From NCBI GenBank assembly GCA_965243855.1, contig CBDEWE010000002.1, forward strand, positions 31,659 to 95,658: a stretch of DNA of 64,000 bases, in the 5' to 3' direction. The position numbers were made by a program, and so were the translations under genes. Source of the DNA: an uncultured Candidatus Binatia bacterium (GTDB lineage Bacteria > Desulfobacterota > Binatia > Bin18). Below are positions 1 to 64,000 of the stretch, piece by piece. Positions within the stretch are counted from its first letter, which is position 1; every line of letters starts with the position of its first letter. The notes under the pieces were generated by a model. That model made no database searches and had not been told where the DNA came from. It was given only the letters and a program-made list of their open reading frames with translations.

Positions 1-513
1 GGCCAGGAGGCCAAACTTGCCTTTCACCTGGCAAAGCGCCTCCGGTTTTACCAGGTCTACAAACGCCGCGTGGACGACCTCTGCAAAGTCATCCCGATTG
101 AGGCCGTCCGCGCGGATCATCGCCGCCAACGCCTGCGCGCGGCGTGTCAGGCGCTCCAACAGGCCGATCTTGACCTGTTCCAGTCGTGGCGTTTCACCAA
201 AAAGCGTCACACCTGGCTGGTCGAGTTCACCCGCTCCCCCCCGCCCACCTCGGCCGTCCATCCGGCCGAAATGCGGGCGCTGGAAGCCCTCATACTGGAA
301 GCGGGCGGGGATAAAAAATCGCTCGGCTACTGGCGGATGTGTATCCGCGCGCTGGGTAGCAACCTGATTTATCGGGCGGTCAGTGAGGCCAAGCTGTTTT
401 GTCGGGAGACCCCAGGGGCGCACTTTCCCCGTGTGCTAACGAGTCGCTGCGAGTCTATCGCTCACGAGGTCGGCGTAGTCATCAATCCACGGCGGAGGCC
501 GAAAACGGCCTGA
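1..513 (+). CDS. C-terminal part of a putative plasmid replication initiator (TrfA/RepA-like), 5'-truncated by the window
   Basis: Frame 1 is open from base 1 (GQEAKLAFHLAKRLRFYQVYKRRVDDLCK...). The basic winged-helix-like segment and the tail GDKKSLGYW...RAVSEAK...GAHF resemble Rep C-termini from recall only. Confidence 0.45.
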   Translation, partial: GQEAKLAFHLAKRLRFYQVYKRRVDDLCKVIPIEAVRADHRRQRLRAACQALQQADLDLFQSWRFTKKRHTWLVEFTRSPPPTSAVHPAEMRALEALILEAGGDKKSLGYWRMCIRALGSNLIYRAVSEAKLFCRETPGAHFPRVLTSRCESIAHEVGVVINPRRRPKTA

Positions 514-785
514 ACGGATGAGTCATAGCTCCCAGCGTGCATCGGGAAACGGGGTAGGGACACCCCATTTCCCGTCCGTTCAATCGGCAGGAGGATTCGA
601 CGGAATTATCGACGCCTTTTGTCGAATATGTCGCATTTCATGCTTAGTGCTCTCAATCCCGTCTATGCTCCTCCGACTGAAGATCAGGGGGCACGTCGTC
701 TGCGTGGGGTGTCCTGAGCGAGCGGAGAAAGGTTAAGAGGGTCTCCTTTTCCTCGGCGTCAAGCGTGTGGATAAATGTATAGGCC

Positions 786-2882
786 TCACTGCACCTCCGT
801 AATCACAAAATTCTGCTGGCTCTGCTGCCACTCCAGTGTCACTGTCTCTCCAGGCATCGGGAAGTCCGCCACCACACATTCCCCCTCGGCTCCCTGTAGG
901 AATTCCTGTCCCAAGGTTGTCACCTGTACCGTCGCTCGGCCCAACTCTACTCCATCCGCCTTGGCCACCACCATATGCTCCCCGTCACCCAGCAGATTCC
1001 AGTTAAACAACAGCTCAAAGCCGTTGTACGTGTCGCCACACACGGCTTTTGTGTCCAGCCGCTTCGTGCCATATCTCGCGGGTTGAGCCCGCCCGTTGAT
1101 CTCAATAGTCACCTCGTCAGCGTCACACACCCAGCCCCAGATTGTCCCAATGCCGCTCTGAAAGGACATCGGTCCCGGAGTCTCCAGCACGCCCCGCTGC
1201 GGCCCGGTCGACACTGGCGGTTCGCTGTGACGGAACGGAGGTACGATGTTCGGGCCTTTGATCCGTATGCCTGCCATATGAATGTCACTCAGGTTTTTGG
1301 TACCGGTCTCGTCAGACAGGAAGGTGCGGAACACATGGGTGAGTGTTCCATTTGATCCATCACGGTTGAGCGTCACCACCCCAACCCCACCGCAACTGCC
1401 CAAGGCCGCGTGCTTCACGGAGACGGGATGCGGACCTCGGAAGGAGACGATGAGCCGGCTGCCGTCGGGAGAGACATCAATGGAGTCCGGGGCAGGATCG
1501 TCGTTAAATTCATAGTCTTCATCATCCTGATTGACAAAGGGCGCCCCTTCGCCGACACACCATTCTGACCCGGTGAGGTCGATGGTTCCCGCATGTGCCG
1601 CTGCCTGCTCTTCCAGCGTTGCGTCGGGATCGTTGACAATCTTGCCCAGATCGAAGACTTCTATGACGTTTTGGATTCGATCAGCCTGATAGAGATATCG
1701 GCCGGTGGTGGGTGAGATGAACATGCCGTGGGCATCACGGCGACTGGCCAATCCCTCTTCATCGGTGATCCCCAGCGTTTTCTCTTCAAAGAATTTCACG
1801 GGTGGCGGCATATTCGGAGTTGTGTGCGAGCTGGCGCCATCAGGATAGTCAAGCGGCAGCCGATACATGATGAACACGGAGTCATCCGCGCCGGCTGCAC
1901 TCGCGGACACGCCCGCGTTGATATAGATAAAGCCACCCCCTTCCTCACCGCCACACCCGGCGCCGCTGATGACGGCATTGGTATATTCGGCAACGATGGA
2001 CATCGGTTCGGTCGTCATATCAACCACAAACAGGCCGCCCCCGCCGAGCGTGAGATACACATGCTGGTTGTTGCTGCTGGGTCGGGCGCAAACCAGGACG
2101 TTATTGGGCCGTCCCGGCCCTTCCTTGAGCGCACCACTGGGCGTGTACATCGTTTGGAAGTTGGCATACTCCCCACTCACCTGCCCGGCAGGCAAGGTGG
2201 AATCGGCCATCGCTTCCAGGGCGGTCAGGTCGCGGCCTCCCACCAAATCGAGCGTGGCGGCTTTGTTGAAAATGAAGGTGTCGGTCTCCGCATCGTAATC
2301 AATGCGTTCCAACAGCTTTGCGCCAAGATTGGCCACAAGCAACTTAGTACCGTCCAGACTGAAATAAGACATATGATTCGAGGGCGCGGAGCCTTCCGGC
2401 CCAGTGGTCCGAAAGAGGGCTTTGGACAACTTCTCCGCCTCACGCGGTCCCCCTTGAATCGGCTCGCATTGCTTGAACCCGTTGTCTGAGAGTGTACATT
2501 GTCCCTCCGCATCGATGATGCCGACCAGCCCGACGCCCGGCCCGAAAAAGTTCGCATTCATATATCGATGGGACGGATGGGGTAACATGCCGTGTAGACG
2601 CTCGACGTTCACGCCGAGTTCCGAGAGAGCGTGCGGAAAGACATCGGCAGCTTCGATAACCGCCGGCGCAAATTCCGGGTGGTCTTCAGCGTACGTTCCG
2701 GGCGCCGCCGCCATGATGTCGCGGCCTTCGTAGATGAGAATCCGGCTGCCAAAAGTTCCGGTGGGATTCCCGGTGCTGATATCGGCACTATTCGATTGGT
2801 CGGACAGCCAGACTTCCCATTCAACCGCCAGGGCATGACTGGCCGTCAACACACACGCTACGATTACGCTCATCACAAACAT
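786..2882 (-). CDS. Secreted beta-propeller-like protein with a C-terminal ~135-aa repeat domain (698 aa)
   Basis: GAGGAG RBS before ATG at 2882 and a signal peptide (MFVMSVIVACVLTASHALA). Propeller-like SxDG/SPDG motifs. The C-terminal LETPG..FQSGIG.IWGWVC...CGD..NGF.LL.NWN.LG domain also occurs twice in 33308..36079. Confidence 0.7.
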   Translation of the reverse strand: MFVMSVIVACVLTASHALAVEWEVWLSDQSNSADISTGNPTGTFGSRILIYEGRDIMAAAPGTYAEDHPEFAPAVIEAADVFPHALSELGVNVERLHGMLPHPSHRYMNANFFGPGVGLVGIIDAEGQCTLSDNGFKQCEPIQGGPREAEKLSKALFRTTGPEGSAPSNHMSYFSLDGTKLLVANLGAKLLERIDYDAETDTFIFNKAATLDLVGGRDLTALEAMADSTLPAGQVSGEYANFQTMYTPSGALKEGPGRPNNVLVCARPSSNNQHVYLTLGGGGLFVVDMTTEPMSIVAEYTNAVISGAGCGGEEGGGFIYINAGVSASAAGADDSVFIMYRLPLDYPDGASSHTTPNMPPPVKFFEEKTLGITDEEGLASRRDAHGMFISPTTGRYLYQADRIQNVIEVFDLGKIVNDPDATLEEQAAAHAGTIDLTGSEWCVGEGAPFVNQDDEDYEFNDDPAPDSIDVSPDGSRLIVSFRGPHPVSVKHAALGSCGGVGVVTLNRDGSNGTLTHVFRTFLSDETGTKNLSDIHMAGIRIKGPNIVPPFRHSEPPVSTGPQRGVLETPGPMSFQSGIGTIWGWVCDADEVTIEINGRAQPARYGTKRLDTKAVCGDTYNGFELLFNWNLLGDGEHMVVAKADGVELGRATVQVTTLGQEFLQGAEGECVVADFPMPGETVTLEWQQSQQNFVITEVQ

Positions 2883-2966
2883 GAGACACTCCTCCTCTTC
2901 TCTTCCCGGAACGCCCGGCCGCCCCACATGGGTGTGCTCTTCCCTACCCCACTTCGCCGGGCTTTT

Positions 2967-2985
2967 CCCTACATGGATTACGAGG
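2967..2985 (-). promoter_or_regulatory. Cargo-gene upstream motif, copy 1 of 6 (CCTCGTAATCCATGTAGGG)
   Basis: Read directly; points toward the 2882 start codon. Confidence 0.6.
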
Positions 2986-3306
2986 AAGCGGAAAAAATTG
3001 CCGCCCCTGCCGGGGTACTGTAGGCGGGGGGCGGATCGTCCGCCCCCCGCGGCGAGAGGCGGGCGGGCGGGCCGGGCCGCAACCGGGCCCGGCCCGCGTC
3101 GGCCCAGCAGTGCGGCCACCACGCGGCGAGCGAGACCAGCCCCAGTTCAAGCCACCTGTCTACCGCCCGCTGGGCCTAGGACCACCCTGAGGAGGGGAAA
3201 CCAGCCGGGAAACAGCACCAGAGGTCATCAACACGCAGTGCGTTCTCCAGAAGGCTCTCCTTCACTGTTTTCATCCTCCTAATACATATAACCCGTCGAT
3301 AAATTC

Positions 3307-3371
3307 TTGACTGATTCGGAAAATCCTGTTAGAGCAACCCCTTAACTTAGGACCTACCGTCAGTCCTAAGT
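3307..3371 (+). promoter_or_regulatory. Putative virB promoter with a downstream operator-like inverted repeat
   Basis: TTGACT(3307)-17 nt-TAGAGC with an extended TG. Perfect 9-bp IR ACTTAGGAC-N9-GTCCTAAGT at 3345-3371. Confidence 0.5.
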
Positions 3372-3421
3372 AATGTTCAATCTGTCCGACTCGCGTCGGG
3401 GGCAAATCCAAGGAGGTTCAT

Positions 3422-3748
3422 ATGCCTCTATCGCTATTCTCCGAGGTAGACATACCCCAATCGCTGGGCCGCTCGGCTTTCGTTCTCCTTCTCTTCGTCG
3501 CTCTCTACCCACCGGACCTCGCCTGGGTGCAAGCCCTGGGTCCGGCGCCAGGCGTAGCGGATATGTTCGGGACCTTCCTGGCCGGTACATTCACACGCTC
3601 GATGGACATCATCGGCCTCGCCGTCTGCGGCTTCATGACGATGGCGGGCGGACTTGAGGCCGGGGGTCTGGGCGGCGGAGGCGACAGCCTCAATGAGCGC
3701 CGAACGCCAGCCGGCGCACACTACACGCCACGCAGAGGAGGTTTCTAA
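3422..3748 (+). CDS. Divergent VirB2-like pilin paralog lacking the second hydrophobic helix
   Basis: VADMFGTFLAGTF...IIGLAVCGFM aligns with VADMFVDFLTGTF...VIGMAVCGFM of the next gene; the C-terminus is polar. RBS AGGAGG. Confidence 0.6.
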   Translation: MPLSLFSEVDIPQSLGRSAFVLLLFVALYPPDLAWVQALGPAPGVADMFGTFLAGTFTRSMDIIGLAVCGFMTMAGGLEAGGLGGGGDSLNERRTPAGAHYTPRRGGF

Positions 3749-4053
3749 TGCACACCCACAGACTGTTCTTTCCCGGACTGTTCATCACCTACGCCTGCAC
3801 GCTGCTCCTGCTTCCGGACCGTGCCTGGGCTCAGGCCCTGGAACCGGTGCAAAACGTGGCGGATATGTTCGTGGACTTCCTGACCGGCACGTTTGCCACC
3901 AGCGTCGCCGTCATCGGCATGGCCGTCTGCGGCTTCATGGCGATGATGGGCCGCCTCCCCTGGGGCGCGGCCCTGGCCGTCATCGGCGGCATCATCCTGA
4001 TCTTCGGCGCGGCCAACATCGTCGATGAAATCCAGGGCTTCGCGGGAGGGTAG
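3748..4053 (+). CDS. virB2: TrbC/VirB2 family pilin
   Basis: Signal peptide ending AWA, two hydrophobic helices with the GR.PW...VIGG..LIFGA pilin pattern, first full gene of the operon. Confidence 0.9.
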   Translation: MHTHRLFFPGLFITYACTLLLLPDRAWAQALEPVQNVADMFVDFLTGTFATSVAVIGMAVCGFMAMMGRLPWGAALAVIGGIILIFGAANIVDEIQGFAGG

Positions 4054-4060
4054 GCCGGTC

Positions 4061-4342
4061 ATGGCGCGCCAGCAGGACCACCTGTTCCTCGCGCTCACCC
4101 GGCCGGCGATGGTCTGGGGTGTGACCTACAACTACGTCATCATCAATATGGTCGTGACGGGAATGGTTTTCGTCTGGACCGGCTCCTTTCTGGCCCTGGC
4201 CGCCGGCATTCCGGTGCATGGCGTCGGCTACATCGCCTGCCTGCGCGAACCGCGCCGGTTTGATCTCTGGTTTGTCCGGCTACGCCTGTGTCTGCCCGCC
4301 CCGACGCGCTTCTTTTGGGGTGGCAACTCCTACCGGCCCTAG
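4061..4342 (+). CDS. virB3: VirB3
   Basis: LFLALTRPAMVWGV motif, two TM segments, between virB2 and virB4. Confidence 0.9.
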   Translation: MARQQDHLFLALTRPAMVWGVTYNYVIINMVVTGMVFVWTGSFLALAAGIPVHGVGYIACLREPRRFDLWFVRLRLCLPAPTRFFWGGNSYRP

Positions 4343-4351
4343 GAGGAACAT

Positions 4352-6757
4352 ATGCCCGCAAATACCCTGGCTCTCCGCCTAACCGGCACCGGCAAAGTCG
4401 CCGCCCAGGAAAAGCCCGTGGCGGATTTTCTGCCCTACACCCGCCATGTCGATGACGCGACCATCGCCACCAAAAACGGGGAACTTCTCCAGATCATCAA
4501 ACTGGAGGGCTTCCCCTTTGAAACCGCGGACGACCTGACGCTGGACGCCCTCAAAGACGTGCGCAACGCGCTCACCATCTCCCTCGCCAGCTCCCGCCAC
4601 ATCCTCTACCACCACCTGATCCGGCGCGAAGTTGAGCCGGATATCGGCGGGGCATTCAGCGGCTTTGCCGCCGAAGTCAACCGCGCCTGGCAGCGCCGCC
4701 TAGCCTGCCGCCGCCTGTACGTCAACGACCTGTATGTGACCCTCGTCCGTCGGCCCGCCCCGGGCCTGGCTGGCCTGGTCGATCGGGTGATGGGTCTGTT
4801 TACGGCGCGCGACATGACGCAGCAAGAGCAGGACCGGGCCGAAAGCCTGCGCGAGTTGCACGACGCGACCGATAACATGGTGTCCACCCTCGTCCACTAC
4901 ACCCCGCGCCGGCTGACCACTTATGACCGGGACGGCCGCCTGTACTCCGAGCCCCTGGAGTTCCTGAGCTATCTGCTCAACCACGAGCGCCGGCCCGTCT
5001 TATTGCCGGCCGGCCCGATCGATGCCTACCTGGCGACCAAGCGGCCGCTCTTTGCCCGGGAAGCCTTCGAGCTGCGCGGCGCGGCACCGGCGGATCGGAC
5101 CTTCGGGGCCTTCCTGGCCGTCAAAGAGTATGCGGCCCTCACCTGGGCCGGCCTGCTCGACGAGCTGACGCGCCTGCCGTTCGAGATGGTCGTGACGCAG
5201 AGCTTTGCCTACAACGAGCGGAGCGCGGCGCTCGACACGCTCGACCGCCAGGGCCGGGTACTCGACGCGGCCGCCGATGCGGCCGTCTCCCAGCGGCAGG
5301 ATTTGATCCAGGCCGCAGACGATCTGGCGTCCAACCGGATCGTCTTTGGCGGCCATCATCTGAGCGTCCAGCTCACCGGCCGCGAGGAAGCGCACCTCGA
5401 ACGCGCGCTGACCGAAACCACGGCCGCCCTGACCAACTTAGGCGTCATTACCGCCCGGGAAGACGTCAACCTGGAGCCGTCCTTTTGGGCGCAATTGCCG
5501 GCCAATCATGCCTTCATCGCGCGCAAGAGCGACATCTCCTCGCTGAATTGGGCAGCCTTCGCCAGCTTCCACAACTACCCGGCCGGCAAACGCACGGGCA
5601 ACCATTGGGGCGAGTGCATTGCCCTCCTGGAAACCACGTCCGCCACGCCCTACGCCCTCAACTTCCACGCCCGGGATGTCGGCAATTTTACCTGCGTCGG
5701 CCCGACCGGAACCGGCAAGACGGTCGTCCTCGGCTTCCTGCTGGCCCAGGCCCAGCGCCACCAACCGGCGTCCTACTTTTTCGACCGGGACCGGGGCGCC
5801 GAGATTCTGGTGCGCGCCCTGGGCGGTTGGTACGGAGTGCTGCGGCCGGGGGAGCCGTCCGGCCTGAACCCGCTCCAACTCCCGGACTCCTCGGCCACCC
5901 GGGCCTTTCTGCGGGATTGGGTCGCCACCCTGGTCCGTCCCCCGGACGGCGCGGCCTTATCGGCGACGGACAATAACATCATCGCCGATGCCATTACCGC
6001 CAACTTTGATATTCCGGTTGAGCAGCGCCGCTTGGGTCACCTACAGGACTTGTTCCGCGGGCATGAATTAGAGAGCGAGGGCAATTCGCTCGCCGCCCGG
6101 CTGCGGCCGTGGTACGGGGACGGAGAGCGGGCCTGGCTGTTCGACAATCCCGAAGACACGCTCCCCACAGCCTGGATACAGGGCTTCGATCTGACGCACG
6201 TCTTGGACGATCCGGCCGCCCGCACCTCCCTGTTGCTCTACTTGTTCTACAGAATCGAACAGGCGCTCACCGGCCAAAAGGCCCTGATCTTCATTGACGA
6301 GGGCTGGCAGGCGCTCGATGATCCCGCCTTTGAACAGCGCCTCCGGGAATGGCTCAAAACCATCCGCAAGAAAAACGGCCTCGTCGGGTTCGGGACACAG
6401 AGCGCGACCGATGTGCTCCGGACGCGCATTGGTCCCACGATTGTCGAGCAGTGCCGCACAAAGCTGTTCCTGCCGAATTTCCAGGCCCACCCGGACGCGC
6501 ATTGCAAGGGCTTCGGCCTGACCGCGCATGAATTATCGCTTGTCAAGGAACTGCCGGACACGTCGCGCTGCTTCCTGGTGAAGCACGACTCGGAGAGTGT
6601 CATCGCCCGGCTGGATTTGAGCGGCGAGGATGACATTCTGGCCGTGCTCTCGGGCCGGGCGGACACCGTTCAGCTCCTCGACACCATCCGCGCCGAGGTC
6701 GGGGACGATCCGGCCGTCTGGCTGCCGGTTTTCCAGGAAAGGAGGAAGACGTTATGA
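4352..6757 (+). CDS. virB4: VirB4 ATPase
   Basis: 801 aa; Walker A GPTGTGKT, Walker B IFIDEGW, WLKTIRKKNG motif. Confidence 0.97.
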   Translation: MPANTLALRLTGTGKVAAQEKPVADFLPYTRHVDDATIATKNGELLQIIKLEGFPFETADDLTLDALKDVRNALTISLASSRHILYHHLIRREVEPDIGGAFSGFAAEVNRAWQRRLACRRLYVNDLYVTLVRRPAPGLAGLVDRVMGLFTARDMTQQEQDRAESLRELHDATDNMVSTLVHYTPRRLTTYDRDGRLYSEPLEFLSYLLNHERRPVLLPAGPIDAYLATKRPLFAREAFELRGAAPADRTFGAFLAVKEYAALTWAGLLDELTRLPFEMVVTQSFAYNERSAALDTLDRQGRVLDAAADAAVSQRQDLIQAADDLASNRIVFGGHHLSVQLTGREEAHLERALTETTAALTNLGVITAREDVNLEPSFWAQLPANHAFIARKSDISSLNWAAFASFHNYPAGKRTGNHWGECIALLETTSATPYALNFHARDVGNFTCVGPTGTGKTVVLGFLLAQAQRHQPASYFFDRDRGAEILVRALGGWYGVLRPGEPSGLNPLQLPDSSATRAFLRDWVATLVRPPDGAALSATDNNIIADAITANFDIPVEQRRLGHLQDLFRGHELESEGNSLAARLRPWYGDGERAWLFDNPEDTLPTAWIQGFDLTHVLDDPAARTSLLLYLFYRIEQALTGQKALIFIDEGWQALDDPAFEQRLREWLKTIRKKNGLVGFGTQSATDVLRTRIGPTIVEQCRTKLFLPNFQAHPDAHCKGFGLTAHELSLVKELPDTSRCFLVKHDSESVIARLDLSGEDDILAVLSGRADTVQLLDTIRAEVGDDPAVWLPVFQERRKTL

Positions 6758-7494
6758 CTGCTGTTCGTTTCACGCCCGTCGCCTGGGCGCTGGCGGGTGT
6801 GCTGGTCGCGATCACTCCCCGTGCCACGCTGGCCGGCGGCATTCCTGTCCATGACTCCACCAACCTGGCGCAAATTGCCGCCACGGTGGCCGCGCTGGCG
6901 GACATCTACGTTCGGCAAAATGAGGAACTGACCGAAGCCCGCCGCGTCATGCGTTCCGTGACCGGCGCGCTGGGTCTGGGGACGCTGCACCGGACGCCCG
7001 AGCTGGCCGCGATGCGCCGCCGCCTGCCGGTCCTGATGTTCGACCTGCGCCGCCTGCAAGACCTGGCCGCCGACCCGGACCTGGTCCAGGCCTTGACGGT
7101 CCACCGCCGCCTGACCGACCGTTACGGCCTGCTGGAAGATACGGCCTACGAGCCGACAGACCCGGCCGCGCCGTATGCCCAAGCCTGGTTCGATGACCGC
7201 GACGCCCAGCTGGCGGCCGCCACGACCTCGGAAGTGGTCTATCAGAACGTGGCTGAGCGGGAAGACCTGTACGAGAACCTGATGGCCGAGCTGGACACGC
7301 GGGACAACCTCAAGGAGTCGGTCGATATTCTGGCCCGGATCAGCGCGGAAAACGGCCGGTTGCTCATGGAATTGATCCGGCTCCAGTCCAGCGCGACCCA
7401 GGCCGCCGCCACGGCCCAACTCGCCCACAAGACGCAAGCCGCCAAAGTGAGGAGGATGGCAGAGTATGAAGACCTCGATATGGCAGACTGGTAA
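6754..7494 (+). CDS. virB5: VirB5 minor pilin
   Basis: Signal peptide, GIPVHD motif, helical DNLKESVDILARI segment; overlaps the virB4 stop. Confidence 0.85.
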   Translation: MTAVRFTPVAWALAGVLVAITPRATLAGGIPVHDSTNLAQIAATVAALADIYVRQNEELTEARRVMRSVTGALGLGTLHRTPELAAMRRRLPVLMFDLRRLQDLAADPDLVQALTVHRRLTDRYGLLEDTAYEPTDPAAPYAQAWFDDRDAQLAAATTSEVVYQNVAEREDLYENLMAELDTRDNLKESVDILARISAENGRLLMELIRLQSSATQAAATAQLAHKTQAAKVRRMAEYEDLDMADW

Positions 7495-7861
7495 AAAGCT
7501 GGGCCTGGCCGCCGCCGTCTGCGCCTTCCTGGCGGCAGGAGGCTGCGCCCATCGGGAGCTGACGGCGCCCTGCTCAGATTACAAGGCGGCGCGCTTCCCC
7601 CCGGCGGCCATTTACGGTCCGGGCATGATCCCGTGTGACCATCCCTTGCCGATGGTCCGGCCGCCCTGGACCGCAGCCGCAGAGCCGCCGGCCCGGGTGC
7701 TGGGAGGGGAGGGCGTGACGGCCCGGGACGAGAGACGGACCGTCCGGCTCTCAACGGACGTGACCGAGAAACTGACGGCCCGGGAGAAAGAGCTGATGGC
7801 CGTGCCGGAGGGGATCAGCCCGGCGGTCGCCGCGGCCCTGGCGGCCCGCGCCCGGCGGTAG
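7466..7861 (+). CDS. Lipoprotein, putative entry-exclusion (Eex-like) protein
   Basis: Lipobox LAAGGC; lies between virB5 and virB6, where eex sits in pKM101/R388-type systems. Confidence 0.5.
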   Translation: MKTSIWQTGKKLGLAAAVCAFLAAGGCAHRELTAPCSDYKAARFPPAAIYGPGMIPCDHPLPMVRPPWTAAAEPPARVLGGEGVTARDERRTVRLSTDVTEKLTAREKELMAVPEGISPAVAAALAARARR

Positions 7862-8050
7862 CAGGCCCACGTCCGGACGCTGTAAGTGGCGAGAGGTTCA
7901 GGAGTGGCATATTGCGACACTCTCAAGAGCAACGACCACTCTGCGCCGTCCGGTTGCCCTCAACCAGAACCGGCTGCACCGACATCGGGGCATGCTCTCT
8001 CGACACGGGCTTGTCCTTGCCCCGGTCGCCGAGAGACCTGAGGTAAGCGC

Positions 8051-9067
8051 ATGGCCGCCGTCAGAAGCATCATCGAAGCGACCGAGGACGCGACCGAGCT
8101 GTACGTGCTCAACGTCTGGACCTCGTTTGACACCGTCGCCGATCCGGTGGTGGCGACCGTGGCGACCCTTTCGCTGGCCGTCCTCGGGTACACGCTGTTC
8201 ACCGGCCGGCTCCAGATGCAGATGAACCAACTCCTGCCCCAGCTGTTTCGCTGGGCGATCATCCTGGCGCTGCTGTTCAACATGCCCGAACTCCACACCA
8301 TCGCCTATCCGCTGGTGACGGAGGTGCCGGACACCATCGCCCGCTTCCTCCTCGCCCAGGCCGGCGGGCTCGACGAGGACGCCGTGCTGGGCATGATCGA
8401 AACAGTCCTGCAAGCCGGCATGAACGCCGCTTCGGAAGTCTGGAGCAGCAGCGGCTATCTCGATCTGTCCTCTCATGTCATTTCGGGGCTACTGCTGGTG
8501 ACGGCCCTCGTCCTGGCTGCGGTCGCGACCGTCCTGCTGATGTTGAGCGAGCTGGCCGTGGGGATTCTCTGGGCGGTAGGACCGTTTCCCCTGATGCTGC
8601 GCTTGTTCGATCTCGGCCGGGGCTTGTTTGAAGGCTGGTTACGCCAGATCCTGACTTTCTCCCTGGTGCCGATGTTTGTCTACTCGCTGATCGCGCTGAA
8701 TTTCACCATTCTGACCCGGGCCAACGCCCAGCTTGTCGCCGCCACCGCCGCGGATCAACTCACCCTGACCCAGATCGTCCCGTTTGTCCTGGTCGGCGTT
8801 GCCAACCTGCTGCTGCTCACCCAAGTCCTGACCTGGGCGGGGGGCGTCGGAGGCGGGGTGGCGCTTGCCATTTCCACCGGCGCCATCCTGCACGGCGCGC
8901 AAACCCTCGGCCAGAAGTTTCTCATGCCAGGCGCTCGGATGGCTGGCCGCGCCACACAAGCGGGGGCGGGGCTCGCGGCAAGGGGCGTCGCCGCGATGGG
9001 AGCGAATCGCACGGCCGCTGCCCTGCGCCACCTCCAATCCATCGGCCGGCCGGCCCAAGGAGATTAG
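8051..9067 (+). CDS. virB6: VirB6/TrbL inner membrane protein
   Basis: 338 aa polytopic; VGP...LF...R.LFEGWLRQI motif. Confidence 0.9.
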   Translation: MAAVRSIIEATEDATELYVLNVWTSFDTVADPVVATVATLSLAVLGYTLFTGRLQMQMNQLLPQLFRWAIILALLFNMPELHTIAYPLVTEVPDTIARFLLAQAGGLDEDAVLGMIETVLQAGMNAASEVWSSSGYLDLSSHVISGLLLVTALVLAAVATVLLMLSELAVGILWAVGPFPLMLRLFDLGRGLFEGWLRQILTFSLVPMFVYSLIALNFTILTRANAQLVAATAADQLTLTQIVPFVLVGVANLLLLTQVLTWAGGVGGGVALAISTGAILHGAQTLGQKFLMPGARMAGRATQAGAGLAARGVAAMGANRTAAALRHLQSIGRPAQGD

Positions 9068-9070
9068 CCT

Positions 9071-9778
9071 ATGAAACTATGGCCTGCCTTTCTTGGCGAG
9101 AGCCGCGCGGTCGCACAAGAGACGACCTTTGACGCGGCCGCGACCTGGGAACAGGAAACGTATCTCTCTCTGCGCCGTTCGACACGCCGCGCCTGGGCCG
9201 TGGCCGGCGCAGCGGTCATGCTGGCCTTCCTGGCGATGGTGTCCCTTCTCCTCGTCCTGCCGCTCAAGGAATTTGCCCCGTATGTGGTCACCGTCGATAA
9301 AAACACCGGCTGGCTGGAAGTCACCCGGGGCCTGCGCCAGGGCAACCTCACGCAAAACGAGGCCCTGACCATCGCCAATATCGTGCGCTGCCTGACGGCC
9401 CGGGAGAGCTTCGACGCGACCGACTATCCCGAGCTGTACCGACAGGTCGGCTTGTGTATGACCGGTCGGCCGCTCGACGCCTACCGCCGCCAACATGCCC
9501 AGAGCAACATCAACTCGCCGCCGAACCTGTACGGGTATGATGGCATTATCCGAGTGGAGATCAGCAGCGTGAATCTGCTGTCCGAGAGCACGGCCCTCGC
9601 CAGCTTTCGGACCATCCTCGAACATCGCGGCCGGGAAGTGGTCAACCATTGGCGGGCGGCCATGACCTTCGCCTACACCGACAAGCAATTCACCATGCGC
9701 GACCGTTTCATCAACCCGCTCGGGTTCCAAATCTCGTCCTACCGGCGCGATCCGGACCTGGCCCCGACAGCGGAGTGA
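9071..9778 (+). CDS. virB8: VirB8
   Basis: Single TM, PLKEF.PYVVTVDKNTG, NPLGFQISSY. Confidence 0.95.
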   Translation: MKLWPAFLGESRAVAQETTFDAAATWEQETYLSLRRSTRRAWAVAGAAVMLAFLAMVSLLLVLPLKEFAPYVVTVDKNTGWLEVTRGLRQGNLTQNEALTIANIVRCLTARESFDATDYPELYRQVGLCMTGRPLDAYRRQHAQSNINSPPNLYGYDGIIRVEISSVNLLSESTALASFRTILEHRGREVVNHWRAAMTFAYTDKQFTMRDRFINPLGFQISSYRRDPDLAPTAE

Positions 9779-9821
9779 CCGGCGCGCGCAAGAACATAGA
9801 GTACGACAAGGAGGTAACAGT

Positions 9822-10760
9822 ATGCACCGCCGCACCCCTCTCTTGGCCCTGGCCCTGGTCGTCGCTATGACCGCGCCCGTCTTCGCGGCGGCCGAGCCGT
9901 CCCCCGGCCGCACAGACCCGCGTCTGCGCTGGATCGTCTACAACGAGCGGGAAGTGGTGGAAGTGAAGGGGCACTACGGCTACCAGACGCTGGTCCAATT
10001 CGGCGCGTCCGAGGAAATCACGGACGTGTCGATTGGCGACGGGATGGCCTGGCAAGTAGACATCCCGGCCCGTAAGAACCTGCTGTTTTTGAAGCCGGTC
10101 GAAGCCTACGCCTCCACCAATCTGACGGTCTTGACCGCCCGCCCGGCCCTGGACGGCTCGGGGGAGCGGACGCGCATCTACGTGTTCAGCCTGGTGGCGG
10201 CCGTGCCCCGCGAGGAAGGCATTTCGGCCGCGCTCCGTGACGCGGAACGGGAAGCGGCCATTCCCTCTTCTCAGCAGGCCGAACGAGGAGCCGCCGACTT
10301 TACGTGGCTTATCAACTTTCACTATCCGGAAGACCAGGCGGAGAGATTGACGCTACGGGTTCGTCGGACCCAGGAACGCCAAGACTCCCGGGTCGTCCCC
10401 GCCCGGGCGGGGAGTGAGGTGGGTATCGACCCGGCCGCCTGGAATTGGCAGTACACGGTGGCCGGGAATACGACACAAGCCCCGGTCAATGTTTTTGACG
10501 ACGGCCAGCACACGTATCTCCAATTCGACCCCAAGACGCGCGTGCCGGCCGTCTTCCTCGTCCATCCCGACGAAACGGAAAGCCTGGTCAACGTGGTCAG
10601 ACGCGGCCGCTTCCTGGTCGTGCATGACGTGGCCCGGCAATTTACGTTACGCAACGGCGAGATCGAAACGTGTTTGTTCAATGAAGCCTGGGACCCCGAA
10701 CCGGCCCGGACGCTGAACAGCCCGCGGGAAGACCCGGATTATGAACCGGGGTTGCTGTAG
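9822..10760 (+). CDS. virB9: VirB9/TrbG
   Basis: Signal peptide, DPRLRWIVY, TNLTVLT, VFDDGQHTY, ESLVN. Confidence 0.95.
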   Translation: MHRRTPLLALALVVAMTAPVFAAAEPSPGRTDPRLRWIVYNEREVVEVKGHYGYQTLVQFGASEEITDVSIGDGMAWQVDIPARKNLLFLKPVEAYASTNLTVLTARPALDGSGERTRIYVFSLVAAVPREEGISAALRDAEREAAIPSSQQAERGAADFTWLINFHYPEDQAERLTLRVRRTQERQDSRVVPARAGSEVGIDPAAWNWQYTVAGNTTQAPVNVFDDGQHTYLQFDPKTRVPAVFLVHPDETESLVNVVRRGRFLVVHDVARQFTLRNGEIETCLFNEAWDPEPARTLNSPREDPDYEPGLL

Positions 10761-10769
10761 GAGGCGGAT

Positions 10770-11921
10770 ATGGCTGAGCCTGCATCTCCCCGGCCCCCCG
10801 GTAATGGGGACGAGAACAATAGCATAGATCGAACCGCAACACCGTTGCGGGGGGCGTCCCGGCCGAATGTCGGGGCGGCCGTGTTCGTGTTCGCGCTCAT
10901 CCTGGTCGCCGGCCTGTGGTATGCCTTCTCCGGAGAGGAAAAGGTCGGACCAGACGGCCGGCCGCGTACGGTCGATCCCCCGGACCCGGCGGTTATCCCG
11001 CTTCCTTCCGCCCCACCGCCCATCGCCGCACCGCCACCCTCTCCGTCCCCGCCTCTAACAACGCCGGCGGTCGATCCGCTGGCCGAGCAGCGCGCCCGGC
11101 TGCTGGTCAACCGGATTCAGCGGCTGCAAAAAGAGATGGACGAGCGCCGGGAGTCCAAGATGCTGGTGGTGTCCGGTCGCTCCTCCGCCCGGCCCGGGGT
11201 GACGCCAGCCAGCCAGGCCGCTGGGCCGGCGCCGGCCGGCCGCGCCGGCGCGCCGGCCGATAATACCCCGCGTGACGGGGATGTCGGCCCGGTGGCCGAG
11301 CAGCAGGCCGTCCAAGCCCGGCTCATCCGCACCACCGGCTATACCATCACCGAAGGCACGGTGATTCCGGGGGTGTTGGAAACGGCCATCAACTCCGACC
11401 TGCCCGGCATGGTGCGGGCCGTCAACTCGGCCGCAGTGTTCAGCCATGACGGCTCGCAGCTCTTGATCCCCAAAGGCTCTCGTCTGGTCGGTCGCTACCA
11501 GTCGGAGGTCCGTCGCGGCCAGGTCCGTATTTTCATCATCTGGACCCGCCTGATTCGGGCCGATGGGCTGTCCGTTATGATCAACTCGCCCGGCACGGAC
11601 CCGCTCGGCCGCGCCGGCCTGGAGGGGGATGTCGATACCCATTTCTTTCAGATTTTCGGGGCCGCGATTCTGCTCAGCATCCTCGACGGCGGGATTGATG
11701 TGGGGTTGGAAATGGCCCGCCGGCAAGGCGACAACAGCGACACGACCATTATCCAGAACGACCGGGGCCTGAACCGCGCCACCGAGCTGGCCCTCCAGGA
11801 CACAATCCGGATTCAGCCCACCATCCACATCGATCAGGGCACGCAGATCAGCATTCTGGTGGCCCGCGACCTGGATTTTGAGGGGGTCGAACTGGCCCGG
11901 ACGACCGCGCAAGGGAACTGA
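10770..11921 (+). CDS. virB10: VirB10/TrbI
   Basis: TM plus Pro-rich linker; GTVIPGVLETAINSDLPG and DPLGRAG motifs. Confidence 0.95.
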   Translation: MAEPASPRPPGNGDENNSIDRTATPLRGASRPNVGAAVFVFALILVAGLWYAFSGEEKVGPDGRPRTVDPPDPAVIPLPSAPPPIAAPPPSPSPPLTTPAVDPLAEQRARLLVNRIQRLQKEMDERRESKMLVVSGRSSARPGVTPASQAAGPAPAGRAGAPADNTPRDGDVGPVAEQQAVQARLIRTTGYTITEGTVIPGVLETAINSDLPGMVRAVNSAAVFSHDGSQLLIPKGSRLVGRYQSEVRRGQVRIFIIWTRLIRADGLSVMINSPGTDPLGRAGLEGDVDTHFFQIFGAAILLSILDGGIDVGLEMARRQGDNSDTTIIQNDRGLNRATELALQDTIRIQPTIHIDQGTQISILVARDLDFEGVELARTTAQGN

Positions 11922-11925
11922 CACG

Positions 11926-13047
11926 ATGGCAGCCCACTCACCGGAAACCGGCGTTTTCCTCAAACGCTTCTTGCAACCGATACAGCCCTACCTCGATCAA
12001 GACGGCGTATCAGAGGTCTGCGTCAACCGGCCGGGGGAGGCCTGGGTGGAAGAGCAGGGCGCTCGGGGGATGGTCCGAAAGGAGGTTCCGGAGATAACGG
12101 AACGTTCCCTTGTCCAGCTCGCCCGCCAAGTCGCAGCCGCCTCGCATCAAGCGGTCAATGAACGCAAACCGCTGCTGTCGGCCGCGCTGCCGACAGGCGA
12201 GCGGATTCAGGTGGTTCTGCCCCCAGCCGCGAAGGACGGCGGGGCCTTTTCCATCCGCCGACAAGTTGTCCAGAACTTGAGCCTGGACGACTACGCCGCC
12301 AGCGGCGCGTTTCAGCGCGCTCGGGTGACGGCGGGGGACCATCGGTCGCCACTCGACCTGCACCTGTGCGAGCTGCTGACCGCCCACGATTGGCAAGGTT
12401 TTCTCTCGACGGCCGTGGCCGGCCGGAAGAACATGCTGATCGTCGGCGGGACCAGTACGGGCAAGACGACCTTTTTCAATGCCATCGCCAAAGAGATTCC
12501 CGCCGAGGAGCGGCTGGTTTCGCTCGAAGACACGCCCGAATTGGAGCTGCCGCAACCCAACGTCTTGCGCCTCATCGCCTCCAAGGGCGGCCAGGGCCAG
12601 GCGCAAGTCACGATCCAAGACCTGCTGGAGGCAAGTCTACGGCTGCGGCCTGACCGTATTCTGCTGGGCGAGCTACGGGGCGCGGAAGCCTACACCTTCC
12701 TGCAGGCCGTCAACACCGGCCATCCGGGGTCAATCTCGACCCTCCACGCCGACAGCCCCCGCACCGCGTTCGAGCGATTGGTTTTGATGGTCATGCAGGC
12801 CAACCTGGGCCTGCGCCGGGATGAAATTCTGGAATACATCCGTTCGGTGGTCGAGGTCATCGTGCAACTGACCCGGCTCCCGAACGGCCAGCGGTGCGTG
12901 AGCGAGGTGTATTTCGCGTACGCGCCGGACGGGTCGGAAGGGAAGGGAGCGGCGCCAAAGCGGCGCGGCCGCCCCCCGAAAGTCCGCGCTCTTGAGAGTG
13001 CGCGGCCCACGGGAGGGGCGGCCGGGGGCGGGAACGAACCGGGTTAG
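11926..13047 (+). CDS. virB11: VirB11 ATPase
   Basis: Walker A GGTSTGKTT, LEDTPEL, LRLRPDRILLGELRG, NTGHPGSISTLHA. Confidence 0.97.
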   Translation: MAAHSPETGVFLKRFLQPIQPYLDQDGVSEVCVNRPGEAWVEEQGARGMVRKEVPEITERSLVQLARQVAAASHQAVNERKPLLSAALPTGERIQVVLPPAAKDGGAFSIRRQVVQNLSLDDYAASGAFQRARVTAGDHRSPLDLHLCELLTAHDWQGFLSTAVAGRKNMLIVGGTSTGKTTFFNAIAKEIPAEERLVSLEDTPELELPQPNVLRLIASKGGQGQAQVTIQDLLEASLRLRPDRILLGELRGAEAYTFLQAVNTGHPGSISTLHADSPRTAFERLVLMVMQANLGLRRDEILEYIRSVVEVIVQLTRLPNGQRCVSEVYFAYAPDGSEGKGAAPKRRGRPPKVRALESARPTGGAAGGGNEPG

Positions 13048-13276
13048 GGGATGTCCGATGTATGGCTCTCGTATTGCGACCTGCGCGGCATCGCCCTTTC
13101 TCCTCCGGTTGGTCAAACAGAGCTGGGCACTGTGGCCTACCGGCGCTTTTCGGGCCGCTACGCGCCCCCAGAGGCCCGCACCCAGTCGGCAGGGGGCTTG
13201 GGCCTAGGCGCGGGCCAATTCGTGTCGCCCTGGGGCCTGGAGGGCCGGCCAGCGGCGTAACTGAAAGGAGGCAGCG

Positions 13277-15046
13277 ATGGAAAACAAGTGGATTGTCGGC
13301 GTGGGCGTGGTCGTCGGCCTGGCCCTGTTGAGCTTCGCTTGGAGCGCCACGCTGACCTACCTGCTCACCGGCTCGCTCAAAGCCCTCAACGATATGCAAC
13401 CCTGGGCGGTCTACACGTTCATGTGGACCTACGGATTCACGGGGCGGGCCGGTACACTCTTGTGGAACTCCCTGCTCCTCGCGCTGGGCTTCTCCGGCCT
13501 CCTCTCCATCCCGTTCTTTTTCTTCTCCCGGCCGACCTGGTACGGGGACGCGCGCTGGGCGCGCTGGGGAGAGATTCGCAAGGCGAAGCTCCTGGCCCGG
13601 ACCGGCCTGGTCCTGGGGAAGAAGGGCGGGCAGTACTTGGTCAACTCGGAGCCTGTGCATGTCCTGGTCGCCGCCCCGACTCGTAGCGGTAAAGGCGTCG
13701 GCGTGGTCATCCCGAACCTGCTGTTCTGGCAGGACAGCGTTGTTGTCCTGGACATCAAGCACGAGAACTACGCCGCCACGGCCGGCTATCGCCGCCAGCT
13801 CGGCGGTTCCACGGTCTTTAAGTGGTCGCCGATGGACGGACGCTCGCACCGCTACAACCCCTTCGATTTCATCGCCCAAGAGGGGCCGCGGCGGATCACC
13901 GATATGCAGCTCCTGGCGACCATCCTGCTCCCCGCCCCCCCGCGTTCCGATCCCATGTGGATCAACGAGGCGCGCGACTTGTTCTTGGGGGTCGCACTGC
14001 TCGTGCTCGACGATCCGGACGCGCCCTCGACGCTCGGCCAAGTATACCGGACGCTCAAGCAGGAAATGAATTTCGCCGCGGTCGCCAAGCAAGCGCTGGA
14101 GCAGACCGACTTTCCGCTTGATCCCATCTGCCGCCAGGCCCTCGCCAATTTCGTCTACAAGGCGGACAAGGAACAGAGCGGGGTCAAGTCTACGCTCACG
14201 TCCGCGCTCAACCTGTGGGCGAATCCGAACATCGACGTGGCCACGGCCGGCTCGGATTTCGACCTGCGGACGTTCCGCAAACAGCGCGCCTCGGTCTTTG
14301 TCGGCGTGGCGCAGGATCAGCTTGTGACGCTCGCGCCGCTCCTCAACCTGTTCTTTCAGCAGGCCGTCGCCACCTTGAGCCATGCCCTGCCTGGGGAGGA
14401 CGAAACCCACGACGTGCTGTTTATGATTGACGAGTTTCCCATGCTCGGGAAAATGGAGAGCCTGGCAAAGGGTCTGGCCCTGCTCGCCGGCTACAAAATC
14501 CGGATCGTCCTCATTACCCAGGGGCTCGGCCAGCTCAAGGAGATTTACGGCCTGGGCGGCCAGGAAGGCATCCTCCAGAACTGCGCCCTCCAAGTCTTCT
14601 TTGCCTCGAACGACGACAGCACCACCAATTACGTCTCCGGCCGCCTTGGCACACGGACGGTCCAGATCAAAAGCCGCAGCCAGGCCCAGGACTGGAAAAC
14701 CACTACGTCTATGAGCTACATCGCCCGGCCGCTGATGGCGCCGGAGGAAGTCCGCCGGCTCGATCCCGCCAAAACCATCCTGTTCAAGGAGGGCTCACGC
14801 CCGCTGCTGGCCCGCAAGATCAGGTATTACAGCGACCGGCTATTCACCCGCCGGCTGCTTGATCCGCCGCCGGTCCCCGTCCTGGAAATCCCCAAACCAC
14901 CCTTGAGCCGCGCCGAACGCGCGGGCGTTGAGCTTGCCGAGATGATACAGCGCAACGCGCCCGCGCAAGAGCCGGGCGATACGCCGACGCCGGCCGAGCT
15001 GGAAGCGATCTATACCCGCTTCGACGCCTCCCGGCCGGCCGCGTAA
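13277..15046 (+). CDS. virD4: VirD4/TraG coupling protein
   Basis: Two N-terminal TMs, YGDARWA, APTRSGKG, MIDEFP. Confidence 0.97.
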   Translation: MENKWIVGVGVVVGLALLSFAWSATLTYLLTGSLKALNDMQPWAVYTFMWTYGFTGRAGTLLWNSLLLALGFSGLLSIPFFFFSRPTWYGDARWARWGEIRKAKLLARTGLVLGKKGGQYLVNSEPVHVLVAAPTRSGKGVGVVIPNLLFWQDSVVVLDIKHENYAATAGYRRQLGGSTVFKWSPMDGRSHRYNPFDFIAQEGPRRITDMQLLATILLPAPPRSDPMWINEARDLFLGVALLVLDDPDAPSTLGQVYRTLKQEMNFAAVAKQALEQTDFPLDPICRQALANFVYKADKEQSGVKSTLTSALNLWANPNIDVATAGSDFDLRTFRKQRASVFVGVAQDQLVTLAPLLNLFFQQAVATLSHALPGEDETHDVLFMIDEFPMLGKMESLAKGLALLAGYKIRIVLITQGLGQLKEIYGLGGQEGILQNCALQVFFASNDDSTTNYVSGRLGTRTVQIKSRSQAQDWKTTTSMSYIARPLMAPEEVRRLDPAKTILFKEGSRPLLARKIRYYSDRLFTRRLLDPPPVPVLEIPKPPLSRAERAGVELAEMIQRNAPAQEPGDTPTPAELEAIYTRFDASRPAA

Positions 15047-15057
15047 AGGAGGCGGCG

Positions 15058-17406
15058 ATGGATCAGGAGACGTTGAACAAGACGCTGGCCGCCCATCAAA
15101 TCTGGCTGGATAGCGCCGGCCAGGACGGCCAGCGCGCCGACCTGTCGGGAGCGGACCTGCGCTTCCTCAATCTGAGTGGGGTGAGGCTCAAGGAAGCCGT
15201 CTTGCGCGGCGTCGACTTGGTGGGCACGAATCTGACTGGCGCGGACCTCGAAGCAGCGGACCTCGAAGGCGCCACGCTGTTAGGGGCGCGGCTGGAAGGG
15301 GCGAATCTGGAGCGCGTTCACGCGCCTGGGGTGAATTTCTTTAGCGCCAATATGACGGCCGCAAGTCTGCGCCACGCCGACTTGCGGGAGGCGGTATTAC
15401 AAGAGGCGACCTTGACGCAAGCCAAGTTGCACGACGCGACCTTGACGGAGGCGAACCTACTCAAAGCGCAGCTAGAGGAGGCCGACCTCACCGCCGCAGT
15501 CCTGGAAGGGACGACACTGGATGAGGCGAATCTGCGGGACGCCACCCTCCAGCGCGCTCGCCTCGAACACGCTACCCTCATTGACGCGCGTTTATCGGGC
15601 GCGGACCTGGAGGCCGCACAACTGGATAAGGCCGTCCTTATCCGCACAGACCTGGAGGCGGCAAAGCTGGAAAAGGCCAGTTTCGAGGACGCCCACATGG
15701 AAGGGGCGAAGCTCAAGAAGGCCCTCCTTCTTGGCACGGTTTTGGACGGGGCAAATATGGCCGGTGCCGAAGTCGAGCGCGCCGACTTGAGGGATACGCC
15801 GGAGGGGACGAGACAGCCAGCGCTCGATAAGATTTTGGCGGATCATGCCTTGTGGCTAGGTCAAAAGGGCGGGCGTCGCGCCGAGCTGGCAATGGCGGAC
15901 CTGCGCGGGGTCGATTTACAGGGCGCTGACCTCAGCCATGCGGACTTGCAGGGAGCCTTATTGGACGACGCCAACCTGAACGATACAAAGCTCCGTTCAG
16001 TGATCCTCAGCGGCGCCAGCCTGGCGCGCGCATCTCTCCAGCGTACGGATATGGAAGGCGCGGTCTTGCGCGCGGCAAACTTTACCGAAGCCGATCTCCA
16101 GCAGGCCGACCTGACCGCTGTGATGGCGAAAAATGCGATGTTTGAGGCCGCGAATCTGGAGCGTACGGCCTTGCGCGCGGCCGACTTGACCGCCGCGGAT
16201 TTACAAAAGTCGTTCCTTGACCGGGCAACGCTGGTGGGCGCGAATCTGACGGGGGCAGACCTCCGGGTGGCGGATTGTACCGCTACCGTCTTTCTCGAAG
16301 CGCGGCTACCGGGCGCCGACCTCGGCCTGGCGAAGCTCGATCTGGCGGACCTGCGCGGCGCGGATCTGCGCGGCACGAGCCTGACGGAAGCGACGCTAGA
16401 AGGCGCCGACCTGGAAGGCGCGGCTTTAGAGGCGGACGCCTCCCCTCTCACCCGCCGCGATATGATCGAGGAGATTCTAGCCGAGCATCAAACCTGGTTG
16501 GAGACGGAAGGGGAGGGCCGCCGCGCCAATTTGGAGATGGCCGACCTGGCGCACCTGGACCTGCGCGGGGTCAACCTCTCGATGGCGCAACTCCACGGCG
16601 CGCGCCTGGAAGGGGCGGATCTGCGCGAGGCGAAGCTTATCGAGGCGGATATGTTAGGGACTCGGGCCTCTCAGGCCGACATGCGCGGCGTAGTGATGGA
16701 TGGGGTGAATCTGGAGCGCGCCACCCTGGAACGAACCAAGTTACAGAATAGTATCCTGACTCGGGGAAATCTCACCGAAGCCTATCTATGGGGCGCAGAC
16801 CTTCACGGCGCCCAAGCCGAGTGCGTGAACTTCCTTGACGCCCAGCTCCATGGCGCCGACCTCACCGGCGCCCATCTGGCGGTCAGCTCCTTTCAGGGCG
16901 CAGACCTGACGGAAGCGACGCTCAATGGCGCCGACCTGGAAGGCGCAGACTTGAAAAGGGCCTGGCTCATATCAACCGAGCTGGAAGGGGCCAATTTAGG
17001 CCGGACGATTCTGGAACGAGCGGCCGTCCCGGAAGTGGACAGCCCCGCGTCGCAGCCTACGGTCTGGGAGACGGTCAAGCAGCGCGTCGGGGCCTGGTTC
17101 TCGCGAGAAGACGCGCCCGCCCCGGACCCGCCGCCGGCTGCGCCACGCCCCGAGGCCCGGACGGACCGCGACTCGGCCGAAGGCTCGCAGCTCGCGTCCG
17201 CCAAGCGGACGCCGACGCGGGAGGCCGCCCAAGCCGCCTGCGCGCAGATTCTGGCCCATCCCGAGGAGACCCGGGCGGCCATCGCGCAGATGGCGGACCC
17301 GGCCGACCGGGCCAAAGCCGAACGGCTCTTGGCAACGGTTGAGCAGGCCGCGGCCGCCCACCAGCGGACGCCTGAGCGCACCGCTGCGGCCGAGCGAGAC
17401 CGCTAG
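15058..17406 (+). CDS. Pentapeptide-repeat protein with three repeat modules and a charged C-tail
   Basis: Extensive A(D/N)L-type pentapeptides and three H..WL...G.RA(D/E/N)L caps; RBS GGAGG 11 nt after the virD4 stop. Confidence 0.9.
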   Translation: MDQETLNKTLAAHQIWLDSAGQDGQRADLSGADLRFLNLSGVRLKEAVLRGVDLVGTNLTGADLEAADLEGATLLGARLEGANLERVHAPGVNFFSANMTAASLRHADLREAVLQEATLTQAKLHDATLTEANLLKAQLEEADLTAAVLEGTTLDEANLRDATLQRARLEHATLIDARLSGADLEAAQLDKAVLIRTDLEAAKLEKASFEDAHMEGAKLKKALLLGTVLDGANMAGAEVERADLRDTPEGTRQPALDKILADHALWLGQKGGRRAELAMADLRGVDLQGADLSHADLQGALLDDANLNDTKLRSVILSGASLARASLQRTDMEGAVLRAANFTEADLQQADLTAVMAKNAMFEAANLERTALRAADLTAADLQKSFLDRATLVGANLTGADLRVADCTATVFLEARLPGADLGLAKLDLADLRGADLRGTSLTEATLEGADLEGAALEADASPLTRRDMIEEILAEHQTWLETEGEGRRANLEMADLAHLDLRGVNLSMAQLHGARLEGADLREAKLIEADMLGTRASQADMRGVVMDGVNLERATLERTKLQNSILTRGNLTEAYLWGADLHGAQAECVNFLDAQLHGADLTGAHLAVSSFQGADLTEATLNGADLEGADLKRAWLISTELEGANLGRTILERAAVPEVDSPASQPTVWETVKQRVGAWFSREDAPAPDPPPAAPRPEARTDRDSAEGSQLASAKRTPTREAAQAACAQILAHPEETRAAIAQMADPADRAKAERLLATVEQAAAAHQRTPERTAAAERDR

Positions 17407-17433
17407 GCGGCTGCCGTGTGGGTGGAGCATGGC

Positions 17434-18600
17434 TCAACGCTCCCAGCCATCGTTTCCTCGGTCCGCCGCCTTCGCGCGGCTGGCCTGTGCTTGTCGCTCT
17501 TGTGCGGCCCGCTGCTGGCGCTCTTGGCGGTATTCCGCCAGATCACGCGCCAGACTCCGATTGGCCTGGATCGCCTCCCGTTTCGCCTCGCCGCCCTGGA
17601 TACCCTGGATGTGTTCGTGTATCACCCGCTGCGTCCGCCAAATGATCTCCCGGGCCTCCTCGATCTCTGCCGCCGTCTCGCGGCCGTGTTGGGCCAATTC
17701 CAGCCCGACAGCGCCGAGTGCGGCGGCGGCTTGTATGGCGTCCACCTTCCTGCTGTCGCCCGCCAGCTCAGAGAGGCTGACGGCGAGTTTGGCGGAGGCC
17801 CGAGCATACTCCAGCGCCCGGCCGCGTCCAGGGGTCGGAGCAGACGGCCGGGCGGCCTGCTCCTCGGCCAGCGCCGCCCGGGCCGTCTCGCTTTTGAGGG
17901 CAGCACGGCGGGCCTGCGACGGCTCCGCCCCCCGGTGTTGGATGCCTTCAACCTCGCGGCTGGGTCCGCGCGTGGCGTCCAGCCCCCGCGCCTTACGCGG
18001 GGAGGCGTCCAGTTCAATGCCCTGCTCGGCCGCCTTCTCGGCCAGCAGCTCCCGCAGCGCTTGGAGTTCGGCCCGGTTAATGCGGAGCTGCCTGTCATCA
18101 TGGCCGGCGGTTTGTACGAGAATATGGACGTGAAAATGTTTTGTGTCCGCATGGGGCGCGAACAGATAATCGTGGTTCTCGGCAAATGCCGCCCGGAAAA
18201 ACTGCCGCGCCGCCTCGGTTGCCTTCTCCTGGTCCACGCCGGCGGGAAAGCTGACGATGGCGCTCATTGCCAGCCGGCGCCGCTGGTGGGCCTCGGTGTC
18301 CGTGCTCCACTCAGCAACAAACTGCTCGACCTCCGACAGGCTCTCGAAGCGCTCCTCGTGCGGGCCTTCCACGGTCAACTCCCCGTCTCGGGCAATGTAA
18401 GTAGCGCGGTCCCACAGTGCCCCGCCGCTGTGGCTGTAGCTGCTGATTTTGAACACGGCCTTGGGCAGCCGTGTCTCCGCCTGTGGCTGAGGCTGGCGGT
18501 GGCCGGGCCGGAACCATCGGCGGCCGCTGAATCGGTGTTGCCGGGCGCGGCCGGCCTGCTCCAAGCCGCTGCGTTCTTCGTCGTCGTCTTGATACAGCAT
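17434..18600 (-). CDS. MOBP-type (MobA/VirD2-like) relaxase
   Basis: VFKISSY...YIARDG (motif I Tyr), AIVSFP, HADTKHFHVH (HUH motif). Confidence 0.9.
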   Translation of the reverse strand: MLYQDDDEERSGLEQAGRARQHRFSGRRWFRPGHRQPQPQAETRLPKAVFKISSYSHSGGALWDRATYIARDGELTVEGPHEERFESLSEVEQFVAEWSTDTEAHQRRRLAMSAIVSFPAGVDQEKATEAARQFFRAAFAENHDYLFAPHADTKHFHVHILVQTAGHDDRQLRINRAELQALRELLAEKAAEQGIELDASPRKARGLDATRGPSREVEGIQHRGAEPSQARRAALKSETARAALAEEQAARPSAPTPGRGRALEYARASAKLAVSLSELAGDSRKVDAIQAAAALGAVGLELAQHGRETAAEIEEAREIIWRTQRVIHEHIQGIQGGEAKREAIQANRSLARDLAEYRQERQQRAAQERQAQASRAKAADRGNDGWER

Positions 18601-18644
18601 TCCGCCCTCCTGCCTGCTGTATAGCGCGAATCGAGTCTACCGTC

Positions 18645-19448
18645 ATGGCGCAAAAACTGAAACTCTCCCCCGCGCTGGCAGAACGGATTAAGGCCCTGTT
18701 TGACGCCGGCCATAGCCGACGGAAAATAGCGACTCTCCTCCAAGAGGATGGGTACGTTGTCCCAGCGGACAGCCGTCGCAAGACGTGGCATCATTCCCTC
18801 GTCTCGACGTACTTGGAACAACTCGGTCTCGTTTCTCCCCCGAGCTGGATTCTCAAGCCTGGACTCTTGGGTGAGGGGGCGAAGCGCTGGGAGGAGTTGC
18901 TGGCCGCCGCCCCCCACGCGCTGGCCGCCGGTCAGGAGGCCGTCTCAGCGCCGGCCGGAGCCGGTCCGCCACAGCCGGCAGAAGCTCCAGCGCCGACAGG
19001 GGCGAGCCAGCCGGCCGCCAGCGCTCCGGAGCCGGGCGGCCCGCGGTCTTTGCATATCGCAGTCGATGGGCCGTGTACGTCGGCTGACCGGCGGCTGTGG
19101 TTCTCTTTGGTACGGGTGGCCCGGCCGGAGCTGAGCCACAAGCCCCGCCACGATCTGCCCCGCGCGCACGCGCTGGCCCTCCTTGCACCGGGTCCCACTG
19201 CTCCCGGTCCGGCGGACCTGTGGGGGGCGATGAAACGCCTGCGGGCCAGCGGGATCACCTGGGAGGCGCGGTTTGATGGGCTCCCGCTTTTGATTACGAC
19301 TCCACTCATTTCGGGGGTGTTGACCACCACCGCCTTGACGTTTCATTTCTCGCCGGAGCTGGTCACGCTCCTGCTCGATGACACGCAGTTTGCGCGCGTG
19401 CGCGCGCTGCTGGGCCGTGAACACGACTCGCTGTCCTCGACCGTGTAG
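18645..19448 (+). CDS. HTH protein fused to a Rep_3-like winged-helix fragment
   Basis: N-terminal SRRKIATLL...TW...LV HTH, a Pro/Ala linker, and a C-terminal DRRLW...MKRL...LIS...FHFSPEL..LL.D..FARV resembling RepB WH1 (recall). Confidence 0.55.
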   Translation: MAQKLKLSPALAERIKALFDAGHSRRKIATLLQEDGYVVPADSRRKTWHHSLVSTYLEQLGLVSPPSWILKPGLLGEGAKRWEELLAAAPHALAAGQEAVSAPAGAGPPQPAEAPAPTGASQPAASAPEPGGPRSLHIAVDGPCTSADRRLWFSLVRVARPELSHKPRHDLPRAHALALLAPGPTAPGPADLWGAMKRLRASGITWEARFDGLPLLITTPLISGVLTTTALTFHFSPELVTLLLDDTQFARVRALLGREHDSLSSTV

Positions 19449-19450
19449 CG

Positions 19451-19966
19451 TCACCCCACGCAGCCGCTGGCGGGATCTCGCTCGACCCGTTGAGGCGGCC
19501 GCCCAGGCCCGCGCCCTGGCTGACTCTCGGCCGCCTCGATCTCGAAGGGCGAGCGCAATCCCGCTTCTTCACACAGGGGCACGACGATGCGGCGCACGGC
19601 GACCCGCACGGCATTTAAGTAGGTCTGATGGACGACGGTGCATTGGACGCGCGTCGCGTTCAGCACCCGCCGTAGATCGTCCGGCGCGACTTGCTCTCCC
19701 CGGTTGATCGACCGCACAAGCTGGTTCAGATTGCGGCCAATGGCGGCAATCTGGCGGGCCACCATGCGGAGGTCAATCTTGTCGTCTCCGACGAAATCCG
19801 GCGCGCCGGTGGCGGCGATGCGGAGGAGTTGCCGAATAACCTGGCTGGGGGTTTGGCCGGTGGCGGCGGCGATCCGCTTGAGCGCATCGTCTTCCTCGAT
19901 CCGCAGCCGGATATTGCGCGACCGGGAATAGGCTGAGCCGGGGGAGGGGATAGTGCGGTTGGTCAT
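19451..19966 (-). CDS. mobC: MobC relaxosome accessory protein
   Basis: N-terminal RHH pattern and IGRNLNQLVR motif. Confidence 0.9.
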   Translation of the reverse strand: MTNRTIPSPGSAYSRSRNIRLRIEEDDALKRIAAATGQTPSQVIRQLLRIAATGAPDFVGDDKIDLRMVARQIAAIGRNLNQLVRSINRGEQVAPDDLRRVLNATRVQCTVVHQTYLNAVRVAVRRIVVPLCEEAGLRSPFEIEAAESQPGRGPGRPPQRVERDPASGCVG

Positions 19967-20012
19967 GCGTTTCTCCTTGTCTTTCCGGCCCTGGCCGGGC
20001 GGCGAAGCCGGT

Positions 20013-20075
20013 CCAGGGTGGCCGGGCCACCCTGGCAGAGCAACGTTGTGTTACACGTTGCGTATCCTGCCACTC
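20013..20075 (+). other. Origin of transfer (oriT) with an RP4-type nic site
   Basis: TATCCTG^C at 20063-20070, preceded by imperfect IR caacg-t-tgt-gtt-aca-cgttg (20041-20060) and a perfect 11-bp IR (20013-20035); immediately upstream of mobC. Confidence 0.8.
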
Positions 20076-29623: not shown

Positions 29624-30004
29624 TTAGCGTACCAGGAAGAGCGATTGATCTTTAAGAATAGCCTTAACGTGCGCCAAGTTAGCCAGTGCTTTGATGCCAG
29701 CGGAGGTGGCTTCTACAGGGATTGAGCCCAACGCGTCTGGGCGCGAGGCCAGACGTTTTCCTCCAGACTCTTGCAAAATGACGTCGATATCTCTAAGCGC
29801 CGGTGAGGCTGATTGACGAATTGTCTCGACTCTTGCCTTACGAAGGTTAGGACGGTTTGGACGCCGGGCCAATGCCGTCCCCGGAGCTTTGGTACGAAGC
29901 AAAATGATCGCCCGGACTTTTTGCTTAGGATCGAGCCGGTCTAGTCGTGTAGAGAACTCACGGCTGATGGCGGACTGTTGGGAGGAATTCCCTTGCTCTG
30001 TCAT
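29624..30004 (-). CDS. Hypothetical protein resembling a stand-alone subtilase propeptide
   Basis: VRAIILL...ALGSIPVEATSAGIKALANLAHVKAILKDQ ferredoxin-like pattern (recall). Confidence 0.5.
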   Translation of the reverse strand: MTEQGNSSQQSAISREFSTRLDRLDPKQKVRAIILLRTKAPGTALARRPNRPNLRKARVETIRQSASPALRDIDVILQESGGKRLASRPDALGSIPVEATSAGIKALANLAHVKAILKDQSLFLVR

Positions 30005-30230
30005 TGCAGTGCCAATCGTAGCAGTGGCCATGAGCTAGAGAGATTTGAGCGCTTCGACTGGCCGGATAAGACCGTATCCCCAGCGGTTATCGGGTCGCTG
30101 TTCCTCTCCATCTGGATGCTTCGCGGTTTCCCTGAGCACCACCATGATGTCGCTCACAGAAGCTTTGGGTTTTGCTGCCATCAAAAGAGCGGCGCCCGCC
30201 CCGGCCCCATCCCCCAGGGGAAGGCGGCGG

Positions 30231-31370
30231 TTACCGCCGCGCCAAAGCGGTGACGGCCAGCACCAGCCGCACCAACTCGGCCTGCCGATGGATATGATGC
30301 TTGCGGTAAATCTGTCGCAGGTGCCAATGAACCGCCCCGACCGTGCGCCCCGTGGCCTGGGCGATCTCGGTCACGGTCCGCCCGGCCGTCACCCCCACGG
30401 CCACCTCGCTCTCGCCCGGGGTCAGCCCGAGCACCTCGGCCACGACCGCCGGCTCAAGCCCGGCCGTCCAGTCCGGCTCGACCAGCAGCATGAGGGCCGC
30501 GACGGCGCGCACTCCCAAGTCCGCCGCCGGGCGGGCGACGGGGGTGACGTGCACCACGAGCGGCGCCGACAGCCGCTGGAGGCGCATCGACCCACTGACG
30601 GCCGGGCCGCTGGTGGGCGCCAGCGCGCCCGCGACCAGCCGCGCCAGCCGCGCCCGCTCGGCCGGGACGCCGATACTCAGCCTTTCCCACCCGCTCGCCT
30701 CACCATTACCCTGCCGCAGCAGGGCGGCGGCCCGCTCATTCGCCTCGATGATCTGCCCATCCCGGTCCAGGTAGAGGACCCCAATCCCCTGGCTGTCGAG
30801 CAGCCCGCTCAGCGCCGCCCCCGGCGCGGTGGCCGTGACCAGCGCCTGCCGAACCCGCACGAATTGCCGGATGTGGGGCAGCAGCCCCTTCATCAGCGCG
30901 TGTTGCGCCGCCGCCCAGCCCCCCCGGGTGACCGGGTCGCCGGTGGCCCAGGCGATGGTGCTGCCCGCCGGCCCGTCCAGCCGCGCTATCACGCCCTGCT
31001 GCCCGCCGATCCGGCGTAACCCCTCGTTATAGGCCCGTGAGGTCTGCAACTCCTCCGCCGTGTACAGGTCGGCGAGGCGGACGAGATGGCGGTCGGGCAG
31101 CTGTAGGAAGCGCGGCACGCATTCGTTGCCCGGCTGGTATACGGCGAGCCACTCGCGTTCCCACTCGGCGTGGCGCTCCCCCCGCTTGTAGATCCCGACG
31201 AAGTGGGGCGGGGACTCGGCCGCCGGGCCGCCGCTGACCACCAGGGCGTTGCCCACCGTACCCACGGCTTCATCAATCAGGGCCGAGGCGGCCGGCCACA
31301 GAGCATCATCGAGCGTGGCCTCCTGCACCGTCGCCACAATACGTTCAAATGCGTCTTGGTCACTCATCAC
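30231..31370 (-). CDS. LuxR-family HTH regulator with GAF/PAS-like N-terminus
   Basis: C-terminal LTPGESEVA...G.TVTEIA...VHWHLRQIYRK...QAELV. Confidence 0.9.
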   Translation of the reverse strand: MMSDQDAFERIVATVQEATLDDALWPAASALIDEAVGTVGNALVVSGGPAAESPPHFVGIYKRGERHAEWEREWLAVYQPGNECVPRFLQLPDRHLVRLADLYTAEELQTSRAYNEGLRRIGGQQGVIARLDGPAGSTIAWATGDPVTRGGWAAAQHALMKGLLPHIRQFVRVRQALVTATAPGAALSGLLDSQGIGVLYLDRDGQIIEANERAAALLRQGNGEASGWERLSIGVPAERARLARLVAGALAPTSGPAVSGSMRLQRLSAPLVVHVTPVARPAADLGVRAVAALMLLVEPDWTAGLEPAVVAEVLGLTPGESEVAVGVTAGRTVTEIAQATGRTVGAVHWHLRQIYRKHHIHRQAELVRLVLAVTALARR

Positions 31371-31456
31371 TCCCCTCTCCTCGATCCCCGGCCCCCGCCC
31401 TCCTGGTGGCGGGGCCGTGTACTGAGGTCTTCTCTACGCCATCCGCCCCCGCTTGT

Positions 31457-31475
31457 CCCTACATGCATTACGAGG
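31457..31475 (-). promoter_or_regulatory. Cargo-gene upstream motif, copy 5 (CCTCGTAATGCATGTAGGG)
   Basis: Faces 30231..31370; back-to-back with copy 6. Confidence 0.6.
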
Positions 31476-31534
31476 GAGCCCTACAAAAATTCATAGGATC
31501 GGGGCGGAAAGCGCCCGTCATTTTTTTACCCTGC

Positions 31535-31553
31535 CCTCCTAATCTATGTAGGG
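31535..31553 (+). promoter_or_regulatory. Cargo-gene upstream motif, copy 6 (CCTCCTAATCTATGTAGGG)
   Basis: Faces 31756..33182. Confidence 0.55.
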
Positions 31554-31755
31554 AAACGGACAGCAATGTGAGGTATATGAGTCCCCTTAGCCGTGCGGCC
31601 AGGACCCTGCGGACGGCGTCAAGGTCCCCCGGCCGAGAGCGCAATCCAAAGAAGGCACACTGAAACGCTACCCAAAATTTTGGCCCTTGCCGCAAAAATC
31701 CACCAAAGCAGCGCAAGGGAATACATTTTGGCGTGAGAGGATAGGGAGGATATCC

Positions 31756-32040
31756 ATGACGCAGTTCACCACGCAGAACAACAACCGGAGACGCCTTACC
31801 ATACTGCTCATCCTCGGAGTTCTGTTCCTCTCGCCGGAAAGAGGTGTGCGGGCAGCCCCTGAATCCCAGCCGGAGCAGTGTAGGGTTTTGCGGCTACACC
31901 ATGCGTATCCTGCCTCTCCTAATCCGTACTCTTTGTACCTTTTTCCTGGTTGCTCTGAGACCGTGGCATATCTGGACGTGATGCACAAGCGAGCAGGCCG
32001 CCCCCGCTCGAGAGTGTCGTACGAGGTAGAACCGCGATGA
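31756..32040 (+). CDS. Small secreted or membrane-anchored protein
   Basis: RBS GGAGGA, hydrophobic N-terminus, ATGA overlap with the next gene. Confidence 0.55.
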   Translation: MTQFTTQNNNRRRLTILLILGVLFLSPERGVRAAPESQPEQCRVLRLHHAYPASPNPYSLYLFPGCSETVAYLDVMHKRAGRPRSRVSYEVEPR

Positions 32041-33182
32041 GCGACCAGGACGCCTTTGACCGTATCATCACGGCTCTGCACGACGCCGCGCTGGACGACA
32101 CCGTGTGGCTCAGCGCGTTGGGGCTTGTGAATGAGGCAGTCGGGACGGTGGGCAGTCATCTGCTGATCCTGAGCGGGCAGACGCAGGCCGACCTCACCGT
32201 CCTATTCGAGAGCACGCACTACTTCGACCCCCCCAGCGGCTTGGACCAAGTGTATACCCAGCGCTACTTTCCCCACGACGAAAGGATACCCCGCTTCCTC
32301 CGTCTGGCCGATAGCCGCATGGTACACGTCCCCACGCTCTACACCGCACGGGAGCGGAAAACCTCCCCGACCTATAACGAACTTTTGCGCCGCTCTCATG
32401 GTCGCCAGGGTTTGAATGTGCGCCTGGACGGCCCGGAGAGCTGCCACATCGCCTGGGCACTGGCCGACCCTTTTGACTCTAACGGCTGGGGCGCCGAACA
32501 TCTCACAATCCTCACCAAGTTGTTGCCCCACCTGCGCCAATTTGTCCGCGTCCGGCAGACATTGGCCAAAGCCGACGCCCTCCATGCCCCGCTCACCCAC
32601 TTGCTCGATAACGCCCTGATCGGTGTCCTGTTCCTTGACCGCCACGGGAAGATCATCGAGACCAACGCTCGCGCCCTACGTATCCTCCAGCGGGCCAACA
32701 GCGTGAGAGACCGGGACGGATTCCTGCACGCCCGGCACCCCACCGACGACACCACCCTTCAGCGGCTCCTCGTCCACGCCCTGCCCCACTGGGGGCAGCC
32801 CGTCTCCAGCGGCTCCATGACAGTTCAGCGGGTTCCCGGCACCCTCCCGCTGACTGTGCATCTCAGCCCGGTCCCTCACCGGGCCGACTTCGGCGCCCAG
32901 CGTATTGCCGCCTTCGTGTTGCTGATCGATCCTGTCGAGCGTCCCCAGATTGATCCCACCTGCCTCGCTACGACACTCGGCCTCACCCGGGCCGAGAGCC
33001 GCGTGGCCGCCGCCCTAGCCGCTGGCTACAGCGTCCGGGACATCGCCGTGGCCACGCGCCGGACCCAGGCGACGGTGCGCTCCCACGTCAGGCAGCTCCA
33101 CCACAAACTGGGCGTCCACACTCAGGCCGACCTGGTCCGGCTGGTGCTGACCACCGCCGGGGTGCCCCTGCCGCGCGCCTGA
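32037..33182 (+). CDS. LuxR-family HTH regulator, paralog of 30231..31370
   Basis: Same MSDQDAF.RI start, LNVRLDGP, LLPHLRQFVRVRQ and HTH. Confidence 0.9.
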   Translation: MSDQDAFDRIITALHDAALDDTVWLSALGLVNEAVGTVGSHLLILSGQTQADLTVLFESTHYFDPPSGLDQVYTQRYFPHDERIPRFLRLADSRMVHVPTLYTARERKTSPTYNELLRRSHGRQGLNVRLDGPESCHIAWALADPFDSNGWGAEHLTILTKLLPHLRQFVRVRQTLAKADALHAPLTHLLDNALIGVLFLDRHGKIIETNARALRILQRANSVRDRDGFLHARHPTDDTTLQRLLVHALPHWGQPVSSGSMTVQRVPGTLPLTVHLSPVPHRADFGAQRIAAFVLLIDPVERPQIDPTCLATTLGLTRAESRVAAALAAGYSVRDIAVATRRTQATVRSHVRQLHHKLGVHTQADLVRLVLTTAGVPLPRA

Positions 33183-33307
33183 CTGCCCCTCCCTACCCCA
33201 AAATTTTCGTCCATTGCCGCAAAAATACCCAAAATTGGGGAGGAAATCGGGACGGGGGGTGTGATAAGGACCCCAAGCATTCCCCCAGGGAGGCCATGTG
33301 TATAGCC

Positions 33308-36079
33308 ATGCGTATATCTATTCTGCTGCGTCTGTTCGTGCGTCTCGCGGTGCTGGCTCCGGCGCTGGTTCTCGCCGTGGAAGCCCTCTGCCCCACTGTC
33401 GTCTTCGCCCAAGCCACCCTGGAGAACCCCCGGTCCGGCTCCTTCCAGAGCGGGGTCGCCGCCATCTCCGGCTGGGCGTGTGACGCCAATGAGATTCTCA
33501 TCGAACTCAACGGCGTGCCCTACCGCGCCGGCTACCCGACAACAAGGCCGGATACCCTGGGGCGCTGTGGCGATACCGACAACGGCTTCAGCCTGCTGTG
33601 GAACTGGAACAACCTGGGAGCAGGGAGGCATACGGTCCGGGCGCTGCTTGACGGGGTAGAGTTTGCCAACACGACCGTGCACGTAACCACCTTTGGGGAG
33701 GACCCCTTCCCACGGGGGTGGAGTGGCACGTTTAACCTGCCCGACTTCCCCACCTCCGGCGAGACCACCATTGTCCGGTGGGAAGAGTCGCTCCAGAAAT
33801 TTGTCATCACGGACGGGCAGCCGCCTACCGGCGGGGGATACAACCAGGTAGCGGGCGTGAGCGCCGTATTGGAAAACCCGTCGCTGGGGTCAGCCCAGAG
33901 TGGAGTGGGTGTGATTTCCGGCTGGGCGTGCGAAGCCCAGAACATCGTCATCGAACTCAACGGGGAACCCTACCGAGCGGGCTACCCCACCACAAGGCCG
34001 GATACCCTGGGGCGCTGTGGCGATACCAATAATGGCTTCAGTCTATTGTGGAACTGGAACAACCTGGGAGCGGGAACGCATACGGTGCGCGCCCTGATTG
34101 ATGGGCAGGAATTTGCCACCGCGACCGTATGGGTGACGACCTTTGGGGAAGACCCGTTCCCGCGGGGCTGGAGTGGCACGTTTGATCTATCCGACTTTCC
34201 CACCTCCGGCGAGACCGCCGTCGTCCAGTGGGAAGAGTCGCTCCAGAACTTTGTCATCAGCGCGGCGTTGCCCACACGGCAACTGATGGCCGTCCATCCT
34301 GTTGTGGCGCTCCCGGCGGACGTCCAGATTCCGAATGTGGCGGTGCGGTCTGTCTACGCCGAGACCGCCGAGGTGCTCGCGAGCCCCAAGCCGTCGCTGC
34401 TCCTGGCCGAAGACACGGAGGGCACCGTGCTGCTGGGCGTGGCCAATAGGGATGGGGGCGTGCTGGGCGAGCGGGATGGCCGCGTCGAAGTCAGCGTGGA
34501 CAGTACGGCGGTCATGCTGGTGGCGCTCCGCGCCGGCTATGCCGTCCACGAAATTGATCAGGAGGTAGTGGCCGCGATTCAAGGGCATGCCGAGTATGCC
34601 GACCTGACCGTGACGCTCGCGGCGCTCGTGGAGGCAGACAAAAACTTTCTGGATACCCTGATATACCACCCCGATGTCGTAGCAACCATCGAAACCATCA
34701 GTGGGATATTCGGGGCCAACGGGCCACACAGCCGTCGCGGCCTGAGCCTGAGGTATAGTCTGGCGGGTGTCGCCTCCGCGCGCGAGGGCGGCCCCACCCC
34801 CTTATCGCCAAGCGTCACGGGGAAGACAGACGCGGACGACTGTGCACACCGCGCCGCCCTCTGGAGCCTGGCCGAAGGGGCAGACCTCGCCGCGATGTTC
34901 GCCCCCGTAGGGTCCGTCGCAGCCGCCCTGCGCCGGGCGGCCACGGCCGCACAGTCCCCACCCCCGCCGGATCAGTCAGACCCACAGGACACCGAGGAGC
35001 TCTCCCTGAGCGAGATCATGAAATTCTTCACCGACCTGACGGCGGCGCAGCACGCGGGGCCGGGACCCCCTGCTCCCGAGACGCAACCTGCGGGCGAAGG
35101 GGAATGTAACGCGCCTACCGCGCCCGGGGATGGTGGCGGGGAATGGTGGGAGCTGGCGATGCGCGGCTATATGGACCATCGGGGGACCGGAGGGGCTGGG
35201 CAGGAGAACCCCTTCCGCGCCTGCCTGCCCCCGGACCCACCCACCAACCTGCGGATAACGGAGGTGGGCGCGGACTTCTTAGATCTGGAATGGGATCCCC
35301 TGCCCGAGGGCGGGGGGGAGGGCTATACAGTTCTTCAGCACTATGCGTTTGACCAAGGCCTCCGCAGTTTGCCGAAGGCCCTTGGCACCGTGGAAACGAC
35401 TCGCGTGCGAGTGCGTGGGATAGGCGCAGGGGACGTATGTTTTACTGTCAGGGCCGTAAGCCGATTGTGGACAGAGGACAGCGGAGATGCGGCATACCGC
35501 GGGGAAGACGTGTGGGCAGGTGCAGTATGTATTCATGACAGTAACATTCGCAGCGCGTTCAGCCCAGACAGGGAAGGGGGATGGTGTCGGTTAATCGGGA
35601 TAGGAACCATGCAGAGCGACGGGCGTCCTTATAGGTCACACCAATGCATAAACAAGCCGTTGGAAGAGCCGTGCAGTGCGACAGATTTTGACGAGGAATC
35701 AGGAGCCGAGATCACCCGCATAATAGTGGCTAGCGGCCTGACCACGCGCGAACGATGTCTGAGTAGTAGGCCCCCATTCGATCGCTACACATTGGAGCCT
35801 GTACCGCAGCCGGACGGTCCATCAGAGGAAGCAGAATTATGTGAAGTGATTCATACCTACCGCGAGGAAGGATGTAAGGGCGAGCGGGAGTGCATCAAGA
35901 GGGAGATCGTGTGGGAGCCATGCAAAGAAGCGTCCACAGTCCAAATCCTACAGGCTAGATTCAGGCAGTACGCTAAGAAGTTGTTCGAGTATTTCTGCGA
36001 GAAGGAGTGCACGCCCGACGGAGAGGTCCGCTGTAAGGTGAGAGAGGAACGCGGAACCCACTTCGGCATCCGCGGGTAG
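33308..36079 (+). CDS. Large secreted mosaic protein: 2x ~135-aa repeat domain, FN3-like domain, Cys-rich C-terminus
   Basis: Signal peptide; tandem LENP..GS.QSGV..ISGWAC domains; PPTNLRITEV...LEWD...FTVRAV. Confidence 0.8.
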   Translation: MRISILLRLFVRLAVLAPALVLAVEALCPTVVFAQATLENPRSGSFQSGVAAISGWACDANEILIELNGVPYRAGYPTTRPDTLGRCGDTDNGFSLLWNWNNLGAGRHTVRALLDGVEFANTTVHVTTFGEDPFPRGWSGTFNLPDFPTSGETTIVRWEESLQKFVITDGQPPTGGGYNQVAGVSAVLENPSLGSAQSGVGVISGWACEAQNIVIELNGEPYRAGYPTTRPDTLGRCGDTNNGFSLLWNWNNLGAGTHTVRALIDGQEFATATVWVTTFGEDPFPRGWSGTFDLSDFPTSGETAVVQWEESLQNFVISAALPTRQLMAVHPVVALPADVQIPNVAVRSVYAETAEVLASPKPSLLLAEDTEGTVLLGVANRDGGVLGERDGRVEVSVDSTAVMLVALRAGYAVHEIDQEVVAAIQGHAEYADLTVTLAALVEADKNFLDTLIYHPDVVATIETISGIFGANGPHSRRGLSLRYSLAGVASAREGGPTPLSPSVTGKTDADDCAHRAALWSLAEGADLAAMFAPVGSVAAALRRAATAAQSPPPPDQSDPQDTEELSLSEIMKFFTDLTAAQHAGPGPPAPETQPAGEGECNAPTAPGDGGGEWWELAMRGYMDHRGTGGAGQENPFRACLPPDPPTNLRITEVGADFLDLEWDPLPEGGGEGYTVLQHYAFDQGLRSLPKALGTVETTRVRVRGIGAGDVCFTVRAVSRLWTEDSGDAAYRGEDVWAGAVCIHDSNIRSAFSPDREGGWCRLIGIGTMQSDGRPYRSHQCINKPLEEPCSATDFDEESGAEITRIIVASGLTTRERCLSSRPPFDRYTLEPVPQPDGPSEEAELCEVIHTYREEGCKGERECIKREIVWEPCKEASTVQILQARFRQYAKKLFEYFCEKECTPDGEVRCKVREERGTHFGIRG

Positions 36080-36613
36080 AGCGCGTAACTGAGCCGAGGG
36101 CCAGTACCCCCCGTCGCCGTTCAGCCCATCGGCCTGGGCGAGGTTGGTGCCCAAGGGCGTTTGGTGTACCTCAGAATTGTTATCGTGTTATGGAAAGAGC
36201 CAATGAAAGAATACTCTCGTCAAGTTTAGGCTTGGCTTGCGAACAAAAACAATCGTGGTCGTGTGATTGCTACGGCGCTCAGGGCGTTCGTGTTTTTCCG
36301 TTGCCACTGCCCGTGTCTTCGCGGGAAGCAGCGATGAAGACCGCAAAAAGAGGGGACACAATGCCGCAAGTAGGTGAGCTTCAAAGACAACGCCCTGCTG
36401 TCGCTCTCACGGGATATCGGGCCGGGCACGCCCTCCGGGCTCCCGGGCGTAATTCTGAGTGTGGGCCGTAATGGACATGGCGCAGGGGAAAGCCATGAGT
36501 AGCTGCATTATCGCCGCTAGCGAGGAGCCCCTGGAGTTAGCTGGAGAATAAAGTTAGGCTCGCCCTCACCTGGCTCCGCCGGAACCGAGGAACAAGTTTA
36601 AGGAGGTACGCTC

Positions 36614-38950
36614 ATGGATTTGTTAAGTCAGCTCCGTGCCGTTTGCAAGCGGCTTGTCGACCGTGGCTGGAACACCGTTCTCGAAACCCACGGGCTTGAT
36701 CTCGAAACCGCAATCGCCCGTGACAATGTTGGACTCGCTGACGCTCTCGCGGCGAAGCTCAGTGTTGATCGGACGGTACCCGGCTTTGGCGACTTCACCA
36801 CGGCAGGCAACCAAGCGATCACTCCCGGCAAGCCGGCCGCCAGCCTGCTTTATCACGCGATGGCGAGCCCGCTCGTCCATCCGAACGCGACCGGCACTGC
36901 CAGCGATCCGGAGGCCTATCCGTCAATCGAGGATCTCGACACCGTCGAGAACTACATCTACAGTCTGAGGAAGCTGGACTTGTCTTCTTTGCGCAATCCA
37001 GTCATCGTCGTTTTCGCCTATCAATACCGTACGGCTAGCGGCAGTCCACACCGTCAGCATGCCGACCTTGCTTTCTCGCGTTGTGGCGTTGCCCGTGCCG
37101 GGACCGCCCCCGCAGCCTACAATCCTCCGGGCCGATATTTCGGTCCTTTGGGAGACAATGGCGCGATCTGCGCGCTGCCAGCCCGCTATGCCGCCTTTAT
37201 TGCGGAGTATAACCGGCCACTGAACACCGATACGATTCTCAGTCGCCAACGCGGCGACCAGAGCCGTATGTTCGCAATCCCTATCCACAAGCTGTTCCCG
37301 GGAAACGAGTGCCTTGAAGGCACCAGCCTTTCCATTGGCTTCCAGGAGTTTCACCGTAACGAGAAGCTCAAGCGTATTCACACCGAAGGCGGTGTGCGCG
37401 TCGTCGATGGATTCGATGTCAATGTCTTTCCTTTTGTTCGCGACAGTGAGAATAGTGACGACCTCGTCCGGCTTGAGAGGCAGGGTGCCTCCGTCAATGT
37501 CGTACCTATTGATCACCCGGAACTGGTCCGCACTGCTGTGCAGGCGAACAGCGTCTCCGGGAGACAAGAGATCGTACGCTTCATCGTTCCAGCGGAGACG
37601 GACAACAACCGCTTTTCTACGTCATTGAAGATTCCAGCCAATCAGAAGACAAATGCACGGCACGCGCCGGAATATGTCAACATCCGGCATAAGGTCGAAA
37701 AGGCAGGTAGCACTCTGGGGATCGTCGATCTGAAGGATTTACCAGCCGGAAAATTCGAGGAAACGATCAAAGAGGGCAAATATGAAGCAGCGCACTTTAT
37801 CGATGACAGCTGCGACGGCGTGCTTATCCCGCAGATTGAGGGCCTGCCACCGCTTAACGGGACAGCATGGACTAATCTTCCGGCCTATTCGCTGGTTACT
37901 GCGCCTGACTTTATCCCCTTCGCGCATCAGATCGACATCGCCGCTTGGTCCCGGTTATCGTCCCGCAACAGAAAGCCGCACTTCAAGCAGGGCGATCCCG
38001 ATCCCCTTTGCGAGGGACGTGCGCGGCCAAACCTGACGCTACCCTTGCCTGGGCAGCTAGGTACTCAGGCCTTCAACGTGCATGACGAGACAGTGGTAGC
38101 GATTGTCGGCTCGCCGGCCTTGTCGGAGGGTCAAAGCAGTGCCGGTGTGCCCAAGCACATTGTGAGCTATCTGACCGATGCCGCCGCCGATGTCTTCGCA
38201 CCGGGCTGGGACGTCTCAATCGACGACCGCAATGGAGTCCGTTTCTATACCTCGCATGGGCTTGGCTCCCCGTTCCCCGAGGATGCGAAGCTCTGTGCCG
38301 CGATAAACTCCTACTGGCCGGCGGCCGCTCCGGACGCGTCACGGACTTTCGGGTTCCAGTATGCTCCAACAGCGATCCCGATGCTGGACAACGAGCTTGG
38401 CTACCACCCGCAAAACCCACAGGTTCTGGCGAGTAACGTTCAAGCTAGTCTCGGCTGGGATGGTGAGACCGGACCATTTTTTGAAGAGATCAACGGTAAG
38501 ACCTACATAAACTTTGCGAGCGTCCACCGCTCAGACTATGTGACCAACGCCCTTAACCGAAAACTCACCGCGAAAGAGATAAATTCTGTCACCTCCGATG
38601 ATTTGATCGAGCGAATGGAGGCGCTTCAGAGCTGTATCTCCTCCCTCCCGCCCTCGGAGGATATTGTCGCCGGAACGAGGCTTTGGTTGGTCCGGGCGGA
38701 GTATGTCGTCGACTGGTCGAACCATGGTTCGCCAGCCGACAAGTCTCTAACCCACAGCGGCTATATCTACGAGTTCGGCCTGACCAACGATAGCCCGCTG
38801 CAGTCCCACCAACCCGTAGCAGATGATATGACGCGACTTCGCTACGAGATATCCGATAGGTACGAGTGCCATCTCTCCGCCTCGCTTCTCTTCTTCCGGA
38901 AGAAAGGTGACGTCAACTGGACGCGGGGCAAGCGAGACCCTACAGCGTAG
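36614..38950 (+). CDS. Divergent LodA/GoxA-like (putative CTQ) quinoprotein
   Basis: Collinear motifs GVARAGT, HRNEK, DDSCDG, AYSLVTAPDFIP, FAPGWDVS, and PFPED557AKLC561...YW568PAAAPD; strong AAGGAGG RBS. Confidence 0.65.
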   Translation: MDLLSQLRAVCKRLVDRGWNTVLETHGLDLETAIARDNVGLADALAAKLSVDRTVPGFGDFTTAGNQAITPGKPAASLLYHAMASPLVHPNATGTASDPEAYPSIEDLDTVENYIYSLRKLDLSSLRNPVIVVFAYQYRTASGSPHRQHADLAFSRCGVARAGTAPAAYNPPGRYFGPLGDNGAICALPARYAAFIAEYNRPLNTDTILSRQRGDQSRMFAIPIHKLFPGNECLEGTSLSIGFQEFHRNEKLKRIHTEGGVRVVDGFDVNVFPFVRDSENSDDLVRLERQGASVNVVPIDHPELVRTAVQANSVSGRQEIVRFIVPAETDNNRFSTSLKIPANQKTNARHAPEYVNIRHKVEKAGSTLGIVDLKDLPAGKFEETIKEGKYEAAHFIDDSCDGVLIPQIEGLPPLNGTAWTNLPAYSLVTAPDFIPFAHQIDIAAWSRLSSRNRKPHFKQGDPDPLCEGRARPNLTLPLPGQLGTQAFNVHDETVVAIVGSPALSEGQSSAGVPKHIVSYLTDAAADVFAPGWDVSIDDRNGVRFYTSHGLGSPFPEDAKLCAAINSYWPAAAPDASRTFGFQYAPTAIPMLDNELGYHPQNPQVLASNVQASLGWDGETGPFFEEINGKTYINFASVHRSDYVTNALNRKLTAKEINSVTSDDLIERMEALQSCISSLPPSEDIVAGTRLWLVRAEYVVDWSNHGSPADKSLTHSGYIYEFGLTNDSPLQSHQPVADDMTRLRYEISDRYECHLSASLLFFRKKGDVNWTRGKRDPTA

Positions 38951-38963
38951 GGATCGCCTCCAC

Positions 38964-39989
38964 ATGACGCGCCGATCTGACCTGCTCATCGTTGGAGGAG
39001 GCCCTGCCGGCCTCGCAGCGGCGATCGTCGCTCGTAGCGAGGGGGCTGCTGTCCGAATTCTAATACCGGAGGAGTATCCCCGCGACCGGCCAGGCGAGAC
39101 CCTGCATCCTGGGATTGAGCCGCTTCTCGACCGTCTCGGCGTCGGCGACGCGATCCGCGCTGGTGCCTATAAGCGCTTTCCTGGTATTCGGGTTGCGACG
39201 CTGGCTGGTGAACGGTTTGAGCGCTATGGCGAGACGAATGGCGTACCTTGGCTTGGTTTTCAGATCCCAGGAAGGTCGTTCGACAACGCGTTGAGGGCGC
39301 GAGCGGAGGCGCTTGGTGTCGAAATCCACGCAGGCAGAGAAGCTCGGACCGTCGAGTTGGACGGTAAGCGTGTTGCCGCCATCGACGGCTATACGGTCCG
39401 ATTTGTTCTCGACTGTGCGGGCGGACGGCATTGGCTTGGTCGTCGGCTGGGAATCGGAATTGATCGGCTATCCACGCCGTTGGTGGCACACTACGGCTAT
39501 GTCGAGATGGACACGAGGGGCGAAGACATACGGCCGCTGTTCGCGTTTGACGAGACCGGCTGGCTTTGGACCGCTCGAATCTCGGACACTCTCATGCATT
39601 GGACACGGCTGAACCTCATCGGCGACCTGCCGGAACGGGAATGGGTGCCGGAACAATGGGCCAACCACACCGGTGCCACGCGCCCGCGCCGTGCGAACGT
39701 GACATGGCGGCGGTGCCAGAGGGTGGCGGGGGACGGCTATTTTATTTGCGGAGACGCAGCCTCGGTTGTCGATCCCGCCTCCTCGCACGGCGTGCTGAAC
39801 GCCATTATGTCTGGCATGCTCGCCGGCCAATACGCTGCCCAGGCCAGCCGCGATCCGCGGCTCTCTGAGACAGCACGGCGCGCTTACGAGGCGTGGATGT
39901 TCAGCCGGATGAACGCCGACTTCAGCGAACTCGCCAAACGCTACGCCGCGCTCCCTTGCCTGCCAGATTGGGCGGCGATGCGGGCATAA
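38964..39989 (+). CDS. LodB/GoxB-like FAD-dependent oxidoreductase
   Basis: GGGPAG, RPGETLHPGIEPLL..LG, DCAGG, GDAASVVDPASSHGV. Confidence 0.8.
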   Translation: MTRRSDLLIVGGGPAGLAAAIVARSEGAAVRILIPEEYPRDRPGETLHPGIEPLLDRLGVGDAIRAGAYKRFPGIRVATLAGERFERYGETNGVPWLGFQIPGRSFDNALRARAEALGVEIHAGREARTVELDGKRVAAIDGYTVRFVLDCAGGRHWLGRRLGIGIDRLSTPLVAHYGYVEMDTRGEDIRPLFAFDETGWLWTARISDTLMHWTRLNLIGDLPEREWVPEQWANHTGATRPRRANVTWRRCQRVAGDGYFICGDAASVVDPASSHGVLNAIMSGMLAGQYAAQASRDPRLSETARRAYEAWMFSRMNADFSELAKRYAALPCLPDWAAMRA

Positions 39990-40428
39990 TAGGAGATACC
40001 TCGGCGGCCGGATGTTCGGTGGTGAGAACCAGTGCCGTCTGCAACCCGGTCAATGCGCACGGCAATCCGCGCCTGGACCTGACGGTCCCGCAGTGCTCGC
40101 AGCCAGCGGCGGAAGTCTCGCTCACGATGACCGTGTGTGGCATATTGAGAACCTATCCAATTGACTACAAATTGCCAAGTATGAATGCAGCGGCCCGGCG
40201 CGGCCGTGTCGGATCAAGCGAGGTGCTTGTTCCCCCGACATAAGCGCGGTGAGAGGCGTCGAGGGCCAAGGCGGACCCGGCCGGGGTTGGCCAAATGCTT
40301 GGAGACGGTGCAGGCGTGGGGCGAAATTGCGGAGAGTTGTGGCCGCCTCCTCTGTGACGACATGGTGCACAGCGCCCACAATGGCGACAGCCTTCTGCCC
40401 GTACAAAAGCGAGAAGGGCCGACGACCT

Positions 40429-40560
40429 TCACAACAGCTTGATGAGGGCCACAATCAATCCACCCTGAGCAATCAGTGTGCCGAACATCCATTTCAACAG
40501 TTCGACTTTGAGGTGTGACAAGCCGAGTTCGAGGTCCGCTTTTGTCTCCAGATTACTATC
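40429..40560 (-). pseudogene. C-terminal remnant of a DUF1640/CCDC90-like coiled-coil protein
   Basis: TKADLE...LKVELLKWMFG..IAQGGLIVALIKLL with no credible start. Confidence 0.5.
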
Positions 40561-40602
40561 GAGCAGATTGACCTGCTTCAGGTGGATGCAGAGGAAGCTA
40601 TC

Positions 40603-40631
40603 TTGATTGCAACGCAATCACCATATAGGTT
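40603..40631 (+). promoter_or_regulatory. fitAB-type promoter and operator
   Basis: TTGATT-17-TAGGTT overlapped by the palindrome TGATTGC-AAC-GCAATCA. Confidence 0.55.
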
Positions 40632-40633
40632 CG

Positions 40634-40894
40634 ATGCAAGGAGATGCCACGCTGGCCAGTATCACCATCCGCAATCTCGATGACGATGTGAAGTCCAGGC
40701 TGCGCCTCCGTGCGGCGGGCAACGGCCGTTCCATGGAAGAGGAGGCACGCGTGATCCTACGGGATGCGGTCGGACGCAGGCCGAGTTCCCAGAACCTCGC
40801 CGCCATCATCCGCACACACTTCGGGCCTGCCAAAGGGGTAGACCTGGAGTTGTCCCCGCGCGATGCAGGCCGCGAGCCGCCCTCCTTCGCCTGA
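40634..40894 (+). CDS. FitA-like ribbon-helix-helix antitoxin
   Basis: ASITIRNLDDDVK.RLR.RAA.NGRSMEEEAR.IL; exact start uncertain (ATG 40634 or CTG 40652). Confidence 0.85.
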   Translation: MQGDATLASITIRNLDDDVKSRLRLRAAGNGRSMEEEARVILRDAVGRRPSSQNLAAIIRTHFGPAKGVDLELSPRDAGREPPSFA

Positions 40895-40904
40895 GGGAAC
40901 GGCC

Positions 40905-41018
40905 ATGTTTCTCCTGTATACCAATGTCGTATCCGAGTTGATGCGCCCGTCTCCGGCTCCCGCGGTCGAGGCGTGGGTTGCCAGCCACCCCGTCAAGAAC
41001 CTGTTCTTCTCGGCGGCC
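40905..41018 (+). pseudogene. Truncated PIN/VapC (FitB-like) toxin with a catalytic D-to-Y change
   Basis: MFLLYTNVVSELMRPSP..V.AW (expected LLDTN); homology stops after LFFSA where it meets 41038..41406. Confidence 0.8.
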
Positions 41019-41037
41019 TGCTCCTGGGCCGTGAGGC

Positions 41038-41406
41038 TCAACCCGCAATCTTCTGGCGGATGGTCTGCACTTCCTCGGCCGAGACACGCCGCCACGCCGG
41101 ACGACGGAAGGTCCGACCGGCGCGGTGGGTGAACACGACCATGTCCCACGTCTCGGGGAGGGGCTTTTGCCCACGGCCCGCCGAACGCTCCGGGTAGTGC
41201 TCGACCCATATCAGCCCCTCGGGGTCAATGGTCAGGTCTTCCTGGCATAGGCGCGTCGCAATAATCTCGGCCGCGTTCGTCACGCTGGTGCCGGGGTTGT
41301 TCTCCAGCTCGGTACAGATGACCAGCGTCGTCCGCCCCGCACTGCGGACGATCTCCAGGTCACATTTCGAGTCGCAGTTCCGAAAGCCGGGGTATTCGTA
41401 CAGCAT
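41038..41406 (-). CDS. Conserved hypothetical protein of mobile elements
   Basis: TEL.NNPGTSVTNAAE..AT...LIWVEHY; RBS AGGAGG. Confidence 0.75.
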   Translation of the reverse strand: MLYEYPGFRNCDSKCDLEIVRSAGRTTLVICTELENNPGTSVTNAAEIIATRLCQEDLTIDPEGLIWVEHYPERSAGRGQKPLPETWDMVVFTHRAGRTFRRPAWRRVSAEEVQTIRQKIAG

Positions 41407-41477
41407 AGGATCGCCTCCTAATCGAGCAGCCCCGTATGCGGGGCCGGTGGGGAGAGGGCTTCGCCACCCAGGACGAC

Positions 41478-41786
41478 TTATCGTTCCTCTTTACACCATG
41501 CCACCATTGCCGGATTCTCGGCGTACAAACGCCGAGCGAGGCTTTGTGGCAAGCCGAGCGTGCCGCCGTTGTTGATGTCGTAGCCGGGCCACTCACGGCT
41601 TGGACGCCAGTCGTCTTGCCCGGCCGGACTCCACTGGTAATTCAGGTATCGCTCTGTCCGGCTGGCAATCATATTGATGGTTTCGATTCGTACCAGCCGC
41701 CAGTCATGTTTCCCAATGCGAACGGGAGCGGAAACCCACGGTAGCGTGGGAGATTGCTGAGGGGCGAACATGGCCATCTGTTCCAT
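41478..41786 (-). CDS. Hypothetical protein
   Basis: RBS GGAGGA; downstream of ardC. Confidence 0.6.
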   Translation of the reverse strand: MEQMAMFAPQQSPTLPWVSAPVRIGKHDWRLVRIETINMIASRTERYLNYQWSPAGQDDWRPSREWPGYDINNGGTLGLPQSLARRLYAENPAMVAWCKEER

Positions 41787-41833
41787 TGTTGTGTCCTCCT
41801 GTTCAGTGGCTCCGCTCACGGCGGGACCGGGTC

Positions 41834-42712
41834 TTAGTCCTCGGCCTCGCCGTCGTCCCCGAGAATACAGTCTGCCGCCCGCTGGGCCTGGGCCGCTGCG
41901 TGCACCAGCAGCTTGGTGTCGTCCTGGAGTTTCCGCAGCCACCCCTGGATGTAGCTGGCCGAGTCGTCGCAGGTCCGATTCTCGATCCCCGCCACACCGC
42001 ACAGGAAGGCCGCCCCCATCTCTGCGCACAACTCCTCTTTGCTGTAATTGGTATCCCCAAAGGCCACCATATCAACCAGGGTCGGCCGATTCAGCCGGCT
42101 TGGGTGGCCGGTGGCATGGGTCAGTTCGTGAAAGAGGGTGGAATAGTATAGTTCGGGAGCGGCAAACCGCCCCGGCTCCGGCATGGTCACGCGGTCCGCG
42201 CTGGGCCGGTAGAAAGCCCTCACACCGGCGTGGACGATCTCCGGTCGGTTCGGCATGTGCTCAACGGTCCGCTCGCAGGACAGGATTTTTTGCGCCGCGT
42301 CCATCTCGGGGGCCTGAATCTCCGCCCGCTTCCGCCACGCCTCGGGCAACTCGCATTGGGTCGCGTTGAACACGGTAAAGGACCGCGCCACGGCGAAGCG
42401 CTCGGGCTTGGCATCGTCCGCTGCGTCCGCCTCGGGTCGCTTCTCCACCCATTTCCAGAACACGACCTCAACCCCGCGCTCGCCCTTCTTGACGTGGCCG
42501 CCGATCTTCTGCGCCTGGCGGTAGGTCAGCCAAAACGGGGAGCCCCCGGCCGCCATCAACACCCACACATTCACCCCCCGGTACACGTTGCCGCTGACAA
42601 GGTTCCGGGGCTGCCCCTGGCGTCCATTCCAGGGCTTCTGCCACGGCACAACCCCCTGCGCTAAGGCATCCATAATGCGTGTGGTCACACTTGCGTAAAC
42701 GTCCCTGCTCAT
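41834..42712 (-). CDS. ardC: ArdC anti-restriction protein (ssDNA-binding plus zincin-like domain)
   Basis: VVPWQKPW, YRGVN, HELTHATGH..RLNR, YSKEELCAE. Confidence 0.95.
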   Translation of the reverse strand: MSRDVYASVTTRIMDALAQGVVPWQKPWNGRQGQPRNLVSGNVYRGVNVWVLMAAGGSPFWLTYRQAQKIGGHVKKGERGVEVVFWKWVEKRPEADAADDAKPERFAVARSFTVFNATQCELPEAWRKRAEIQAPEMDAAQKILSCERTVEHMPNRPEIVHAGVRAFYRPSADRVTMPEPGRFAAPELYYSTLFHELTHATGHPSRLNRPTLVDMVAFGDTNYSKEELCAEMGAAFLCGVAGIENRTCDDSASYIQGWLRKLQDDTKLLVHAAAQAQRAADCILGDDGEAED

Positions 42713-42739
42713 AGCACCCTCCTCTGTAAAGTAAAAAAG

Positions 42740-43480
42740 AAAGAAGATTTTTCCCGGCTCTCACCCACCTCTGTGGCCGGGAAAAATCGGACCGGCCAGG
42801 GTGCTTGCGCCTCCCACACCTGGAAGCCGACCGGCAGCGCAACGCGTGACAGGCTCTGCCTGGCGCACGTTGCCAGGGAGGCGTTGCCTTCGTCCGAGCG
42901 GGCGCTTGGCTTTGCGGCCGTGACAGGCTCTGCCTGGCGCGGGTGCTCAGGCGACCGCCTTCCAGCTTTGCCGGGACGGTCCGCGTTCAGCGGCCGGTCT
43001 GGCTAAGCCTTGCCCCTACCGGCGAGCTGGGACGGCGGAGGCCGGTCCTGCTCGTCGGCTCCCGCCCCGACCGGCTGGGGGCCGACCTGCTCCGGGTCCG
43101 GAAGCGGACCGGGAGCGGGGGAGAGGGAGGGAGCGATAGAGGATGTGCGAATGGGTGGGGTGTGAATGGGCGGCCCAGAGCCACAATCCTGGGCCGCGGC
43201 CGGAACGTAGGGAAGGAGGGGGGGATCGGCGCAGCACTGCCGCGCCAAAGCGCTGCGGTGCTGCGCCTCGGGGGGCCAGCGAACTGGGCCGGCCCATGTC
43301 CGGGCCTGTTCGCTGGCCTGCCTTTCGCGGCCGATGTCGCAAAAAACGGCATCAGGCACGCCTGTAAGTGCCTATTCTTTGGTGAGGGTCTTGGTATGAG
43401 CCGAACCGATTACGGGCCACCACGGCCCCGTATGGAAGTCGGTTTTTGCGGGCGAAGGCCAAAAACGGCGGTTTTGGCCT
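42740..43480. repeat. Leading-region intergenic repeat, copy B
   Basis: 13-bp stem 42746-42758/42776-42788 with 17-nt TCTCACCC loop; shared blocks. Confidence 0.85.
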
Positions 43481-43575
43481 GGTTTCTCGGTTTGGGAGGG
43501 TAGGGAAGGCGGGACGCGACAGCAAGAGTCACCGACCGGCAACGCGCCCCACCGGCGGGATGGCGGAGCACTCGC

Positions 43576-43938
43576 TCAGGGCGGCCAAGCGCGGGCCTGG
43601 CCGCCTGGGACAGGTTTATCGTTGCGGTTGCTTGTCACCCAGCCGTCCGCGACGTGGAACAGGTACATGGTGAGCGCATAGCGGATGCCGCGGGACAAGT
43701 GGATTCCGTCGTCCTCCTCCATGGCCTCCCGTGCGTCATAATCGGTTGTGTCTAGCTCGGTGAGGTTATCGGCGAAAATCCGAACCAACTCGACGTCCTC
43801 CTCGGGGACACAGTCGCGCGCGATGGCGTAGATCGAACCGCACCGTTCTTCAAGGGCCTGCCTCTCAATCTGCGTCGCCTGCTCCTGCACCCGCCGCAGG
43901 CATCTGGTTTCCAAGGCTTTGAGATCAACATTGCTCAT
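43576..43938 (-). CDS. Hypothetical acidic protein
   Basis: RBS GAGGAGG; 120 aa; downstream of ssb. Confidence 0.7.
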   Translation of the reverse strand: MSNVDLKALETRCLRRVQEQATQIERQALEERCGSIYAIARDCVPEEDVELVRIFADNLTELDTTDYDAREAMEEDDGIHLSRGIRYALTMYLFHVADGWVTSNRNDKPVPGGQARAWPP

Positions 43939-44020
43939 ACCGTCCTCCTCTGACTATGCGGCCAGGCTCACGACCTAGCCGCTGCCTGGGACGGCAGGGC
44001 CAGCGCCCTGCCGATTGATT

Positions 44021-44404
44021 CTAGGAGTCCGGGTCGGCGGCCGGTGTGCCGTCGCCGGCGTCCGCACCGTTCTCCTTCCGACCCCCGAGAAACTGCACCT
44101 GCTGGGCAATAATCTCGGTCACGGACCGTTTGTTGCCGTCTCGATCCTCATAGCTCCGCGTCTGGAGCCGACCTTCCACCATGACTTGGCGACCCTTGGT
44201 GAGATACTGTCCGCAGGTCTCGGCCAGCTTCCCCCACACCACCACCTGATGCCATTCGGTCCGCTCTTGGCGGTCTTCTCCCTCACCCCACGCGTCCGTC
44301 GTCGCCACCGAAAAGTTGGCCACCGCCCGTCCGCTCTGTGTCTGGCGAACCTCCGGCTCGTTGCCCACATTCCCGAGAATCATCACTTTATTCAGCGCTG
44401 CCAT
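44021..44404 (-). CDS. ssb: Single-stranded DNA-binding protein
   Basis: NKVMILGNVG..PEVR.T.SG..VANFSVAT, TEWH.VVVW, VEGRLQTRSYED. Confidence 0.97.
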   Translation of the reverse strand: MAALNKVMILGNVGNEPEVRQTQSGRAVANFSVATTDAWGEGEDRQERTEWHQVVVWGKLAETCGQYLTKGRQVMVEGRLQTRSYEDRDGNKRSVTEIIAQQVQFLGGRKENGADAGDGTPAADPDS

Positions 44405-44509
44405 GTCGTACCTCCTCTGTTGGGGGGCTTACGCCCGTTGATGAGACAAACCCAAGGACCATGATTCGATAATACTTCTGCTGTCTTGCACCTCCTTTCC
44501 CTAGCAAAA

Positions 44510-44665
44510 ACACAAGATTTTTTCCCGACTCTCACCCATCTCTGGAGTCGGGAAAAAATCGAACGCATCCGAACGGCGCGTGCGCCGCCTGTATCTGGAA
44601 GCCGACCGACAGCGCAACGCGTGACAGGCTCTGCCTGGCGCGGGTTGCCAGGGAGGCGTATATGG
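44510..44665. repeat. Leading-region intergenic repeat, copy C (short)
   Basis: 14-bp stem 44516-44529/44547-44560 with 17-nt TCTCACCC loop, plus the ctggaagccgacc...gtgacaggctctgcctggcgc block. Confidence 0.85.
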
Positions 44666-45241
44666 CTTTGAACAGGCCAGCCCAACGGGCGGATGGTTCT
44701 AAGCCTCAGATGGCCGGTCGAGCGGGACCGGTGGAAGCCGGACCTGGTCGGACAGCCCCTTGCCGCGCCGGACGCCGCTAGAGCGACGTCGGGCGCGGCC
44801 TCAGTACTTGATTTGTGACGAAGGGCTGAGGGGGGAATGGATAAAGCGGCCTGTCTGGGCAAAAGACGGCTGTCGAATCTCGTCGGCGGATCGGGTTAGG
44901 TAGGCTATCGGAGTGGGGGCGCGCGGTGTGCGCGGCACGGGCCCCGACAAGGCCCTACAATACTCCGGGGGCGGAGCCGATGGGAGCTGGACCTGGTCGG
45001 ACGACACCGCCGTAATCAGATCCACTCTGTACCTTGCATTGTGTCCAAGTCCGTTGAGTTGGGCGTGGCTGCCCAGTCGTCCTTCACACGATTTACTCCC
45101 AACCGCTCCCCCACCGTCTTGCACCGAACTGAGCAATGTGTCATTGATTAGTTACTCCGTTGCGTCCCACTATATGATACGGGCCGTAGCGGCATAAGAA
45201 GGGCTCCTGCGGGAGCCCTTGCTATTTTGAGTGGAACAGCC

Positions 45242-46090
45242 ATGGATCGTGTAGCGATTTTTGTTGACGCAGGATATCTCTTCGCTCAAGGCAGCACAGC
45301 TCTGGTGGGCAGCAAAAAATCAAGGGCTGAGCTTGTTCTTGATCCGCCGAAGGTCATAGCTGAACTGAGATCACTGGCGCTTTCTCAAGCGCCAGGATGC
45401 AGACTCTTACGTATTTACTGGTATGACGGTGCTATCGGTGGGGCACGACCCACGACGGACCAAGCCTCGCTCGCGAATTTGGATGACGTTAAACTTCGTC
45501 TCGGGTTTGTGAATAACGTGGGAGAGCAGAAAGGCGTCGATTCTCTTATCGTGACAGACCTCATCGAACTAGCACGGCTCAACGCGATAGCTGAGGCCGT
45601 TCTGTTATCTGGTGATGAAGACGTACGAGTGGGGGTGCAGATCGCCCAAAATTATGGGGTCCGTATACACCTCCTCGGAATCGTCCCAAGCCGGGGCTCT
45701 CAATCGCATCAGCTGCTTCAAGAAGCCGACACCTCTACCGAATGGAGCGCTGAAACCATCGCATCGTTTTTGTCTCTTCGCACAATCAGCCCCAATTCCC
45801 TCGAAGCTCCGTCACGACCTCCAACGGTTGCGACGCCGGTCTCGCCATCCGAAGACACACGCCCTCTGGAAACGATAGAACAGTCGGTCCAGACTTTTAT
45901 CGATGCCTTATCCGATGCCGATATTCGCGGTATTCTGGCCTACTGGGAAACAGAGCGCGGGATTCCGGCAGAGTTTGATAGAAGGCTGCTCCCGAGCTGC
46001 AGGGCTGCGCTCGAACGCGATCTGGAGCCCAACGAAATCCGGCATATGCGTCGCTGTTTTCAGCGGCTCGTGAGAGATCGTTCGGCATAG
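45242..46090 (+). CDS. NYN (LabA/DUF88, PIN-like) domain protein
   Basis: FVDAGYL, IYWYDG, QKGVDS, LLSGDED, ADT. Confidence 0.92.
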   Translation: MDRVAIFVDAGYLFAQGSTALVGSKKSRAELVLDPPKVIAELRSLALSQAPGCRLLRIYWYDGAIGGARPTTDQASLANLDDVKLRLGFVNNVGEQKGVDSLIVTDLIELARLNAIAEAVLLSGDEDVRVGVQIAQNYGVRIHLLGIVPSRGSQSHQLLQEADTSTEWSAETIASFLSLRTISPNSLEAPSRPPTVATPVSPSEDTRPLETIEQSVQTFIDALSDADIRGILAYWETERGIPAEFDRRLLPSCRAALERDLEPNEIRHMRRCFQRLVRDRSA

Positions 46091-46369
46091 ATAATCATCT
46101 CATCGCTCTGGTTGCTCCTGACCGAAAAGATATCAAGCGGGAGTTGCATTCACGCCGATCCGGTATCAGTACTTGGTTTTGGGTGAGTGCTGGGTATGAG
46201 GAGAGCTGAGATCGGCCCAGATGGGCACAAGACAGCGGGTTGGCTGGATTGGTTGGGATCTCGGGATGGAGAGACGTGGCGCGAGCTGGCATCGTTCGGG
46301 CTTAGCTTGAAATGGGAATCGATACGAGAAAGACGCCGGCCGTTGACTCAAACTGATCACCGCGACTCA

Positions 46370-47827
46370 TCATCTAACGCTCGCGTCGCTTCGTTCCGAC
46401 TGGTGATCCTCCCCCCTGGAATACCCAGCAAGCGCGTCGGCGCGCTCTTTCAGGTACTCTGAATACCGCAACTGATTGGCCAAGTCATCGCCCTCAAGAC
46501 CACTAAGGAGGAGATTTTTGAGGTCTCGCTGTGCTACTGGAATTGAGCGCCAGGGCACAATGGCGTCGAGAGGAGCCATGAGGCGTTTGCGCATCCCTTC
46601 GTCGGCGGTGCGCCGATGCTCTGTCGTAAGCAGGTCAGGCCGCTCAAGATAAATGAGTCGTAGCGCCAGGCGACGGTATCTCGTGTCACTGAGTTGCAGG
46701 GCCAGTCCTCGCCGTTTCTCCCAAGGGGCTGTTTGAAAGCGTTGCATGAGGACTTCATCTTGCTGCGGCGGGAATTCATGCCCGTAGAGTTGCTCCTCGA
46801 CGTGCGGTGACGGCGGATAAATTGGCTCTGCAGCCTGCACCGCTTTTCGAAGCCGTTCCAAGAAAGGCTTATCCTCTCGGAGTTGCACGACTTGATCCAA
46901 GACCTCGTCTTCGTTCTCGAAAGGGGCAAGATGTTCTTGAGTCGCCTCATAGAGGGCCCATAAGGTCGGCGCTGCGTTCGTGCGGATTGTCACGATCGGT
47001 CGCGTTCTACTCTTGCAGAGAGAGATCAGTGCCTCGTCCGACATCCCTCGAAGCGTGTCAAGGTCGGCGCTTACATCAAGGCAATAATGCCGTATCGCCA
47101 GTTCACTATGTTTGCCGATTAAGGTCACAACGCGGGCGCGATAATTATTGCCGATAGTCTCCGATACCAAAAATGCGTCTTCCTCGGTGATGAAAGATTC
47201 AACACTTGCCTTCTGGCTGAATCTCAGAAATTGCGACCAGATCTCAGGCGCGCGATTCCTGATAGTCTGGCAGAGTGCGTGTGTAGTCGAGACATCGGCC
47301 ATGGCGTCGTGTGACAGCGGCGCAGCAATACCGTTCGCTTCGGCGAGCGCCTTGAGTTTGAAGATGGTGCGACCATTCTCGTCGGTCGCTGGCTTTATCA
47401 CGTCTGGCCGAATGGCTGCCGTAAGGCGACACAGATTTAGAACGTCAGCTCGCGCATTTCCCTGCGTGTTCGTCAGAAATGGGCGGTAAAGACACTGGTA
47501 GAATGCCCGGCGTAAGAATTCTTCATCGAACGATAAGGAGTTAAAGCCGAGAAACAGGGTAGGGGACCAGGACTCTAGGATGTGGCGAACCTTTGCGACC
47601 ATCGCGTAATGCGAGGGCAAAGAGGTATCGAGGAGTTGCTCTATGCGAAGCCCTGTCACATGCATCGCCTCCGGCGAAGGGATGACATGAGGCATCAGGC
47701 GGCAGCGGATCTGAAATTTCTCTGTGATGTTCAGTTCCGGGTCCGTGCGGACAGCCGCGAACTGAACGATCTGATCAAAACTCTTCGTTAGTCCTGTGGT
47801 CTCGACGTCGTAGATGACAAAACTCAA
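46370..47827 (-). CDS. Exonuclease I (SbcB)-like DEDDh 3'-5' exonuclease
   Basis: YDVETTG, GFNSLSFDEEFLR, HDAMADV; TTG start overlaps the ImmA stop. Confidence 0.9.
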   Translation of the reverse strand: MSFVIYDVETTGLTKSFDQIVQFAAVRTDPELNITEKFQIRCRLMPHVIPSPEAMHVTGLRIEQLLDTSLPSHYAMVAKVRHILESWSPTLFLGFNSLSFDEEFLRRAFYQCLYRPFLTNTQGNARADVLNLCRLTAAIRPDVIKPATDENGRTIFKLKALAEANGIAAPLSHDAMADVSTTHALCQTIRNRAPEIWSQFLRFSQKASVESFITEEDAFLVSETIGNNYRARVVTLIGKHSELAIRHYCLDVSADLDTLRGMSDEALISLCKSRTRPIVTIRTNAAPTLWALYEATQEHLAPFENEDEVLDQVVQLREDKPFLERLRKAVQAAEPIYPPSPHVEEQLYGHEFPPQQDEVLMQRFQTAPWEKRRGLALQLSDTRYRRLALRLIYLERPDLLTTEHRRTADEGMRKRLMAPLDAIVPWRSIPVAQRDLKNLLLSGLEGDDLANQLRYSEYLKERADALAGYSRGEDHQSERSDASVR

Positions 47828-48354
47828 TCCGACTCTCCAAGTGAGCTCAATCGATAGCGCATGGCGGCATCGCTCACCCTAAAGCGCTTGGCAAGCGCGG
47901 CCACAGCCTTATCGTCCTCAAGGTCAACGGAACGACCTTCAAGGGCTGATATCAGGAGCTCGGTCGGCATGAGCAATTCGGCCGCGAAAGTGTTCGCTTC
48001 GATTTCAATGGGATCCACGCCCGTAGCAGCGAGCGCGTCGCGCCGTAGCGAACCGCGATCAACATGTACAGCGCCCTCAAGCTCGCTGCGGTGGAGCTGA
48101 ACGTGCGCCAGTTCATGGGCGAGCGTGAAGCGCTGTCGAGTGGGCGCGTGCAGCGTGTTGATGCCCACAATCGGCACGTCGTCCCGAATATGGGCGAGTC
48201 CAGAGAGTTCACTGTCGAGCGGAGCATACTCCACGCGGATGCCACAGGATTTGACAATGCGCTCGATAGGAACCGGCGCGGCCTTAACGCCGTGCTGGCT
48301 GAGCAGCGTCTGCGCTGCTCTTTGAGCTCCTTGCTTTTGGGCGTGTCGACTCAT
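47824..48354 (-). CDS. ImmA/IrrE-family metallopeptidase
   Basis: RQRFTLAHELAH, E.EANTFAAELLMP. Confidence 0.93.
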   Translation of the reverse strand: MSRHAQKQGAQRAAQTLLSQHGVKAAPVPIERIVKSCGIRVEYAPLDSELSGLAHIRDDVPIVGINTLHAPTRQRFTLAHELAHVQLHRSELEGAVHVDRGSLRRDALAATGVDPIEIEANTFAAELLMPTELLISALEGRSVDLEDDKAVAALAKRFRVSDAAMRYRLSSLGESD

Positions 48355-48367
48355 GATGAACCCCTTT

Positions 48368-48700
48368 TCAGACGATCTTCCCGAGGGCCGAGGCAACCAC
48401 ACTTTTGACCGCCGATTGCTGCTGCGTGCTTAAGCTCGGATCGCTGACTTTGATCCCAGGTAGAGGCTCTGGAGGCACCCAGGTTTTAGGCATGAGGTCC
48501 AGAATCGATTTGAGCTTGAGCGCATTCACGAGCGCGAAGAGCTGATGCACCATGATGCGCTGACGGCCGTTTTCGAGGTTAGCGAGTGAGGCTCTGGAAA
48601 GCCCCAGCTTTTCCGCGATGTCGCTTTGCGTAAGGCCAAGCTCTCGGCGGCGCTTCGCAACCGCCTGACCGAGGCGACGATAGAGTTCCATATCCGACAT
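48368..48700 (-). CDS. XRE-family HTH regulator
   Basis: RRRELGLTQSDIAEKLGLSRASLANLENGRQ. Confidence 0.95.
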   Translation of the reverse strand: MSDMELYRRLGQAVAKRRRELGLTQSDIAEKLGLSRASLANLENGRQRIMVHQLFALVNALKLKSILDLMPKTWVPPEPLPGIKVSDPSLSTQQQSAVKSVVASALGKIV

Positions 48701-48986
48701 TACCGCACCATACCTGACACTACTATAAACTGCTCCTTTCTTTAATGTGCGTCAAGCTGACGCCATGTACTCTGTCCTCACTCCTAGGGCCGTGCCTGCG
48801 GCTGGCCTGGGGCCGATCTGGTCCGACATCGCGGTTGGTCCGTCTCGATGCGCGCAATGCCAACGCCAGCCCGCCACACCTCCAGACCGAAGAATCTATC
48901 GCGAGATTCCAACCAAAACCATCAGTTGTCACATCGTTTATAAATGTGTATACTACAAACATAAAAAATATATTTAGTGTTTTGTA

Positions 48987-57687: not shown

Positions 57688-57858
57688 CTATTTGAACAGG
57701 CTAAGCGATTCCGGCTCACGCCGTTTTCGTTCTTTTTTCGGCTTCCGCTTCTCCCTCAACCAGCGGTACTTCTCGTCCGCGTCCATAGTGGCCGCGCTCA
57801 AGTCCACCTGACGAAACGTATCCCGCTTCGCTTCCATGCTCTCCTGCTTGAGTCTCAT
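57688..57858 (-). CDS. Small basic protein (56 aa)
   Basis: RBS GGAGG/AAGGA; lies just behind hairpin copy D. Confidence 0.55.
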   Translation of the reverse strand: MRLKQESMEAKRDTFRQVDLSAATMDADEKYRWLREKRKPKKERKRREPESLSLFK

Positions 57859-57914
57859 GTCCTTTCCTCCCTCGCCCTGTGCCACGGCCTCGCTGCCTTC
57901 TGCCCACAACAACA

Positions 57915-58860
57915 CTTTTTTCTTTTCAGGTCTCACCCGGCCCTGGTCCTGAAAAGAGAAAGGTCAGACAGTCTCCCTCTGAATGGAGCGTCCCCAGCGT
58001 TTTCATGACAAATCTCGACGGAGGAGAGTTTGGCGGGAAATAAGCTCCCAGCGGAATGAAGGCTATGCTTCTCCTTTTCCTGGGGGGGCTCGGTGTGGCC
58101 CTGTACACGGAGCGGGGACGCTGCCGCGCGTGGTCGGACCTGCGGACCTGGGCAGGCCGGACGCGGGCGGCAGGGAATGGGGGGCGGGAAGGGCTTGGTT
58201 CCTGGGGCTTCCTTCTTGGGGTAGCGCTCGGTGTGGCCCTGTACACGGAGCGGGGGGCTGCGGCTTTGCCGGGACGGCCTAGCGCTCAGTGGATGGTCTG
58301 GCTAAGCCCGGCTCCTGCCGACGAACTGGGACGGCCGAGGCCGGTTCTGGTCGGCGGCCCGTCTTCCGCATCGGACGCCGATTTTGCGACGTCGGACGCG
58401 GCCGTAAGTCCCTGTTTTCTAGTAAGGGTCTGGGTATAGGAAGAGCCGATTACGGGACGCTACGGTGCTGTATGGCGGTCGGTGGTCGCTGGCAAAGGCC
58501 AAAAACGCTCGTTTGCTCGGACCGGGCGTAGCTCCCTCACCCCACCGGCCTTCACATGGGAGCATTGGGCAGAGCGAGGCTACACGGTCTGCCCTCCTCC
58601 ACAATCCAACCTCCTCGTTTGATGTATATATGATTTGTATACATAGTCTGGAGGTGCAATCCAGAAAACCCCCGTTTTGTGAAGCAACCAAAAAAACGCC
58701 GCACTCAGTTGCCGTATACGGGCCGATCTCACCGGGCCGAAGGGTAATGGACCTGTGATTTCGGTCCGTCACCCCCGAATATTATTAGGCGCTGGTGTGT
58801 CCGGAACGCCACCGCGTGGGCTGGGCGGCCGATTCAAATCACATAGTGCGCCACACGGAA
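57915..58860. repeat. Leading-region intergenic repeat, copy D (longest)
   Basis: 10-bp stem 57921-57930/57948-57957 with 17-nt TCTCACCC loop; 30-bp direct repeats at 58088-58117 and 58226-58255; blocks shared with A, B and 29077-29250. Confidence 0.85.
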
Positions 58861-58970
58861 TAGGCCCGTTCTCATAAGAGGAAGGGCCTATATATCGAGA
58901 ACTTTTGTTGATAGAGGTCCGGGAAGCTTTGGGTTTCGTGAAAAAGAAAATTACAGAGAGAGGTGAGATT

Positions 58971-59225
58971 GTGAGCGAGCCGAAATGGCCAGTGGAGATG
59001 GAACAATACGATATGAAAGTGAAGTACCTCATAGATCATTTATCACCAGAGGGAAAAAAGAAACTTACGAAGATTGAAGAGTCTGAACCGGAAACAGTGA
59101 GGGACTACCTTGATAATCTGTCACCTGACCGTCTTGATGAATTTATTAAGGTGGTCGAAAAGACCTGGATAGAAGAGCTTAGACTTATAATGGCGGGCCT
59201 TCTTGATGAGAGGGAAGAGGAATAA
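58971..59225 (+). CDS. Small acidic hypothetical protein
   Basis: GAGAGG RBS plus GTG; AT-rich coding. Confidence 0.55.
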   Translation: MSEPKWPVEMEQYDMKVKYLIDHLSPEGKKKLTKIEESEPETVRDYLDNLSPDRLDEFIKVVEKTWIEELRLIMAGLLDEREEE

Positions 59226-59615
59226 TCCAGGCATCGAATGGCAAGGCTTGGCAAAGTTCTGCAAGGTGAGGGCCTTCGGGACTCTGTGGGGTTATTGATC
59301 TTTCGCCAGGGGAGCCGGCCTCCTCATAGCCGCTCTGCACTCTCTCAATAGCCTTTTTTATGTCAGGAAGGTTGCTGCATTCTTTTCGACCTCTTCGACA
59401 ATCCCTAATAAACTCTATGTTGCTCCGTGTAGTTGATTCAATCCATTTTCCTCTACAATTTTCATAGTTCTCTCTTCACTCATATCTTTCTCCTTATCCT
59501 GTTTTCTCTAAGATAGGTTCCTGGTAAATCCAGAACCCCTCTTCAAACAAAGCACTAAAATTATTTTCTCAATTTTGATACCTGTCCTTGCTGGCGTCTA
59601 TCCTCTCAGCGTCTG

Positions 59616-59783
59616 TCATTCACTCGTTGTTGTCTCCTCGCCCTCAGTCGGACAATGCGGACATGTATCAGGCTCATAATAAATCGTGTCGCAATGCTCA
59701 CACTGACGTTGATTGTCCGGTCTCACAGACCGTGGTGGTCTTGGCTTTGGCTCTCCTGGTATTGGTCTTAGTCTCGTACTCAT
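59616..59783 (-). CDS. 55-aa Zn-ribbon protein (not in the ORF track)
   Basis: AGGAGGAG RBS; MSTRLRPIPG...CEHC....EPDTCPHC. Confidence 0.55.
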   Translation of the reverse strand: MSTRLRPIPGEPKPRPPRSVRPDNQRQCEHCDTIYYEPDTCPHCPTEGEETTTSE

Positions 59784-59836
59784 TTCACACTCTCCTCCTT
59801 TATCTCATATAAGGTAAAGGGGATTAAAAACCCCCT

Positions 59837-60016
59837 TTAATCCCCCTCTATCTTTGAAACAATGGTTTTAAGACGTGGCTCTGGAAGGCCACTCTGTTCA
59901 ACCAGCTCGGAGTAACCTCCGTTCTTCACCTTTTGTCTTTGCTCTTCGCTCATCCCTCCCCATATATTCTCTACTAGATTCTGCTCTCGCTTACGCCTCT
60001 TTTCTTCTTGTGTCAT
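59837..60016 (-). CDS. Small charged hypothetical protein
   Basis: GGAGG RBS; MTQEEKRRKREQ.... Confidence 0.5.
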   Translation of the reverse strand: MTQEEKRRKREQNLVENIWGGMSEEQRQKVKNGGYSELVEQSGLPEPRLKTIVSKIEGD

Positions 60017-60731
60017 ACGCCTTACCTCCCACCCATACATACCACCTGCAAACGAGAAGGTTTAGTTGATCGGCACGGCTAATTCCGCCGACGGCTTTGG
60101 TTCATCCTCTAAACCCGCTCGCAAGTCACCCGCTCAAGCTGATCAGAAACCGTTAGCTGCCAGCAAGCGCACTAGGTCCCGGCCGAGCTGGCCGCAGCGC
60201 TCCTGCATCCGTGCAGGCCTCCAGGCGGAAACCTCCGTCAAACCTGGCTGAACTGCACCCCGCCCCACAAAAGTGGGTCTCTTGTAAAAGACAGCAAACA
60301 GCCTCCCTTTGCGTATCTCTCTGATGGGCGATGGGGCCGCTAATAACCGTATGCACTCCGAAATCCCCGTTTCGTGAGACAAGAGGTAGCGGCCGCGCCT
60401 CCCTTGCCTCAGCAGCTAAAAAATCCTAATAGATGGGACCGGCCGCGGCCTGGCGCGGCCCTCTCCCTGCTTGACTTTTCTGCCTCAGCAATGTCTCCAT
60501 TTCCCTGGATGCATACTATCTGCAAACACCAAACCTTAAACATCGGGTGAGGACGTGACGACATGAAGGAACAATTGGTGGGTCTGTGGTTTAAGGTACA
60601 GAGGCGCCCTCGCCCAGCTCCGTCGTCTATCTTTTTGTCGATACCAATCTGCGGTTTTAGAGCCGTCCGCTGGAAGGGTTGGCGGCTCTTAGGGCCGAGA
60701 ATGTGCGGTGGGACCGCCGCAGGAAACATGT

Positions 60732-62135
60732 ATGACAATCGGTAAATTCACAGCCGAAGATTGGGTTGAACGCCTCGCGCAGGCGCTCACCGAACTGGCC
60801 AAAACCCAGGAGCGCTACCGGGACGAATTCGCCCGCCACCGCCAGCAACGCATCCGCATGGAAAGCGACCAGCCCCGGCCCAGGTGGTGGCGGGCATTCG
60901 ATCATCCCTCTCACGACCTCTGGGACTTCTATTGGTTCACGTGTGCCGGCAAGGACCAGTACTACATCGGAGAATACAGTTCCCTCTGCGCCGCCTTGAC
61001 TGAAGTGCGACGCGTACTTGTGGAGCACCCCGCCTGGGCGGGCCTTGTCGGTCCTTCCGGCGACAGAGATGAGTTTTGGCTCCAAATCTTAGCCCACGGC
61101 AGCCCTGGGAGCTTACTGAAAGTCATCAGCGGACTCATGGCCCGCGGAATAGAGGTGCCTCAGGACGGCTTCCGAGTAGCCGCCGCCGAATTACACGGGC
61201 TGATTGATCCCGGAGGGGACCGGGAGCAGATCCCCGTGCCTAACGATCTCTCGGTGGGCTATCACATCGCCCTCTTCCATGGGCTACACGTGCGCGAGGA
61301 AGTCCAACTCACAGACAACATCACGCTCCGCCCCCTCCAGCAGCTCGCCGCGTTCGTGGACGAGGACATGTTGGAGGATATTGTACCGGAGGTCATCCGA
61401 TACGGCGATCAGCAATCCCTCGGGACACTCGTGCAGCCCTTTCGCTGGAAGCCCGAGTTTCGGAGTGATTTCGTCCCCCGCCTGAATGGCGGCAGATCGT
61501 TTTTCGAGGATGCAGAGGAGTTTGTCGAACTGCTGGCCCTGTTTCACGACGCGCCAGTCATCTGCCTGGCGCGGATCCCGGACTGCATCCATCCCACGGC
61601 CTCGTATCTCCTGGGGGACTCGCCGTATAACAAAAGTTGGAGCCCTGCTGCCCGCTCGTTCGACATGTTTGACGGCGCGATTGATCTGCGCGTAGACGCG
61701 CTCGACGAAGCCAGAAAAGCCTTCAGAGAGCGGCAAAGCGATCACTATCAGTATTGCGCGCCGATCATCGCCCGGCTCGCGGAGGCGCTGGCGCGGAGCG
61801 GCCGGTTTCAGGCCGAGGACAAGATTCTGGACGTGGCGATTGCCCTGGAACGGATGTACGAACTCGAAGGGAACGACATCAGCTTCAAGCTGAAGATGCG
61901 GGCGGCCACATTTCTCGAAACCAGCACGGCAGGCCGTGTCCAGGTGCTCCGGGATGTCAAGAAGTTCTACGACGTGCGCTCGGGCATTGTGCACAAGCGG
62001 AAGAAACCGCCGTCGGCTGAAGTGAAAGAGCAAGCGTTCACACAGGGATTCAAGGTGGCGCGCCGGTCGGTCATCAAGCTCCTGCAGGACGGGTCGCCGG
62101 CGGATTGGGACGAAATGGTGATTGCCGGGACCTAA
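60732..62135 (+). CDS. HEPN domain protein (ApeA-like C-terminus)
   Basis: [14 protein letters not shown]...FKLKMRAA...YDVRSGIVH (RxxxxH). Confidence 0.85.
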
Positions 62136-62370
62136 CCGCGCTCATTGCGACGACAAGGCTTTACGATAAACGGAACTCCAAGCCTGAGAATTCGCCGAGC
62201 TTTCGCGCGGAATATTAAGAGCCAAAGAGAAATTTTGAATTTATTGTGATACGTTACAGCCAAGACTCCGGTACTGAGCCATAGCAGACGAGCGGGCTTG
62301 AGTATGCTGGGTCTCGAAGGCGGAACCTGGTTGTTGACAAAAACTTCGGAGAAACCCTTCGGGCAAAATC

Positions 62371-63564
62371 ATGGACTTCAGCGCCGCTCCATCCTTAATA
62401 GGCTATCTGTTCCAGTGTAGATACGCCCTACTTGAAAGCTTGCGACGCCTGCGAAGAAGCGAAATATTTAGCGTTTCTATAGAGACGCTAGATGACGTTG
62501 TTTTCGAAACTGACGACAGTGCCTTTGATTTACTTCAGACAAAGCACCATATCTCACGGAAAGCTAACCTCACCGACGCTTCCCCCGACCTCTGGAAAAG
62601 TATCAGAATCTGGTGTGAGGGTTTGGCCGATGACTCCATCCCAGAAGGCTCTTTCTTCTACTTAATCACAACATCAACCTCCGCTGAAGGAAGTATCGCC
62701 CAGTATCTTGGCCCTGGTAGTACCCGAGATATTGGAAAGGCTGTTGAACGTTTAAATTCGACCGCTGGGTCCTCCGATAGTCAAACGCTTCAACCCGCCA
62801 TTTCAGCCTTTCTTCAACTTTCAGAAGCGTCTAAGCGTTCCCTCGCCGAATCAATGTTTGTATTAGACAGTGTGCCCTCAATCACAGACCTCGATGGCGA
62901 GTTGAAAGAAATGGTCTTCCCAGTCGCGGCACGCCGGCACCTAGATTCTTTCTTACAACGCTTAGAGGGCTGGTGGCTCAGGCGTGTCATTAGGCACCTG
63001 ACTTCATCAAGCTCTGACTCGATTATCAGTGAGGAAGTGGAAGCCGAAACGGAAAGGCTTCGTGAACAGTTCAAGCAAGATAGCTTGCCGATTGATGATG
63101 ACATCATGGACGCGAGCGTCGATGCATCCGGTTACCAAGACAAAGTCTTCGTGCAGCAACTACACCTAATTGAAGTTGGTAACCCCCGTATCCTTCAGGC
63201 TATCCGCAACTACTTCCGAGCATTTGAGCAACGCTCTCGATGGATACGCGAGGACCTCATACTAATTGGCGACCTCTCCCGATACGAACGTCAACTCATC
63301 GAAGAATGGGAAATCTTCTTCAACCAGATGGATGATGACCTTGGCGAAGCTGTCACAGAGGAGGCAAAAAAGAAGGCAGCACAGGCCCTCTACAAGTGGG
63401 TTGAAATAGGTTCACATCTTCCAATCCGCCGTGATGTCACGGAACCCTCTATTGCTCGTGGAAGCTATCACATGCTTGCAGACCGCCTACAGGTTGGCTG
63501 GCATCCTGAGTTTCTTGACCGACTAAAGCACCTGCTTGAACCTGTGGAGGCTGCTAACCCATGA
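62371..63564 (+). CDS. ABC-three-component/Lamassu LmuA-like nuclease effector
   Basis: A.PSLIGYLFQ.RYAL, ETLDD...LQTKHH (PD-(D/E)xK type), RGSYHMLAD...GWHP. Confidence 0.82.
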   Translation: MDFSAAPSLIGYLFQCRYALLESLRRLRRSEIFSVSIETLDDVVFETDDSAFDLLQTKHHISRKANLTDASPDLWKSIRIWCEGLADDSIPEGSFFYLITTSTSAEGSIAQYLGPGSTRDIGKAVERLNSTAGSSDSQTLQPAISAFLQLSEASKRSLAESMFVLDSVPSITDLDGELKEMVFPVAARRHLDSFLQRLEGWWLRRVIRHLTSSSSDSIISEEVEAETERLREQFKQDSLPIDDDIMDASVDASGYQDKVFVQQLHLIEVGNPRILQAIRNYFRAFEQRSRWIREDLILIGDLSRYERQLIEEWEIFFNQMDDDLGEAVTEEAKKKAAQALYKWVEIGSHLPIRRDVTEPSIARGSYHMLADRLQVGWHPEFLDRLKHLLEPVEAANP

Positions 63565-64000
63565 CTCCATGGTTACGCCGTCCTCCAGAAGAAGCGAACC
63601 TCCTTAATCCGGCTTTCTGTTGTGTCACCCTCGCAGCAGCCGTAACCGGTTACTCTCGGGTCGAAGACCCGGGGATTCCGTACCCTCTCTTCTTTCTGGT
63701 CTTACCAACGGTACTGCACAAAGCTACACGAGATAGTCTCCCCCCAAATACCCGGACGTCATTAGCAGCGTGGACCCAGGAAAATGCGGAAATAAAGATA
63801 TTGTTCGCAGACCGTGTAGCCGCGCTGAAAGAGCATACACGGCTGGCCATTCTATTTGGGCTAGACAACTCATGGTTCGATTTTCTCCCAAATGGGAGAA
63901 TCCAGAGTACGCTAAGCGATACGGATATAGACGATTTTATCAGAAAGCTTGATGGAGAAGCCAAAGACTGCGTTAGAGGGGCTCGGTTTGTGGGCAGATG
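63561..64000 (+). CDS. ABC-three-component middle component (LmuC-like), 3'-truncated by the window
   Basis: EEANLLNPAFC...PLFFLVLPTVLHK.TR..LP; ATGA overlap with the upstream gene. Confidence 0.85.
   Translation, partial: MTPWLRRPPEEANLLNPAFCCVTLAAAVTGYSRVEDPGIPYPLFFLVLPTVLHKATRDSLPPNTRTSLAAWTQENAEIKILFADRVAALKEHTRLAILFGLDNSWFDFLPNGRIQSTLSDTDIDDFIRKLDGEAKDCVRGARFVGR

What the first reader, a model, noticed from the sequence alone, without database searches (positions are those of the whole stretch)
36614..39989. Cryptic LodA/LodB-like quinoprotein operon on a conjugative element
Seen: a 778-aa apparent hypothetical protein followed by a flavoprotein with LodB/GoxB-like motifs (RPGETLHPG, GDAA..VDPASSHGV). 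Established: LodA/GoxA amino-acid oxidases make a Cys-Trp quinone (CTQ) with a partner flavoprotein and have an Asp four residues before the Cys. Inference: six motifs match my recalled LodA consensus in the same order: GVARAGT(158-164)~GIARVGN, HRNEK~HLANKK, DDSCDG(397-402)~DDTSDG, AYSLVTAPDFIP~AWVVVAPPDYAP, FAPGWDVS~FHPGIE.T, and PFPED557-x3-C561...YW568PAAAPD~PWQAD-x3-C...WWP..RPD. The extra ~150-aa N-terminal region and PW-to-PF change suggest an unrecognised subfamily. It could be a transferable H2O2-producing antimicrobial or defence enzyme with an unknown substrate.
Basis: partly seen in the sequence, partly recalled or inferred. Interest (0 to 1): 0.9.

Follow-up and report, generated by a model that had tools for sequence, protein, structure and literature searches.

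The report
Unrecognised distant LodA-like quinoprotein operon
Two adjacent genes on a conjugative element encode a large unannotated protein that carries the invariant Asp-Cys-Trp signature of cysteine-tryptophylquinone (CTQ) enzymes and a partner flavoprotein of the CTQ-maturase type; together they define a big, widespread, apparently undescribed sister family of the LodA/GoxA amino-acid oxidases, predicted here but not yet shown biochemically.

Summary
ORF A (36614-38950, 778 aa) and ORF B (38964-39989, 341 aa) form an operon-like pair on a conjugative element. ORF A matches no Pfam or NCBIfam model and is named 'hypothetical' in public records. Deep profile comparison with genuine LodA/GoxA proteins gives three co-linear matches, all above the reversed and shuffled controls. 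The best PDB fold match of its AlphaFold model is LodA itself, though weakly (E 1.4e-3, TM 0.13). The motif D557-x3-C561-x5-Y-W568-P is invariant in 237 of 237 homologues. It corresponds to the CTQ site of LodA (D512/C516/W581), GoxA (D678/C682/W697) and QHNDH gamma (D33/C37/W43). The 65-residue Cys-Trp spacing in LodA comes from an insert. A flavoprotein homologue is clustered with ORF A relatives in 76 of 80 loci. It has a halogenase fold but lacks the halogenase Lys (0 of 120) and the WxWxIP motif, as expected for a QhpG/GoxB/LodB-type hydroxylase. Thirty of 84 loci add a haem peroxidase of one of two unrelated types, which points to H2O2 production. One subgroup carries Tat signal peptides. 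My verdict is a new, distant family of probable CTQ oxidases with unknown substrate and no biochemical proof. The 'defence/antimicrobial' role remains speculation.

The parts
36600..36607 (+). Shine-Dalgarno sequence AAGGAGGT, 6 nt upstream of the ORF A start codon
   Evidence: Read directly from the sequence
36614..38950 (+). ORF A, 778 aa: predicted CTQ quinoprotein and member of a large unannotated family distantly related to LodA/GoxA
   Evidence: ORF. No Pfam or PDB sequence hit. 323 close and 987 representative homologues. hhalign and hmmsearch matches to the LodA family. Foldseek top hit is LodA 2ymw_A.
36614..37081 (+). N-terminal region of about 155 residues, specific to this family and absent from LodA/GoxA; mostly helical at its start, with conserved W19, H81 and H89
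   Evidence: hhalign aligns ORF A residue 157 with LodA-family residue 13. Conservation. Secondary structure. In about 900-aa relatives a Tat signal peptide precedes this region.
37082..37120 (+). Motif C-GVARAGT-APAAY (residues 157-169), aligned with the LodA-family N-terminal IGIARLGNSPxEF
   Evidence: hhalign segment with P = 0.0046; translation; G158, R161 and G163 are near-invariant
37352..37366 (+). HRNEK (residues 247-251), a candidate equivalent of LodA-family HLANKK; co-linear but not significant on its own
   Evidence: Best local match within the inter-anchor region, P = 0.76. H247 is conserved in 235/237 and K251 in 232/237.
37802..37918 (+). DDSCDG...AYSLVTAPDFIP (residues 397-435), the strongest shared segment with LodA/GoxA (DDTSDGPVTA...AWVIVAPPxFAP)
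   Evidence: hhalign P = 3e-5, probability 73%. Reciprocal hmmsearch hits of 20-24 bits against controls below 0 bits. Translation.
38195..38218 (+). FAPGWDVS (residues 528-535), aligned with LodA-family FFPGIExT
   Evidence: Part of hhalign segment 520-574 vs 415-483, P = 0.042. P530 237/237, G531 and W532 236/237.
38270..38335 (+). Predicted CTQ site PFPE-D557-AKL-C561-AAINSY-W568-PAAAPD. Codons: D557 38282-38284, C561 38294-38296, W568 38315-38317.
   Evidence: Translation. E556, D557, C561, W568, P573 and D574 are invariant in 237/237. Aligned with LodA-family PWQAD-x3-C..WWPaaRPD. Equivalent to LodA D512/C516/W581, GoxA D678/C682/W697 and QHNDH gamma D33/C37/W43. Weak QH_gamma hit over 525-578.
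38964..39989 (+). ORF B, 341 aa (an alternative GTG start lies at 38907): FAD-dependent, halogenase-fold monooxygenase and predicted maturase that hydroxylates the cofactor Trp of ORF A
   Evidence: Pfam FAD_binding_3 and Trp_halogenase. NCBIfam top hits QhpG, GoxB, CmlS and LodB in all 30 members tested. 28% identity, E 2e-19, to the LodB-like partner of a genuine LodA-family oxidase. AF2 pLDDT 89.8. Foldseek hits CmlS/Bmp2/FasV and QhpG 7ctq_A, E 3e-19.
39174..39179 (+). ORF B R71-F72. Residue 72 occupies the position of the flavin-halogenase catalytic Lys and is never Lys in this family.
   Evidence: Alignments to FasV, CmlS (K71), CndH and Bmp2. Column counts 0/120 Lys: His 101, Phe 9, Val 8. 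Translation.
39561..39578 (+). ORF B W200-L-W202-T-A-R: a degenerate form of the halogenase WxWxIP motif. The WxW pair is kept, as in QhpG W181/W183.
   Evidence: Column counts: W200 and W202 120/120, A204 117/120, 0/120 'IP'. QhpG channel residues from PMC7876137.

Best explanation
ORF A and ORF B form a two-gene module for a protein-derived-quinone enzyme. ORF A is a very distant homologue of the LodA/GoxA cysteine-tryptophylquinone (CTQ) oxidases. After translation, Trp568 would be hydroxylated and oxidised to a quinone and cross-linked to Cys561. The invariant Asp557 sits four residues before the Cys, as in every known tryptophylquinone enzyme. ORF B would carry out or complete this maturation. 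It is a halogenase-fold FAD monooxygenase that has lost the halogenation residues, of the same general kind as QhpG, GoxB and LodB. The mature enzyme would oxidise a primary amine or amino-acid substrate (identity unknown) to an aldehyde or keto acid plus ammonia, and re-oxidise its cofactor with O2 to give H2O2. In about a third of lineages a haem peroxidase encoded next door (animal-haem type or DyP type) would use or remove that H2O2. In this window the module has no peroxidase and no signal peptide, and it is carried as cargo on a conjugative element. Shown: gene pair and operon layout, remote homology, motif invariance, gene linkage, and absence of halogenase residues. Inferred: cofactor formation, oxidase chemistry, H2O2 release and biological role.
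For: (1) Remote homology to LodA/GoxA. hhalign of a 237-sequence profile against a 120-sequence LodA/GoxA profile gives three co-linear segments: 157-169~13-25 (P 0.0046), 397-440~210-250 (P 3e-5, probability 73%) and 520-574~415-483 (P 0.042). All three became stronger when the profiles were deepened. Reversed profiles score about 20 at most, and 30 column shuffles score 26.3 at most, against 53.3/35.3/27.4. Reciprocal hmmsearch hits reach 24 and 22 bits against less than 0 bits for reversed controls. (2) The best Foldseek hit among 350,542 PDB chains is LodA 2ymw_A (E 1.4e-3), and the next hit is 100-fold weaker. (3) The D557-x3-C561-x5-Y-W568-P motif is invariant in 237/237. It matches LodA D512/C516/W580-W581-P, GoxA D678/C682/W696-W697 and QHNDH gamma D33/C37/W42-W43 (PMC7876137). 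That paper states that the Asp is conserved in all tryptophylquinone enzymes. ORF A and a genuine LodA-like protein both give weak hits to the QHNDH gamma model over this stretch. (4) A flavoprotein homologue lies in the cluster in 76 of 80 loci from many phyla. (5) In all 30 ORF B family members tested, the top NCBIfam families are QhpG, CmlS, GoxB and LodB. ORF B has 28% identity over its full length to a LodB-like partner. None of 120 members has the halogenase Lys or the 'IP' of WxWxIP. (6) Peroxidases of two unrelated families are adjacent in 30 of 84 loci (Pfam confirmation). (7) A subgroup has Tat signal peptides (30 of 41), as expected for a protein that folds and acquires its cofactor before export.
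Against: No Pfam, NCBIfam or PDB sequence search links ORF A to LodA/GoxA directly. The Foldseek match is marginal (probability 0.66, TM 0.13-0.14, rmsd 18.9 A). Only about 110 of 778 residues align by profile, two of the three segments are individually weak, and global alignment fails. The AlphaFold model is least confident at and just before the proposed cofactor site (pLDDT 59-62 for residues 521-530 and 551-570). No coordinates were available, so the C561-W568 distance could not be measured. By sequence, ORF B is much closer to true halogenases (FasV 2.9e-51, CmlS 1.5e-41) than to QhpG (3.4e-15), and it falls far below the QhpG, GoxB and LodB equivalog cut-offs. Four of 80 loci have no flavoprotein within 5 kb. 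The window's own clade has no adjacent peroxidase. Nothing here is biochemical.
Confidence: 0.62

Rival explanations
1. ORF A is a CTQ-type or other Trp-derived-quinone dehydrogenase rather than an oxidase. It would pass electrons to a protein or quinone acceptor, as QHNDH and MADH do, and would not release H2O2. The neighbouring peroxidases would then have another role, for example in cofactor maturation in the manner of the haem enzyme MauG.
For: The CTQ signature is shared with QHNDH gamma, a dehydrogenase. The Tat-exported subgroup resembles periplasmic amine dehydrogenases. Haem enzymes can act as tryptophylquinone maturases (MauG; PMC7876137). Most loci, about 64%, have no peroxidase.
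Against: No cytochrome, cupredoxin or other electron-acceptor gene recurs in the 84 neighbourhoods; only the flavoprotein and the peroxidases do. The detectable homology of the catalytic protein is to the oxidases LodA/GoxA. Recruitment of two unrelated peroxidase families fits H2O2 as the shared ligand better than a specific maturation role.
Confidence: 0.15
2. The pair is a small-molecule or peptide tailoring module. ORF B would be a flavin-dependent halogenase or hydroxylase acting on a metabolite, and ORF A an unrelated enzyme or scaffold. The LodA-like motifs would be convergent or chance.
For: The ORF B family's closest solved relatives by sequence and fold are natural-product halogenases such as FasV, CmlS, CndH, Bmp2 and PltA. 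PGAP names many members 'tryptophan 7-halogenase'. ORF A fails every LodA family model.
Against: None of 120 members has the catalytic Lys or the WxWxIP 'IP' that halogenases require. No carrier protein, NRPS/PKS or flavin reductase recurs nearby. Three co-linear profile matches plus the LodA top fold hit are unlikely to be chance. The invariant D-x3-C...W-P motif has no obvious explanation under this reading.
Confidence: 0.08
3. ORF A is a LodA-fold relative that has lost quinone chemistry. The conserved Cys, Trp and Asp would serve another purpose, such as metal binding, a different cross-link or a structural role, and the flavoprotein would be a redox partner rather than a maturase.
For: The sequence is extremely divergent, with an extra N-terminal region of about 155 residues and a different C-terminal part. 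The model has low confidence at the motif. Position 567 is F, M or Y rather than the W of the WW pair.
Against: Absolute invariance of D557, C561 and W568 across 237 sequences from many phyla, together with near-obligate linkage to a QhpG/GoxB/LodB-like flavoprotein, is the pattern expected for a maintained CTQ system.
Confidence: 0.1

Closest known systems
LodA/GoxA family of CTQ-dependent amino-acid oxidases (Pfam LodA_N PF17990 + LodA_C PF18417; LodA of Marinomonas mediterranea, GoxA of Pseudoalteromonas luteoviolacea) with their flavoprotein maturases LodB/GoxB
   Same: Both have a two-gene layout with the flavoprotein next to the large protein. Conserved motifs occur in the same order: G[IV]AR[LV]G, DD[ST]xDG...A[WY]x[LI]V..P.F.P, PG[WI][DE].[ST], and P[WF].[AE]D-x3-C...W-P..[AR]PD. 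The Asp-Cys-Trp cofactor signature is invariant. LodA is the best PDB fold match. Some members of both families are fused or adjacent to haem or iron redox proteins: catalase-like and PF14518 domains in LodA-like proteins (PMC4417212), and peroxidases and a ferritin-like domain here.
   Different: ORF A is not detected by either Pfam domain or by NCBIfam. Only about 110 residues align, and only by profile-profile methods. It has an extra N-terminal region of about 155 residues and an unalignable C-terminal part of about 200 residues. PWQAD becomes PFPED, and the WW pair becomes [FYM]W. The partner flavoprotein is a separate subfamily scoring 48-80 bits against equivalog cut-offs of 240-400. 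A Tat-exported subgroup exists.
Quinohemoprotein amine dehydrogenase gamma subunit (QhpC) and its Trp dihydroxylase QhpG
   Same: The cofactor motif is the same: D33-x3-C37-x4-W42-W43 against D557-x3-C561-x5-Y567-W568. QhpG is the best NCBIfam match of the ORF B family (best E 2.8e-38). QhpG is likewise a halogenase-fold (CmlS-like) flavoprotein that hydroxylates a peptidyl Trp.
   Different: QhpC is a peptide of about 80 residues with three thioether cross-links made by a radical-SAM enzyme, and it functions in a haem-containing dehydrogenase complex. No radical-SAM, QhpA or QhpB genes are linked here. ORF A is a 778-aa single protein.
Variant-B flavin-dependent halogenases (CmlS, CndH, Bmp2, PltA, FasV)
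   Same: These are the closest solved structures and sequences to ORF B (Foldseek E about 1e-25, TM 0.74-0.84; hmmsearch down to 2.9e-51). They share GxGxxG, the GE[ST]L motif, the WxW pair and GDAA..DP.[FS]S.G.
   Different: ORF B and its 120 relatives lack the catalytic Lys (His, Phe or Val instead) and the 'IP' of WxWxIP. They are linked not to carrier-protein or NRPS/PKS genes but to the ORF A family.

Membership tests
LodA/GoxA family CTQ-dependent oxidase | Matches the family's curated sequence models (Pfam LodA_N PF17990 and LodA_C PF18417; NCBIfam/PGAP 'LodA/GoxA family CTQ-dependent oxidase') | tested here: not met
   ORF A has no Pfam family at E<=1. None of the 31 homologues hits LodA_N or LodA_C at E<=10. 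NCBIfam gives only a QH_gamma hit at E 0.17. Public records call members 'hypothetical protein'. A genuine member scores 5e-71 and 1e-29 on these models.
LodA/GoxA family CTQ-dependent oxidase | Conserved Cys and Trp that form CTQ, with an Asp four residues before the Cys (LodA D512/C516/W581) | tested here: met
   D557, C561 and W568 are 237/237 invariant. hhalign aligns them with the family's D-x3-C..W-W-P. The family motif was mapped to LodA and GoxA residues. Only presence of the residues is shown, not the cofactor.
LodA/GoxA family CTQ-dependent oxidase | Adjacent lodB/goxB-like flavoprotein gene needed for maturation | tested here: met
   ORF B starts 13 nt after the ORF A stop codon. 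A homologue is clustered in 76/80 loci. The nearest NCBIfam families are QhpG, GoxB, CmlS and LodB.
LodA/GoxA family CTQ-dependent oxidase | LodA/GoxA three-dimensional fold | tested here: inconclusive
   The AF2 model has pLDDT 88 and pTM 0.90. Foldseek's top PDB hit is LodA 2ymw_A, but with E 1.4e-3, probability 0.66 and TM 0.13-0.14.
LodA/GoxA family CTQ-dependent oxidase | CTQ cofactor actually present, and amine/amino-acid oxidase activity releasing H2O2 | not testable with these tools
   This needs expression, spectroscopy, MS and activity assays. The only indirect hint is the adjacent haem peroxidases in 30/84 loci.
CTQ maturase flavoproteins (QhpG / GoxB / LodB equivalogs) | Scores above the NCBIfam equivalog cut-off | tested here: not met
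   QhpG 79 bits (cut-off 240), GoxB 77 (400), LodB 48 (400).
CTQ maturase flavoproteins (QhpG / GoxB / LodB equivalogs) | CmlS-like halogenase fold with FAD site and WxW channel, but no halogenase catalytic Lys | tested here: met
   Foldseek finds CmlS at E 1.4e-24 and QhpG 7ctq_A at E 3e-19, TM 0.70. W200 and W202 are 120/120, and Lys at position 72 is 0/120. QhpG features are taken from PMC7876137.
Flavin-dependent halogenases | Catalytic Lys and WxWxIP motif | tested here: not met
   The Lys position carries His, Phe, Val, Asp or Pro in all 120 members. The motif reads WxWxA[RK] and never contains 'IP'.

The most novel reading that the evidence does not exclude
This is a third, previously unrecognised lineage of tryptophylquinone enzymes. 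It comprises about 1,000 sequence clusters in at least 270 bacterial species across many phyla, and it has its own maturase subfamily derived from flavin halogenases. It is often built into an oxidase-peroxidase couple and is sometimes exported by the Tat pathway. Its substrate and physiological role (for example oxidative attack on competitors, cell-wall or peptide amine oxidation, or generation of a peroxidase-made product) differ from those of the known lysine and glycine oxidases. In this window it spreads on a conjugative element.
Probability: 0.55. Interest if true: 0.8.

Novelty: new variant of a known kind. Interest (0 to 1): 0.72.

Why it matters
Protein-derived tryptophylquinone cofactors are known from only a few enzyme lineages: MADH/AADH (TTQ), QHNDH (CTQ) and LodA/GoxA (CTQ). 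A further, large and phylogenetically broad family would substantially widen the known distribution of this chemistry, because current Pfam and NCBIfam models do not recognise it. It would provide a new set of oxidases of biotechnological interest, such as H2O2-generating antimicrobial enzymes and biosensor enzymes. It would also give a clear example of a flavin-halogenase scaffold converted into a protein-modifying hydroxylase. The repeated pairing with two unrelated haem peroxidases suggests a built-in oxidase-peroxidase system whose product is unknown. Carriage on a conjugative element shows that the module is horizontally mobile. All of this can be tested directly by co-expressing two genes.

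Tried and rejected
I considered W615 ('GWDGE', 54 residues after C561) as the equivalent. I rejected this for four reasons. W615 is conserved in only 230/237 members. LodA itself has Tyr at the later 'W-A-R-G' position. The GoxA chain shows C682-x13-W696-W697. The hmmsearch insert display places LodA W580-W581-P in the 'WWP' motif.

(2) Direct searches of ORF A, or of a 31-sequence profile, against PDB sequences found nothing.

(3) Scanning all 31 members against Pfam at E<=10 found no LodA domain.

(4) hhalign in global mode gave a meaningless alignment. Alignments of the inter-anchor regions gave only non-significant, though co-linear, matches and nothing for the C-terminal 200 residues.

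(5) The exhaustive representative search lists only the best 150 hits, so it could not reveal bridging sequences to LodA.

(6) Model coordinates are not exposed, so the C561-W568 distance could not be measured.

(7) The hypothesis that ORF B is a halogenase was tested and rejected on catalytic residues.

(8) The other 778-aa ORF in the window (786-3122, minus strand) is not a paralogue of ORF A.

(9) Megablast of the T4SS region against PLSDB plasmids found no near relative, so the host replicon remains unidentified.

(10) Two literature searches found no description of this family. This covers only the open-access library that was searched.

Full report
**1. What is in the sequence**

The window holds ORF A (36614-38950, + strand, 778 aa). 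It is followed by an ORF that the ORF listing extends to a GTG at 38907. Public gene calls start that second gene at the ATG at 38964, giving ORF B of 341 aa (P0121). ORF A has a near-consensus Shine-Dalgarno sequence, AAGGAGGT, 6 nt before its ATG. ORF B begins 13 nt after the ORF A stop codon, so the layout looks like an operon.

**2. Genomic context**

The claim of a conjugative element is correct. The window encodes:
- VirB4/TrbE (4352-6757), TrbL/VirB6, CagX/VirB9 and TrbI/VirB10;
- a VirB11-type ATPase and a VirD4/TraG coupling protein (13277-15046);
- on the other side of the operon, a FitA-like antitoxin (40607-40894) and an ArdC anti-restriction protein (41834-42712, minus strand).

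The operon therefore looks like cargo of a plasmid or ICE. Megablast of the T4SS region found no near relative in PLSDB.

**3. ORF A belongs to no recognised family, but its own family is large**

ORF A matches no Pfam model at E<=1. Its only NCBIfam hit is a sub-threshold match to the QHNDH gamma-subunit model over residues 525-578. It gives no meaningful PDB sequence match, either as a single sequence (only two chance-level hits at E of 0.6 or above) or as a 31-sequence profile. None of 31 diverse homologues hits the LodA Pfam domains even at E<=10.

The family is nevertheless extensive:
- 323 hits in the word-indexed search, all about 770 aa and named 'hypothetical protein' where named at all.
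- 987 representative clusters at 50% identity in the exhaustive search.
- Relatives in 270 of 185,579 species-representative genomes.

The host range covers Alpha-, Beta- and Gammaproteobacteria, Myxococcota, Cyanobacteria, Acidobacteriota, Bacteroidota, Verrucomicrobiota, Planctomycetota, Bacillota and Actinomycetota. It includes Pseudoalteromonas luteoviolacea, Pseudomonas, Paraburkholderia, Nostoc, Archangium, Paenibacillus and Bacillus thuringiensis plasmids.

**4. Is ORF A related to LodA/GoxA?**

I obtained genuine LodA/GoxA-family sequences in two steps. First I found a PGAP-annotated 'LodA/GoxA family CTQ-dependent oxidase' on a Paraburkholderia plasmid (LodA_N 5e-71 and LodA_C 1e-29). 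Then I collected 120 relatives, all carrying PF17990 and PF18417.

hhalign of the first alignments (31 vs 25 sequences) gave three non-overlapping local matches. With deeper profiles (237 vs 120 sequences) all three became stronger:

| ORF A residues | LodA-family residues | P-value | Note |
|---|---|---|---|
| 397-440 | 210-250 | 3e-5 | probability 73% |
| 157-169 | 13-25 | 0.0046 | |
| 520-574 | 415-483 | 0.042 | spans both PGWDVS/PGIExT and the Cys motif |

Controls were clean. Reversed profiles scored about 20 at most. Thirty column-shuffled templates scored 26.3 at most, and their top-three sum reached 40.9 at most, against 116 for the real comparison. Plain hmmsearch also finds the other family reciprocally at the DDxxDG...A[WY]xxV..P.F.P segment, at up to 24 and 22 bits. 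Reversed-sequence controls stay below 0 bits.

An AlphaFold2 model of ORF A is confident overall (pLDDT 88.2, pTM 0.90). Its single best Foldseek match among 350,542 PDB chains is LodA (2ymw_A, E 1.4e-3, probability 0.66), and the next hit is at E 0.14. The global TM-score is only 0.13-0.14, however.

My reading is that ORF A and LodA/GoxA are genuinely but very distantly related. They share a core of about 110 alignable residues. ORF A has an extra N-terminal region of about 155 residues and a C-terminal part that cannot be aligned.

**5. The cofactor signature**

E556, D557, C561, W568, P573 and D574 are invariant in 237 of 237 family members.

I first doubted the C561/W568 pairing, because the LodA CTQ pair is C516-W581 (PMC4417212). 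The PDB alignments resolve this:
- LodA reads ...P-W-Q-A-D512-F-F-N-C516....
- Its W580-W581-P is the family's 'WWP' motif, displaced by an insert of about 60 residues (the 2ymw chain numbering is native + 20).
- GoxA reads D678-x3-C682-x13-W696-W697.
- Most LodA-like proteins read D-x3-C-x3-W-W-P.
- QHNDH gamma has D33, C37 and W42-W43, with CTQ formed by C37 and W43. The Asp is described as conserved in all tryptophylquinone enzymes (PMC7876137).

ORF A's D557-x3-C561-x5-Y567-W568-P569 is therefore the same signature, and W568 is the predicted quinone Trp. Both ORF A and a genuine LodA-like protein give weak hits to QHNDH gamma models over this stretch.

One caveat applies. The AlphaFold model is least confident at and just before the proposed cofactor site (pLDDT 59-62 for residues 521-530 and 551-570). 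I had no coordinates with which to measure the Cys-Trp distance.

**6. The flavoprotein**

ORF B has FAD_binding_3 and Trp_halogenase Pfam domains. Its best NCBIfam families are QhpG, GoxB, CmlS, MenJ and LodB, all far below their cut-offs. All 30 family members tested hit QhpG (best 2.8e-38), CmlS, GoxB and LodB. ORF B aligns over its full length with the LodB-like partner of the Paraburkholderia LodA-family gene (28% identity, E 2e-19).

Its AlphaFold model (pLDDT 89.8) is closest to variant-B flavin halogenases: Bmp2, FasV, CmlS, PltA and CndH, at E about 1e-25. QhpG (7ctq_A) comes at E 3e-19 with TM 0.70. By sequence profile the family is closer to FasV (2.9e-51) and CmlS (1.5e-41) than to QhpG (3.4e-15). 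This does not contradict a maturase role, because QhpG and GoxB are themselves reported to resemble CmlS most closely (PMC7876137).

A catalytic-residue test separates the two possibilities. The halogenase Lys (CmlS K71 and its equivalents in FasV, CndH and Bmp2) aligns with ORF B residue 72. That residue is His (101), Phe (9), Val (8), Asp (1) or Pro (1), and never Lys, in 120 members. The WxWxIP motif reads WxWxA[RK] in all 120. The family therefore has a halogenase fold without the halogenation residues, as expected for a hydroxylase of the QhpG type.

**7. Gene linkage**

| Feature | Count | Source |
|---|---|---|
| Hand-inspected contexts with the flavoprotein directly downstream | 7 of 7 | |
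| Assessable loci (of 84) with the flavoprotein in the cluster | 76 of 80 | |
| of those, flavoprotein upstream | 7 | |
| of those, order A-peroxidase-flavoprotein | 1 | |
| Loci with an animal-haem-type peroxidase | 16 of 84 | |
| Loci with a DyP-type peroxidase | 14 of 84 | |

In the remaining loci with a clustered flavoprotein, the gene lies downstream of ORF A. Clustering of all neighbouring ORFs shows that the two peroxidase types are the only other recurrent partners, and they usually lie directly upstream on the same strand (Pfam confirmation). Recruitment of two unrelated H2O2-using enzymes next to the module is indirect evidence that the module makes H2O2. The window's own clade lacks a peroxidase, and so does the window itself.

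**8. Other functional hints**

Fused relatives carry a ferritin-like domain, subtilase S8 domains (twice), a ConA-like lectin domain or a peptidoglycan-binding domain. A subgroup of about 900 aa begins with twin-arginine signal peptides, and 30 of 41 match a Tat motif. That fits a protein which acquires its cofactor in the cytoplasm before export. The window's ORF A has no leader peptide.

**9. Conclusion**

The group fails the family's curated models, so I do not file it as a LodA/GoxA member. I treat it as a distinct, distantly related family that most likely works in the same way.

Cofactor formation, oxidase activity, substrate and any antimicrobial or defence role remain untested. I found no description of this family in the searchable literature. 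My confidence is about 0.62 that it is a CTQ-type quinoprotein matured by ORF B, and lower that it is specifically an H2O2-releasing oxidase.

Noticed in passing
window 33296-36079 (+) and 786-3122 (-): A domain of about 135 aa with no known function (…SGWAC.A..I.IE.NG…Y.T.R.DT...CGDT.NGF.LL.NWN.LG.G.H…) occurs twice in tandem in the 927-aa ORF just upstream of ORF A and once at the C-terminus of the 778-aa ORF at 786-3122, at 51-52% identity. Pfam gives only a weak Big_7 hit. The 927-aa ORF starts with a signal-peptide-like hydrophobic stretch.
   Followed up: partly
window 15058-17406 (+): A 782-aa protein made almost entirely of pentapeptide repeats (Pfam E 1e-121) lies immediately after the VirD4/TraG coupling-protein gene of the T4SS cluster.
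   Followed up: no
window 40607-40894 (+), with overlapping ORF 40863-41132 (+): A FitA-like ribbon-helix-helix antitoxin lies just downstream of the operon, followed by an overlapping short ORF that could be its toxin partner. ArdC (41834-42712, minus strand) follows. Both are typical plasmid/ICE accessory genes.
   Followed up: partly
window 32037-33182 (+): A LuxR/GerE-family regulator with a long N-terminal sensor-like region lies upstream of the 927-aa ORF and the operon. It may or may not regulate them.
   Followed up: no
ORF A model, residues 521-530 and 551-570 (window about 38174-38323): AlphaFold2 is least confident (pLDDT 59-62) at and just before the family's invariant cofactor motif. 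This may be because the native conformation depends on the Cys-Trp cross-link.
   Followed up: no
Related proteins P0281-P0378 (about 850-960 aa): A large subgroup of the ORF A family carries N-terminal twin-arginine (Tat) signal peptides (MKRRDFI..., MQRRQFIA...). Other members are fused to subtilase S8, ConA-like lectin, peptidoglycan-binding or ferritin-like domains.
   Followed up: partly
L010 (Bacillus thuringiensis plasmid p415642, NZ_CP094625.1) 2139-7023; also L001, L002, L004, L005: A three-gene layout of haem peroxidase, ORF A homologue and flavoprotein recurs with either DyP-type or animal-haem-type peroxidases. In the Bacillus plasmid, S8 peptidases lie just downstream. PGAP labels the flavoprotein 'tryptophan 7-halogenase' although it lacks the halogenase Lys.
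   Followed up: partly
L049, L051, L064 (Rubrivivax, Pseudomonas sp. GM80, Zoogloea): In these loci the flavoprotein lies upstream of the ORF A homologue with a gap of about 1.2 kb. The gap probably holds another, unexamined gene, and the ORF A homologues there are longer (about 850-870 aa).
   Followed up: no
window 25842-26921 (-) and 46370-47827 (-): A PAPS-reductase-domain protein and an SbcB-like exonuclease (RNase_T + Exonuc_X-T_C) are further cargo or maintenance genes of the element.
   Followed up: no

What the first reader, a model, noticed from the sequence alone, without database searches (positions are those of the whole stretch)
46370..48700. XRE-ImmA-ExoI module divergent from the Bil-like operon: a possible ssDNA-gated defence switch
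Seen: HTH, HExxH peptidase and a full SbcB-like exonuclease are tightly linked (the exonuclease TTG start overlaps the peptidase stop) and sit back-to-back with the defence promoter, which has an imperfect IR (tacaaaca...tgttttgta) just upstream of its -35. Established: CapH/CapP pairs derepress CBASS-type operons when the peptidase binds ssDNA, and ExoI degrades ssDNA 3'-5'. Inference: a dedicated ExoI could set the ssDNA threshold or reset the signal, which would suit an element that itself arrives as ssDNA. I do not know this three-gene arrangement from described systems.
Basis: inference. Interest (0 to 1): 0.75.

Follow-up and report, generated by a model that had tools for sequence, protein, structure and literature searches.

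The report
Defence switch with built-in ssDNA exonuclease
A repressor, a peptidase and a complete Exonuclease I form one conserved three-gene cassette that sits back-to-back with anti-phage operons (here a ubiquitin-like Bil system) in about 60 loci from many bacterial phyla, and the exonuclease has not been described as part of this known DNA-damage switch.

Summary
On the minus strand, capH-like XRE (48700-48368), a 176-aa M78 peptidase (48354-47824) and a 485-aa Exonuclease I homologue (47827-46370, TTGA stop/start overlap) face a type II BilABCD operon.

The linkage recurs. About 40 of 44 evaluable genome loci with an ExoI at 38% identity or more carry capH-capP directly upstream. In a CapP tree, 59 ExoI-linked peptidases form essentially one clade, and related two-gene modules lack the exonuclease.

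The divergent cargo changes between loci: Bil, other E1/E2/JAB/multi-ubiquitin systems, and CBASS types I-III. The cassette therefore travels as a regulator.

ExoI keeps all DEDDh residues in 43 loci and the three-domain ExoI fold. The peptidase keeps HExxH plus Glu but lacks the GAF domain that forms the ssDNA groove of characterised CapP.

CapH/CapP next to Bil and Bub is published. I found no description of the exonuclease as a third gene.

The most likely role is that the nuclease tunes or resets the ssDNA signal. A sensor or adaptor role is a serious rival. No mechanism was tested. I rate it a new variant of a known kind.

The parts
48368..48700 (-). capH-like XRE/HTH repressor gene (110 aa), first gene of the trio
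   Evidence: HTH_3 1.4e-12 and PADLOC capH 3.6e-8. It is conserved directly upstream of capP in about 40 genome loci.
47824..48354 (-). capP-like M78 (ImmA/IrrE) metallopeptidase, 176 aa, without a GAF domain; the start is ATG 48354, not the ORF finder's GTG 48402
   Evidence: Peptidase_M78 6.8e-27 and PADLOC capP 2.1e-32, covering profile positions 4-155 of 242. The closest homologues are almost all 176 aa. H80, E81, H84 and E117 are invariant in 32 loci. PDB matches cover only the peptidase and HTH parts of IrrE and CapP.
46370..47827 (-). Exonuclease I (SbcB)-type gene, 485 aa, third gene of the trio
   Evidence: RNase_T plus Exonuc_X-T_C. E = 9e-34 to E. coli ExoI. PADLOC RTasSbcB 1.2e-100. 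DEDDh residues D7, E9, D101, H173 and D178 are invariant in 32 + 11 loci. An AF2 model of the homologue P0039 superposes on E. coli ExoI with TM 0.83 over the whole target.
47824..47827 (-). TTGA overlap of the capP stop (TGA) and the exoI start (TTG); translational coupling
   Evidence: Read directly in the sequence. The same NTGA overlap occurs in 15 loci, and the rest have gaps of 4-19 nt.
48749..48763 (-). Palindrome GCGTCA-GCT-TGACGC overlapping the -35 (TTGACG, 48755-48750) of the conserved capH promoter; candidate autoregulatory site
   Evidence: It has one exact match in the window. The block GTCAGCTTGACGCACA ... CAGTTTAT is conserved upstream of capH in the Bil-linked clade.
48954..48986 (.). 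Imperfect inverted repeat TACAAACA (48954-48961) / TGTTTTGTA (48978-48986), abutting the Bil -35; candidate CapH operator half-sites
   Evidence: Read in the sequence. The half-site ACAAAC is enriched in 28 of 39 intergenic regions against 5.8% of controls. The positions are conserved in eight Bil loci.
48987..49015 (+). Bil promoter, TTGACA-17-TATACT
   Evidence: An 11/12 match to consensus. The -35 is invariant in the alignment of eight loci.
49084..49631 (+). bilA (ubiquitin-like protein); the start at ATG 49084 follows a GGAGG ribosome-binding site
   Evidence: PADLOC BilA 3.6e-36. ATGAC at the start is invariant in the alignment.
49628..50104 (+). bilB (E2-like)
   Evidence: PADLOC BilB 2e-46 and Pfam DUF7665 / BilB-like.
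50052..50573 (+). bilC (JAB deubiquitinase-like); start approximate
   Evidence: PADLOC BilC 5.5e-60, beginning at residue 25 of the ORF that opens at 50004.
50555..51901 (+). bilD (E1-like)
   Evidence: PADLOC BilD 4e-122.

Best explanation
capH-capP-exoI is one autoregulated operon. It acts as a portable three-gene control cassette for costly, abortive-infection-type defence operons, here type II BilABCD.

Proposed working, with every step inferred rather than shown:
- CapH sits on conserved sites in the shared intergenic region and keeps both divergent promoters low.
- A DNA-damage or infection signal based on single-stranded DNA makes the M78 peptidase cut CapH, which switches on Bil.
- The Exonuclease I is made in fixed proportion to the peptidase and is catalytically intact. 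It acts on the same ssDNA pool by digesting 3'-ended ssDNA.
- This raises the amount of ssDNA needed to trip the switch.
- Because ExoI is co-induced with the cassette, it also clears the signal and lets new CapH re-close the switch.

What is shown here: the gene order, the coupling, co-inheritance, the changing cargo, the intact active sites, and the absence of the GAF domain.
For: **The unit is selected as a unit**
- capH and capP lie directly upstream of ExoI in about 40 of 44 evaluable genome loci with ExoI at 38% identity or more.
- 59 ExoI-linked CapPs form essentially one clade in an NJ tree, while outgroup short CapPs lack ExoI.
- CapP and ExoI pairwise-identity matrices correlate at r = 0.88.
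- The stop/start overlap or a short gap is found in every locus.

**The position points to regulation**
- ExoI always lies in the regulator operon, never in the cargo operon.
- The cargo changes between Bil, Prok-E2_C/E1+JAB, E2-E1-JAB, multi-ubiquitin and CBASS I/II/III.

**Catalysis is under selection**
- The DEDDh residues are invariant in 43 loci.
- The full ExoI fold is kept.

**The module type is known to respond to ssDNA**
- This holds for CapP, CapW and CapK.

**Precedents for a nuclease that sets a threshold**
- Host SbcB suppresses DRT10 by degrading its cDNA.
- The CBASS Exo/Cap18 nuclease thresholds cGAS-like enzymes.

**Conserved promoter and half-site architecture**.
Against: - Nothing biochemical was tested.
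- This CapP lacks the GAF domain that forms the ssDNA groove in characterised CapP and IrrE. It is therefore not known that ssDNA is its ligand.
- Sister two-gene modules with equally short CapPs work without any ExoI. The nuclease is an add-on whose sign, damping or enabling, cannot be read from sequence.
- Canonical CapH/CapP control the same kinds of cargo without a dedicated nuclease.
- The AF2 model of the single natural CapP-ExoI fusion gave only pTM 0.70, with a weak peptidase domain and no interface information.
Confidence: 0.45

Rival explanations
1. ExoI is the ssDNA sensor or adaptor of the switch. The GAF-less peptidase cannot bind ssDNA itself. It is activated when its partner ExoI engages, or stalls on, a 3' ssDNA end, so ExoI is required for induction rather than damping it.
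For: - CapP here lacks the domain that builds the ssDNA groove.
- The two genes are translationally coupled in all loci.
- One natural in-frame CapP-ExoI fusion exists (P0039, 653 aa), again next to Bil.
- In the AF2 model the last CapP helix runs straight into the first strand of ExoI, which carries D/E of the active site.
- The two proteins co-evolve, r = 0.88.
Against: - Many sister capH-capP modules with equally short peptidases have no ExoI and no conserved third gene. A partner is therefore not generally needed.
- The fusion is a single case caused by one extra base in a G-run of a long-read MAG, so it may be an assembly error.
- No other N-terminal M78 fusion appears among the 150 best representatives out of 1.84 billion.
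- A pure sensor would not need invariant catalytic residues.
Confidence: 0.25
2. ExoI is a second, co-induced output: an effector or repair enzyme. It degrades invading ssDNA (conjugative T-strands, ssDNA or rolling-circle phage intermediates) or helps the cell recover. It has no role in signalling.
For: - It lies in an operon that is probably autoregulated and co-induced with the cargo.
- It is a complete, active-looking ExoI.
- The window is a conjugative element and several hits are on conjugative plasmids.
Against: - It tracks the regulator clade and not any cargo type.
- It is always coupled to the peptidase gene and never placed in the cargo operon.
- Housekeeping-type relatives occur elsewhere without capH/capP.
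Confidence: 0.12
3. Guard or decoy. The cassette's ExoI is a bait for phage proteins that block host exonucleases or coat ssDNA (SSB-like proteins). When they inhibit it, ssDNA accumulates locally and trips CapP.
For: - By analogy, DRT10 is held off by SbcB and triggered through a phage SSB-like protein.
- ExoI-type enzymes dock on SSB tails. E. coli R148 is kept in 19 of 32 loci.
Against: - This rests on analogy only.
- The SSB-contact residue is not conserved in the more distant members.
- No phage partner is known.
Confidence: 0.08
4. The enzyme has a non-DNA substrate, like the CBASS Exo/Cap18 nucleases that cut 2'-5' linear dinucleotide intermediates. It would threshold the cargo directly.
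For: - A DEDDh nuclease that thresholds CBASS exists.
- The window protein gives a weak PADLOC match to the CBASS 'Exonuclease' model, 3.3e-5.
- Much of the cargo is CBASS.
Against: - It belongs to the three-domain ExoI lineage (E = 9e-34, TM 0.83), not the small RNase T-like Exo clade.
- It is equally linked to Bil and Bub operons, which make no nucleotide signal.
- It sits in the regulator operon.
Confidence: 0.05
5. The exonuclease is a passenger gene with no role in the module.
For: None beyond the fact that a few members of the clade lack it (L096, L099-L102, L108).
Against: - It is retained with intact active sites and coupling across about 60 loci, several phyla and many cargo swaps.
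Confidence: 0.03

Closest known systems
CapH + CapP (Lau et al. 2022, bioRxiv 10.1101/2022.04.27.489752; Calloji et al. 2026, 10.64898/2026.05.16.725639)
   Same: - An XRE repressor gene is followed by an M78 peptidase gene.
- The pair is divergent from, and shares a promoter region with, a defence operon.
- The cargo spectrum is the same: CBASS, 6A E2-E1-JAB, Bil and Bub.
- HExxH plus Glu are intact.
   Different: - The peptidase is 176 aa against 288-291 aa and has no GAF domain, so it lacks the canonical ssDNA groove. Its switch loop has no cysteine.
- A third, translationally coupled gene for a full Exonuclease I is present. None of the papers read mention it.
ImmR/ImmA of ICEBs1 and IrrE/DdrO of Deinococcus
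   Same: - The same repressor-cleaving M78 logic applies.
- From my own knowledge, ImmA is also a short peptidase.
- The window is itself a conjugative element.
   Different: - The controlled operon is an anti-phage Bil system, not transfer, excision or repair genes.
- IrrE has a GAF domain.
- Neither pair has a dedicated exonuclease.
E. coli Exonuclease I (SbcB)
   Same: - The DEDDh motifs are present.
- All three domains are present (exonuclease, SH3-like and C-terminal): TM 0.83, E = 9e-34.
   Different: - Identity is about 25%.
- The gene is carried on mobile defence loci as part of a regulator operon, not as a housekeeping gene.
- The SSB-tail contact residue (E. coli R148) is only partly conserved.
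Host SbcB control of DRT10/UG17 (bioRxiv 10.64898/2026.04.29.721553)
   Same: An ExoI-type nuclease keeps a defence system off by removing ssDNA, and a phage SSB-like protein shifts the balance. The best PADLOC model for the window protein is 'RTasSbcB'.
   Different: - In DRT10 the nuclease is the host's own enzyme and the ssDNA is the system's own cDNA.
- Here the nuclease is encoded in the cassette, and no reverse transcriptase was seen among the cargo genes or window ORFs that were annotated.
CBASS Exo / Cap18 (bioRxiv 10.1101/2025.03.04.641389)
   Same: A DEDDh nuclease encoded with a defence system sets its activation threshold.
   Different: - Cap18 is a small homodimeric RNase T-like enzyme.
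- It lies inside CBASS operons.
- It is specific for 2'-5' dinucleotides and does not cut ssDNA.
- The window enzyme belongs to the ExoI lineage and also accompanies non-CBASS cargo.

Membership tests
CapH/CapP regulatory module | XRE-HTH repressor gene immediately upstream of an M78 peptidase gene, divergent from a defence operon with a shared promoter region | tested here: met
   Shown. The same layout is found in about 60 related loci.
CapH/CapP regulatory module | Peptidase active site HExxH plus a distal Glu | tested here: met
   H80, E81, H84 and E117 are invariant in 32 loci.
CapH/CapP regulatory module | CapP three-domain build (peptidase-HTH-GAF), with ssDNA bound between the peptidase and GAF domains | tested here: not met
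   The protein is 176 aa. The PADLOC capP profile is covered only at positions 4-155 of 242. PDB matches end at IrrE residue 183 and CapP residue 172, out of about 291. All close homologues are 160-180 aa.
CapH/CapP regulatory module | Cysteine-switch loop (present in only about a third of CapPs, so not strictly defining) | tested here: not met
   There is no Cys between HExxH and E117. The loop instead carries a conserved VHVD..LRRD motif.
CapH/CapP regulatory module | ssDNA-stimulated cleavage of CapH and derepression on DNA damage | not testable with these tools
   This needs cleavage and reporter assays.
CapH/CapP regulatory module | CapH binds the shared promoter | tested here: inconclusive
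   Conserved ACAAAC half-sites and a palindrome over the capH -35 were found. No binding data exist.
Exonuclease I (SbcB) family | DEDDh catalytic residues | tested here: met
   D7, E9, D101, H173 and D178 align with E. coli D15, E17, D108, H181 and D186. They are invariant in 43 loci.
Exonuclease I (SbcB) family | Three-domain fold (exonuclease, SH3-like, C-terminal helical) | tested here: met
   Pfam RNase_T plus Exonuc_X-T_C. The AF2 model of the homologue P0039 superposes on 1FXX and 4JS4 with TM 0.83-0.84 over 459-468 residues.
Exonuclease I (SbcB) family | Processive 3'-5' ssDNA exonuclease activity | not testable with these tools
   This needs an enzyme assay.
CBASS Exo / Cap18 | Small RNase T-like DEDDh homodimer encoded inside a CBASS operon | tested here: not met
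   The PADLOC 'Exonuclease' model scores only 3.3e-5 over residues 3-112. No such chain appears among PDB hits at 1e-3. The gene lies in the regulator operon and also accompanies Bil and Bub.
DRT-associated SbcB (PADLOC RTasSbcB) | Match to the model | tested here: met
   1.2e-100 over profile positions 2-417 of 436.
DRT-associated SbcB (PADLOC RTasSbcB) | Neighbouring UG/Abi reverse transcriptase | tested here: not met
   No RT was found among the window ORFs scanned, or among the roughly 30 representative cargo genes, each standing for a cluster of loci, that were annotated. Not every window ORF was scanned.
Type II BilABCD | bilA-bilB-bilC-bilD in this order (Ubl, E2, JAB, E1) | tested here: met
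   PADLOC BilA 3.6e-36, BilB 2e-46, BilC 5.5e-60 and BilD 4e-122, in order at 49084-51901.

The most novel reading that the evidence does not exclude
The cassette is a guard-type transcriptional switch. The GAF-less peptidase reads the working state of its own Exonuclease I. When the nuclease is engaged, stalled or blocked on 3' ssDNA, for example by phage SSB-like proteins or exonuclease inhibitors, CapH is cut and the defence operon is switched on. The nuclease would then be both the sensor and the reset device.
Probability: 0.15. Interest if true: 0.85.

Novelty: new variant of a known kind. Interest (0 to 1): 0.66.

Why it matters
How anti-phage systems are kept silent yet inducible is an active question. 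Three regulator families (CapW, CapH/CapP, CapK/CapS) are known to read ssDNA. How the level and lifetime of that signal are set is left to the host in every published case.

A widespread clade of these regulators that carries its own catalytically intact ssDNA exonuclease would be a built-in threshold, reset or sensing device.

It gives a simple genetic handle (delete the gene or kill its active site) for testing how ssDNA dose is converted into defence expression. Cultured Rhizobium plasmids carry it (NZ_CP098802 with Bil, NZ_CP050107 with a multi-ubiquitin system).

It also shows that GAF-less CapP-like peptidases control Bil, Bub and CBASS operons, and their activating signal is unknown.

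Tried and rejected
- **First AF2 run of the natural fusion P0039 (alignment A2).** It failed because MAFFT laid the ExoI N-termini over the peptidase region (pTM 0.45).
- **Second AF2 run, corrected alignment (A7).** It gave pTM 0.70 with a well-folded ExoI but a weak peptidase domain. No coordinates or PAE were returned, so it says nothing about an interface.
- **The look-up of encoding contigs for the window's own ExoI.** It found no record.
- **'ExoI replaces the missing GAF domain' as the main explanation.** I considered it and downgraded it. A CapP-centred metagenome scan showed many equally short CapPs with no ExoI and no conserved third gene.
- **The CapP-ExoI fusion as strong evidence.** I rejected this. 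It is one case, caused by one extra base in a G-run, and no other such fusion appears among the best 150 representatives.
- **A DRT link suggested by the PADLOC name.** I looked for reverse-transcriptase cargo and found none.
- **Mestre et al. supplements.** They are not held.
- **Burroughs et al. 2015.** It is not held, so an earlier passing mention of an HTH-ImmA-exonuclease neighbourhood cannot be excluded.
- **The minus-strand capH promoter.** The simple scan did not call it. It was located by conservation instead.
Full report
**Observation**

The minus strand of 46370-48700 carries three tightly packed genes.
- A 110-aa XRE/HTH protein lies at 48700-48368 (HTH_3 1.4e-12; PADLOC capH 3.6e-8).
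- An M78 peptidase follows (Peptidase_M78 6.8e-27; PADLOC capP 2.1e-32).
- A 485-aa Exonuclease I homologue lies at 47827-46370. It hits RNase_T and Exonuc_X-T_C, and its best PADLOC model is 'RTasSbcB' at 1.2e-100.

The ORF finder opens the peptidase at GTG 48402. Its 120 closest homologues are almost all exactly 176 aa, so the start is ATG 48354. The exonuclease TTG start overlaps the peptidase TGA stop as TTGA at 47824-47827.

On the other strand a complete type II BilABCD operon follows, at 49084-51901 (PADLOC BilA-D 4e-36 to 4e-122). It sits behind an 11/12 sigma-70-like promoter, TTGACA 48987-48992 / TATACT 49010-49015.

It is imperfect and abuts the -35.

**Recurrence**

The exonuclease has hundreds of close relatives in metagenomes and genomes. 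I scanned one genome per species with an alignment of 22 of them. This returned 80 loci.

By tblastn, about 40 of the 44 evaluable loci whose ExoI is at least 38% identical carry the peptidase gene directly upstream, and the HTH gene upstream of that. The exceptions fall into three groups:
- one decayed copy (L009);
- a few stand-alone genes in unrelated contexts (L034, L041, L045/L052, L047);
- a 28%-identity group in conserved housekeeping-like surroundings (L048-L055).

In the 15 closest loci the junction is the same 4-nt NTGA overlap. In the others the gap is 4-19 nt. The peptidase is 170-180 aa in every locus except one mis-extended call (L027, 196 aa).

I also ran the reverse survey. A metagenome scan seeded with the peptidase returned 80 loci at 33-59% identity.
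- Those nearest the window's CapP have ExoI directly downstream.
- The more distant ones, although equally short, have neither ExoI nor any conserved third gene.
- In a neighbour-joining tree of 120 peptidases, the 59 ExoI-linked ones form essentially one clade. A handful of members lack ExoI or have replaced it. In L090 an HD-domain protein sits in its place.

CapP and ExoI pairwise-identity matrices correlate at r = 0.88 over 32 loci. The nuclease was therefore acquired by one lineage of short CapH/CapP modules and has since been inherited with them.

**Cargo**

The operon divergent from capH differs from locus to locus.

| Cargo type | Loci or number of loci |
|---|---|
| Type II BilABCD | 12 genome loci plus the window |
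| Prok-E2_C/E1 plus JAB | L014, L023, L024 |
| E2-E1-JAB fusion with a LmuA/MBL-like partner | L020, L029, L046 |
| Multi-ubiquitin/E2/E1 (Bub-type) | L016, L026, L028, L033, L035, L042, L043 |
| CBASS type I (cyclase + SLATT 2TM) | several loci |
| CBASS type II (patatin + cyclase + E1-E2) | L030 |
| CBASS type III (cyclase + TRIP13 + SAVED-nuclease, or TIR) | several loci |

Two sequenced Rhizobium plasmids hold the trio at the same plasmid hot spot, with Bil in one and a multi-ubiquitin system in the other. No reverse transcriptase was seen among the cargo genes annotated, despite the PADLOC model name. The cassette behaves as a regulator that is swapped between abortive-infection-type systems.

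**Proteins**

The nuclease is a true ExoI.
- It matches E. coli ExoI chains at E = 9e-34 over residues 2-387.
- The DEDDh residues D7, E9, D101, H173 and D178 align with E. coli D15, E17, D108, H181 and D186. They are invariant in 32 genome and 11 metagenome loci.
- An AF2 model of a 71%-identical homologue superposes on E. coli ExoI at TM 0.83 over the whole target.
- It is not a member of the small CBASS Exo/Cap18 lineage.

The peptidase keeps H80, E81, H84 and E117. It consists only of the peptidase and a short helical tail. Characterised CapP is 288-291 aa with peptidase, HTH and GAF domains, and binds ssDNA between the peptidase and GAF domains. Here the GAF domain is absent, and the switch loop has no cysteine.

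**Control region**

Upstream of capH, the block GTCAGCTTGACGCACA ... CAGTTTAT is conserved in the Bil-linked clade. In the window its palindromic core, GCGTCA-GCT-TGACGC, lies at 48749-48763 and covers the -35.

Across 39 non-redundant loci, the hexamer ACAAAC/GTTTGT is as enriched in the intergenic region as the -35 hexamer itself: 28 of 39 loci against 5.8% of control windows. The controls are GC-rich coding DNA and the loci are related, so the statistic is only indicative.

In eight Bil loci the boxes ATGTGT..CACAAACAT and GTGTTT sit at fixed distances from an invariant TTGACA. They are good operator candidates, but binding was not tested.

**Context**

The window is a conjugative element.
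- Transfer and leading-region genes: VirB4, VirB6, VirB9, VirB10, VirB11, a coupling protein, ArdC and SSB.
- A defence island at about 45-64 kb: NYN, Bil, a tyrosine recombinase, DUF3800, DUF6414, a TIR protein and a Cap4-nuclease/CTD7 protein.

Five of seven plasmid hits are conjugative. The trio also occurs in chromosomal islands next to restriction systems. A link to ssDNA entry is therefore possible but not general.

**Literature**

- CapH/CapP divergent from type II Bil operons is published, at 25 of 162 operons.
- Their association with Bub operons (168 of 544) and with CBASS, DISARM and 6A systems is also published.
- None of the papers read mention an exonuclease partner. These were Lau 2022, Chambers 2023, the two 2024 Bub preprints, the 2026 CapP mechanism preprint and the 2026 CapK/CapS paper.
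- No paper in the library contains CapH or CapP together with SbcB.
- Two recent works give precedents for a nuclease that sets a defence threshold: host SbcB for DRT10 and the CBASS Exo/Cap18.
- Burroughs et al. 2015 and some supplements could not be read.

**Mechanism**

Several things are shown: a co-inherited, translationally coupled, catalytically intact ExoI in the regulator operon of a distinct clade of GAF-less CapH/CapP modules.

The rest is inferred. CapH represses both promoters. The peptidase cuts it on an ssDNA-linked signal. The nuclease acts on that signal.

I favour signal tuning, meaning a threshold plus a reset through co-induction (0.45), for three reasons:
- catalysis is conserved;
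- the nuclease is an add-on to modules that work without it;
- there are two precedents.

The main rival (0.25) is that ExoI is the ssDNA-sensing partner of a peptidase that has lost, or never had, its own ssDNA groove. The single natural fusion (P0039) would fit this. It rests on one extra base in a G-run and has no parallel among 150 representatives. Effector, guard, non-DNA-substrate and passenger readings are less likely.

A deletion and a catalytic-dead allele in a reporter would separate them.

**Verdict**

The finding is a real, recurrent and apparently undescribed three-gene variant of the CapH/CapP switch.

Noticed in passing
window 49027-49047: A perfect 10-nt palindrome, CGATGGAGAC-G-GTCTCCATCG, lies in the bilA 5' leader, about 12 nt after the -10. 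The pattern GATGGrGA..TCyCCATC is conserved in the eight Bil-linked loci aligned, and I did not see it in CBASS- or Bub-linked loci. It could be an RNA hairpin or a second operator.
   Followed up: partly
window 48926-48954: A second promoter-like site on the + strand (TTGTCA-17-TATACT, 10/12) lies 61 nt upstream of the main Bil promoter. Its -10 overlaps the left operator box.
   Followed up: no
window 48765-48925: A GC-rich spacer of about 160 bp separates the capH promoter from the AT-rich Bil promoter. The window shares it only with L002, L003 and L004. Most relatives have a compact intergenic region of about 200 bp.
   Followed up: no
window 4352-17406 and 41834-44404: Conjugation genes are present: VirB4, VirB6, VirB9, VirB10, VirB11 and a VirD4-type coupling protein. 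They are followed by a 782-aa pentapeptide-repeat protein. ArdC and an SSB are also present, and the SSB C-terminus (…TPAADPDS) does not look like the usual acidic DDDIPF tip.
   Followed up: partly
window 45227-46090, 52091-56732, 62371-63564: More candidate defence genes surround the trio: an NYN-domain protein (also adjacent in L002, 90% identical), a tyrosine recombinase, DUF3800, DUF6414, a membrane-anchored ThsB-like TIR protein, and a Cap4-nuclease + CTD7 (ABC-3C) protein.
   Followed up: partly
L090 929-2350; L136 6094-6801: In one member of the ExoI-linked CapP clade, a 473-aa HD-domain protein occupies the exoI position. In one ExoI-less outgroup module, a DprA/SLOG-like (ssDNA-binding family) gene follows capP. 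The third slot may take other nucleic-acid enzymes.
   Followed up: partly
L162 (NZ_CP098802, Rhizobium anhuiense pRA_T24_3) and L163 (NZ_CP050107, R. leguminosarum pRL4b1): The same plasmid hot spot, between an AddAB-like helicase-nuclease pair and integrase/repABC, holds trio+Bil in one plasmid and trio+multi-ubiquitin system in the other. Both are cultured strains suitable for experiments.
   Followed up: partly
L001/L005 9473-11434 (OZ244055, protein P0039): CapP and ExoI are fused in frame into a 653-aa protein by one extra base in GAGGGCCGAGTGAGT. This could be a true fusion or a long-read homopolymer error.
   Followed up: partly
proteins P0311, P0324 and about 4 of the 149 representatives: Some ExoI-family proteins carry C-terminal extensions of about 250 aa. 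P0311 has DUF6508 there; P0324 gave no Pfam hit for its extension. A few representatives have lost DEDDh residues. Their genomic context is unknown.
   Followed up: no
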